The notes beneath the pieces were generated by a model. It was given only the letters and a program-made list of their open reading frames with translations. It did no database searches and was not told where the DNA came from. The position numbers were made by a program, and so were the translations under genes. A stretch of DNA of 32,000 nucleotides, from contig JAZDEL010000008.1 in NCBI GenBank assembly GCA_043808785.1, positions 31,284-63,283 of the forward strand. Direction: 5' to 3'. Below are positions 1 through 32,000 of this stretch, in pieces (positions within the stretch are counted from its first letter, which is position 1; each line of letters begins with the position of its first letter). The stretch is from Candidatus Iainarchaeum sp. (lineage in GTDB: Archaea; Iainarchaeota; Iainarchaeia; Iainarchaeales; JAZDEL01).

Positions 1-449
1 TCCGCTCTCGCTCCCCTCACAAGTTTCCTGGCTTTTTCAATGTCGCGGCTTTTCTTAGCTTCATCCAGTTCTCGCCTAAATGCGGCGGGCAAATTGCTGA
101 AATCGATATCCCGCGAATTAAATTTCTCCAGGAATTTTTTGCCGTCGCCGACAAGAAACCGTTCGACATTCCCAACATCCCGCAGTACCCTTAAACAACT
201 TCCCCCCCCCGGCGCCCCTAGTTTCAGCTCCCGCGCTCGCTGTCTTAATTCACCCAGCTCTTCATTGCCGCCGTAATAAGGGTGGTGCCCGTAGTCAGGC
301 ACGTCATGCTCGGGAAACTTGTCAGCGGGAAATGCGGCACTGAAGCGCGATTCGCGGTTTTCTGAAAAGGGGTAATCCGCGCCTTTCCCGCCGCCTCTTT
401 CCTTTCTGTCGGTTTTTTTCGGCTTGCACCGTTTCGGGAGCCAGGGCAT
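1..449 (-). CDS. hypothetical protein, partial (C-terminus lies beyond the left window edge)
   Basis: Absent from the ORF track because no stop is reached. From the ATG (complement of 447-449) the minus strand reads MPWLPKRCKPKKTDRKERGGGKGADYPFSENRESRFSAAFPADKFPEHDVPDYGHHPYYGGNEELGELRQRARELKLGAPGGGSCLRVLRDVGNVERFLVGDGKKFLEKFNSRDIDFSNLPAAFRRELDEAKKSRDIEKARKLV... and stays open to position 1. A TATA-like tatttatat (484-492) lies 35-43 nt upstream. No family recognised. Track ORFs 40..276(+), 245..466(-) and 322..660(-) look like out-of-frame shadows. Confidence 0.5.
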   Translation of the reverse strand, partial: MPWLPKRCKPKKTDRKERGGGKGADYPFSENRESRFSAAFPADKFPEHDVPDYGHHPYYGGNEELGELRQRARELKLGAPGGGSCLRVLRDVGNVERFLVGDGKKFLEKFNSRDIDFSNLPAAFRRELDEAKKSRDIEKARKLVRGARA

Positions 450-495
450 TGGAACACCAGTAACAAAATAAAAGGGCGCCGCTGTATTTATATGT

Positions 496-1137
496 TTGGT
501 TTGCATGGCAAAAAACGGCTTCGCTTTGGAGGAGGGCGAACTCCTTGTACGCGCCGCGCGCAGGAGCATCGAGTATGCAATGGCTTCCGGCAGGGTTATG
601 CGAGAGAGCGCACCGAAAAGCGCGTTCACTGAGGAGCGCGGCGTGTTCGTAACTCTGCACACTTTTCCCGCGCGGGAGCTGAGGGGATGCATAGGATACC
701 CCGAACCCGTGAGGCCGCTGTGGAATGCCGTGTTAGAGTGCGCGGTGAACGCCGCATTTAACGACCCTCGGTTTCCGCAATTGCGTGCGGGGGAAATGGA
801 CAATGTTGTTGTCGAGGTGAGCGTCCTTACGCGGCCCGAACCTGTCGTGCTTGACGACGAAACGAAACCTGAGCAATACCTGAAAAAAATAAATGTGGGG
901 AGGGACGGGTTGATTGCGGAGCGCGGGGCAAAAAGGGGCTTGCTGCTTCCCCAGGTTGCACCCGAGCGGGGCTGGAAGGAGGGGGAATTCCTTTCGCAAA
1001 CCTGCAGGAAGGCGGGGTTAAGTACGGAGGCGTGGAAAGAGAAGGGGACTAAAATTTACAGTTTTCAGGCGCAGGTTTTTGGGGAAACAAAGCCGAAAGG
1101 GAAAGTTGTTGAGGGCGAACAGGGGAAGGTTTGCTAA
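496..1137 (+). CDS. AMMECR1 domain protein
   Basis: Contains the hallmark LRGCIGYPEP motif and RGLLLPQVA, and 213 aa is a typical stand-alone size. An alternative ATG lies at 505. A-rich TATA-like aaaataaaa sits at 466-474. Confidence 0.9.
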   Translation: MVCMAKNGFALEEGELLVRAARRSIEYAMASGRVMRESAPKSAFTEERGVFVTLHTFPARELRGCIGYPEPVRPLWNAVLECAVNAAFNDPRFPQLRAGEMDNVVVEVSVLTRPEPVVLDDETKPEQYLKKINVGRDGLIAERGAKRGLLLPQVAPERGWKEGEFLSQTCRKAGLSTEAWKEKGTKIYSFQAQVFGETKPKGKVVEGEQGKVC

Positions 1138-1218
1138 GCGGGCGCAAGGAATGTTTTGAGGGCGAACAGGGGGAAAGGCTGCTGAGCCGGCAAAATAGCC
1201 CGGGCTGCAGGAGAAAAA

Positions 1219-1332
1219 TCATTCATCATACCCCAGGGGCAGGTCGACGAAATACTGCGTGCCGTTTACTGTGATGGGCGCTCTCTTTTTTTTAGGCTTG
1301 ACCTCCCTGGAAATATCAACATATTTAGGCAT
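1219..1332 (-). CDS. small ORF, 37 aa (MPKYVDISREVKPKKKRAPITVNGTQYFVDLPLGYDE), hypothetical
   Basis: Below the ORF-track size cut-off. ATG is the complement of 1330-1332 and the stop is the complement of 1219-1221. A TATA-like gtatatttatg (complement of 1352-1362) is centred about 25 nt upstream, the same geometry as other leaderless genes here. No family recognised. Confidence 0.3.
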   Translation of the reverse strand: MPKYVDISREVKPKKKRAPITVNGTQYFVDLPLGYDE

Positions 1333-1584
1333 ATATAGCTAACGCAGTCAACATAAATATACTTTTTTGCGTTTTTTTGAAACAAAAATAGCAATTTTTT
1401 TTATTTAATGTGTATTCTGTTTATTTATTCATTGCAAAATAAAACACTGAATAACGTTTGTATTCTTATTCAATTATTTTTTTATTACAAATGCGCAAAA
1501 TGGGCGATATATTTAAGTATTTGTTTACTCATAATCAATTAAAATAAACGAGAATGAACATTCACCCTTAGGGGGCAGTTTGGA

Positions 1585-2028
1585 ATGGAACTTGACGGCA
1601 CAAACCGCGAGATACTGAATGTCATAACCGAAAACGCGCGCCTCTCGCTCAGGCAGATTGCAAAGAAAACCGGGTTCTCCCCCGCCACAGTAATGAAACG
1701 CATGAAGAGCCTTGAGGATGGGGGTGCGATTAAGCGCTACACAGTAATGCTCGACTACGACAAGCTCGGCTATGAGTTCGGGGTAATAACAAGCATCCAT
1801 ATTTCCGGGGGGAAAAGCCTTGAGCTGGAGAAGGAAGTGGCAAAGGAAGTGGGGGTTATCGGGGTTTACGGAATAACAGGCGCGGATGACTTGCTTGTTA
1901 TTTCGCGCTTCAACAGCAGGCGCGCCGTGGACAACTTCCTGAAGCGCGTCAGGGAGTTTGATTTTGTCGAGCACTCGCAGAGTTCGCTCATACTGCGCGC
2001 TGCAGTGGAAAAACCCCTGCAGTTCTGA
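1585..2028 (+). CDS. Lrp/AsnC family transcriptional regulator
   Basis: N-terminal HTH (LDGTNREILNVITENARLSLRQIAKKTGFSPATVMKRMKSLEDGGAIKRY) followed by a RAM/AsnC_trans_reg-like C-terminal half. It follows a roughly 250-nt AT-rich region (1320-1580) with several TATA-like boxes. Confidence 0.9.
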   Translation: MELDGTNREILNVITENARLSLRQIAKKTGFSPATVMKRMKSLEDGGAIKRYTVMLDYDKLGYEFGVITSIHISGGKSLELEKEVAKEVGVIGVYGITGADDLLVISRFNSRRAVDNFLKRVREFDFVEHSQSSLILRAAVEKPLQF

Positions 2029-2105
2029 GCGCACGGTAAGTGCGCCCCTAAAGGGCGGGCGTTTCCGCCCCCTTCCCGCGCCATGGCCGACAATGCATAA
2101 TTCGC

Positions 2106-2396
2106 CTAACCCGGAAGTTCGCACGTTTCCGCGTCGATGCCCAATTTGTTCATGCACGCGTAATAGGAATCGGCCTTTGTGTTCAGCGCGGAGTACTGTT
2201 CGCCCAGCGAGTTGTAATCGGAACTTGCCTTGTGCAGTGCTGCGGCATCAAGGAAGTTTGATGTAAGGTACCAGCCTGCGAGGATGCCCGCGATGAAAAT
2301 TACGATAAGGATTATGTTCTGCGGACTCGAAATGTTGGGGAGCAGCCCTTTTTTCCTTCTTCTCCCGCGGCCTGAATCTTCCTCTTCGTCGGACAT
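2106..2396 (-). CDS. small single-pass membrane protein, hypothetical
   Basis: Charged N-terminus (MSDEEEDSGRGRRRKKG), one hydrophobic helix (IILIVIFIAGILAGWYL), and a short C-terminal domain with 2 Cys. Co-directional with taw1. Confidence 0.5.
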   Translation of the reverse strand: MSDEEEDSGRGRRRKKGLLPNISSPQNIILIVIFIAGILAGWYLTSNFLDAAALHKASSDYNSLGEQYSALNTKADSYYACMNKLGIDAETCELPG

Positions 2397-2410
2397 TTAA
2401 ACCAGCCCTG

Positions 2411-2447
2411 CAAACAAAAAAATCACAAAAACCCGAAAACGGGTTTT
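2411..2447 (-). terminator. hairpin plus oligo-T terminator downstream of taw1
   Basis: On the minus strand, stem aaaacccg/cgggtttt (2428-2447) is followed by tgtgatttttttgtttg. It lies directly 3' of the taw1 stop at 2460. Confidence 0.5.
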
Positions 2448-2459
2448 GGTTTTTGTTCT

Positions 2460-3419
2460 TTATTTTTCCGCTCCGCAGCCCGGAATTACCATCGGGGTTT
2501 TGCCGTTCCACAGCATTGCAACCCTTGAATCCGCGCTCTGTGCGGCAAGAGAATAACCGCGCAGGTGCTTATTAACCTTTTCTGCGAAAACGAGAATCTC
2601 GGCATGCGAGGGCATATTTGATTCCTCGAGGCGCTTCCTGCTGAGTCCGAGGAACATGTAGGCTTTTGCCTCTATGAACGATGGCTGTGCTGGCTGCAGG
2701 AGTTCGGCATACTGTTCGGCCTCAAGCATGTTCATGCCCTTAACCAAAGTCATGCGCACAACCGAGCGGTTGAATTTTTTCACGAGGGAGAGGGATTTCA
2801 TTATTTTTTCCCACGAGCCTTCGGTAAGCGGCCTGCAAGAGCGCGCGAAAACTTTCTCGTTCGGCGCGGGAAGGGTAAGGTAAAATTGTGTGGGCTGCGC
2901 GTTTTGCTTCAGGATTTTTTTCAGCATCTCGGGCTGCGTGCCGTTCGTCACCAAAAAGGTTTTCATTCCGCGCGAATGGATTTCTGAAATCAGTTCAGGC
3001 AGGAGGGGGTAAAGCGTTGGCTCGCCAATAAGGCTTATTGCGAAGTGCAGCGGTTTTGCAGCCTCGGCAAGCTTGCGCCTGTCGACATTTTCATACCCTC
3101 CGAAGCCGCTGAGGAGTTTTTTCTGTGCTGCAAGGCAGCCGTCGACGATTGCCGCAGGCGAATCGGCTTCCCCCTTCCATTCCGCCTCCGTGAACTCGAC
3201 ATTGCGCCAGCACCAGAGGCAGCGCAGGTTGCAGGAGATTAAGGCAGGGGTCATCTGCACGCACCTGTGGGAGCGGATGCCGTAGAATTTTTCCTTGTAG
3301 CACACGCCCGAGCCGCGCAGGGATTTCCTTAACCAGGCGCAGGTTTTTACTGCGGAGTGGCTCCCCACGACGGCGTAATGCTGGCGTGCCAGAACCGAGA
3401 GGTAATTATCGGAAAGCAT
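2460..3419 (-). CDS. taw1: tRNA 4-demethylwyosine synthase (radical SAM, Taw1/TYW1)
   Basis: Shows HSAVKTCAWLRKSL...CYKEKFYGIRSHRCVQMTPALISCNLRCLWCWR (radical SAM CxxxCxxC plus the upstream Cys cluster typical of TYW1/Taw1). Start moved from the track TTG (3458) to ATG 3419, because ttttttata (complement of 3441-3450) inside the extension is a TATA box about 27 nt upstream of that ATG. Confidence 0.9.
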   Translation of the reverse strand: MLSDNYLSVLARQHYAVVGSHSAVKTCAWLRKSLRGSGVCYKEKFYGIRSHRCVQMTPALISCNLRCLWCWRNVEFTEAEWKGEADSPAAIVDGCLAAQKKLLSGFGGYENVDRRKLAEAAKPLHFAISLIGEPTLYPLLPELISEIHSRGMKTFLVTNGTQPEMLKKILKQNAQPTQFYLTLPAPNEKVFARSCRPLTEGSWEKIMKSLSLVKKFNRSVVRMTLVKGMNMLEAEQYAELLQPAQPSFIEAKAYMFLGLSRKRLEESNMPSHAEILVFAEKVNKHLRGYSLAAQSADSRVAMLWNGKTPMVIPGCGAEK

Positions 3420-3466
3420 GAATATGAGGGAGTGGGAACTTATAAAAAACTGTTGCAAAACGCGGC

Positions 3467-3538
3467 AAAAAAATAAAAAACCGCGCTATTCGGGCGCGAG
3501 CCCGAATGCGCCCATTTGGCAGGAGCCAAATAGGGCGG
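3467..3538 (-). ncRNA. candidate small structured RNA (double-hairpin element, copy A, with its own TATA and oligo-T tract)
   Basis: Minus-strand TATA ccatttaaaa (complement of 3557-3566) is centred about 24 nt upstream of the element. Two bulged 11-12 bp hairpins occupy 3483-3538, followed by ggttttttatttttttgcc (complement of 3464-3482). A second copy at 5313-5370 keeps the stems despite a swapped hairpin order. Confidence 0.3.
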
Positions 3539-3715
3539 TTTTCGGGTTTTGTGCGGTTTTAAATGGTTCTTTCCGAAGTTTTGTGTGTTATGTAGAGGGG
3601 TGTTTTTTTGCGGGAATTAAGGGGGAATTTAAAAACCCCCAAAAAACGATTATGTAGCGTGCGAAGAACGCAAGATTTATATACAGGTTCACCGTTTATA
3701 GATAAGTGATTTTTC

Positions 3716-3985
3716 ATGTACAAATACACAATTGCAAGGCAGTTAGCAACAAAGCGCGTCATCACAAACAGGGGTGACGAAATAGGGAAACTCACAGACC
3801 TGCTCGTTGCGGAGAATAACGGGGATATAGAATACCTGCTTGTTGAAGTGGACAGGGACAGCAAACTGGCCAGGACCACGGCACTCAAGGAGCGCACAAT
3901 CAAGATCCCTTATTCTGCCGTAACTGCGGTAAGCGATGTTTTCATTGTGGATGAAAGGGAGCTAAGTTCGGTTAGTGCGGAATAA
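3716..3985 (+). CDS. PRC-barrel domain protein
   Basis: 89 aa with a pattern (VITNRGDEIGKLTDLLVAENNGDIEYLLVEV...IKIPYSAVTAV) typical of archaeal stand-alone PRC barrels. TATA atttatata at 3675-3683. Confidence 0.75.
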   Translation: MYKYTIARQLATKRVITNRGDEIGKLTDLLVAENNGDIEYLLVEVDRDSKLARTTALKERTIKIPYSAVTAVSDVFIVDERELSSVSAE

Positions 3986-4161
3986 GCCCTTGGTTGGGGT
4001 TTAGTTTTTTAGGGGTGGCTCCCTTTTTATCCAAGCCGTGCTTTGGTTGCGCGACTTTCTGTTTGTTATGTAATTCCGTTTCTTTGGGAAGGCTGCGCCT
4101 GGGCAGTGCCCTTTGCTTTTTTCGCCTTTTGCCTTAACGCGCCAATGCTTTGCCGGTTGCG

Positions 4162-5433
4162 CTAGGGAAGCTCAGCAACCAGTTCCTTGCGCTTGCTGTC
4201 ATAGGAGAGAAGGAGTTTTGCCGCCTTGTTGCCTTTTGCAGCCTCGGAACGTATCTTATACATAATTTCTTTTTCGGGAATTTTCTTCTTCTCTGCCGAG
4301 GAAATTGCATTCACCAGTTCCTGTAACTCGGTGAAATGTGAGTAAATGAGTTCCCCTGCGCGCTTGTTTTCCGCTTCCCTGCTTTCAAGCATTGCCTTTG
4401 CCTCGCGCTGCTGTGAGAGATAATGCCCGACTTTTTTGCGCCCGCTGTCCTCCACAGCGGCTTCTTCAGTGCTTTCCTGCGCAAGGTGAGAGGAGGAAAA
4501 AATCTCGTCAATAGCGTCGTTCAGTGTGCCAAGCTCGCGTGCCCCTGAAGGTATGGATTGCAAACCGAAAGGGAGCAGCGTGTTTTGGAAAAGCACTGTG
4601 TTTTTGTTTGGGGGTTCATGCGCCGAGTAGAGCCTAGTTATGTGTGCGTGCAACTGTGAAATTTCGGCACGCGTGAGGTTTTTGGCAGGGGTCTGCTTGC
4701 CAATCCCTGCAAGGTGCAGGGCTTCCTCGGCGAAAAGAGGCGCTATGTTGATGTTTTTCACGAGGGTTCGCACAGCGTCCGCGGAGCCCTGCGCGAAGAT
4801 TTTTTGCAGTTCCTCCGCGCTAACTTTCGCGGGGTCAAGGCCGCGCGCGGGAGGGAACTTATATGCTTCCCCCTTCAGCACCTTCCTGTCCTTCCACTCC
4901 CGCCTGTGCAGGGGCTGCATAATAATTCCTTTGCCATCAAGCAGCACAATGTTGAAATCCGCAAGGAATTCAACAACCAGCGAATTGCCGTGGCTGAATT
5001 TCAGCACAACTAACCTGTCGGATTCGTGCTGTTCAACAGAGAGGATTTTCTTGTTCTTCAGGTGCTTGTTCAGGAACGCGCCGAACCCTGCGGCATTTTG
5101 TTTTGCGGGGATTTTGTAATTTGTGAAATAGATGGATTGCGGGCAAATGATGAAATCCTTGCTGCCTACTCTCGTGCGCATCTTGAATTTGTAAATTTCC
5201 CTCTCCACTTCCTGCACGCGGTTGATGAACGCGTTCTCGAGCAGGGGGCGCAACTCAAGCAAGAGATGGCGGAGCGTGAGGTTGGTTAACTGAATTTCTT
5301 CCGCGCGCGGGTGCGCTATTTTGGCTCTTGCCAAAATGCGCCCATTCGGGCATGTGCCCGAATAGGGCGGGGCTTTGTTGGCTGCGTGCGCCTGGTTTTT
5401 GCCTGCGCGCGCCGGGGTTTTGGCTGAAGGCAT
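4162..5433 (-). CDS. NFACT-N (FbpA/Rqc2-like) protein, short form lacking an NFACT-R/DUF814 region
   Basis: LTNLTLRHLLLELRPLLENAFINRVQEV...FIICPQSIYFTNYKIP...AGFGAFLNKHLKNKKILSVEQHESDRLVVLKF matches the NFACT N-terminal domain, followed by an HhH-like segment and a coiled coil. The start is uncertain: the first ~45 codons overlap repeat copy B and look non-native. TATA aaatatttaaac at 5455-5466 supports transcription starting near 5433. Confidence 0.8.
   Translation of the reverse strand: MPSAKTPARAGKNQAHAANKAPPYSGTCPNGRILARAKIAHPRAEEIQLTNLTLRHLLLELRPLLENAFINRVQEVEREIYKFKMRTRVGSKDFIICPQSIYFTNYKIPAKQNAAGFGAFLNKHLKNKKILSVEQHESDRLVVLKFSHGNSLVVEFLADFNIVLLDGKGIIMQPLHRREWKDRKVLKGEAYKFPPARGLDPAKVSAEELQKIFAQGSADAVRTLVKNINIAPLFAEEALHLAGIGKQTPAKNLTRAEISQLHAHITRLYSAHEPPNKNTVLFQNTLLPFGLQSIPSGARELGTLNDAIDEIFSSSHLAQESTEEAAVEDSGRKKVGHYLSQQREAKAMLESREAENKRAGELIYSHFTELQELVNAISSAEKKKIPEKEIMYKIRSEAAKGNKAAKLLLSYDSKRKELVAELP
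5313..5370 (-). repeat. double-hairpin element, copy B (inside the 5' region of the NFACT gene)
   Basis: gcgctattttggctcttgccaaaatgcgcccattcgggcatgtgcccgaatagggcgg compared with copy A gcgctattcgggcgcgagcccgaatgcgcccatttggcaggagccaaatagggcgg. Flanks and linker (gcgctatt / aatgcgcccatt / aatagggcgg) are identical. The two hairpins (ttggc/gccaa and cgggc/gcccg) have exchanged positions. Confidence 0.6.
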
Positions 5434-5486
5434 GAGGATTAATTAGATGCAGGAAATATTTAAACAGTGCCTAACAAGATTACTTA

Positions 5487-5771
5487 CTAGTAATTTTCCC
5501 ACCAAGGGCGCGGCTCGTCGGGCTTTTTGGTTTCTTTGGGAATACGTTCTTTGGGAATACGTTTAGTTGGCAAAACACCAGCTTTTGGCGTTTGACCCTT
5601 CCTACTTGCTTTTTCAAGGCGCACTCTGTGCGCATCTCTCAGCCAAGGCGGGTTGAACTTTTCGCCTTTTGGTTTTTTCTTAAAAACCCTCCAAGGCTTA
5701 TTTTTGCTAGCTGGAGGTTGCGGGGCAACATTTGTTGCCGTTTTGCGCCTTTTAAAAAAGTTGAACGGCAT
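5487..5771 (-). CDS. small highly basic protein, hypothetical
   Basis: MPFNFFKRRKT...KPWRVFKKKPKGEKFNPPWLRDAHR...RIPKERIPKE...PRPWWENY. Start set at the ATG (5771) rather than the track start (5786). TATA ggttatatatg (complement of 5803-5814) lies about 35 nt upstream. No family recognised. Confidence 0.5.
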   Translation of the reverse strand: MPFNFFKRRKTATNVAPQPPASKNKPWRVFKKKPKGEKFNPPWLRDAHRVRLEKASRKGQTPKAGVLPTKRIPKERIPKETKKPDEPRPWWENY

Positions 5772-5830
5772 AAGAACAACCCGCAATCAATATTGTGCGA
5801 GGGCATATATAACCTTTGTGGTGCGGTTCG

Positions 5831-5934
5831 CTTTGTAGAAATCCTCAAAACCAAAAAAACAAACCGCCGCAAACCAGCGGTTTGACAGGTTTTGCGAACC
5901 CGATTTTTGGGGTTTATAAAGGATTTCTACAGAG
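5831..5934. repeat. nested imperfect palindrome (~100 nt) in a divergent intergenic region
   Basis: Outer arms tgtagaaatcct (5834-5845) and aggatttctaca (5920-5931) are a perfect 12 nt match, or 15 nt with 1 mismatch. Middle arms are ccaaaaa/tttttgg. The inner hairpin is caaaccgc (5860-5867) / gcggtttg (5877-5884). Confidence 0.6.
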
Positions 5935-6029
5935 CCGGTGCGGTTTTGAGTGCCCGCATCATAACTGAGGGGGCCAGTGCACGGGAATATTTAAATACAG
6001 CCGCGGCGTTGTTCTTTTGGGGCTTTGGA

Positions 6030-6647
6030 ATGGTTGTCCGGAGCGGGGGAAGTTTTACAAGCAGGAAAGTTAGAACACGCTTCGAGCCCCCTGAAGTGCT
6101 CAAGGTAAAAAAAGGCGGCCTCGGCGGGTATTCGCACATCAGTGACGAGTACAAGATTACAAAAGAGGGGTTCAGAAAACATGCGCAAGAATTCCTGGAA
6201 AAAATACGGAACTACAAGGATTACAAGACGAATGCGATAGGGCTCCCAGTATGTGACACTGACCTTCATGGAATCTGGATGGATTTTTTTAGCAAAGTCA
6301 TGAATTCGGCCAGCCTGAATGTATTGGATACTAAATTAATCTATCTGAATTTGCTCAGATATAAAATAGTTACGAAAGAAGAACTTGTCAAACTGCACAA
6401 GTCATATATCCTTGCCAAGTTTACCTCCCCAGAGTCCGAGCTAAAGAGAGAGGCTGGCCTTGAATTTCAGCTCCGAGAGGAGTTGAAAAAACCGCACTAC
6501 CTGCGGAACACGGAGACAATTCTAAAAACCCACCCAAAAATGGTGGCATTAAATGACCCGGCGGCTGACCTAAAGAGAATATTGGACTACCATCCAATAA
6601 CTTGGATGAGCCCCAAAATCAAGAAAGAAACAAGCAGGCGAAGATGA
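6030..6647 (+). CDS. hypothetical protein (orphan, visibly AT-richer than its neighbours)
   Basis: The track ORF starts at TTG 5892, but aatatttaaata (5986-5998) inside that extension is a TATA box about 35 nt upstream of the in-frame ATG 6030 (MVVRSGGSF...). No family recognised. Confidence 0.6.
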   Translation: MVVRSGGSFTSRKVRTRFEPPEVLKVKKGGLGGYSHISDEYKITKEGFRKHAQEFLEKIRNYKDYKTNAIGLPVCDTDLHGIWMDFFSKVMNSASLNVLDTKLIYLNLLRYKIVTKEELVKLHKSYILAKFTSPESELKREAGLEFQLREELKKPHYLRNTETILKTHPKMVALNDPAADLKRILDYHPITWMSPKIKKETSRRR

Positions 6648-6843
6648 CGAAAAATGCCGCACCTTCACCTCGCTAGCGCCTTCTGCATCTGGCGCCCGCT
6701 TTCGCGCGCCGCGCGCAGCGTTTTCTTCGCAAGGCCGTCGTAAACAGAAACAAGAGCAAGGACTTCGGGATTTTCGAGGGTGGCGATAAGTTTTAATCAT
6801 TTTCGTCAATTGTCTTAATTATTGGTTAACCAAAAAACATAAT

Positions 6844-6868
6844 AAAACATAACATTTAATTATGTTTT
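6844..6868. promoter_or_regulatory. perfect 9-nt inverted repeat, candidate operator of the RHH-RelE module
   Basis: aaaacataa (6844-6852) and ttatgtttt (6860-6868) lie in the AT-rich region 27-51 nt upstream of ATG 6895. A second palindrome, ttggttaaccaa, sits at 6822-6833. Confidence 0.4.
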
Positions 6869-6894
6869 GTTACATGAATCTGCGGGGGGTTTGA

Positions 6895-7137
6895 ATGGTG
6901 CAGGCACTTATAAATCTCGATGAGCGCCTTGACAGGGTGCTCACTATAGTAAAGGGCAAGTACGGCCTGAAAAACAAGTCCGAGGCGGTGAGCCTTATTG
7001 TCGAAAAATTCGAGCAGAACATTCTGGAGCCGGAACTGCGCCCGGAGTATAAGGAGGAACTGCTCAAAATAGACAAGGGCAAATTCAGGCATTACCCAAG
7101 CATTGAGGCGCTGAAAAGGGAGCTTGAAAATGCATGA
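6895..7137 (+). CDS. ribbon-helix-helix-like antitoxin (RelB/CopG-like)
   Basis: N-terminal beta-strand plus helices (ALINLDERLDRVLTIVKGKYGLKNKSEAVSLIVEKF). It overlaps the downstream RelE-like gene by 8 nt. Confidence 0.6.
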   Translation: MVQALINLDERLDRVLTIVKGKYGLKNKSEAVSLIVEKFEQNILEPELRPEYKEELLKIDKGKFRHYPSIEALKRELENA

Positions 7138-7402
7138 TTTCGACATCAGCGAAAAACTGCGCAGAATCCTGAAGAAGCTCTCTAAAAAGGACAGTGTGCG
7201 GCTTCAGGCAACGCTGAAAAAGATGGGGGAAATTCGCGCTGGCGAAAGCACGGAACACTACAAGAACCTTTCGTACGAAATGAAGGAATTCAAAAGGGTT
7301 CACATAGATTCGCATTTTGTGCTGGTCTTCAGGTTCGAAAGGGCAAACAAAAAAATATGGTTTGAAGACCTGCAGCACCACGACACTATTTACAAAAGAT
7401 GA
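7130..7402 (+). CDS. relE: RelE/ParE superfamily toxin
   Basis: About 90 aa with the pattern MHDFDISEKLRRILKKLSKKD...YKNLSYEMKEFKRVHIDSHFVLVFRFERANKKIWFEDLQHHDTIYK, typical of RelE-type mRNA interferases. ATG 7130 overlaps the antitoxin stop (7135-7137). Confidence 0.75.
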   Translation: MHDFDISEKLRRILKKLSKKDSVRLQATLKKMGEIRAGESTEHYKNLSYEMKEFKRVHIDSHFVLVFRFERANKKIWFEDLQHHDTIYKR

Positions 7403-7491
7403 AACGCGTGGCTTTGCCGCATCAGAGGTGCTTCAGCATCTGCCCCATTGCGTAGGGGCGATCCGCGTGCTGCCTACAGCAGCACTGGCCT

Positions 7492-8679
7492 TCACAAGTG
7501 CTTTAACATTTTTTTCATCAGCGCGGGCTTCTTGATGAAGCGTAGCCCTATCTTTGCCTTCATTCCGAGGTCGCCTTCGGCAAGCTTCAGCACTTCATCC
7601 CCCGTGAGGTTGTCCGCGATTGTTTCAAAGTCTTCGTCGGACATTTCCTCGAGCATGAGCCTGCGCTTCAGGCGCCCTTTAAGGTGCGTGCCGCGGGTTT
7701 CGTACCATTTTGAATTGTAAGGCGCGAGGGCTTTCTGCGAGAGGTCCTTCTTTTTCAGCGAATCGGAAATAACATCGGCGGCAATCTGCCCTGCTTCCAT
7801 CACAATGCCCATTCCGCCGCCGTGAATAGGGTCGACCTGGTGCGCCGCGTCCCCCACAACAACCATGTTGTCCATAACCATGTTGTCCAAAAACCCGCCC
7901 ACGGGAATTGCGCCCGCATTTACGATTATTTTAGAGCCGTTCTCAAGGCCCTTGTGCGCTGCGATGAACTTGTCCAAATAATACCTCGCCTTTTTGGTTT
8001 GGTTTCCGCCTATCCCGACCCCAACATTCGCCTCGTGCTTTCCTTTGGGAAACACCCAGCAATAACCCCTAGGGGCTATGTTGTTCCCGAAGAACAGCGT
8101 GATGAGGTCGGGGTCGTCGAAATCTATGCCCGCCATTTCATACTGGAACCCTGAATCAACGTCAACAAGGCTTATTTTCGTGTCCATGCCGAGCATGCGC
8201 GCAATCCTGCTTTCAATTCCGTCGGCAGCGACAATTACCTTTGCGCGGTATTTCACGCTTTCGCCGAAATATTCCGCTGTAACATCGACCATTCCGTCCC
8301 TGCGCTTTGCGTCTATAATCGGGCATTTCACGATTATTTTCGCGCCTTTTTTCGCTGCCCAGCGCGCGAGTTCCTTTTCGAAAATCCTGCGCTCGAGGAC
8401 GTAGCCCGAGGTTTTTTTCGTGCGGAGTTCGACTTTCTTCCCTTTCGGCGTCCAGAGAGCGCCGCCGCGGATTTCGTTCACTGCCCACGCTTTATCGGGC
8501 TTTATGTTCAGGCGGTTGAACCATCCAAGGCCCAGGCCTTCCGCGCAGCGCACCGGCGCGCCGATTTCCTGCAGTTTCTCAAGGCATAAAACGCTTACTC
8601 CCTTCTCCGCGAGCTTCTGGGAGCACATCAGGCCTGCGGGGCCTCCGCCCGCGACAATTACATCGTATTCCTCGACCAT
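7492..8679 (-). CDS. geranylgeranyl reductase family flavoprotein (archaeal lipid saturation)
   Basis: YDVIVAGGGPAGLMCSQKLAEKGVSVLCLEK (FAD Rossmann), RCAEGLG, and GDAAHQVDPIHGGGMG. Start set at ATG 8679 (MVEEYDV...) rather than GTG 8700. Confidence 0.9.
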   Translation of the reverse strand: MVEEYDVIVAGGGPAGLMCSQKLAEKGVSVLCLEKLQEIGAPVRCAEGLGLGWFNRLNIKPDKAWAVNEIRGGALWTPKGKKVELRTKKTSGYVLERRIFEKELARWAAKKGAKIIVKCPIIDAKRRDGMVDVTAEYFGESVKYRAKVIVAADGIESRIARMLGMDTKISLVDVDSGFQYEMAGIDFDDPDLITLFFGNNIAPRGYCWVFPKGKHEANVGVGIGGNQTKKARYYLDKFIAAHKGLENGSKIIVNAGAIPVGGFLDNMVMDNMVVVGDAAHQVDPIHGGGMGIVMEAGQIAADVISDSLKKKDLSQKALAPYNSKWYETRGTHLKGRLKRRLMLEEMSDEDFETIADNLTGDEVLKLAEGDLGMKAKIGLRFIKKPALMKKMLKHL

Positions 8680-8744
8680 CAGAAAGCACCCCTTGCGCAC
8701 AATTCTTCAGCCATGTGTTCACCTTGCGCTTTCGCATCATTTTT

Positions 8745-8936
8745 TCAGCATTGCCTCAACCGCACCCATACCTTCCGCATTGCCTCGACAGGGCAAATGA
8801 GGATGCAGGAGCCGCATTCGATGCATTTTTTAGCGTCGATTTCGATGCGGGTTTCGTTAAGCGTTATCGCCGCCTTCGGGCACACCCCGACACATCCGCC
8901 GCAGTAGCAGCACTTCTTCGGGTCGTTCACAATCAT
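8745..8936 (-). CDS. 2x[4Fe-4S] ferredoxin
   Basis: Two CxxCxxCxxxCP motifs (CCYCGGCVGVCP and CIECGSCILICP). It sits immediately upstream of, and co-directional with, the GGR gene; a GGR with a dedicated adjacent ferredoxin is a known archaeal arrangement. Confidence 0.85.
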   Translation of the reverse strand: MIVNDPKKCCYCGGCVGVCPKAAITLNETRIEIDAKKCIECGSCILICPVEAMRKVWVRLRQC

Positions 8937-9096
8937 TTTCGCGCCTTCAGAATTTTTGGGCGGCTCACAACCATCGTTTCGCCTTCATGAATGGGGGCTG
9001 GTAAATTTTAAAAAGCGGTTTGTTGGCACACACGGCAGATTAGGCTAAGGAAGTTATTTATATGACTGACGCCTATCCTTTATCGGGGCCTTGACA

Positions 9097-9657
9097 ATGC
9101 GCTGGCGCAGAGAGAAAAATCCGCTTCTGGAGGAAGGTGCCTTTAGAAAAGGCGGGTTTTCGGACGCTTTTTTCCTGCATAAAAACGGCTCCGGCGGCAA
9201 ACCTACCGCGTTCATGACGCGTTTGAAAGAACTTTCAATCAAACACGGCGAAGAGCCGGCAGCACTTGCCCAGCAGTACTATGTCGCGGCAAAAGAGGCG
9301 GGGCAACCCTGCCATGGAAGAGAACTTGCGGGGGCATTGTTAATTTCAGTTTTCCGCAAAAATCCCGCATTGCTCCAGGAATGTGCCGGCATCCTGGAAA
9401 AAAGATATTCTCTGAAAAGAAAGGAAGTACACGGCAAGTTTGAATCCCAAAAGGCACTGAGGCTTGAAAATCATTTTGCGCTGGCAGCATCCTATTGCAA
9501 AAAGATTGCAAATTCAAAGATTGAGGCCAAAAAATTCATAGGCATGGCATCAGGGTTTTCCAAACTTATAGGCGCTGAAGAGAAGGTGAAGGAACTGGTG
9601 AGCGACCCTGAATTTGTAGAGCGCATGAAAGCGTATTTTGGGGGCAAATTCAAATGA
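9097..9657 (+). CDS. hypothetical protein
   Basis: Open frame with helical-looking sequence. TATA ttatttatat (9056-9066) lies about 35 nt upstream of ATG 9097 (the track start is TTG 9091). No family recognised. Confidence 0.55.
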   Translation: MRWRREKNPLLEEGAFRKGGFSDAFFLHKNGSGGKPTAFMTRLKELSIKHGEEPAALAQQYYVAAKEAGQPCHGRELAGALLISVFRKNPALLQECAGILEKRYSLKRKEVHGKFESQKALRLENHFALAASYCKKIANSKIEAKKFIGMASGFSKLIGAEEKVKELVSDPEFVERMKAYFGGKFK

Positions 9658-9751
9658 GTTTTACCGCCTCACTCATTTACTGCCTGGAGAACATCCTGAA
9701 GAGACATACAGGCGACTGATTGCTCAGTTCCCGGCGCGGCGCGTAAAAAAC

Positions 9752-9796
9752 AAAAACCCCCGCTGGTTTTTTGCAGGTTGCTGTGCGGGGGTTTTT
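9752..9796. terminator. 12-bp perfect hairpin flanked by T-tracts on both strands (bidirectional terminator candidate)
   Basis: aaaaacccccgc (9752-9763) pairs with gcgggggttttt (9785-9796). The minus strand continues tttttgttttttac; the plus strand continues tttttg. Confidence 0.5.
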
Positions 9797-9873
9797 TGCC
9801 GTGCCGCAAAAAACCGCAACCTTTTTAAAAAGCACCATGTGCTACATAGTAATACCGCTGCGGGGGATGGAGA

Positions 9874-10170
9874 ATGGAGCATGTAAGCATAAAACTCGAA
9901 TCAGGCATTGCGAAGCAGATTGAGAAGGGAATGCGCGAGTTCAATTATACGACCAAAACCGAGTTCATAAGGGACGCGATAAGGGCGAAACTGAAGGAAA
10001 TGGACGGGGAGCGCAAAAAGAATAAGGCGTGGGACGCGCTGTTTGCGGCGAAAGGAATCTTCAAAGGAAAGGGCAGGACGCGGACAGACGAGGAATGGCA
10101 TGCCTGGCGCAAGGAATACGGGGAGCAGCTTGTAAAGGAACTTGCTGAAAAGCACGGGCTTAAGGCTTAA
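9874..10170 (+). CDS. ribbon-helix-helix (CopG/VapB-like) protein
   Basis: MEHVSIKLESGIAKQIEKGMREFNYTTKTEFIRDAIRAKL is a canonical RHH N-terminus. GGAG-type RBS (ggatggagaatggagcATG). TATA ctttttaaaaag at 9821-9832. Confidence 0.8.
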   Translation: MEHVSIKLESGIAKQIEKGMREFNYTTKTEFIRDAIRAKLKEMDGERKKNKAWDALFAAKGIFKGKGRTRTDEEWHAWRKEYGEQLVKELAEKHGLKA

Positions 10171-10583
10171 TCGATTTCCTCGGGCAGGGAGCAATCGGCG
10201 ATTTTTATTTCCCGAAAATGCCAGTCCCTGCACACAAGCACTGCACCGCAATCCCTTGCGATAACCGAATGCAGCACATCGGAAAACGGAAACTCCTTTC
10301 CGGTTTTTTCCCAGAATGAACGTGCCTCGGAAAGCTGCGTTTCGGAATAACCAACCTTCACAATTATATCAATAAATGAGGAAAAAACCTGCCCGACTCT
10401 CTCCGCAGAATAATGGTTCAAAAGCTCCTTTTCGACAATCGGGGAAACGAGCACAATGTGCTTCTCCCTCCTGCACATTTTAAGGAACTGAAACGCAAGG
10501 TCGCCGAGCGGACGGATGCAGTTCTTCCTGTCCTCGAAATAATCGCGCCAGACCGAGGTGTCGAGGTAGAATTTACGCTGCAT
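10167..10583 (-). CDS. vapC: PIN domain nuclease (VapC-like toxin)
   Basis: MQRKFYLDTSVWRDYF... (first acidic residue in LDTS), later acidic residues, 138 aa. Its stop overlaps the RHH gene stop in the tetranucleotide TTAA (10167-10170). Confidence 0.85.
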   Translation of the reverse strand: MQRKFYLDTSVWRDYFEDRKNCIRPLGDLAFQFLKMCRREKHIVLVSPIVEKELLNHYSAERVGQVFSSFIDIIVKVGYSETQLSEARSFWEKTGKEFPFSDVLHSVIARDCGAVLVCRDWHFREIKIADCSLPEEID

Positions 10584-10720
10584 AAATAAGCAAACCTTTG
10601 GCGGGTTTAAAAACTCACGCAGGGTTCATTTCCGGTGCGCGGGTTTTTTGCACAATGCGAACCCGCACGAGAAAAACCAACCAATTTAATTGGTTCGCAG
10701 CAAGGTATTTTTCGGTAAGC

Positions 10721-11974
10721 ATGCACCCGTCGCTTGAGATTGAAGGAAGCGCAAGCAAACGCCTGCGCGGGAAGCGCGTTGTGCTCGCGCTGACGGGCAG
10801 CGTTGCGCTTGTGAAAGGGTTTGAAATCTGCAGGGAACTGATGCGCAGGGGGGCGCAGGTGCAGGTCGTTATGAGCGAAGCCGCACAAAAATTGGTAAGC
10901 GCGGAGATGATGCATTACGCATCGGGGCGTAAACCCATAACGGAAATTACGGGAAGGGTCGAACACGTTGAGTGGTTCGGGAAGAAGGGGAAGGGGGACC
11001 TTTTGCTCATTGCGCCCGCCACTGCAAACACGATAAGCAAAATCGCGCTTGGCATTGATGACACGCCCGTAACCACGTTCGCAACAACCGCGATAGGTTC
11101 CGGAAAACCCGTAATTCTTGTTCCCGCGATGCATGAATCGATGTACAACCACGCAGTGGTAAAAAAGAACCTGAAAACCCTCGCGCGCAGGGGGGTTTTG
11201 GTTATGGAACCATTGGTGCAGGAGGGCAAGGCTAAGCTTGCGGGCGTGGGGGATATAGTGCTTGAGGGCGAGAGGGCGCTGCTGCGCTGCGGAACCTGCC
11301 GCGGAAGGCGCGGCAAACGCGCGGGCTCGCGCGTGAAGGGCACGCTTGAAGGCGCAAAGGTTGTTGTAAGCGCAGGCACGACTTACGAAAGCATCGACCC
11401 CGTGCGCGTGATTGCCACGCGCGCCTCGGGGAAAACGGGTTTGGAAATCGCGAGGGAGGCGTACAGGCGCGGTGCGGAGGTTACTCTTCTGCATAACCAT
11501 AACAGCGCGGAAGCGGGAATAAAACAGGTTACGTTCTCATCCGCGCGGGAAATGAAAAACGCGCTCATGAAGGAACTGAAAGGGGCGGATTATTTTGTTT
11601 CAAGCGCCGCGGTGGGGGATTTCACAATTGCGGGCAAAGGGAGCAAAGAAAAAATAAAATCGGGTTCAGCCCTTACCCTCGCGCTGAAGCCGAACGAGAA
11701 AATAATTTCGGGCGTGCGGAAAAAATTCCCTAAATTGTTCATTGCCGGGTTCAAGGCGGAAACGAACAAAACGAAAAATCAGATGCTCGCAATTTGCAGC
11801 GGGTTCATGCGCACGAACGGCCTGCAGATGGTTGTGGGGAACGATATCGCAAGGGGCGGGATGGGGACGGAAACGAACAGCGTTGTTATCGTCCGCCAGA
11901 ACGCCAAACCCGTGCGGGTTTCGGGGAAAAAGGAAAAAATCGCGGAAAAAATCGTCCTGCAGATGGCGCGCTAG
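10721..11974 (+). CDS. coaBC: bifunctional phosphopantothenoylcysteine decarboxylase / phosphopantothenate-cysteine ligase
   Basis: N-terminal flavoprotein domain (KRVVLALTGSVALVKGFEICRELMRRGAQVQVVMSEAA...APATANTISKIALGIDD). C-terminal DFP/CoaB domain (VSAGTTYESIDPVRVIATRASGKTG...FKAET). Start set at ATG 10721, 28-40 nt downstream of the palindromic TATA ccaatttaattgg (10681-10693); the track start is 10598. Confidence 0.9.
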   Translation: MHPSLEIEGSASKRLRGKRVVLALTGSVALVKGFEICRELMRRGAQVQVVMSEAAQKLVSAEMMHYASGRKPITEITGRVEHVEWFGKKGKGDLLLIAPATANTISKIALGIDDTPVTTFATTAIGSGKPVILVPAMHESMYNHAVVKKNLKTLARRGVLVMEPLVQEGKAKLAGVGDIVLEGERALLRCGTCRGRRGKRAGSRVKGTLEGAKVVVSAGTTYESIDPVRVIATRASGKTGLEIAREAYRRGAEVTLLHNHNSAEAGIKQVTFSSAREMKNALMKELKGADYFVSSAAVGDFTIAGKGSKEKIKSGSALTLALKPNEKIISGVRKKFPKLFIAGFKAETNKTKNQMLAICSGFMRTNGLQMVVGNDIARGGMGTETNSVVIVRQNAKPVRVSGKKEKIAEKIVLQMAR

Positions 11975-12117
11975 AGTTTCTTCGAAACAGGGTAGCCGTC
12001 ATTTATCGTGAAGCTGTGCCTTGCGTCCGCGGTGCACACGAAAACGCCGTCTTTCGCTTCCTTCAGCGGAACGGTGCAGAAGCTTTTGCCGTAGCACTTG
12101 GGGCAGAAATGTCTCAT
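11971..12117 (-). CDS. small Cys-containing ORF, 48 aa (MRHFCPKCYGKSFCTVPLKEAKDGVFVCTADARHSFTINDGYPVSKKL), possible zinc-ribbon-like protein
   Basis: Below the track cut-off. Has a CPxC pair plus two further Cys. A GGTGA-type RBS (aggtgggtgattcccATG, complement of 12118-12134) and TATA atgtttaaatc (complement of 12147-12157) lie upstream. Its stop overlaps the coaBC stop. Confidence 0.4.
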   Translation of the reverse strand: MRHFCPKCYGKSFCTVPLKEAKDGVFVCTADARHSFTINDGYPVSKKL

Positions 12118-12220
12118 GGGAATCACCCACCTATACTCCTGGCGAAGATTTAAACATCCATCGTTGGGGGGTGATGCGGGTTTTTGCGGTTTCGGGCACA
12201 GGGCACGGGTTTTCCGTTGC

Positions 12221-13423
12221 TCAGCCCTTCAGCACTTCCAGGCCCGGCAGTTTTTCGCCGGAGAGGTATTCGAGCAGCGCCTTTCCCGCGAGGGAGACGA
12301 AATCGAAATCGGAGGGGAGCAGGCCTATTGCAGACAAGGCCTTTTCGGTGTCCCCGCCCCCCACGATGCTGAAGGTGCGCGAGAACGCAACTGCCTCAAG
12401 AACCTTCTGCGTGCCTATGCCGAACTGCTTCTCCTCGTATTTCCCCATGGGGCCGTTGAATATCACGAGGCTGCTTGCGCGGATTTTCGCCTTGAACTGC
12501 CCGTATGTCTGCTTGCCTATGTCGAATGTGCTCAATGTCGAGGGAAGTGCGGAAAGCGGTATTTCCCTGCGTTTGCCCTTTTCGGAAACCGCGAAATCAA
12601 CGGGGAGGGAAATTTTCCTGCCGAACTTGTCGAGGATTTTCTTTGCCTTCGGCTTCAGTTCGGAAAACCCGTTCCCCTCGAAAAACTTGTCCTTCTCCCC
12701 CAGCCTCACGCCGCGCGCCCAGAGGAAAAGTTCGCCGAAAATGCCGCCAAGAACTGCCTCATCCGCCCTTTTGGTTTCGAGCATTTTCTCGAGCACCGCA
12801 ATGCTGTCCTTCGGCTTCGCCCCGCCCAGGACAAGGAGGCGTTTGCCCTTTGCCGCATTGAGGCCGGAAAGGGCTTCGAGTTCCTTCAGGAGATAGCAGC
12901 CGGCGTAGCAGGGCATGCGCTTTGAAAAGCCGACAACTGTTGCATGCTGGCGGTGGCAGATGCTCAGCGCGTCCTGCACGAACAAATCGCCGAGGGGCGC
13001 GAGTTCGGAAATCAATTTTCCTTTCGCGTGCTCAGCAGCGGTTTTCTCCTCCATCTCCTCCTCCCTGAAGCGCACGTTCTCGAGGAGCAAAACCTGCCCG
13101 TCCTGCATTTTTTTTATTTCCGATGCATAATCCGAATCCCATGTGCAGAATTTTACCTCGCGGCTCAGGAGCTTCGCAAGCTTCTCCCCGTGCCTTTTCA
13201 GGGAGATGAACCCCTCTTCGCCGGGGCGCGCCTGGTGCGAGAGGACAACGGTTTTTGCGCCCTCCTCCGAGAGGTAGTAAATGGTTTTCGCGTGCTCCCT
13301 TATCCTCGCGCCCATAAGCACGCGCCCCTCGACAACGGGGCTGTTCAGGTCAACGCGGAGGAAAACGGTTTTGCCTTTTACGTTCACGTCGTAAATCGAT
13401 TTGCAGCCGAGAACCGAGGGCAT
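12221..13423 (-). CDS. pgk: phosphoglycerate kinase
   Basis: KTVFLRVDLNSPV at the N-terminus, GGAKPKDSI, and GGGDT near the C-terminus; 400 aa. Confidence 0.95.
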   Translation of the reverse strand: MPSVLGCKSIYDVNVKGKTVFLRVDLNSPVVEGRVLMGARIREHAKTIYYLSEEGAKTVVLSHQARPGEEGFISLKRHGEKLAKLLSREVKFCTWDSDYASEIKKMQDGQVLLLENVRFREEEMEEKTAAEHAKGKLISELAPLGDLFVQDALSICHRQHATVVGFSKRMPCYAGCYLLKELEALSGLNAAKGKRLLVLGGAKPKDSIAVLEKMLETKRADEAVLGGIFGELFLWARGVRLGEKDKFFEGNGFSELKPKAKKILDKFGRKISLPVDFAVSEKGKRREIPLSALPSTLSTFDIGKQTYGQFKAKIRASSLVIFNGPMGKYEEKQFGIGTQKVLEAVAFSRTFSIVGGGDTEKALSAIGLLPSDFDFVSLAGKALLEYLSGEKLPGLEVLKG

Positions 13424-13446
13424 GAAAACACCGACAGAATTTAGTG

Positions 13447-13468
13447 GGGAAGGGTTAAATATATAACC
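13447..13468. promoter_or_regulatory. TATA-box palindrome gggaagGGTTAAATATATAACC upstream of pgk
   Basis: Centre lies about 37 nt upstream of the pgk ATG (13423). It is an identical 22-mer to 15185-15206. Confidence 0.5.
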
Positions 13469-13479
13469 ACGCGCATGGA

Positions 13480-13791
13480 TTATTCGACAGCCTGTTTGCC
13501 ATGCACAGCCCTAAGGTTCTGGTTCTTCTTTATTGCATCTAACACCTTCTTGCTCCGCATAGCCACAATCCTGCGCTCTATTGCGCTTGGCGCATCCCTA
13601 AATCCTTTGGCACGCTGGATAGCCAAGGCAACATCTCCCGGTCCAAGGCCCGCTTCCTTCGCATACTCAAGGCTTTTCTCCAGACGGGCGACGACATTCC
13701 GTGTATTTTTTAATCCCTTAGATTTGCTCGCAACTCCATAATCTGGCCTGCGAATTGAAGGCAGCCCGAGGAGCGCAAGTTTTTGCTCCAA
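13480..13791 (-). CDS. hypothetical protein (TTG start)
   Basis: 103-aa frame, 23 nt downstream of the HExxH gene and co-directional with it. The antisense ORF 13475..13741(+) looks less protein-like. No family recognised. Confidence 0.45.
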   Translation of the reverse strand: MEQKLALLGLPSIRRPDYGVASKSKGLKNTRNVVARLEKSLEYAKEAGLGPGDVALAIQRAKGFRDAPSAIERRIVAMRSKKVLDAIKKNQNLRAVHGKQAVE

Positions 13792-13814
13792 GAAACTGGT
13801 GGTTTTTGCCGGGT

Positions 13815-14351
13815 TCAGTTTTTCCCTTCACTAATTGAACTGATTAGTTCGGACAGCATCAAGCCGCTTATGCGCTCGCGTGAACCAATGCTCCCGCGCA
13901 CCATTGAGGTCGTGAGATGTGCCTCTTCGTGCCTTATCGTTTTTTTAGCAGAACAGTTAAAAAGCAAGTTTATCCCGACAACGCCGACGCCGGGAAGAAA
14001 AACTGCCTCGCTTGTGCCATATGACTTCCAAACCCAAATAGGCCGCTCTGAAATCACGGCTATGTTGACTCCCAATGGGCTGCTTTGTTTGGCTATTTTG
14101 AACTTCACACGATTAAGCACTTCGGGAGAGCCTGTGAGGCTGTATTGACTGGCCCATTTTCTCAGTTTACTGATAAGCGCCTGCTTAGCTTCGGGGTTTT
14201 TCCAGCATTCAAGGAATTTACGCTTGCCCGCAAGCAGAACTCGGGTTCGCTCCAGCGCATCCAGCCCCCCGATGCGCGCGCCGCTTCCAAACCCTGCTTT
14301 GCGCAATTGGGCAGTGTATTCAGATTTTGACTTTGAAACTCTCGGCGCCAT
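13815..14351 (-). CDS. hypothetical protein with HExxH motif (putative minimal metallopeptidase-like)
   Basis: HEEAH is encoded by the complement of 13917-13931 (checked: cac gaa gag gca cat), in the context AKKTIRHEEAHLTTS. Start set at ATG 14351 (the track start is TTG 14360). TATA cattttaatatt (complement of roughly 14379-14393). Confidence 0.5.
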   Translation of the reverse strand: MAPRVSKSKSEYTAQLRKAGFGSGARIGGLDALERTRVLLAGKRKFLECWKNPEAKQALISKLRKWASQYSLTGSPEVLNRVKFKIAKQSSPLGVNIAVISERPIWVWKSYGTSEAVFLPGVGVVGINLLFNCSAKKTIRHEEAHLTTSMVRGSIGSRERISGLMLSELISSISEGKN

Positions 14352-14529
14352 TGCTCTCAATTAATACAACGGCAAGGCAATATTAAAATGCTTGCCTTAG
14401 CGCACGGTTCCCATAAGCGCGAAGCGGGAAAACCGCGGAACCCGCCCTCTGCGGCGTGTTTTGGCATTTCCTACAAGTAAGAAAGTCTTATATATTAGAA
14501 CGCACGCATTTATTGCAGGAGGTGAATCT

Positions 14530-14796
14530 ATGCAGGCTTCTGTCGAAACAACAAAAATGTCAACAAAGGGGCAGGTGATAATCCCGAAAAGGGCAAGGGA
14601 GTTCACTGGCAGCGGGAAGGAAACCATATTCACTGTTTTTCCCTTTGACAAGGACACCATAGTGCTGAGAAAGCTGGACGCGGAGAAACTGGTCAAGGAG
14701 TTCAGGCAGCTCAGGGCGAAAGTAAGGGGCAAGGTTCCGGAAGCGGAGGTGTGCGGGATTGTCGGCAAGGCAAGGCGCGGAACGGGTTGTAATTGA
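14530..14796 (+). CDS. vapB: AbrB/SpoVT-family antitoxin (VapB-like)
   Basis: STKGQVIIPKRAREF is the AbrB/SpoVT swapped-hairpin motif. RBS GGAGGTGA (14517-14524). TATA cttatatatt (about 14487-14497). The track start 14461 is an over-extension. Confidence 0.8.
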   Translation: MQASVETTKMSTKGQVIIPKRAREFTGSGKETIFTVFPFDKDTIVLRKLDAEKLVKEFRQLRAKVRGKVPEAEVCGIVGKARRGTGCN

Positions 14797-15196
14797 CACC
14801 AACATAGCGGTGTCCGCGCTTATCGCAAAGGAGGGCGCGCCTGCAAAGGTATTCGAGAAACTCATCCGCAGGGAAATCGAGAATTACACTTCAAAGGAGA
14901 TAATATCCGAACTGAAGGAAGTGCTGAAAAGGAAGGAAATCGCCGAAAGGACGAGCGGAAAGGCGAGGAAGTTCATCCTGAGGGAGTACCTGAATAATTC
15001 AATGAGGGTCGCGGCAAAGCGCGGGGTGCACGCTGCGGCGCACGATGCGGACAACAGGTTCCTTGAGGCTGCGCTGGCTGCGGGGGCGAAATATATAATT
15101 ACGGGCGACAGCCATCTGCTGGAACTGCGCGAATTTGGGGGCGCGAAAATATTGAGGGCGAAGGAATTTCTGGAAACATCGGCAGGGAAGGGTTAA
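14759..15196 (+). CDS. vapC: PIN domain toxin (PIN_3/TIGR00305-like)
   Basis: RVVIDTNIAVSALI...SKEIISELKEVLKRKE...DADNRFLEAALAAGAKYIITGDSHLLEL. Has a TTG start and overlaps the antitoxin gene by 38 nt. Confidence 0.85.
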   Translation: MSARQGAERVVIDTNIAVSALIAKEGAPAKVFEKLIRREIENYTSKEIISELKEVLKRKEIAERTSGKARKFILREYLNNSMRVAAKRGVHAAAHDADNRFLEAALAAGAKYIITGDSHLLELREFGGAKILRAKEFLETSAGKG

Positions 15197-15206
15197 ATAT
15201 ATAACC
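15185..15206 (+). promoter_or_regulatory. TATA-box palindrome gggaagGGTTAAATATATAACC (second identical copy)
   Basis: Overlaps the PIN stop codon (15194-15196). A weaker related box, aaaggttaaaaac, at 15223-15235 lies 32-45 nt upstream of ATG 15268. Confidence 0.4.
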
Positions 15207-15267
15207 CGCTTCCTGCGCGGGGAAAGGTTAAAAACAAAGGAAGCGCAGGTATATTCGGGGTTCGGGA

Positions 15268-15465
15268 ATGCCTGCAAGGACAATGCGCGGAATAGTCCGC
15301 GGGTTCGGGTCAATAAGGCTTGACATATCGAATGTGGAAACAGCCGAGGAATTTGAAAGGCTGGAAACTGAACTTAACGACCCCGATGTCCTGAGCGAAG
15401 TCGGCGCGGAAAGCGTGCGCGTTTTGAGGGAACTGATGCTTGAAAGGCGCAGGGAAAAGGAATAG
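15268..15465 (+). CDS. small acidic protein, hypothetical
   Basis: 65-aa ORF (MPARTMRGIVRGFGSIRLDISNVETAEEFERLETELNDPDVLSEV...) with promoter-like boxes upstream. The long antisense ORF 15228..15647(-) is low-complexity. Confidence 0.4.
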   Translation: MPARTMRGIVRGFGSIRLDISNVETAEEFERLETELNDPDVLSEVGAESVRVLRELMLERRREKE

Positions 15466-15478
15466 GCACTGCGGGAAA

Positions 15479-15494
15479 GGTTAAATATAAAACC
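15479..15494 (+). promoter_or_regulatory. TATA box ggaaaGGTTAAATATAAAACC for the PGI gene
   Basis: Variant of the 22-mer above, centred about 40 nt upstream of ATG 15529. Confidence 0.5.
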
Positions 15495-15528
15495 ACAAAC
15501 AAACACAAACGCTTCGGGTTCGGTTCGG

Positions 15529-16314
15529 ATGCCTTCGGTTTTTGTCGATTTGCAGAAAATTTCAGGCTTGCCCCTGAAACTTGACAAAAAAACCAACCGC
15601 GCGGTTTTCGGTTCGGGTGCGAGGAAGGTTGACGCGGTTATACGCACGGGCGCGGAAATGAGGCAGGCGCTTGCTGATGCGGATTCTGTTGAGCCCGCAA
15701 AGGAGTGCTATTACATGTACCGCGGGGTTTGCATGGAGCACGATGCTTTGGAGATTGAAAGCGCGGGGCTGAGGTATGATATAACTGTTTTGCCCGCGCT
15801 CATGCTCGGAAAGGAGTTCAACAAAACCTTCGGGCATTTCCACCCGAAAGTCCCCGGCACTGCGATGAGTTACACCGAGGTTTATGAAGTGCTGCAGGGA
15901 AAGGCGCATTATATCCTGCAGAACCCTGCGTGCACGGAGTTTTTTGTTTTTGAAGCAAGCGCGGGGGAAAAGGTTGTTATCCCCCCTGGATACGGGCATG
16001 TTACAATAAACCCCTCCAAAACGGAAACTTTGGTTATGTCGGACTGGACTGCTGCGGGGTTCAAAAGTGATTACGGGGTTTTCAGGGAGAGGCACGGCGC
16101 AGCACAATATGAAACCGCCAAAGGATGGATAAAAAACAAAAAATACGCAAAAGTTCCGAAGATGCGCATGGTTAAGCCGCGCGAGGTTCCAGAGTTCGGG
16201 TTCAGGAAAGGGAAGCCGATGTATTCCCTCGTGCAGGAGGGGAAACTGGAACTGCTGGATTTTTTGAAGATGCCTGCGGATTATGCGAAGGTTTTTGAAA
16301 GGCTGCTGCGCTGA
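15529..16314 (+). CDS. pgiA: cupin-type glucose-6-phosphate isomerase (cPGI family)
   Basis: Both cPGI signatures are present: GHFHPKVPGTAMSYTEVY (GHxH-x11-ExY) and PPGYGHVTIN (PPxxxHxxxN). Confidence 0.85.
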   Translation: MPSVFVDLQKISGLPLKLDKKTNRAVFGSGARKVDAVIRTGAEMRQALADADSVEPAKECYYMYRGVCMEHDALEIESAGLRYDITVLPALMLGKEFNKTFGHFHPKVPGTAMSYTEVYEVLQGKAHYILQNPACTEFFVFEASAGEKVVIPPGYGHVTINPSKTETLVMSDWTAAGFKSDYGVFRERHGAAQYETAKGWIKNKKYAKVPKMRMVKPREVPEFGFRKGKPMYSLVQEGKLELLDFLKMPADYAKVFERLLR

Positions 16315-16341
16315 ACCGCGCGCCTGAGCGCACGGGCGCAA

Positions 16342-17340
16342 CTACTTCTTCACAGCAACGAGTTTGCACATTTCAACAAGCCTCTGCGAGTAGCCCATCT
16401 CGTTGTCGTACCATGCGAGGACTTTCACGAGTTTCCCGCCCGAGACGCGGGTCATTGTTGAATCAAAGATGCACGAATGCTTGTTCCCTATGATGTCCGT
16501 GCTAACGAGCGGCTCCTCGGAATACTGCAGGATGCCGTTAAGTTCCTTTTCAGAGGCGCGCCTCATTGCGAAATTTACCTGTGAAGCCGTGGCTTCCTCC
16601 TTGAGAAGAACGGTTAAGTCGGTGATGCTGCCGTCAGCAACGGGAACGCGGAGCGCGAGGCCGTCGAGTTTCCCTTTCATGGCGGGGAGGACGTTGCCTA
16701 TCGCGCTTGCGGCGCCGGTTGTTGTCGGCACAATGTTGATTGCGGCGCTCCTCGCGCGGCGCAGGTCGCGGTGCGGACCGTCAACCAAATTCTGGTCCGC
16801 GGTGTATGCGTGAACCGTGGTCATAAGGCCGCACTCGATGCCGAATGATTTCTCAAGAACCATTACAACTGGGGCGAGGGAATTTGTAGTGCATGAGGCG
16901 AGGTCGATTATTGTTTCACCGTTGTATGAGCCGCAGTTGACGCCGCGGACGAATTCGTTAACGCCCGTGCCTTTTGCAGGGGCGGTGATTATCACTTTCT
17001 TGGCGCCGGCAACAAGGTGCTTGCCAGCGCCCTCTTTGCTGCAGAAAACGCCCGTGCTTTCTATAACTACCTCGATTTTCATTTTTCCCCAGGGGAGCTT
17101 TTCTGGTTCCTTCTCGCTGAGGACGGAAATTTTCTTTCCCGAAACAATAAGCGAACTGCCCTCGTGCTTTACCTCAGCGGAAAATTTGCCGTGCACGGAA
17201 TCGTGCTTAAGGAGGTGCGCGAGCGTTGCGCTGTCGGTGAGGTCGTTCACTGCAATTATTTCAATTCCCTTCTCGCCAAAGGCGCACCTGAAAAAATTCC
17301 TGCCAATCCTGCCGAAGCCGTTAATTGCAACGCGAACCAT
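16342..17340 (-). CDS. gap: glyceraldehyde-3-phosphate dehydrogenase, class I (bacterial/eukaryal type)
   Basis: MVRVAINGFGRIGRNF at the N-terminus, active site ASCTTNSLAP, and WYDNEMGYS at the C-terminus. Start set at ATG 17340 (the track start is TTG 17346). TATA catttaaat at about 17375-17385. Confidence 0.95.
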   Translation of the reverse strand: MVRVAINGFGRIGRNFFRCAFGEKGIEIIAVNDLTDSATLAHLLKHDSVHGKFSAEVKHEGSSLIVSGKKISVLSEKEPEKLPWGKMKIEVVIESTGVFCSKEGAGKHLVAGAKKVIITAPAKGTGVNEFVRGVNCGSYNGETIIDLASCTTNSLAPVVMVLEKSFGIECGLMTTVHAYTADQNLVDGPHRDLRRARSAAINIVPTTTGAASAIGNVLPAMKGKLDGLALRVPVADGSITDLTVLLKEEATASQVNFAMRRASEKELNGILQYSEEPLVSTDIIGNKHSCIFDSTMTRVSGGKLVKVLAWYDNEMGYSQRLVEMCKLVAVKK

Positions 17341-17422
17341 GTGCAAACCTCCCTTGAGCCAATTAACCTAAATATGAAAAGCATTTAAATTTGGTTGTTT
17401 TCGGGCGCCCCGAAATTACGGG

Positions 17423-17794
17423 CTAGCCGTTCTGCAGTTTAATCCACTTTTTGTGCAAATCCTCTTTGCTAACCCTAATCTGCTCCAGTATCCCGAGCGC
17501 AGCATATGTGTCTTTAGTCCCATATATCTGCGCCAGCGACTTGTTTGACTCCCCTTCCTTCACCATTTCCATTATCTCCCTCAGGCGTGCCGCCCTCTTA
17601 AGCCCCTCCTTCCCATAAACCTTCTTTATGCTCCAGTCGCTTATTTCAGGGTTGTGCAGCACCATCTCGACACCCCAACCGTCCTCGGCCATGGCGGAGC
17701 GCATTTCCTTTACATAATGGCGCTGCCGCCAGCTTCCGCGCACCTTTGCGATTGCGCCGGAAATAAGCCGCTTCAAAAAGAAAGGCTTCTTCAT
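17423..17794 (-). CDS. hypothetical protein
   Basis: 123-aa frame followed on its strand by hairpin tttcggg/cccgaaa (17399-17416). No family recognised. Confidence 0.5.
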   Translation of the reverse strand: MKKPFFLKRLISGAIAKVRGSWRQRHYVKEMRSAMAEDGWGVEMVLHNPEISDWSIKKVYGKEGLKRAARLREIMEMVKEGESNKSLAQIYGTKDTYAALGILEQIRVSKEDLHKKWIKLQNG

Positions 17795-17848
17795 AATGAC
17801 TTTTCTCGCACGAAATATAAAAACCTGCGCAGGAATGCGAAAAACGGC

Positions 17849-18832
17849 TCACACGAACTGCTCGTAGTTCGTTGAATTAAACCTGTATAAAAATCTTCTT
17901 ATGCGCTGCCCGTTGAAAGTGTATTTCTGCAGCACCTCTTTCTTTTCCCCCGAAAATTCGGAAAATGCGTGGCTGCGCGAGGGGTCGAGGAGAGTGAACT
18001 TTCCCGCGCGTTCGTTAGCTGCTTGCCCGGCTCCCGCATGCCCTGTTCCTGCGTGCACGGTTCCGGCGCGCTCGGTTATGACAAACGCGTGAGTTGTGAG
18101 GTTCTCGAGCTCCGCAATCACGACCTCGGCGCTGGAGTCGCCGAGTGCGGAAAGCAGGGAGCAGAGGAAAATCGCAAGGTCCTCGTCATCGGCAATTTTG
18201 CCGCGCATTATTTCCTTGGGCGTGAGCCAGAAATTGATTTCCAAATCGCTTTCGACGTAATTGATGTCGCGCTGGAGGAAATCGAGGATGCGCGCAGCGG
18301 CCTGCGGATAGTGCTTTTCGAAGGAATAATCCGCGTGCCTGTATTCCTGCAGAAGGCTCTGGATTGTCAAATCTTTCTCATCCACAAGCGATTTCAACTC
18401 GCCGACGGTTTTTTTCTCGAATTCGTTTATCAGGTCGGAGTAGCGCGTGAGAAGGGTGCGGTAAAGCCTGGACCTCAAGTCCTGCACCTGCTCGTGCTGC
18501 TTCTCGTTTCCTGAAACGGAAATTGTCGCGCAGCCTTTGAGGGCGTTGCACTCCTTGAGCGCGCCCATGAGTTTCGCTTTTGTTACCGCAAGTTCCTTTT
18601 TCAGGCGCGTGTTCTCGCGCTCAAGGTCTATGTAAGCGGGCCCCTGCAGGGAAGCAAGGTTGTTCTTGAGGTTTGAAATCTGCTCGGATAATTGCTCCCT
18701 GCGCGCATCATCATGCTCGTCCCTAAGTTCGGATTCGAGTTCCTGTATGCTGCGCCATATTGCCTGCTCCGCCGATGTCTTGCGGAGTTTCTCTATAGGG
18801 AGGCTGGATTCGGCATTTTGCTGTGAATGCAT
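17849..18832 (-). CDS. coiled-coil protein with C-terminal transglutaminase-like (Cys-His-Asp) core
   Basis: Start moved to ATG 18832 (MHSQQNAESS...), because the upstream 159 codons of track ORF 17849..19309 run through intergenic repeats. The N-terminal ~150 aa are heptad-like. The C-terminus shows DLAIFLCSLLSALG (Cys codon complement of 18161-18163), THAFVI (His) and LLDPS (Asp), in the order and spacing of transglutaminase-fold proteins. The domain call is tentative. Confidence 0.5.
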   Translation of the reverse strand: MHSQQNAESSLPIEKLRKTSAEQAIWRSIQELESELRDEHDDARREQLSEQISNLKNNLASLQGPAYIDLERENTRLKKELAVTKAKLMGALKECNALKGCATISVSGNEKQHEQVQDLRSRLYRTLLTRYSDLINEFEKKTVGELKSLVDEKDLTIQSLLQEYRHADYSFEKHYPQAAARILDFLQRDINYVESDLEINFWLTPKEIMRGKIADDEDLAIFLCSLLSALGDSSAEVVIAELENLTTHAFVITERAGTVHAGTGHAGAGQAANERAGKFTLLDPSRSHAFSEFSGEKKEVLQKYTFNGQRIRRFLYRFNSTNYEQFV

Positions 18833-18940
18833 ACGAATATATTTATCTGGGCGGAAAGCCTCAAAAAAGGCACGGTTTTGGTTAGGCACGCAGGAATAAG
18901 CGAAAAAGCGCCTGGCTTCGGCAGGGTTCGGGAAACGGTT

Positions 18941-19043
18941 GCGAAAAAACAAAAAACGCGCGGGTTTTGCGCGGGCACGGGAAAACCGGGCATGGTTTGC
19001 CGGACGCGGGGCAAAAAACAAAAAACCGCCCGCGGTTTGCGAT
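18941..19043. repeat. two direct copies of the A6-C-A6-C + GC-hairpin motif
   Basis: gcgaaaaaacaaaaaacgcgcgggttttgcg (18941-) and ggcaaaaaacaaaaaaccgcccgcggtttgcg (19010-). On the minus strand each reads as a hairpin plus an oligo-T tract. Confidence 0.6.
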
Positions 19044-19072
19044 TTACGCGCGCGGGAAAACGAAAGGTAGGG

Positions 19073-19091
19073 TTTTATATTAATAAAAATT
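19073..19091 (+). promoter_or_regulatory. TATA box of the pilus operon (ttttatattaataaaaatt)
   Basis: Centred about 22 nt upstream of ATG 19104. Closely resembles the box at 19978-19995. Confidence 0.5.
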
Positions 19092-19103
19092 ACATATAGT
19101 GCC

Positions 19104-19541
19104 ATGGTTTCAGTTTTTGGAAAGGGGAATGGGCGAAAAGGGCAGGTGGCGATAGAGTACATACTCATGAGCGCGTTCCTTCTGCTGGTCGTGGGCGTGC
19201 TGTTCGTGCACTCATATACGCAGTATGACAGGACAATGAAGATCGAGATGACGCAGCATGCCGTGGATTCGCTTGGCGAGGCTGCGGACCAGGCGTATGC
19301 GCTCGGCACAGGAAGCGTGCTTTTTGTCGATATGGACCTGCCTTACGGAATCGAGGGCTACACGGTTACGCAGAAGAACATCACATTAAAGTTGAACCTA
19401 ATAGGGGTGCAGGACACGGTATTTACGAGGACTGTTGCCGACCTGAATATGTTTTCCGCAATTCCAACATCCCCGACAAGGCACAGGATGAGGGTCAGCA
19501 TGGGGGCGACCAACATAACGCTGCAGGAGGTCTTCGACTGA
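19104..19541 (+). CDS. pilin-like protein with class III signal peptide
   Basis: MVSVFGKGNGRKG|QVAIEYILMSAFLLLVVGVLFV: basic residue, then Gly, then Q-x-x-x-E-Y and a hydrophobic helix. Confidence 0.75.
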   Translation: MVSVFGKGNGRKGQVAIEYILMSAFLLLVVGVLFVHSYTQYDRTMKIEMTQHAVDSLGEAADQAYALGTGSVLFVDMDLPYGIEGYTVTQKNITLKLNLIGVQDTVFTRTVADLNMFSAIPTSPTRHRMRVSMGATNITLQEVFD

Positions 19542-19581
19542 ACTGCAGCCAGCCAAATCGCTTCGGGGGGGTGTTGCCGGC

Positions 19582-19941
19582 ATGCGTAGAGGACAGGCTT
19601 CCATCGAGATCCTGATGGCTGTGGGGCTTATAATCATAATATTCATCTTTGTGAGCTGGTTTGTCTCAACAAGGGCGGCGGATACGGAATTCGTACACAC
19701 GCAGTACGAGAACCAGCGCGTGTGCGAAAGGCTGGCATCCATAATTTCTTCCGTTTACGCGGCAAAGTCCGGGACTGAGATAAAGACCACTATAGAGAGC
19801 AATGCCCAAATAGTGAACAACAGCATACACATAGGGCAGTATGCCTGCGACTTCGTCGGCAAGGCAAACCCTGCAACCCTGGCTGCGGGGCCGATAAGTG
19901 CGCGCAATCAGGGCGGAATCGTGATTTTGCAAAACCCGTGA
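19582..19941 (+). CDS. pilin-like protein with class III signal peptide
   Basis: MRRG|QASIEILMAVGLIIIIFIFVSWFV. RBS-like GGGGGGTG lies upstream. Confidence 0.75.
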   Translation: MRRGQASIEILMAVGLIIIIFIFVSWFVSTRAADTEFVHTQYENQRVCERLASIISSVYAAKSGTEIKTTIESNAQIVNNSIHIGQYACDFVGKANPATLAAGPISARNQGGIVILQNP

Positions 19942-19977
19942 TCCTGCAAAACATATGATGTTAGCCGAAAACGAGCC

Positions 19978-19995
19978 ATATATTAAATAAAAAAT
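19978..19995 (+). promoter_or_regulatory. internal TATA-like box (atatattaaataaaaaat)
   Basis: Lies 13-30 nt upstream of ATG 20008. Shares ATATTAA(A)TAAAAA with the box at 19073-19091. Confidence 0.35.
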
Positions 19996-20007
19996 GCAGA
20001 AGGCGTT

Positions 20008-20541
20008 ATGATGGATGTTGCTTTTCCAGGGAAATCCCCTGCGTGCGGAGTAAGGGGGCAGATTGCGGCAATAGACTTCCTGTTCGGGCTTTTCATATTC
20101 CTGCTCATAGTTGCGTGGCTGCTCAGCGTGTGGACAAACAACATGGAGGTCGCGATAGGCGAGCAGAATTTCGATGAGATGAGGATGAAGGGCTTCCAGA
20201 TCATGGACGTGCTTGTAAGGACGCCAGGCACGCCCGAGAACTGGGAGGGCACGGGCATCACAAACATAAGCACGATAGGGCTGGCATACAAGGACAGGGT
20301 TGTGGATGCCAACAAGCTCGCGAAGTTCATATGGCTCGGCGATATCGCGCACGAATATGCAAAAACAAAGGAGATATTCGGGATTGTGCCTTACGATTAC
20401 GAATTCACGCTTGACGGCATCGAGGACTTCAACACCGGCAAGCCCATAGAGGGCGCACCCATAGTTATCTCGATGGAGAGAACAGTGCTGTATCTGGGGA
20501 GCGATGCAAATGCGAAGATTGCCATTTACTGGGAAGAGTAG
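20008..20541 (+). CDS. pilin-like protein with class III-like signal peptide
   Basis: ...GVRG|QIAAIDFLFGLFIFLLIVAWLLSVW followed by a roughly 135-aa soluble domain. Confidence 0.7.
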   Translation: MMDVAFPGKSPACGVRGQIAAIDFLFGLFIFLLIVAWLLSVWTNNMEVAIGEQNFDEMRMKGFQIMDVLVRTPGTPENWEGTGITNISTIGLAYKDRVVDANKLAKFIWLGDIAHEYAKTKEIFGIVPYDYEFTLDGIEDFNTGKPIEGAPIVISMERTVLYLGSDANAKIAIYWEE

Positions 20542-22804
20542 GGCTGCCTGCACGCGGCGTGCGGGCAGGGGCGTGGCAATATCCGTCGATGCCCTGCTTG
20601 CGGTAATATTGATAGCCACGCTCGCCACTTTCGGGAAGTTCGCGCTCTACCAGGAGGCTGCGCCCAATAACCTTGTAAAGATGCAGACAATGCAGCGCAC
20701 GGACGACGTGTTCACTACAATGGTAAACTCGGGTTACATGATGGATGTCATGGACGACAACGGCTTCAACTCGGCTTCCGTGCAGGCGATTTACGCAAAG
20801 ATGAACGCCATGACGCCGAGCAGCCTCGGGCTCAGGATTGCGATGAGGAAGTACGACATAAATTTCATGCAGTGCAGGGAATCCAAGACATTCGAGGCGT
20901 GCTTCCCCGATGAAAGCATGAGCGAGATAATTGAGGGTGGCACTGTGCCGCCAGATACCGAGGTGCTGCACGGCAGGAAGGTGTTTGTAAAGCAGGAAAA
21001 GCCCGGGGAGTGCGGAGGCGATTATAACGGGGGGTATGCGCAGGGCGGAATCGCGGATGCGCTTTGGAACGGCATCCTGATGTTCGCTGCCTACGGAAAC
21101 GCGGACATTAACTTCAGCATAGATGTCAGCCCCGAGAGTGAGCTCAATTGCGATGAAGAGGCGGATGTGTCGCTTGGAATAAGCGTGGGCATCGGCGGCA
21201 GGGACCCTGTCGATGTTGCGCTTGTTATGGACCGCTCGGGGAGCATGGATGATTACACTATGTTTGACAGGAACGTGCTTACGGGGCAGTTTGACGACGG
21301 CAACAAAACCTGCAACTGCGCAAGCTGGATGTGCAGCCTGTGCGGCAACAGCTGGTGCTCGTGGTGCTATACTTACGGGAACTGGCAGACGCTCGGCACT
21401 TTCACAATAGACAGCAACCAGGACACGAATGTGACGATGAGGTATGCGGGATACAGCGGGGGCAGCAAGCCGAAGCTGAGGATTGTGAGCCCCGGTGGAA
21501 CTACTTACGGCGGGACCGCGGCTTCTGTAGCGGCCAGTTATCCTGTACAGCTAGGCACCTGGACCGCGCAGGGATGGAGCGACGACTGGATAGATTACAA
21601 TGTGAGCGTATATTACAGGAAGATCGATGTCTCAAAGGACGGGGCGCAGTATTTTGTGGGGCTTGCGGACTGGGAGGAACAGGACCAGCTTGCGCTGGTT
21701 TCCTACAACCAGAGCGCAACGCTGAACCAGGCGCTGACTACGGACAAGAACAAGGTGTGGGTTGCGATAAACGGGCTGAGCGCCGGCGGCAATACCGCGA
21801 CAGGGGACGCGATTTACAAGGCGACGGACGAACTCATGGGCGGCACGAACCAGAATTCGGATGCGATGAAATTCCAGGTCTTGCTGAGCGACGGGCAGAC
21901 GAATACCGGCAGTTCATCCTCGGCTGCGGCGCAGGACGCAAAAAACAAGGGCATAATAATTTACACAATAGGCCTTGGCGAGGATGTCGATGCGAACGAA
22001 CTGCAGGCGATTGCGGACATAACCGGCGGGCAGTACTATTATGCAAACGACCAGAACGCGCTTCAGGAACTGTATGAAATTATTGCGGGGAATATAGGGG
22101 ACGACGCTTCGGGGGGATATGCAATGACCAATGTCATTGTTAAGATTCCCGTGCCCCCGGGCACAACCATAACCGACACGGGGAACGGCGAATTCCAGGA
22201 GGGGGATGAAAACTTCCTCGTGTTCAATGTCGGGGACATGGAGTACAGTTCGGAGTGGCAGGGGAATTATTCCCTTGTTTATCCCTGCTCGGAAGAGCCG
22301 AGCTGCTCGGCTTCCGAAAAGGTTTTTCCAGAAGAGGGGGCGTACGTGAGTTACATAGACGTGAACGGTATCCCGCAGAATATCGACTGGGATGTCAATG
22401 TTACCCTGGATTTCCTCTACCGCGACCTTGCAATAGAGATAATCGGCGGCGAAATCACGGGCGAGAACGAGGTTTACCTCGATGTGAATGCGAAGAACCC
22501 GGGTTACCTTGACACAGTGGCCACGGACATAAAGTTCTACCTCAACGGCACCGGAGGGGACGGGGGCGAGTACATTACAAGCAGGAATGTTTCGGCAATG
22601 TGCGGCGGGTTAAGTGAAGGGTGCGATAACAGCAGCGAAGAGTTCTACGATATTTTCATAAACAAGGAGGGTTATATTTATGCGGTGATAAATGAGGATT
22701 CGGAGAACGAGGAATGCCCGAACAGGAATGTGGATTCGATAAATTGCTACGAGGGCGCTAAGACGCAGTATTTCACCCTCGATTACTGGGTGTGGCTTAA
22801 ATGA
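20504..22804 (+). CDS. large pilin-like protein with vWA domain (intact MIDAS) and C-terminal beta-rich, CARDB-like region
   Basis: N-terminus RRAGRG|VAISVDALLAVILIATLATF. MIDAS DRSGS at 21230-21244, then GGNTATGDAI, LLSDGQTN and IYTIGLGEDVDANELQAIADITGGQYYYA. An alternative ATG lies at 20510. Overlaps the previous gene by about 35 nt and the next gene by ATGA. Confidence 0.8.
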   Translation: MQMRRLPFTGKSRAACTRRAGRGVAISVDALLAVILIATLATFGKFALYQEAAPNNLVKMQTMQRTDDVFTTMVNSGYMMDVMDDNGFNSASVQAIYAKMNAMTPSSLGLRIAMRKYDINFMQCRESKTFEACFPDESMSEIIEGGTVPPDTEVLHGRKVFVKQEKPGECGGDYNGGYAQGGIADALWNGILMFAAYGNADINFSIDVSPESELNCDEEADVSLGISVGIGGRDPVDVALVMDRSGSMDDYTMFDRNVLTGQFDDGNKTCNCASWMCSLCGNSWCSWCYTYGNWQTLGTFTIDSNQDTNVTMRYAGYSGGSKPKLRIVSPGGTTYGGTAASVAASYPVQLGTWTAQGWSDDWIDYNVSVYYRKIDVSKDGAQYFVGLADWEEQDQLALVSYNQSATLNQALTTDKNKVWVAINGLSAGGNTATGDAIYKATDELMGGTNQNSDAMKFQVLLSDGQTNTGSSSSAAAQDAKNKGIIIYTIGLGEDVDANELQAIADITGGQYYYANDQNALQELYEIIAGNIGDDASGGYAMTNVIVKIPVPPGTTITDTGNGEFQEGDENFLVFNVGDMEYSSEWQGNYSLVYPCSEEPSCSASEKVFPEEGAYVSYIDVNGIPQNIDWDVNVTLDFLYRDLAIEIIGGEITGENEVYLDVNAKNPGYLDTVATDIKFYLNGTGGDGGEYITSRNVSAMCGGLSEGCDNSSEEFYDIFINKEGYIYAVINEDSENEECPNRNVDSINCYEGAKTQYFTLDYWVWLK

Positions 22805-24999
22805 ACAAAACGAAAAATCAGGCATGCCGCAGGGGCTACACGCTGTCCCTCGATGCAATGCTTGCTCTGCTCCTCGTGATTGCATTCATAGGTTTCAGCA
22901 GGGTTGTGCCTTTCGAGGCCGGCACCACAAGCAACCTGCCGAAGATGCAATCCGTGCAGAGGGCGGACGATGTTTTCACTACGATGATAAACAGCGGATA
23001 TATGTGGCAGAAAATAGACGAGGTCGGGCTGAATAACGAGGCGGCGGAAAACATATACGCCAAGATGAGGGGCATGCTGCCTGACAGTGTCGATTTCAGG
23101 ATTGTGATAAGGAAGTACCAGGTGAATTTCGACCAGTGCAGGCTTGGCAAGACATTTGAGGCGTGCTTCCCGAGCGATGGCTTGTCGGAAAGGATTGCGG
23201 GCAAGGTGCCGCCCGTAAGGAGCGAGGTTGTGCACGGCAGGGGCGTATTTGTGAAGAAGGAGCCTGTCGGGATGTGCACTGTGGAGGGCGGGCTTGCGCC
23301 AAAGGAAGGCGGGGTTTCGGAGAAAAAATCCACTGCATGGCTTGAAGGGGAAATGATGGGGCTTGAGATGACAACAAGCGTAGACCCTCCAGCCCCGCCG
23401 TGCCCCCCGAATTCGCTTTTGTGCGACGGCACTGCTACAACACACCTTGGTCTAAATGCGATAGCCGGGGAGGGAAGGGCGCCGGGGCATGTGCTGTTTG
23501 GGATTGACATGGGCAACCCTATGGGCAAGAGGTACGTGACCCAGAGCGGCTTCAACCTTGTCGGCCCCTGCAGCAAGCTAGGGACAACCATGGGGACGTT
23601 CCAGAACACAACAGATTACTCTTTCACGCTTAAATTAAGCGACTGCTTGGGGGCCAAAATTACAGCCATCAGCCCTACTCTCGCGGAATACGGGCCGGGT
23701 GACTATGTCGATGTTTACCGCCCGACAGCGCTTGGCACCTGGACTGTTCAATGCAGCAATAAAGATGCATTGTCGTGCAATGTCATTATGACGCGCACAA
23801 ATTTAGAGGCGGGGCAGATGTTTCTTGAAGGCGTAGTGGCTACAACCGATTGGAAACTCGAGGGCGCTGAAGGCCCCGACGAGGATGCGTTCACGACATT
23901 TCAGGACACCACATCAACGCTTCTCGTGCCGTTAACAACTGACGAGGATTCGGTACTGCCTGCAATAGACGGCCTGCTAATCTCCCAGCTTGGCAGCAAT
24001 GCGGATGTTGCTGCAGCGGTAATTGCGGCAACCGATATACTAAAAACAACCCCTGAAGGGGAGGTAAGGATATTTATTCCTGTCACAAACATCCACACAG
24101 GGGGGAGCATAGCCGATGCCGCGAACTATGCCAAGGCAAACGGCGTGGTGGTTTACCCTGTTGGTGCCGGGTATAATTCGGATATGGTTGCACTAAACGA
24201 ATTAGCATTAATTACAGGGGGAGAGGCGTGGCTTCTGACCGAAACTGACGCACTAATAGATTATTATACACTCATGGCCCAGAAACTGAAGGAGAGCATG
24301 ATAAACGGCAACCGCATAGACAATGCGCAGCTCAGGATTCCTGTTCCCGCGGGGCAGCTGGTTACCGAACACCTTGGCGGGGAGATAATACCGGAGGGCG
24401 AGGAAGAGTTCCTTGTTTACGACCTTGGAACGCTTGATGTCGGCGAGGGGTGGAGCACGGATTATTCCGTAGTGTTCCAGTGCAATGACGACCACGCATG
24501 CCAGAGCGGGAACACGCGGACTTTCCCGCAGCCTGTAACGGAAATAACCTACATGGATATAGATGGCTTGTTCGGCTCTGTGCCCTGGGACCCGCTTGTG
24601 GAGGTGCCTTTCAAATACCGCGACCAGGAGGTTAAAATAATGGGCGGCAGGATTGTGGGGGAGAACCAGGTTTACCTTGATGTGAATGTTGCGAATGTCG
24701 GGCATCTTGATACGGTGGATACGTCGCTCAGGTTTTACAAGGACAGCACAGGCGATGACGGCACGTACCTTACCGCAAGGGGCGTAAGCGCGATGTGCGG
24801 CGGGCTCGAGGCGGGGTGCGGGGACAATGAGGCGTTGTATTACGATGTTCCGCTGGCAGCGGAGGGCTATCTTTACGCGATTGTGAACAAGCTCGGGGAA
24901 AATTCCGAGTGCCCCACAAACAGCCAGGATGTCATACTGTGCCAGCTAGGGGCGAAGACAGAGTATTACACTATCGATTATTATGTGTGGCCGAAATGA
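22801..24999 (+). CDS. large pilin-like protein, paralog of the preceding gene, with a degenerate (MIDAS-less) vWA-like domain
   Basis: N-terminus ACRRG|YTLSLDAMLALLLVIAFIGF. Alignable by eye to the upstream paralog in the N-domain (MQSVQRADDVFTTMINSGYM vs MQTMQRTDDVFTTMVNSGYM; KTFEACFP in both) and in the C-terminal ~220 aa (ENQVYLDVNVANVGHLDTV vs ENEVYLDVNAKNPGYLDTV; SAMCGGL in both). The MIDAS position reads DMGNP (23506-23520). Confidence 0.8.
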   Translation: MNKTKNQACRRGYTLSLDAMLALLLVIAFIGFSRVVPFEAGTTSNLPKMQSVQRADDVFTTMINSGYMWQKIDEVGLNNEAAENIYAKMRGMLPDSVDFRIVIRKYQVNFDQCRLGKTFEACFPSDGLSERIAGKVPPVRSEVVHGRGVFVKKEPVGMCTVEGGLAPKEGGVSEKKSTAWLEGEMMGLEMTTSVDPPAPPCPPNSLLCDGTATTHLGLNAIAGEGRAPGHVLFGIDMGNPMGKRYVTQSGFNLVGPCSKLGTTMGTFQNTTDYSFTLKLSDCLGAKITAISPTLAEYGPGDYVDVYRPTALGTWTVQCSNKDALSCNVIMTRTNLEAGQMFLEGVVATTDWKLEGAEGPDEDAFTTFQDTTSTLLVPLTTDEDSVLPAIDGLLISQLGSNADVAAAVIAATDILKTTPEGEVRIFIPVTNIHTGGSIADAANYAKANGVVVYPVGAGYNSDMVALNELALITGGEAWLLTETDALIDYYTLMAQKLKESMINGNRIDNAQLRIPVPAGQLVTEHLGGEIIPEGEEEFLVYDLGTLDVGEGWSTDYSVVFQCNDDHACQSGNTRTFPQPVTEITYMDIDGLFGSVPWDPLVEVPFKYRDQEVKIMGGRIVGENQVYLDVNVANVGHLDTVDTSLRFYKDSTGDDGTYLTARGVSAMCGGLEAGCGDNEALYYDVPLAAEGYLYAIVNKLGENSECPTNSQDVILCQLGAKTEYYTIDYYVWPK

Positions 25000-25023
25000 G
25001 CCATTTGAAGGGGGAATAAGTGA

Positions 25024-26052
25024 ATGAAAAATTGCCTTGTGCGGAAAGGGATGGGCGAGAGGGGCGTGCTTTTCACATTCATGGTTTTCATGATTGTGAT
25101 GATAGTGCTCGGCCTCGGCACGACTATAAAGGGCGGCAGGCTGAAGTTCGAGTCGGATGTCACCAAAACCTCGGCACTGGAGGGCACGAGCAACAAATTC
25201 GGCAACATAATGAACGATGTCGTAAATTTCGACAAAAACAACCTTGCGAGGAACATACAGAAGAGAATTATGCCGTTCGATTATGAGTATGACGGAAACG
25301 CCATCCGGGTAGGGCAGGAACTGCCGATGAAGGTCGGGATGCTCGACCTTTCGTTCGACATACTGAACGCGTACGATATCTTCATTTCGGACACGAACTC
25401 GCAGACTACATACGACCTGATGCATGTCGACGTGAATGCGGCAAAAAACAAATATTGGGGCGGCGACAGGAACAGCATACAATTCATGATAAAGCCGCAG
25501 TGCCTGAAGTTTGTTGTTGTCGACGAGAACGTTACGGGCTTCTTCGGCGGGATTGCGGACGAGGGCTGCGCATCGGGCTTCTCAGTCCAGAGCCTAAGGA
25601 GGTATGACCTCAATATCCTGATAAAACAGGCCAACCAGGCATATAACAATATTGTGTGCAATTTTGCAGGGTCCCCCCCCGAGGAATGCCCCACGGAAAT
25701 TTTCAGTTCTGGCGACAATGACCCTTACTTCGAGATGTTTGTTGACGACAGTTTGTGCACAAACTGCCAGCTCGGGGGGCAGACAAAGCACATATACGGG
25801 CATTACGACCCGGCATCCAACAATACTGTGGGTGTTTCGTGCGCAGGGGGGCCGGAAATATGCGGCGTCACGATAAACCCCATACTTGTGACTGTCAACA
25901 GCGGCATGAAGGCGGAGAACAAGGGCGGCGCTTTGGACGTAAACATGAGGGCGGAACTCGGGGGAAATATAATGCGGTTTTATTTCATGGACTTTAATTT
26001 TGCGGTAAGCCGCCCGGATTTCAACACCATGATGACGAATGTCGGGCAGTGA
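25024..26052 (+). CDS. Cys-rich pilin-like / membrane-anchored protein, hypothetical
   Basis: MKNCLVRKGMGERG|VLFTFMVFMIVMIVLGLG, then about 310 aa with 8 Cys in the predicted extracellular part. Confidence 0.6.
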   Translation: MKNCLVRKGMGERGVLFTFMVFMIVMIVLGLGTTIKGGRLKFESDVTKTSALEGTSNKFGNIMNDVVNFDKNNLARNIQKRIMPFDYEYDGNAIRVGQELPMKVGMLDLSFDILNAYDIFISDTNSQTTYDLMHVDVNAAKNKYWGGDRNSIQFMIKPQCLKFVVVDENVTGFFGGIADEGCASGFSVQSLRRYDLNILIKQANQAYNNIVCNFAGSPPEECPTEIFSSGDNDPYFEMFVDDSLCTNCQLGGQTKHIYGHYDPASNNTVGVSCAGGPEICGVTINPILVTVNSGMKAENKGGALDVNMRAELGGNIMRFYFMDFNFAVSRPDFNTMMTNVGQ

Positions 26053-26185
26053 TGCCGGGCAAATTGCGGGAAAAAATAAGCGGGCGCGGGAAACGCGGAA
26101 ATAAGAACCAATAAAAAGCGGAACGGGTATATTTTATTGAAAACAAAATCTTGGCATCGGATGGAAAAAGGAACGGGTCGGAAAT

Positions 26186-27943
26186 ATGGCTGAAGGCACT
26201 GGAAAGGAAGGCATCGGCGAGGCGATACTGAATTTCTTCAGGTCGCTCAGGAGGACGAAGATTCGCGGGAAAAAACAGCAGGATGCCGAGGCGCCGGGGG
26301 GCGAACTTGCCGAAGAAATTGCACCCGAAGAAAAAAAGGCGGGGAGGGGGAAGGCTGCGCCTGGAAAGGCTGCGGGGGGCTGGGAAGAGCGGGGGGAAAC
26401 CGCCGAAAAAACAGCCGGCAGCGGAGAGGCAAAAGCGCGGGAAGGCGAAACCGCGGGAATGGGGCCTGAAGAAAAGAAAATGCTCGAGAAGGAACTCAGT
26501 GAGTGGAGGTCAAAAGTAGATGCGCTTACAAAAAAGGTGGAGAACCTTGAGGAAAGGCTCAAGTCAAACACAATATCCCCCAACCAGGCGGTAAGCGGGA
26601 TTCAGGTTGTTTACGGGGAAGTGGACAGGGAGGAGAACTCGATAAACAGGGAGATGCGCGCAACAAAGGCGGTGATGAAGGGCACTGTTTTCGATTATTA
26701 CAAGAGGCGCATGACGCTGGACGAGTTCAGGAAGAGGATGCTCGAGTACAGGGGCAGGCTGCGCGTGCTGCAGGTCGAGAAAGCGGAATTGAAGAAGGAG
26801 GGCTCGAAGATAAGGGAAATGGGCGGGACTGTAAAGCAGTTCGCGCTGCAGATGCCTGCAAACGCAACAGTTGTGCCGGGCGGGAGTGCGGAGATGGACG
26901 CGGTATTCGGAAAAGGCGGCGGGGGCGGGAAAGGTAAAATTATAGGCGTGATTGGGGGCGGGGGCGGTGAGCAATCAGGAGGCGGGGCGGCGCCCGGGGG
27001 GAGCGGCAATTCCGCAGGCGGCGGGATAGGCGGCGCTGTTGAGGGCGTTGTTTCCGGAGTTGTGGGGGCAGGGTATGCAGCAGCATCCGCACTTAAGGGC
27101 GGGAAAAAAAGCGATGCGGGTTCGCGCGCGGCGCTGGCTGGTGCGGAACGCGCCGAGAGGGAGGCAAGGGCTTCCGCTGGAAAAGCCGTGGCGGGAAAAG
27201 GTGCAAAGGGGCCGAAAGGCGCAAGGGCATTTGCGGTAAACGTCTCGGGCAGGGATGAAGGGGGGGCGGGAAAGGCTGCCAAGCCGGCGCTCCCGAGGAT
27301 GCCGAATGGGAAGGGGGAGCGGGAAGGTGCGGATGCAGGAGGGGGGGAAGAAGTGGATAAGGATGCCCTTGAGGAAAGGTGGGGGGGCGCGGCAGGGGTG
27401 AAGGAAATACTTGAGGCAAAGGCGGGGGGAAAAATCGACAGCGAAAGGCTTGCGGAACTGGAGAAAAAAATAAACGCCCTGCTCAAGGCGCACAAAATTT
27501 CCGAAAGCGACCTCGGGGAAAAGGCCGGGGAGATGGACACCTCGAAAGTCATAGAGAGTTTCAACAAGCTTATAGATTTGGTGGAACTTGAGAAGAGGGC
27601 AAAAAGGGCGGGCGTGCTGCAGGAGCCGACAAACACCCTGGAGGTTTCCGCTGTCGGGCTGGGCTCGCCAAAAAAGGTGGAGGCACTTAAGGGGATTGCG
27701 ATAGACCTGAAGAAGCACCGCATAGTGACGGATTTCGACCGCGTGCTCTCGCTCATAAAGGAAAAAAAGAAGATGGGGCTTATTGAGGTCGCGGCAACGC
27801 TCGGCATAGACAAGAAATGGGCGGAGGAGTGCTGCGAAATACTCGAACAGAGCGGGCTTGTGGAAATAGTATACCCGCCTTTCGGAAAGGCGGGGGTAAG
27901 GCTTTCGGGATATGTTGAGGAGAAGAAGCCCAAGAAAAAATGA
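26186..27943 (+). CDS. cytoplasmic low-complexity (Gly/Ala/Lys/Glu-rich) coiled-coil protein with C-terminal winged-helix-like domain
   Basis: No hydrophobic segment. Contains a coiled-coil stretch (EKKMLEKELSEWRSKVDALTKKVENLEERLK), a Gly-rich core, and an ordered-looking C-terminal ~70 aa (IVTDFDRVLSLIKEKKKMGLIEVAATLGIDKKWAEECCEILEQSGLVEIVYPPFG). TATA gtatattttatt at about 26125-26139. Strand chosen by operon context; the antisense ORFs are Pro/Ser/Ala low-complexity. Confidence 0.6.
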   Translation: MAEGTGKEGIGEAILNFFRSLRRTKIRGKKQQDAEAPGGELAEEIAPEEKKAGRGKAAPGKAAGGWEERGETAEKTAGSGEAKAREGETAGMGPEEKKMLEKELSEWRSKVDALTKKVENLEERLKSNTISPNQAVSGIQVVYGEVDREENSINREMRATKAVMKGTVFDYYKRRMTLDEFRKRMLEYRGRLRVLQVEKAELKKEGSKIREMGGTVKQFALQMPANATVVPGGSAEMDAVFGKGGGGGKGKIIGVIGGGGGEQSGGGAAPGGSGNSAGGGIGGAVEGVVSGVVGAGYAAASALKGGKKSDAGSRAALAGAERAEREARASAGKAVAGKGAKGPKGARAFAVNVSGRDEGGAGKAAKPALPRMPNGKGEREGADAGGGEEVDKDALEERWGGAAGVKEILEAKAGGKIDSERLAELEKKINALLKAHKISESDLGEKAGEMDTSKVIESFNKLIDLVELEKRAKRAGVLQEPTNTLEVSAVGLGSPKKVEALKGIAIDLKKHRIVTDFDRVLSLIKEKKKMGLIEVAATLGIDKKWAEECCEILEQSGLVEIVYPPFGKAGVRLSGYVEEKKPKKK

Positions 27944-27967
27944 AATTTTCACGGGAAGGTGAGGTGC

Positions 27968-29479
27968 ATGGCGGATAAGCAGATAAAGGAATATGAACTC
28001 GAATCCGAGGGAATGAAGGTAAACATACGGATTGTGGAGATGGAGGGCGAATTCGTAAAGAGCTATTTTGTGGACATACCCGAATTCGGCCCCGGCACGG
28101 AGGCGCTGCTGCAGAACCTGAAGGGCTACCTTGTTACGGACACTAGCATAAAAACGGAGAAGATGTTCGACGCGAAATTCATAGATTCGCTGAGGAAGAT
28201 ATTCAGGGAGCGCGCGGAAATAATACTCTCCAAGGAGCTGCCGCATGCGGACCAGAGGACGAAGGACCTGCTCATAAGCATGCTGCTGCACGAGATGCTC
28301 GGGCTCGGCAAGTTAGAGTTCATGCTTGCCGACGGGAACCTCGAGGAAGTGGTCGTGAACACGGCAGCGGAGCCTGCGTGGGTCTACCACAAGGAGTTCG
28401 GGTGGCTCAAGACGAACATAACGTTCGCGAACGAGGGGCAAACGCAGAACTTCGCAAGCATAATAGCAAGGCGTGTGGGGAAGCAGATAACCGTGCTGAA
28501 CCCGCTGCTTGACGCGCACCTCATAACAGGGGACAGGGCGAATGCGACGCTTTTCCCGATTTCGGGGAAGGGGAACACGATAACGATAAGGCGATTTAGG
28601 CGCGACCCGTGGACTGCCGTGGATTTCATAGCGAACAAAACTGCAACAATTGAACTTATGGCACTTGTGTGGTCCGCAATACAGTATGAAATGAACCTTA
28701 TAGTGAGCGGCGGCACGGCTTCGGGAAAGACCTCGTTCCTGAACGTTTGTATGCCGTTCATACAGCCGAACCACAGGATTGTGAGCATAGAGGACACGCG
28801 CGAAATTTCATTGCCGAGCTTCCTGCACTGGGTGCCAATGACCACAAGGGAGCCTAACCCTGAAGGGCACGGCGGGGTGAGCATGCTTGATTTGCTTGTG
28901 AACTCGCTCAGGATGAGGCCTGACAGGATAATTGTGGGTGAAATAAGGAGGCAGAAGGAGGCGGAGGTGCTTTTCGAGGCGATGCACACCGGGCACAGCA
29001 CTTACACAACAGTACACGCAAACACAGCGGACGAAACAATAAGGAGGATGGCGAACCCGCCAATAGCGATACACCCCACGATGCTTGAGGCAGTGCACCT
29101 CAATGTGGTCATGTTCAGGAACCGCAGGCTGGGGATAAGGCGCATACTGGAACTTGCGGAGTTTATACCTGAAAAGAGGTCCGAGACCGAGGAAAATATA
29201 AAGCCGAACGTGCTTTACAGGTGGAAGCCTGCAAAGGACGTAATAGAGAAGCACGCGGACAGCATAAGGTTCTTCGACGAAATGAGCCTGCACACGGGAA
29301 TGACACGCAGCGAGATAGACAAGGACCTCAAGAGCAAGCAGGGCGTGCTTGAATGGATGATAAATCAGAAGATCCGCTCCATTGAGGACGTCGGGGCGGT
29401 AATGGCAAATTATTATTCAAACGAGGACGAAATACTCGGCTTCGTCAAACAGAAAAAGAAACCGCCGTTTGTGAGATGA
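27968..29479 (+). CDS. type IV pilus/archaellum-family secretion ATPase (FlaI/PilB/TadA-like)
   Basis: Walker A SGGTASGKTSF (around 28709-28732), Asp box RIVSIEDTREI, Walker B PDRIIVGEIR, His box MHTGHSTYTTVHAN. ATG 27968 is preceded by GGTGAGGTG (the track start is GTG 27959). Confidence 0.9.
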   Translation: MADKQIKEYELESEGMKVNIRIVEMEGEFVKSYFVDIPEFGPGTEALLQNLKGYLVTDTSIKTEKMFDAKFIDSLRKIFRERAEIILSKELPHADQRTKDLLISMLLHEMLGLGKLEFMLADGNLEEVVVNTAAEPAWVYHKEFGWLKTNITFANEGQTQNFASIIARRVGKQITVLNPLLDAHLITGDRANATLFPISGKGNTITIRRFRRDPWTAVDFIANKTATIELMALVWSAIQYEMNLIVSGGTASGKTSFLNVCMPFIQPNHRIVSIEDTREISLPSFLHWVPMTTREPNPEGHGGVSMLDLLVNSLRMRPDRIIVGEIRRQKEAEVLFEAMHTGHSTYTTVHANTADETIRRMANPPIAIHPTMLEAVHLNVVMFRNRRLGIRRILELAEFIPEKRSETEENIKPNVLYRWKPAKDVIEKHADSIRFFDEMSLHTGMTRSEIDKDLKSKQGVLEWMINQKIRSIEDVGAVMANYYSNEDEILGFVKQKKKPPFVR

Positions 29480-30369
29480 TGAAGCAGGCATCGATACCGT
29501 TCAGCCCTTTGCCGGCAAAAATGCTGCTGCAGCTTTGCGGGCGCTTTAAGGGAATGGGGGCTAGGATAACAAACGCTTTCCCCTACATGAAAGTGGAGCT
29601 GAAGCAGGCGGAACTCGGGGTTGACGAGGCTGAATACGGCGCCGCAATGGTCTTCCTGTTCGGGTTCTATTTTGTGGCGGCAACCATAGTGGTTTATGCT
29701 ATGGGGCTGCAGTTCTTCCCTGAAAACGCGATTATTGCGGCGCCGACACTCGGCGGAATATTCGCATTCCTTGTGCTGATACAGCTAAGCATGTTCCCGA
29801 AAATAAAGGTAAAGAAGAAGGTAAGGGACATAGAGCGCAACCTTATTTTTGCGCTTAGGACCCTGCTCATCGAAATAAAATCCGGCGTCACGCTTTTCAA
29901 CGCGATAAACGTGGTTGCGGAAGGGCGCTACGGTGCGGTAAGCAGGGAATTCAGCAAGGCCGTTGAGAAGATAAATACCGGCACGAGCGAGGAGGCCGCG
30001 CTTGAGGAAATCGCCGCCCAAAATCCCTCGCTTTTCTTCAGGAGGGCGATGTGGCAGCTGCTTAACGGCCTTAAAACCGGCGGGGACATAAGCAATGCGG
30101 TTGCCGCAATGGTGGATACGCTTGCAAAGGAGCAGGCAAATCAGGTGAGGAAATACGGCTCGTCGCTGAGGCTGCTCTCGCTTGTTTACATGATGCTTGG
30201 CGTGATAATACCTGCATTGGGGCTGACTTTCCTCATAATACTCGGGTCGTTCCCGCAGATAGCGATAACGGAGATGATGTTCTGGGCACTGCTTGCGGCA
30301 ATAATCCTCGGGCAGTTTATGTATCTCGGCATGCTTAAATCCGGAAGGCCGAACCTCATGGGTGAGTGA
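29476..30369 (+). CDS. T2SSF-domain membrane platform protein, half 1 (TadB/EpdJ-like)
   Basis: One T2SSF module (LIFALRTLLIEIKSGVTLFNAINVVAEG...FFRRAMWQLLNGLKTGGDISNAVAAMVDTLAKEQ) flanked by TM helices. An ATGA overlap joins it to the ATPase stop. Confidence 0.85.
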   Translation: MMKQASIPFSPLPAKMLLQLCGRFKGMGARITNAFPYMKVELKQAELGVDEAEYGAAMVFLFGFYFVAATIVVYAMGLQFFPENAIIAAPTLGGIFAFLVLIQLSMFPKIKVKKKVRDIERNLIFALRTLLIEIKSGVTLFNAINVVAEGRYGAVSREFSKAVEKINTGTSEEAALEEIAAQNPSLFFRRAMWQLLNGLKTGGDISNAVAAMVDTLAKEQANQVRKYGSSLRLLSLVYMMLGVIIPALGLTFLIILGSFPQIAITEMMFWALLAAIILGQFMYLGMLKSGRPNLMGE

Positions 30370-30370
30370 T

Positions 30371-31369
30371 ATGTACAAGAAAATAGCGGCATTCATCCCT
30401 TCGGGCATAATCAAGGCGTTCAGGAGGGAAATGGACTACCTCAATATAGACCTGAGCGAGAAGACCGTGGTTGGGTTCATTGTTGTTTATGGCGCTGCAC
30501 TGAGCCTCGGGATTGCGCTGTGCGCGTTTGCCTTCATAGGGGTAGATATTGCCGCGACTTTCCTGGCCTCATTTGTGCTGTTCTGCGTGGGCACATACCT
30601 CTGGCTAAGCATTGCCGCCGAATCGAAGGGAAAGCTTGTGGATTCAATACTCCCCGACGCGCTGCAGCTCATTGCCGCAAACATAAAGGCGGGGCTGACA
30701 ACCGAAAGGGCACTGCTTGTTTCGGCAAGGCCCGAATTCGGGCCGCTTGAGGCTGAACTTAAGGCCACTGGGCGGAGGATTATGGCAGGCATTCCGCTCG
30801 AGGTCGCGCTCGAGGAAATACCCAGGAAGATAAAATCCGAGACGCTTGAGAGGATGATATGGCTCATATCCAAGGGGATAGAGAGCGGGGGGCAGATTGC
30901 GGACCTCCTTACGCACCTTTCCGACGACATGCGGGAGCAGAACAGCGTGAAGGACGAAATATCCGCGAATGTGTCGATGTATGTGCTGCTTATTTTCTTC
31001 TCCTCCGCAATGGGCGGGCCCATCCTGTTCGGGGTGAGCAGTTTCATTGTGCAGATCCTTGGTGCGCAGACCGCAAACATGCCGCACCTCGATATTTCAT
31101 CCCTGCCCGGCGGAGGGGGGAGCTCTGCAGGAATTGCCGCAATGGCCAGCGGGGGCGGGGCTTCGATACCTCCCGATTTCGTCATGCTCTTCTCCGAGAT
31201 TTGCCTTGTTGTTACCGCGATATTTGCGGCACTTACCATGGGGGTAATAAACACAGGCAAGGAGCAGGGAGGGGCAAAATTCATACCCATAATACTTGTG
31301 ATTTCATTCGTACTGTTTTTTGCGGTAAGGGAAGTGCTGAAAGCTGTATTTGGGAACCTGCTTATGTAG
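30371..31369 (+). CDS. T2SSF-domain membrane platform protein, half 2 (TadC/EpdK-like)
   Basis: One T2SSF module (LPDALQLIAANIKAGLTTERALLVSAR...LERMIWLISKGIESGGQIADLLTHLSDDMREQ) with TM helices. ATG 30371 is preceded by GGTGAG; the alternative GTG 30362 would overlap the upstream gene by 8 nt. Confidence 0.85.
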   Translation: MYKKIAAFIPSGIIKAFRREMDYLNIDLSEKTVVGFIVVYGAALSLGIALCAFAFIGVDIAATFLASFVLFCVGTYLWLSIAAESKGKLVDSILPDALQLIAANIKAGLTTERALLVSARPEFGPLEAELKATGRRIMAGIPLEVALEEIPRKIKSETLERMIWLISKGIESGGQIADLLTHLSDDMREQNSVKDEISANVSMYVLLIFFSSAMGGPILFGVSSFIVQILGAQTANMPHLDISSLPGGGGSSAGIAAMASGGGASIPPDFVMLFSEICLVVTAIFAALTMGVINTGKEQGGAKFIPIILVISFVLFFAVREVLKAVFGNLLM

Positions 31370-31531
31370 CTGGCGGGAAACTTGGGGATTGCCGCGAGGC
31401 AATGCCGGAACTTGGCTGCCGCACAGCCGGTGGCAAGCAATTGTCAGGCTTAAGCCTGCGCGGAATAGCGCTGCATGGTTAAGCCCGCTAAGGAATCGGC
31501 TTGAAAAATAAAAGAAGGGGGGAGTGCGGCC

Positions 31532-31996
31532 TTAAGGCGCCCTTCCCTTGCAGCTTGCTGTCGAAGTCCTGCTGAAGCCGTCGGAGTCGGTGTATGTTAT
31601 GGACAGGTTCACTGTGTAGGTTCCCTTGGATGTGAACGTGTCGTTTGTGCCCAGTGTGGATATTATCCTCTTTTCTTCGTTCGCCGAAATCGCACCAAGG
31701 GTGTTTGTGTCTATTAGGTTGCCGGTGAATGTCAGGGTTGCGCCTGTGAGGTTCTGGCCCGTCATGTTTGTGAAGATTACGGTGTATGTGCCGCTGCTGC
31801 ACGCGCCGCCTGCACCTGTGCAGGTTACGCTCTGCGCCCTTATCGGGAGCTTTGCAAGCCCTGTGCAGCCCTCCGCACCTATCTGCGTCGGGTTGATCAG
31901 GAAGACGAGTGCCGCAATCGCGATCACAATGACCACGAGAGCCCAGCCGTATGTCATCAGGTATTCCAGCGCCGATTGACCTTTATTGCCAAACAT
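31532..31996 (-). CDS. archaeal type IV pilin (class III signal peptide), candidate major pilin
   Basis: MFGNKG|QSALEYLMTYGWALVVIVIAIAALVFL is the canonical archaeal prepilin N-terminus. The mature part is Thr/Gly-rich with 4 N-x-S/T sequons (NMT, NLT, NDT, NLS) and 5 Cys. Convergent with the operon. Confidence 0.85.
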   Translation of the reverse strand: MFGNKGQSALEYLMTYGWALVVIVIAIAALVFLINPTQIGAEGCTGLAKLPIRAQSVTCTGAGGACSSGTYTVIFTNMTGQNLTGATLTFTGNLIDTNTLGAISANEEKRIISTLGTNDTFTSKGTYTVNLSITYTDSDGFSRTSTASCKGRAP

Positions 31997-32000
31997 CTTT

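Follow-up and report, generated by a model that had tools for sequence, protein, structure and literature searches.

What does a run of pilin-like genes in the genome of a tiny DPANN archaeon (Diapherotrites/Iainarchaeota) build, and does the product belong to any archaeal pilus type already described? The genes lie in the window analysed here, a stretch of 32,000 nucleotides, and a first-pass annotation had read them as ten co-directional genes (19104-31369) plus one convergent pilin gene (31532-31996) encoding a type IV filament system of no known archaeal type. All eleven open reading frames are found at these coordinates (Table 1), and the locus is a real type IV pilus operon. It encodes two platform proteins with one T2SSF domain apiece, a secretion ATPase and seven proteins whose N-termini resemble class III (prepilin) signals; the pilins, FlaI/PilB-family ATPase and PilC/TadC-type platform of an archaeal type IV filament locus are thus all present.

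Table 1. Features of the pilus locus and its upstream region (window positions; a slash precedes position +1 of prepilin-like N-termini)
Feature	Position	Strand	Description	Details
Upstream gene	17849..18832	-	Transglutaminase-like/CEP76-peptidase-like cytoplasmic protein	327 aa counted from internal ATG
Hairpin-like repeats	18862..19040	.	Four repeats AAAAC(C/G)G-N-(C/G)GGTTT(T/G)	Divergent intergenic region
TATA-like element	19074..19089	+	A/T-rich, TTTATATTAATAAAAA	15-30 nt 5' of g1 ATG
g1 (p1)	19104-19541	+	Minor pilin, 145 aa	RKG/QVAIEY (Q+1, E+5); 40-nt gap to g2
g2 (p2)	19582-19941	+	Minor pilin, 119 aa	RRG/QASIE (Q+1, E+5); 66-nt gap to g3
g3 (p3)	20008-20541	+	Minor pilin, 177 aa	VRG/QIAAID (Q+1, acidic residue at +6); 38-nt overlap with g4 if long g4 start used
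g4 (V4)	20504-22804	+	Modular pilin-like vWA protein, 766 aa	Intact MIDAS motif DRSGS; 4-nt overlap with g5
g5 (V5)	22801-24999	+	V4 paralogue, 732 aa	Degenerate MIDAS (DMGNP)
g6 (X6)	25024 or 25051 to 26052	+	Cys-rich pilin-like protein, 342 aa	ERG/VLFTF; 133-nt gap to g7
g7 (Y7)	26186-27943	+	Predicted cytoplasmic protein, 585 aa	C-terminal winged helix ~510-575
g8	27959 or 27968 to 29479	+	Assembly ATPase, T2SSE/VirB11 family, 503 aa	T2SSE 117.8 bits; 4-nt overlap with g9
g9 (F9)	29476-30369	+	Platform protein, 297 aa	One T2SSF domain, 61.9 bits; ~4 TM segments; 8-nt overlap with g10
g10 (F10)	30362-31369	+	Platform protein, 335 aa	One T2SSF domain, 57.1 bits; ~5 TM segments
g11 (p11)	31532-31996	-	Predicted major pilin, 154 aa	NKG/QSALEYLMTYGWA; convergent

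Pilins, motor and platform

A [K/R]G pair followed by a single hydrophobic segment is present at all seven pilin-like N-termini. Five of these (KGQVAI, RGQASI, RGQIAA, RGVAIS and KGQSAL) pass a FlaFind-type pattern, which in its strict form does not match g5 (RGYTLS) or g6 (RGVLFT), and no class III-type N-terminus was found among 17 other ORFs of the window, most of them with housekeeping Pfam matches. Since all seven families retain the [KR][GA]/x motif beside the hydrophobic segment in related loci, over large phylogenetic distances, the seven N-termini are not due to chance; the count of seven pilin-like proteins holds family by family, the pattern-based prediction for five of them. In Pfam, the VWA, T2SSE and T2SSF families are all matched in the locus, and Class_IIIsignal falls just below its cut-off in g1 (23.3 against 23.7 bits).

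The three small minor pilins belong to families that recur at the first, second and third operon positions in 49, 42 and 54, respectively, of 86 related loci. PF04021 is matched by 21 of 33 members of the p1 family, the p2 family has an invariant E9 and two invariant cysteines (C48 and C89), and 10 of 33 p3 family members show a weak match to the haloarchaeal DUF7287. The convergent gene encodes p11, with four N-glycosylation sequons, four cysteines and a globular part that has no Pfam match and no PDB sequence match; the N-terminus of its family is near-invariant across DPANN (KGQSALEYLMTYGWA), and one to four stand-alone copies adjoin the operon in 49 loci. Because it is a stand-alone, often multicopy gene with this near-invariant N-terminus, p11 is the predicted major pilin, by a criterion also used in PMC4858521.

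The g8 product is a hexameric-type secretion ATPase. The complete set of motifs reported at first pass was read, with Walker A (GGTASGKT), Asp box (IVSIEDTRE), Walker B (RMRPDRIIVGEIR) and His box (HTGH). It is identical (100%) to P0001, encoded in a Candidatus Diapherotrites MAG, which makes 27968 the likely start. The best 80 GTDB species matches among 567 confirmed relatives (52-79% identity) come from Iain-, Micr-, Woese-, Pace-, Nano-, Aenigm-, Nanohalo- and Altiarchaeota. The nearest solved structure is Archaeoglobus fulgidus GspE (2OAP, 222 bits); in NCBIfam the best match is FlaI, at 256 bits against an equivalog cut-off of 550, TadA (179.6, cut-off 373) and BasE (122, cut-off 1000) score lower, and there is a weak match to PilB3_C. 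The platform proteins F9 and F10, each with a single T2SSF domain, are paralogous (29% identity over this domain). As had been noted, the window contains no prepilin peptidase gene, and a pattern search extending 10 kb from the ATPase gene of each of the 86 related loci detected none.

A DPANN-wide core and its lineage-specific additions

The comparison of gene neighbourhoods suggested at first pass yielded a shared order, p1-p2-p3-(V4-X6)-Y7-ATPase-F9-F10 with p11 nearby, across the 86 loci, and ATPase-F9-F10 are kept in this order in 69 of the 75 loci that have all three genes. The core found throughout DPANN has genes for three small minor pilins, then the winged-helix gene, the ATPase gene and a pair of platform genes, with a major pilin encoded nearby; judged by this synteny, it is shared by all DPANN phyla and is no oddity of the present genome. 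The module of vWA pilin and 342-aa protein (X6), inserted after the third minor-pilin gene and before the winged-helix gene, was detected in 24-25 of the 86 loci, and those among them with a phylum label are from Iainarchaeota or Micrarchaeota. As most DPANN operons of this kind lack it, the module is dispensable for the machine. Lineage-specific additions are adhesin-like, with vWA domains here and Ig-like or MG2 domains elsewhere.

Both proteins described as vWA pilin-like paralogues of about 750 aa match the VWA family (cut-off 23.8), V4 with 70.7 and V5 with 26.3 bits, and they share 36% identity over their full length. The MIDAS is intact in V4 only, no DxSxS motif being found in V5, and a second vWA copy was detected, among the 86 loci, in this one and its closest relative alone. 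Public annotation starts g4 23 codons downstream (743 aa), whereby the basic N-terminus is lost; the longer reading is favoured because V4 homologues keep the N-terminus KG/F[AV]FSLDA. An AlphaFold2 model of V4 (pLDDT 81) consists of a transmembrane helix (28-46), an N-terminal domain (53-165), a vWA domain (236-535) with a β insert (250-370) and C-terminal β-sandwiches (541-766). Foldseek matches it to PitA, SpaC, Mfa5, ArnB and Streptococcus sanguinis PilB, and the best matches that cover several domains are pilus tip adhesins. V4 is accordingly modelled as a predicted tip adhesin, and the adhesive tip or minor-pilin role proposed earlier for the vWA proteins is the best reading of the model. 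The X6 gene, which invariably follows the vWA gene and probably starts at M10 (25051), encodes nine cysteines, four of them near-invariant in homologues, and has no match in Pfam or NCBIfam. Its homologues (matched in 25 loci) conserve [KR]G/[VI][LF]FT and a transmembrane segment, and X6 is possibly a large capping minor pilin. Because its fold prediction is poor (pLDDT 32), a tip-complex role for p1-p3 and X6 is proposed by analogy alone. V4, V5 and X6 do not have the Q+1/E+5 signature seen in p1, p2 and p11.

Y7, described at first pass as a disordered 585-aa protein with a winged-helix-like C-terminus, has no transmembrane segment and consists of charged, coiled-coil and Gly/Ala-rich disordered regions up to the winged helix. 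Domain profile matches to the winged helices of LrpA, IclR, MarR and eS25, and in Pfam to TrmB/MarR, bear out this fold. The winged-helix domain is the sole conserved part and is encoded directly 5' of the ATPase gene in 67 loci; in 49 of 66 loci the winged-helix gene ends at -30 to +60 nt from the projected ATPase start, and in some lineages the domain is fused to transmembrane segments. Y7 most likely partners the motor, either in the cytoplasm or close to the membrane, with a DNA-binding regulator as the alternative; a winged helix can equally indicate a transcription factor.

Upstream, a divergently transcribed transglutaminase-like gene is a conserved neighbour of the operon: homologues precede the pilin genes on the opposite strand in 13 non-redundant related loci, and archaeal type IV pilus loci have previously been tied to transglutaminase-family peptidases (PMC4858521). 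Its Pfam matches are below cut-off (CEPT76_peptidase, E 7.8e-5, 23.3 against 27.8 bits; also DUF553). The intervening hairpin-like repeats, which correspond to repeat families D2/D3 and inverted repeat I1, may be operator sites; the hairpin pattern has four matches in the window against 0.31 expected, three of them in this intergenic region. The TATA-like element, read directly off the sequence, is probably the operon promoter, in which case the leader would be short or absent.

A proposed attachment pilus and rival functions

We propose that prepilins are inserted in the membrane and lose their short basic leaders to an A24-family peptidase encoded elsewhere, and that the ATPase, docked on the F9/F10 platform, would polymerise p11 into the shaft. 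A priming complex of p1-p3, probably with X6, would end at the tip and display V4, whose metal site could bind a ligand presented by a host cell or by a surface; the MIDAS-less V5 may be a partner or an alternative tip, and Y7 would most likely act beside the motor, or else as a DNA-binding regulator. Overall, the pilus would serve to attach the small cell to a host or to a substrate. We assign a probability of about 0.65 to this explanation as a whole, namely that the locus encodes a type IV pilus assembly machine complete except for the prepilin peptidase, that it represents the Iainarchaeota/Micrarchaeota-type version of a DPANN-wide pilus, and that the filament bears a vWA tip adhesin for host or substrate attachment.

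Adhesion need not be the sole or main role, since in Methanococcus the related Epd pilus is a requirement for taking up DNA (PMC10133366). A retractile or short competence filament could capture extracellular or host DNA and nucleotides for reduced-genome DPANN cells, Y7 handling DNA on the cytoplasmic side. The Epd-like core (split platform, pilins with G/Q+1 and E+5) fits such a function, and natural transformation of M. maripaludis requires the Epd pilus, epdJ, epdK and epdL included (PMC10133366); the winged helix is of a type found in DNA-binding proteins, and a DPANN-wide core would suit a nutritional role. However, Pfam and NCBIfam searches detected no DNA-binding pilin, nuclease or transporter gene in the operon, a retraction ATPase is absent, and the lineage-specific additions look like adhesins. 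We consider DNA uptake unlikely as the main function, while it is compatible with adhesion and neither excludes the other.

The machine might instead be a short pseudopilus or surface-display system, akin to type II secretion or the Sulfolobus bindosome, with V4, V5 and X6 as cargo or cell-anchored proteins. Class III signals are carried by many archaeal proteins that do not form part of a filament, and binding proteins with such a signal have been proposed to "functionalise" TFF machines (2026 preprint, 10.64898/2026.04.22.720090); the lack of the Q+1/E+5 signature in V4, V5 and X6 and the weak BasE match point the same way. That match is far under its cut-off, however, the operon is accompanied by the highly conserved, often multicopy p11 with its typical polymerisation helix, and the multi-domain structural matches of V4 favour a pilus tip, so that we find a display system improbable. 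[quoted passage not shown]

Relation to known pilus systems

The first-pass verdict of no known archaeal pilus type was overstated for the core, because a split platform and pilins with G/Q(+1) and E(+5) are hallmarks of Epd-like and Tad systems (PMC6668835, PMC3875500), and uncharacterised DPANN loci of a similar general kind have been mentioned (PMC6393860, in its text and legends; PMC5498576; bioRxiv 10.64898/2026.04.22.720090). It stands for the vWA/342-aa module and the winged-helix partner, which are what is new here: in the cited archaeal and DPANN type IV pilus literature we found no description of this module or of a winged-helix gene fixed 5' of the ATPase, and no described function for these accessory genes in a characterised pilus clade.

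The Epd pilus of Methanococcus maripaludis ("clade 1/system 1" archaeal type IV pili) likewise has adjacent epdJ and epdK, with one T2SSF domain each, by the ATPase gene epdL, pilins (PF04021/DUF361) with Q+1 and E+5 after a short leader that ends in G, several essential minor pilins, and transglutaminase-family peptidases tied to its loci (PMC3875500, PMC4858521, PMC6668835, 10.64898/2026.04.22.720090); in the preprint, DPANN loci that have two platform genes are placed in Epd-type system 1. Its major pilin, however, is a 74-aa Flp-like subunit, whereas that predicted here has 154 aa and a globular part; the EppA gene, DUF2341 adhesins and MinD/FlaH-like second ATPase are all absent from the present locus, and vWA pilins, the 342-aa protein and the winged-helix protein are not described for Epd. 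The present ATPase, with A. fulgidus GspE as best solved relative and a weak PilB3_C match, is not assigned to clade 1. The bacterial Tad (Flp) pilus, considered a descendant of an archaeal system of Epd-like kind (PMC6668835), has an order tadA-tadB-tadC mirrored here by ATPase-platform-platform, small minor pilins (the TadE/TadF pseudopilins) beside a large vWA pilin-like protein (TadG/CpaL; in PMC4858521, TadG is given as a component of the pilus with a vWA domain) and a role in adhesion. Unlike it, the present locus has no secretin, TadZ, TadD or Flp-type pilin, its ATPase scores less than half the TadA cut-off, and TadE is matched, weakly, by 1 of 29 p2 homologues. Because no more than 24 of the 86 loci were found to have the vWA module (where labelled, Iainarchaeota/Micrarchaeota), it was probably acquired independently.

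A vWA/MIDAS module that mediates adhesion is also found in type IV pilus-associated proteins such as Pseudomonas PilY1 and S. sanguinis PilB, the latter a true type IV pilin of modular build that has a class III signal and a grafted vWA domain (PMC8179133), whose structures 7BA2 and 7B7P are matched by the V4 model with E about 1e-8. V4 differs in that it is archaeal and far larger, with a β insert of ~120 residues in the vWA domain and then ~225 residues of β-sandwich, its identity to PilB is only about 13%, and its incorporation into a filament is predicted. The best multi-domain matches of the model, PitA and SpaC of sortase pili and Mfa5 of type V pili, share a vWA domain flanked by Ig-like or β-sandwich domains, but they are bacterial, lack a class III signal and are assembled in unrelated ways, by sortase or protease-mediated strand exchange.

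Alike in organism and in general kind of locus are the DPANN "dark matter" type IV pilus islands, where Fig. 2A of PMC6393860, as described in text and legend, places a secretion ATPase, TadC, TadB and unrecognisable signal-peptide proteins as predicted pilins, and the two systems of Mia14, with a CpaF-family ATPase, two TadC genes and one FlaK-like peptidase encoded at a separate genomic site (PMC5498576). Neither PMC5498576 nor the text and legend of PMC6393860 describes the conserved order of genes, the winged-helix gene, the vWA/342-aa module or the invariant N-terminus of the major pilin. ARMAN cells have been reported to be joined to their hosts by pili-like connections, and Micrarchaeota to have type IV pilus genes (PMC5498576).

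Organization and chromosomal setting of the locus

An ORF scan of the window recovered the eleven genes of the first-pass annotation at the positions proposed there, ten of them co-directional (g1-g10, 19104-31369) and one convergent (g11, 31532-31996, minus strand). Neighboring genes overlap by 4 nt at g4/g5 and g8/g9, by 8 nt at g9/g10 and, with the long g4 start, by 38 nt at g3/g4; the remaining junctions between operon genes are gaps of 24-133 nt. The flanks encode archaeal housekeeping proteins (GAPDH, PGK, cupin-type GPI, geranylgeranyl reductase, Dfp, TYW1, AMMECR1 and NFACT), the G+C content of the locus (0.50-0.57) overlaps that of the flanking DNA (0.46-0.57), and tRNA and Rfam searches of the whole window gave zero matches, all of which indicates that the locus is chromosomal. 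An origin from a mobile element was rejected in view of the overlapping G+C content, the housekeeping flanks and the GAPDH synteny common to a Micrarchaeota locus. Genes for CoaE, a cytidylyltransferase and phosphoglucomutase were seen downstream of the operon in relatives; given these and the proximity of GAPDH in the Micrarchaeota locus, the conserved chromosomal neighborhood appears to extend past the operon. The PIN_3 gene and the 123-aa ORF on its opposite strand (see table) may be a toxin-antitoxin remnant.

Four hairpin-like copies of AAAAC(C/G)G-N-(C/G)GGTTT(T/G) lie at 18862-19040, in the intergenic region that separates the diverging transglutaminase-like and first pilin genes; searched as a pattern, the motif matches four times in the window, where 0.31 matches are expected, with three of the four inside 18862-19040. 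The repeats may act as operators or form hairpins of a terminator-like kind. In 13 non-redundant related loci, a homologue of the transglutaminase-like gene is likewise found upstream of the pilin genes and transcribed away from them.

Features of the window, of related loci (L numbers) and of protein families; a slash marks the predicted cleavage site
Feature	Position or motif	Strand	Remarks
123-aa ORF without Pfam match	14397-14768	opposite to PIN gene	PIN gene starts 10 nt before its end
PIN-domain protein (PIN_3, E 1.6e-20)	14759-15196	+	among housekeeping genes
GAPDH	16342-17346	-	near transglutaminase-like gene, one 123-aa ORF between; likewise near in Micrarchaeota locus L006:1-879
Transglutaminase-like/CEP76-peptidase-like cytoplasmic protein, coiled-coil N-terminus	17849-18832	-	divergent, upstream of pilin genes
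Transglutaminase-like homologues	L003:1389-2201, L006:969-1886, L010:2846-3754, L026:3051-3968		
p1 family cleavage site	[KR][GA]/Q..xEY		conserved across phyla
p2 family cleavage site	[KR][GA]/QxSxE		conserved across phyla
p3 family cleavage site	[KR][GA]/Q...D[LF]		conserved across phyla
V4 family cleavage site	KG/F[AV]FSLDA		conserved across phyla
X6 family cleavage site	[KR]G/[VI][LF]FT		conserved across phyla
p11 family cleavage site	[KR]G/Q[SA]A[LM]E[YF]LMTYGWA		nearly invariant
V4 N-terminal TM helix	residues 28-46		AlphaFold2 model
V4 helical/beta domain	residues 53-165		AlphaFold2 model
V4 vWA domain	residues 236-535		AlphaFold2 model; split by ~120-residue beta insert holding Cys cluster
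V4 C-terminal beta-sandwich	~225 residues		AlphaFold2 model
Enlarged first/second minor pilins	L033:291-3391, L020:705-2351, L051:1894-5514, L081:891-6001		
KaiC/RecA-like pairs	L003:18970-20307, L005:14575-15966, L088:21264-22710		equivalent position beyond window end

Pilin-like proteins, motor and accessory subunits

Each of the seven products described as pilin-like has, on inspection, one N-terminal hydrophobic segment directly preceded by [K/R]G, a combination found in none of 17 other window ORFs tested, the majority of them with Pfam matches to housekeeping families. A FlaFind-type class III pattern accepted five of the seven N-termini and rejected those of g5 (RG/YTLS) and g6 (RG/VLFT). 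The g1 product, p1, which together with p2 and p3 (g2 and g3) makes up the small minor pilins, scored 23.3 bits against the short Pfam Class_IIIsignal model, just below the cut-off of 23.7, and 21 of 33 p1 homologues matched PF04021. The cleavage-site motifs in the table were derived by aligning, family by family, the region around the first hydrophobic segment across related loci. The seven N-termini are of the class III signal type, and their cleavage is predicted. The combination of G-1, Q+1 and E+5 is the signature of EppA-processed DUF361 pilins in M. maripaludis, and Sulfolobus and Haloferax pilins are reported to lack E+5 (PMC3875500). In the locus, Q+1 and E+5 occur together in p1 (QVAIE), p2 (QASIE) and the predicted major pilin p11, encoded by g11 (QSALE); p3 has Q+1 only, and the signature is missing from the vWA paralogues V4 and V5 (g4 and g5) and from the Cys-rich, 342-aa X6 (g6). 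The p11 protein is 154 aa long (homologues ~130-204 aa) and has no significant match among PDB sequences.

Pfam and NCBIfam searches bore out the earlier statement that the 32-kb window holds no prepilin peptidase, and a search of 86 related loci for the GxGD plus multi-TM pattern found no A24 prepilin peptidase at distances of up to 10 kb from the ATPase gene. The sole candidate near related loci with this pattern is a Yip1-family protein instead. In Mia14, a single prepilin peptidase is encoded apart from the T4P loci (PMC5498576).

The assembly ATPase (g8) matches PF00437 (T2SSE) at 117.8 bits and has the complete motif set first read from the sequence: Walker A GGTASGKT, Asp box IVSIEDTRE, Walker B RMRPDRIIVGEIR and His box HTGH. 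The two platform proteins, F9 (g9) and F10 (g10), contain one T2SSF domain each (PF00482, 61.9 and 57.1 bits) and 4-5 hydrophobic segments apiece. The 503-aa ATPase (start 27968) is 100% identical to a protein encoded on a 63-kb contig of a Candidatus Diapherotrites MAG, with hundreds of homologues at 61-79% identity in Diapherotrites, Micrarchaeota and unclassified archaea. Its best solved relative is A. fulgidus GspE, aligned end to end at 222 bits (FlaI 168, CpaF 161), and Pfam adds a weak PilB3_C match. An exhaustive search of representative sequences yielded 2214 clusters at E<=1e-30. Outside the family, the ten full-length hits inspected, at 36-46% identity, comprise metagenome proteins, one Altiarchaeota protein and one protein labelled only 'archaeon'. 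Many DPANN homologues (P0089, P0171-P0180 and others) are ~1000-1240 aa long and match the query in two stretches, with the break at residues ~243-277, near Walker A, and one homologue contains the intein-splicing Pfam domain PF14890. These split matches and the PF14890 domain suggest frequent intein insertion in the family; the window's own copy has no intein-like insertion.

The two ~750-aa vWA proteins, V4 and V5, are paralogues as proposed, 36% identical over their full length, and match the VWA family at 70.7 and 26.3 bits, respectively. The MIDAS of V4 is intact, with DRSGS at residue 243 fitting the DxSxS motif; V5 has DMGNP at the MIDAS position, and the downstream SDGQT is also gone. 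An AlphaFold2 model of V4 built from 27 sequences reached a mean pLDDT of 81. Its top PDB match in Foldseek is a Catenulispora vWA protein, followed by the pilus tip adhesins PitA (2e-14), SpaC and Mfa5 and, below these, by archaeal ArnB and the S. sanguinis vWA modular type IV pilin PilB (~1e-8). Since the common element is a vWA domain with flanking beta domains, the likeness bears on how the protein works and not on its ancestry. In profile comparisons the V4 N-terminus aligned with that of p3 (probability 89%, 38 columns), and the similarity of V4 to X6, like that to p3, was confined to the N-terminal signal/TM part. The public annotation of g4 (743 aa) skips the first 23 codons of the longest ORF (window 20504-20572), by which the basic leader would be lost; as KG/F before the hydrophobic stretch is kept in V4 homologues, the longer frame is favored, which suggests that the annotated start is too late. 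A close X6 homologue begins at the position of X6 M10. A word-based search for X6 homologues retrieved only two proteins, and the structure model made from two sequences (pLDDT 32) is unusable. A stand-alone, 1019-aa vWA protein of Halomontanus rarus, P0161 (L087:10001-13060), has a pilin-like DUF7289 N-terminus (RGNA/QIIGLVLLIG), so pilin-like vWA proteins exist outside DPANN and outside T4P loci.

The 585-aa product of g7, Y7, does have the C-terminal winged helix ascribed to it, and only these last ~70 residues are conserved across loci. The protein lacks any TM segment, and G, A, K and E are abundant in its sequence. Its domain was found in the gene directly upstream of the ATPase in 67 loci, the gene ending between -30 and +60 nt from the projected ATPase start in 49 of 66. 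The domain profile matches winged helices of LrpA, IclR, MarR, MntR and eS25 and, more weakly, ESCRT-related ones (CdvB/ESCRT-III, SNF8), and the Pfam matches of individual family members are to TrmB and MarR. Beyond this domain the protein varies by lineage: it consists of a coiled coil and disordered regions in Iainarchaeota/Micrarchaeota-type loci, carries two to six TM segments ahead of the winged helix in Woese- and Pacearchaeota, and in Aenigm- and Nanohaloarchaeota begins with the winged helix and continues as a coiled coil. Y7 is possibly a transcription factor, whose targets might be the four AAAAC...GGTTT repeats that precede the operon. Because of the fixed adjacency to the motor gene and the membrane-anchored variants, we prefer to read Y7 as a predicted motor-associated adaptor.

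Conservation across DPANN archaea

When one genome per GTDB species was scanned for the ATPase, 567 relatives were confirmed, the best 80 of which are 52-79% identical and come from Iain-, Micr-, Woese-, Pace-, Nano-, Aenigm-, Nanohalo- and Altiarchaeota. By this comparison, the family is very strongly conserved and spans DPANN. When ORFs were called in 86 related loci and searched with the eleven window proteins, a recurrent order p1-p2-p3-[V4-X6]-Y7-ATPase-F9-F10 emerged, with the p11 pilin gene standing alone near the operon in one to four copies; of the 75 loci that have ATPase, F9 and F10, 69 show them in this order, and the gene calls of the public assemblies independently give the same arrangement. 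The vWA protein and X6 always come together, between p3 and Y7, and were detected in 24-25 of the 86 loci; those with a phylum label belong to Iainarchaeota or Micrarchaeota, many being labelled only 'archaeon'. Apart from the window, the second paralogue, V5, was detected in a single locus, that of the window's closest relative. Where the vWA/X6 module was not detected, p1 or p2 is enlarged to 400-1200 aa, in some cases with Ig-like, MG2 or MopE-type domains; these proteins look like alternative, lineage-specific 'functionalized' pilins. In several relatives the platform genes are followed, within 1 to 6 kb downstream, by a pair of KaiC/RecA-like ATPase genes (PF06745/DUF7125 plus DUF7504/DUF7090). 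A role in T4P regulation has been proposed for ATPases of the KaiC family.

Predicted function and relation to known filament systems

The locus is a DPANN-wide type IV pilus operon carrying a lineage-restricted vWA module for which a tip role is predicted. Its original interpretation as an adhesive filament with vWA tip or minor pilins is partly supported: the components, motifs, synteny and fold are observed, and the adhesive role and the steps of assembly are what we infer. An adhesive type IV pilus is the best-supported reading. Its leaders would be removed by a peptidase encoded elsewhere, p11 would form the shaft, and p1-p3, perhaps with X6, would prime assembly and occupy the tip, where V4 may serve as a metal-dependent adhesin with V5 as its MIDAS-dead partner; g8 on F9/F10 would be the motor, and Y7 its partner or a regulator. 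The main rival is a pilus for DNA uptake, since in Methanococcus transformation requires Epd pili (PMC10133366). A pseudopilus or surface-display system is less likely, because the small pilin p11 is conserved and often multicopy.

DPANN archaea are abundant, most of them depend on hosts, and little is known of how they find and hold these hosts. With 567 ATPase relatives, the best 80 at 52-79% identity across all DPANN phyla, and a near-invariant major-pilin N-terminus, the operon is a strong candidate for an attachment or uptake apparatus of these organisms, and the vWA pair, the Cys-rich X6 and the winged-helix Y7 are concrete targets for the few cultivated DPANN co-cultures. A bolder version, possible though on balance rather unlikely, is that the operon encodes a conserved DPANN host-contact organelle in which Y7 is an unrecognized core subunit that links the ATPase with the membrane or with regulation, and in which, in Iainarchaeota/Micrarchaeota-type loci, a two-protein vWA tip and a Cys-rich cap set host specificity. 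Y7 would then be functionally analogous to TadZ, FlaH or PilM, the tip pair would consist of one MIDAS-active and one MIDAS-dead protein, and the whole would be an archaeal T4P whose tip adhesin is a modular vWA protein, a type of which no description was found in the literature searched.

The four-motif T2SSE/VirB11 ATPase, the T2SSF platform and the seven class III-type N-termini place the locus, as far as sequence can tell, in the type IV filament superfamily. It is not a bacterial Tad system: TIGR03819 (TadA) scored 179.6 against a cut-off of 373, TadZ, secretin and Flp matches were not found, and the TadE family was hit by one of 29 p2 homologues at E 0.06. Nor is it an archaellum, given NF058587 (FlaI) at 256 against 550, ArlJ at 25 against 550 and no match to other archaellum families. 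V4, with its conserved class III-type N-terminus, a putative pilin module (residues 53-165) and a grafted vWA domain, is a candidate modular pilin of the S. sanguinis PilB type.

The claim that the locus fits no known pilus type holds only in part. DPANN T4P loci of this kind are already known: Makarova, Wolf and Koonin (2019; PMC6393860) describe a DPANN island with a secretion ATPase, TadC and TadB, whose other genes encode unrecognizable signal-peptide proteins 'suggested to be diverse pilins', and cryo-ET of a Micrarchaeota co-culture revealed thin symbiont filaments 'that could represent archaeal pili', which were not identified. The superfamily itself is well known, which limits the novelty. 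What stands is the conserved gene order, the vWA/X6 module and the winged-helix gene, for which the literature searched yielded no description. In the 2016 census of archaeal T4P, DPANN are represented only by Nanoarchaeota and vWA is mentioned only for ArnB-type regulators and bacterial TadG; a 2026 preprint (10.64898/2026.04.22.720090) does not mention vWA.

Several hallmarks are those of the Epd-like (clade 1/system 1) pili. The platform is encoded, as in those systems, by two contiguous genes with one T2SSF domain each, an arrangement reported only for Epd-like and Tad systems (Denise et al., PMC6668835); the Q+1/E+5 signature is common to Epd pilins and p1, p2 and p11; and the divergent transglutaminase-like gene belongs to a family of peptidases tied to archaeal T4P loci (PMC4858521). 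Golyshina et al. assigned the CpaF-family ATPase and two TadC genes of Mia14 to a 'Methanococci/Methanothermobacteria/Thermococci group' (PMC5498576), and DPANN are stated to contain system 1 (10.64898/2026.04.22.720090). Unlike Epd, the predicted major pilin has 154 aa and a globular part (Epd ~74 aa; criterion ~60-75 aa, no globular domain), Pfam searches of the eleven products detected no EppA or DUF2341 (PilY-like) protein, and the ATPase aligns best with A. fulgidus GspE, its PilB3_C match being weak. Makarova et al. placed Nanoarchaea ATPases in euryarchaeal clade 2, many loci of which have two tadC genes (PMC4858521), whereas two-platform DPANN loci have been grouped with clade/system 1 (PMC5498576; 10.64898/2026.04.22.720090). 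The clade placement of the ATPase apart, an Epd-like affiliation of the locus is favored. The association of Epd/Tad hallmarks (a split platform, Q+1/E+5 pilins and a vWA pilin-like protein) with an ATPase resembling the euryarchaeal type bears on the origin of the Epd/Tad lineage.

Follow-up and report, generated by a model that had tools for sequence, protein, structure and literature searches.

Why does an archaeal pilus operon carry two giant pilin-like genes in tandem, one with an intact vWA metal site (MIDAS) and one in which this site is degenerate? DPANN archaea such as Iainarchaeia are presumed to need contact with other cells, and a giant vWA pilin is thus an obvious candidate for an attachment determinant. 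The two genes, here termed A and B, are found in a 32-kb window (the whole stretch of DNA analysed), which is part of a Candidatus Diapherotrites/Iainarchaeum (DPANN) MAG. According to our analysis it is moderately probable that A is a MIDAS-dependent tip adhesin and that B is a co-expressed, dispensable subunit that has been retained on account of its pilin module and stalk.

The type IV filament operon to which both genes belong is Epd-like ("system 1"; Table 1). Using the definition of system 1 given in bioRxiv 10.64898/2026.04.22.720090, we found a secretion ATPase, a two-gene platform, and pilin-like genes across 19104-26052. Only the candidate major pilin p145 matched Pfam Class_IIIsignal, slightly below the cutoff (E 6e-5; 23.3 bits, cutoff 23.7 bits) and is 48% identical to its homolog in locus L006, and the assembly ATPase matched both the FlaI (5.5e-76) and TadA (9e-53) families of NCBIfam, each under its own cutoff. 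The gene order of three small pilins, giant pilin(s), p342, ATPase and split platform was kept in L001, L002, L006, and L087; p342 followed the giant pilin(s) in all loci examined, with homologs of 322-337 aa in L001, L002, L004, L005, L087, and L006. The last 38 nt of p177 also form the start of gene A, and overlaps of 26-29 nt with the giant pilin were observed in homologous loci, while the protein at the position of p585 differs in length from locus to locus. Throughout Iainarchaeia and related DPANN, this conserved type IV filament operon contains a giant vWA pilin as a fixed part.

Table 1. Features of the pilus operon and of genes A and B, with positions in the 32-kb window. In N-termini and signal motifs, a slash marks the predicted cleavage site.
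Feature	Positions	Strand	Remarks
p145, small pilin, candidate major pilin	19104-19541	+	N-terminus ...RKG/QVAIEYIL, i.e. G-x4-EY, Flp-like motif
p119, small pilin-like, candidate minor pilin	19582-19941	+	N-terminus MRRG/QASIEILM...; syntenic homologs in L006 and L004
p177, pilin-like, candidate minor pilin	20008-20541	+	N-terminus ..VRG/QIAAIDFLF..
Gene A, 766-aa modular vWA pilin, MIDAS intact	20504-22804	+	
A: class-III-type signal/cleavage motif RG/VAISVD, aa 22-29	20567-20590	+	Hydrophobic helix next
A: pilin-like N-domain, aa 51-170	20654-21013	+	AF2: helices leading into beta strands; contains two Cys pairs that are invariant
A: vWA domain, aa 236-536	21209-22111	+	Pfam VWA 2.2e-19; PDB profile matches; AF2; Foldseek
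A: MIDAS motif 1, DRSGS (D243-R-S245-G-S247)	21230-21244	+	
A: beta-rich insert splitting vWA after beta1, aa 250-372	21251-21619	+	
A: Cys/Trp-rich loop within beta-rich insert	21305-21379	+	
A: MIDAS T431	21794-21796	+	
A: MIDAS D463	21890-21892	+	
A: C-terminal beta-sandwich pair, aa 537-766	22112-22801	+	All-beta (AF2); second putatively CARDB-like; final conserved strand QYFTLDYWVWLK
ATGA stop/start overlap of A and B	22801-22804	+	Sequence of 22795-22810: GCTTAAATGAACAAAA
Gene B, 732-aa paralog of A, MIDAS degenerate	22801-24999	+	
B: class-III-type motif RG/YTLSLD, aa 11-18	22831-22854	+	
B: vWA-fold region, aa 229-501	23485-24303	+	Pfam VWA 9.8e-6; without Cys/Trp loop of A
B: remnant of MIDAS motif 1, DMGNP (from D236)	23506-23520	+	
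B: A401 at MIDAS Thr position, within QLGSNADVA	24001-24003	+	Alignment
B: V428/T429 at MIDAS Asp position	24082-24087	+	Alignment
p342, pilin-like	25024-26052	+	N-terminus ..ERG/VLFTFMVFM..
p585, G/A/K/E-rich low-complexity protein	26186-27943	+	C-terminal part conserved
FlaI/TadA-type assembly ATPase	27959-29479	+	Pfam T2SSE 5.9e-34
Platform protein, first half	29476-30369	+	Pfam T2SSF 7.6e-17
Platform protein, second half	30362-31369	+	Pfam T2SSF 2.2e-15

The N-termini of both giant proteins resemble those of pilins. In A (RG/VAISVDALLAVILIATLATF) a short charged leader and a [K/R][G/A] site precede a hydrophobic helix of ~20 residues, modelled by AF2 as residues 28-49, and B (RG/YTLSLDAMLALLLVIAFIGF) likewise has an N-terminal helix in its AF2 model. 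Neither protein matched Pfam Class_IIIsignal (PF04021) at E <= 1. A logo of 102 members of the giant-pilin family, which comprises at least 150 cluster representatives, gave the motif [KR][GA]/F..[ST].[DE], with K/R in 84, G/A in all 102, F next in 84, D/E at +6 in all 102, and an invariant A at +10. The A-type N-domain also occurs in proteins with different C-terminal parts and in proteins of 157-173 aa; the latter are of minor-pilin size and consist of the N-domain and the terminal strand alone, which suggests that the vWA and further modules of the giant pilins may have been inserted ahead of the last pilin strand. The class-III-type signal, the hydrophobic helix and the pilin-like N-domain would place A and B in the filament. 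Since the body of the filament could hardly accommodate proteins of ~740 residues, the analogy to PilB and CpaL suggests that A and B most likely share the pilus tip with p342 and the small minor pilins. Alternatively, the signal could serve only for export and anchoring, as in the substrate-binding proteins of the Sulfolobus bindosome, with A and B never being polymerised. Archaeal class III signals are indeed also carried by surface proteins that are not pilins (discussed in PMC4858521) and the N-domain of A and B had no pilin-domain match in Pfam, but the position of the giant-pilin gene, always between the small pilins and p342, ATPase and platform, the existence of the short N-domain proteins, and the invariant acidic +6 residue and A at +10, as in assembly-competent pilins, make this explanation very unlikely.

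Above the pilin module, A and B would present a vWA head, into which a beta-rich "arm" is inserted, and then two beta-sandwiches. Both proteins scored over the gathering cutoff of Pfam VWA (PF00092; 23.8 bits), A with 70.7 and B with 26.3 bits. The AF2 models had a pLDDT of 82.1 for A and 78.6 for B, and in A, where the vWA core was mostly above 90, the order was beta1 (236-243), the strands of the insert (251-372), and a helix (373-385). Strands and helices follow the same order in B, where the pLDDT of the vWA region was 60-86; since both models were built from one shared, shallow alignment of 27 sequences, the vWA fold of B is partly inherited from A-type homologs. Foldseek matched the two models to 4fx5, vWF A3, integrin I-domains, SpaC, PitA, and PilB at probability 1.0, the best matches being the pilus-tip vWA adhesins PitA, SpaC, Mfa5, and PilB; the matches of B included 4fx5, PitA, ArnB, and SpaC as well as TFIIH p44, Sec23/24, and Rpn10. 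The proposal of pilin-like proteins with a vWA fold was thereby upheld for both genes by Pfam, AF2, and Foldseek. Regarding the stalk, CARDB (PF07705) was matched at E <= 1 by 7 of 15 family members (best 1.6e-5), though not by A and B themselves, and the family profile matched the last beta-sandwich to PDB 3idu at 6e-4.

The two heads differ in their metal sites. Gene A retains DxSxS...T...D in full (D243, S245, S247, T431, and D463), so that the MIDAS originally described as complete was recovered residue by residue. By vWA biochemistry, such a site may bind Mg2+ or Mn2+, and an acidic group of the ligand would complete the coordination, giving metal-dependent adhesion. Gene B has D236, G238, P240, A401, and V428/T429 at these positions, the last being V428 in BLASTP and hmmalign and T429 in alignments with the vWA structures 4rck and 1ao3. 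The original prediction that every MIDAS residue of B is replaced therefore holds for four of the five, whereas the first Asp of DxSxS is kept. Nor did the alignments reveal any Ser, Thr or Asp at a shifted position from which a MIDAS might be rebuilt; as judged from sequence, B cannot form a canonical MIDAS. The B ortholog of L006 has D, G, F, T, and D at the five positions.

BLASTP aligned A and B end to end in a single alignment with 271 of 762 residues identical (36%; E 4e-139), far exceeding chance and indicating that the two genes are full-length paralogs and old duplicates. Three regions had been described as alignable by eye; the N-domain and the C-terminal end (last 126 residues) are indeed the best conserved at 54% each, whereas the vWA part reached only 26-28%. 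The ATGA overlap of the two genes was confirmed from the sequence of the junction and is also present in L006 (12304-12307). Together with the adjoining positions of the genes, its retention in both B-carrying genomes could speak for an obligate heterodimer, in which A and B pair via their heads or stalks into a two-headed tip and the pseudo-vWA acts as a scaffold or regulator of the vWA of A. It would also agree with such a dimer that B retains an A-like pilin module (N-domain 54-58% identical to A types) and has lost none of the structural cysteines, and that several distinct minor pilins are known at type IV filament tips (PMC12607857). However, ATGA-type overlaps are general in this operon, for instance ATGATGA at the ATPase/platform junction (29476-29479), and the A-B overlap is thus no specific evidence for an A-B complex.

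The distribution of the pair across the family argues further against the heterodimer. Among 86 family representatives, 66 have the MIDAS residues DSSTD, as do 28 of the 34 complete giant-pilin ORFs in the retrieved loci, and nearly all loci examined contain one intact-MIDAS copy. A single giant pilin was present in 28 of the 30 other species-level loci examined, and the nearest A-type relatives, P0002 and P0003, also encode one giant pilin each, with the p342 homolog directly next to it and B absent. The A-B pair with the same overlap recurred in only one other species (L006), so that our homolog survey did not bear out the idea of the intact/degenerate pair as a conserved design; the pair is a lineage-restricted, dispensable duplication and not a general design principle. 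Conversely, copies with a variant MIDAS stand alone in the same operon in L031, L032, and L087, showing that a degenerate copy needs no intact partner. We consequently find an obligate A-B dimer unlikely.

In the NJ tree, the grouping of B with its L006 counterpart, the A clade and the union of A and B each had bootstraps of 100/100, and P0002 and P0003 nested with A (99/100). The two B sequences share B-specific characters, namely the deletion of the Cys/Trp loop, the substitution S245G, the sequences EGRAP and INGNRxDN, and a C1 identity of 45%, although long-branch attraction could have inflated their grouping; B of the window also resembles the A-type proteins of the group of A in the N-domain and last domain. 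A would accordingly be the ancestral, conserved subunit, and B would derive from one tandem duplication within a small subclade, its head having lost both MIDAS serines and the Cys/Trp arm, and then, in the window genome, the Thr and Asp as well.

Sequence divergence is distributed differently over the two proteins. The vWA is the best conserved part of A (57-61% identity among clade members, 47-52% against the distant P0005), whereas the head is the least conserved part of B, with 31% identity between the two B sequences, which argues against a conserved pseudo-vWA interface as the heterodimer would have it. The dN of the vWA core was 0.70 for B compared to 0.25 for A, while that of the N-domain was similar (0.43 for B and 0.48 for A orthologs); overall, B had a pN of 0.44 and a (saturated) pS of 0.68, and dN/dS was <1 throughout with dS saturated. 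Between the window and L006, the operon pilins are 41-55% identical, the A orthologs 52%, the ATPase 79%, and B 35%, the lowest value among the operon products, although B as a whole evolves only moderately faster than the other operon pilins, which all evolve fast. From these two B sequences and with dS saturated, the head of B appears to be relaxed or diversifying.

These data bear on what B may be doing. That it is a functionless relic heading for loss would fit the low B identity, the loss of MIDAS and arm loop, and the disappearance of B from the P0002/P0003 lineage. Yet both B ORFs are full length (732 and 797 aa) despite A orthologs having diverged down to 52% and synonymous sites being saturated, B has kept the signal motif and ten cysteines that show little or no variation in the family, and the N-domain of B is constrained as strongly as that of A, rendering a relic extremely unlikely. 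Alternatively, B could have become another adhesin of the tip, whose ligand specificity is new and does not depend on metal, its head diversifying, for example in response to host-surface variation met by a DPANN episymbiont, and each pilus carrying A or B, or both independently. A fast head in both B lineages with the remainder constrained, the additional Cys-rich module gained by the L006 B, and the replacement of the arm insert by LVIVD beta-propellers in some relatives, which implies that remodelling of head and arm is common in the family, are all in line with such a change; moreover, partner binding by vWA domains without a MIDAS is familiar from other proteins, and TFIIH p44, Sec23/24, and Rpn10 were among the fold matches of B. 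On the other hand, dN/dS was below 1 everywhere (with dS saturated), two B sequences do not allow positively selected sites to be called, and B is dispensable, since it was lost in close relatives. We therefore regard a new adhesive function of B as rather unlikely. In the reading that we prefer, B would still be translated, with purifying selection acting on its pilin module and stalk and its head now evolving about three times faster than that of A, and would be a MIDAS-independent accessory tip or minor-pilin subunit and not a conserved pseudo-vWA partner.

Modular tip pilins displaying a vWA domain are already established in bacteria (PilB and CpaL/TadG, with PilY1 as a non-pilin example). 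Like CpaL/TadG, A and B have a pilin-like N-terminal module with a cleavage site of the G/A-x4-F/E type, and a beta-rich domain splits their vWA shortly past beta1 and MIDAS motif 1 in the AF2 models, as in Caulobacter CpaL, a pilin plus vWA split by a beta-rich domain, for which a tip position beside two small minor pilins was proposed (PMC12607857). The FlaI/TadA-clade ATPase and a platform split as TadB/TadC likewise recall the Tad system. However, homology to CpaL/TadG was not detectable in sequence beyond the vWA, bacterial matches being confined to the vWA core (about residues 363-531), and the vWA of the giant pilins was nearest to BatA-like domains in profile searches. TadE (PF07811), Tad (PF13400), and TadG N-terminal domains were not matched by A or B in Pfam (E <= 1) or NCBIfam (E <= 0.01). 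Furthermore, the split vWA is not diagnostic of TadG, because SpaC, RrgA, and PilB show it too, and A and B differ in their archaeal host, which has no secretin or outer-membrane parts, in their two C-terminal beta-sandwiches (one putatively CARDB-like), and in the MIDAS-dead tandem paralog. The suggested link to TadG and the Tad pili thus reduces to a shared vWA and an analogous architecture, and the A-B pair lends no specific support to a TadG-Epd evolutionary connection.

The operon organisation itself, in which numerous class III pilins are encoded together with an ATPase and a pair of platform genes, is that of the Methanococcus maripaludis Epd pilus, and system 1 has been reported from methanogens and some DPANN (bioRxiv 10.64898/2026.04.22.720090). 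Unlike Epd/system 1 as described, the locus includes a vWA pilin, which that survey does not mention once, and no prepilin peptidase gene was found within the 32-kb window. Consistent with the original prediction, we found no description of archaeal vWA pilins in the searchable literature; the giant pilins seem to be an undescribed archaeal counterpart of bacterial pilus-tip adhesins, with a dead-site copy in few lineages only. A more far-reaching view would be that Iainarchaeia build a PilY1/CpaL-like adhesive tip of an Epd-type pilus from a self-contained giant vWA pilin, and that in one subclade the tip has two subunits, the "dead" paralog co-assembling with the MIDAS-active one and tuning or diversifying host attachment. 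We consider this improbable; if true, it would give archaea their own example of paired active and pseudo-domains and a way into host recognition by ultrasmall archaea.

PilY1 of Pseudomonas and Myxococcus is similarly a vWA-bearing tip factor that works with minor pilins, and larger relatives of the giant pilins, which join the vWA to an LVIVD-repeat beta-propeller, are reminiscent of it. In contrast to A and B, which have pilin-type N-termini and gave no Pfam match to a propeller domain, PilY1 does not belong to the pilins and carries a specific PilY1 propeller at its C-terminus. The best full-length fold matches of A and B were the sortase and type V tip adhesins SpaC (6m48), PitA (7w6b), RrgA, and Mfa5 (6to1), which also carry a vWA with inserted beta arms on Ig-like stalk domains; these proteins lack a pilin helix and are assembled by unrelated machineries (sortase, or the type V route, which involves lipoprotein processing), and the likeness is a convergent head-on-stalk design. 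Also similar in architecture is the bimodular type IV pilin PilB of S. sanguinis (7b7p; Foldseek E 1e-8, PDB profile 1.2e-4), where a pilin module presents a vWA head with the MIDAS flanked by "arms", although PilB has a bacterial N-methylation-type signal, is ~460 aa long without C-terminal sandwiches, and has its vWA appended after the pilin fold, as opposed to the insertion before the last strand suggested by the short homologs of the giant pilins. In this tip-exposed pilin, D319A abolishes metal binding and leaves the fold unchanged (PMC8179133). Gene B is the natural analogue of such a MIDAS mutant, and A and B together offer a natural comparison of one scaffold in a MIDAS-bearing and a MIDAS-less form, by which the contribution of the metal site could be assessed.

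Genes A and B encode two paralogous vWA proteins with class III signals in a type IV filament operon, and the metal site MIDAS (DxSxS...T...D) is canonical in only one of them. Both ORFs share the ATGA at 22801-22804, bearing out the overlap claimed in the original prediction; since the ATPase/platform junction of the same operon overlaps too, this feature is not discriminating. BLASTP joined the two proteins in one end-to-end alignment (271/762 identical, 36%, E 4e-139), and the three alignable regions recognized earlier by eye were recovered with 54% identity in the post-helix N-domain, 54% over the last 126 residues and 26-28% in the vWA part, the lowest of any region. The Pfam VWA model scored above its gathering cutoff (23.8) in both, with 70.7 bits for A and 26.3 bits for B.

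Gene A carries the complete MIDAS ascribed to it, with D243-R-S-G-S247 (21230-21244), T431 and D463 all present. For gene B the replacement of every MIDAS residue had been proposed, and this holds for four of the five, the first Asp (D236) being kept. Motif 1 of gene B reads D236-M-G-N-P (23506-23520), and the Thr position is A401. At the Asp position BLASTP and hmmalign place V428; alignment to 4rck and 1ao3, two solved vWA domains, places T429 there. Judged from alignments to solved vWA domains, no Ser, Thr or Asp at neighbouring positions appears able to rebuild the site with shifted ligands. The observation is real and chance is excluded, and at the sequence level the description of an active domain beside a pseudo-vWA is correct.

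Features of the window's pilus operon
Feature	Coordinates	Strand	Description
p145, p119, p177	19104-20541	+	three small class-III-signal pilins; p145 (..KG↓QVAIEY) Flp-like
Gene A	20504-22804	+	ORF, 766 aa
Gene B	22801-24999	+	ORF, 732 aa
p342	25024-26052	+	further pilin-like protein
p585	26186-27943	+	low-complexity protein, 585 aa
ATPase	27959-29479	+	FlaI/TadA-type
Platform genes	29476-31369	+	two T2SSF genes

The NCBI protein of gene A (P0001, 743 aa) begins at V24 (GTG 20573) and thus lacks both the charged leader and the R-G motif for cleavage. Missing from this gene model, the motif [KR][GA]↓F..[ST].[DE] is retained by every homolog, and in homologous loci the giant pilin likewise overlaps the pilin gene before it by 26-38 nt. 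The longer start (window 20504-20590) is therefore probably the right one and the NCBI start an annotation error. Across 102 members of the family of modular vWA proteins related to A and B (giant pilins), the N-terminus has [K/R] in 84/102 and G/A in 102/102, followed by F (84), A/V, F/I/L, S/T, L/I/V, an invariant D/E (102/102), A-L-L-A and a hydrophobic stretch, which by its residues is a class III (prepilin-type) signal; the motif reads RG↓VAISVD in A and RG↓YTLSLD in B.

AlphaFold2 models of A and B (mean pLDDT 82.1 and 78.6) share one order of elements. A long N-terminal helix and a helical/beta N-domain, which reaches to about residue 170, are followed by a disordered linker and then a small beta unit. 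Next comes the vWA, whose beta1 bears MIDAS motif 1 and whose remainder lies beyond a beta-rich insert of some 120 residues (the arm); two beta-sandwiches follow, and a long terminal strand closes the chain. The last sandwich is CARDB-like (family profile against 3idu, 6e-4; Pfam CARDB matches 7/15 members), and Foldseek placed both predicted models near vWA proteins, among them the pilus-tip adhesins PitA, SpaC, Mfa5 and PilB. The N-domain also occurs in proteins of up to 2207 aa with quite different C-terminal parts, and in four proteins of 157-173 aa (P0163, P0178, P0185 and P0154) it is joined directly to the terminal strand, P0163 ending in ..YYSLEYRSWLK; some other short matches are contig-end fragments. 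To judge from these four small proteins, the giant pilins may have arisen by insertion of the vWA and beta-sandwich modules into a minor pilin some 160 aa long, rather than by addition of the modules to its C-terminus. In larger relatives of 860-1200 aa (loci L016-L030; P0010-P0012, P0017-P0026), LVIVD beta-propeller repeats (PF08309; 2.3e-55 in P0010) stand at the insertion point of the arm, directly after DxSxS, a combination of vWA and propeller that recalls PilY1.

The small pilins, A, B, p342, p585, the ATPase and the platform genes form one plus-strand operon. NCBI names of identical proteins assign the contig to a Candidatus Diapherotrites MAG (DPANN), and related loci are labelled Ca. 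Iainarchaeum. An ATPase, a split platform and many pilins are the defining set of archaeal type IV filament 'system 1' (Epd-like), which is reported from methanogens and some DPANN (bioRxiv 10.64898/2026.04.22.720090). No prepilin peptidase gene and no tRNA or Rfam feature was found in the window. The p585 protein is of G/A/K/E-rich low complexity, with strong purine skew at 26-28 kb (GC skew 0.35, AT skew 0.34); in related loci the gene at this position encodes 131 to 751 aa and is conserved at its ends only. Upstream of the pilus operon, genes for PGK and type-I GAPDH are present both in the window (12221-17346) and in two distant relatives, L001 and L087, indicating conserved synteny; in the window a PIN-domain gene (14759-15196) and the gene for a cupin-type glucose-6-phosphate isomerase (15529-16314) separate the two.

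A word-indexed search with gene B returned gene B alone. An exhaustive search of cluster representatives gave 154 matches at E <= 1e-3, of which 61 reached E <= 1e-30, the closest relative outside its own cluster being 41% identical. The five MIDAS residues are DSSTD in 66/86 representatives with an aligned vWA. When GTDB species genomes were scanned with a 10-sequence alignment, 30 loci besides the window's own held a family member. A single giant pilin with DSSTD was found at 26 loci; single-copy variants were DSSYD at L029 and DSPND at L031 (9998-11947) and L032 (9998-11974), both encoding proteins of about 650 aa, while L027 held a fragment truncated at the contig end. A further single copy, P0076 with TSSSN, lies in a fully syntenic operon (L087, 10001-12316). 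The single copies at L031 and L032, where the check covered a second family member within 10 kb only, and P0076 indicate that the metal site has been modified more than once in the family without an intact copy nearby. One family member (P0021, locus L022, JBDRPR010000028.1) is encoded on a 5.3-kb contig that had been assigned to a Bacteroidota MAG; it is a typical archaeal giant pilin, and the contig is probably mis-binned.

Conservation of the intact/degenerate pair, raised in the original prediction, was not found, as the only tandem A+B pair among the 30 other loci was that of L006 (Ca. Iainarchaeum JBDRDO010000092.1). Here L6a (768 aa, DRSGS/T/D) and L6b (797 aa, DRGEF..T..D) show the same 4-nt overlap as A and B in an operon fully syntenic with that of the window. 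Between N-domain and beta unit, L6b (L006 12304-14697) contains an additional Cys-rich module of some 50 aa (CTYCGNGVCDDDEGENCSTCSGDCLPTGLECC...; about aa 157-210), which the window's gene B lacks. In the nearest A-type relatives, P0002 (57%) and P0003 (54%), a p342 homolog directly follows the giant pilin. Scans of metagenomes, one with an alignment of B alone and one with that of the A+B clade, returned no relatives, so the B-type survey comprises two genomes and a 96%-identical fragment, P0055.

A neighbour-joining tree (100 bootstraps) grouped gene B with L6b (100), gene A with P0002, P0003 and L6a (100; gene A with P0002 and P0003, 99) and the A and B clades together (100). Gene B and L6b both carry S245G and the motifs EGRAP and INGNRxDN, both have lost the Cys/Trp-rich loop of the arm, and they are 45% identical in sandwich C1. 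Independent duplications in the two genomes were rejected, as the within-genome pairs A+B and L6a+L6b each received 0/100 and the B-specific motifs and deletion are shared. Bootstraps and shared derived characters together indicate one duplication at the base of the subclade, after which the two serines of B would have been lost early, and Thr and Asp later in the window's lineage; B itself would have been lost in the lineage of P0002 and P0003. Both gene B and L6b form long branches, and gene B is indistinguishable from an A-type of the gene A group in the N-domain and last domain, so the history of the duplication may be mosaic. Recent conversion between A and B as the cause of the A-like N-domain was rejected, since this domain of gene B is as near to P0002/P0003 (56-58%) as to gene A (54%). 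N-domain pS (window 20654-21013 against 22918-23280, and the L006 equivalents) was 0.56 and 0.62 in the within-genome pairs as compared to 0.67-0.78 in orthologs, which could reflect shared codon usage or old partial gene conversion.

Synonymous sites were saturated (pS 0.6-0.8, with the JC correction undefined in several regions), so the dN/dS estimate proposed for the paralogs would not be trustworthy and only dN and pN comparisons are usable. For A and B orthologs, respectively, dN was 0.41 and 0.67 over the whole protein, 0.25 and 0.70 in the vWA core, and 0.48 and 0.43 in the N-domain. Identity in the vWA was 57-61% among A orthologs within the clade and 47-52% to the distant P0005, compared to 31% between the B proteins and 26-30% from B to A; the vWA is the best-conserved part of the A-types and the worst-conserved part of B. 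The reading frame of B is intact in both genomes, and the signal motif has been retained along with the family's 10 invariant or near-invariant cysteines. Between the window and L006 the operon pilins are 41-55% identical, the ATPase 79% and B 35%; B is the extreme of a trend to fast evolution among the operon pilins.

By analogy with established vWA and pilus biology, A may be a tip-located, metal-dependent adhesin, and the conserved pilin module of B would bring it into the same assembly, with a head that no longer uses metal. The original prediction paired the two in a heterodimeric tip complex, a proposal that is unproven and weakened by the comparative data. Close relatives dispense with B, constraint on B is weakest in its head, and copies with a variant MIDAS occur alone. 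We therefore consider B more likely to be an accessory subunit that does not depend on a MIDAS, its head relaxed or diversifying, than the partner of A in an obligate heterodimer.

PilB of S. sanguinis is a tip vWA pilin in which D319A abolishes metal binding and leaves the fold intact (PMC8179133), and Caulobacter CpaL, a pilin with a vWA split by a beta-rich domain, has been placed at the tip by modelling, together with CpaJ and CpaK (PMC12607857). The giant vWA pilins may work like PilB, CpaL/TadG and, more loosely, PilY1, without support for membership in these families. TadG membership was rejected by domain tests, the TadE/Tad N-terminal and TadG models having no match in A or B, and PilY1 membership was rejected as both lack the PilY1 propeller. 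Bacterial matches are confined to the vWA core, and the nearest domains to the giant-pilin vWA are BatA-like. The suggested bearing of a TadG-like neighbour on an archaeal origin of bacterial Tad pili is likewise unproven and weakened by the comparative data.

A census of archaeal type IV pili from 2016 listed vWA only in cytoplasmic ArnB-like regulators and bacterial TadG (PMC4858521), a 2026 survey of type IV filaments does not mention vWA (bioRxiv 10.64898/2026.04.22.720090), and literature searches on von Willebrand domains in connection with pili and DPANN gave no relevant result. Databases already hold such proteins under generic names, and what is new is the archaeal form of the modular vWA pilin/tip-adhesin theme together with a lineage-restricted, MIDAS-dead paralog. 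One database example, the haloarchaeal P0039 (Halomontanus rarus, 1019 aa), combines a class-III-like N-terminus (..NRG↓NAQIIGLVLL) with DUF7289, DUF7305 and vWA, and indicates that vWA proteins with pilin-type signals are not confined to DPANN.
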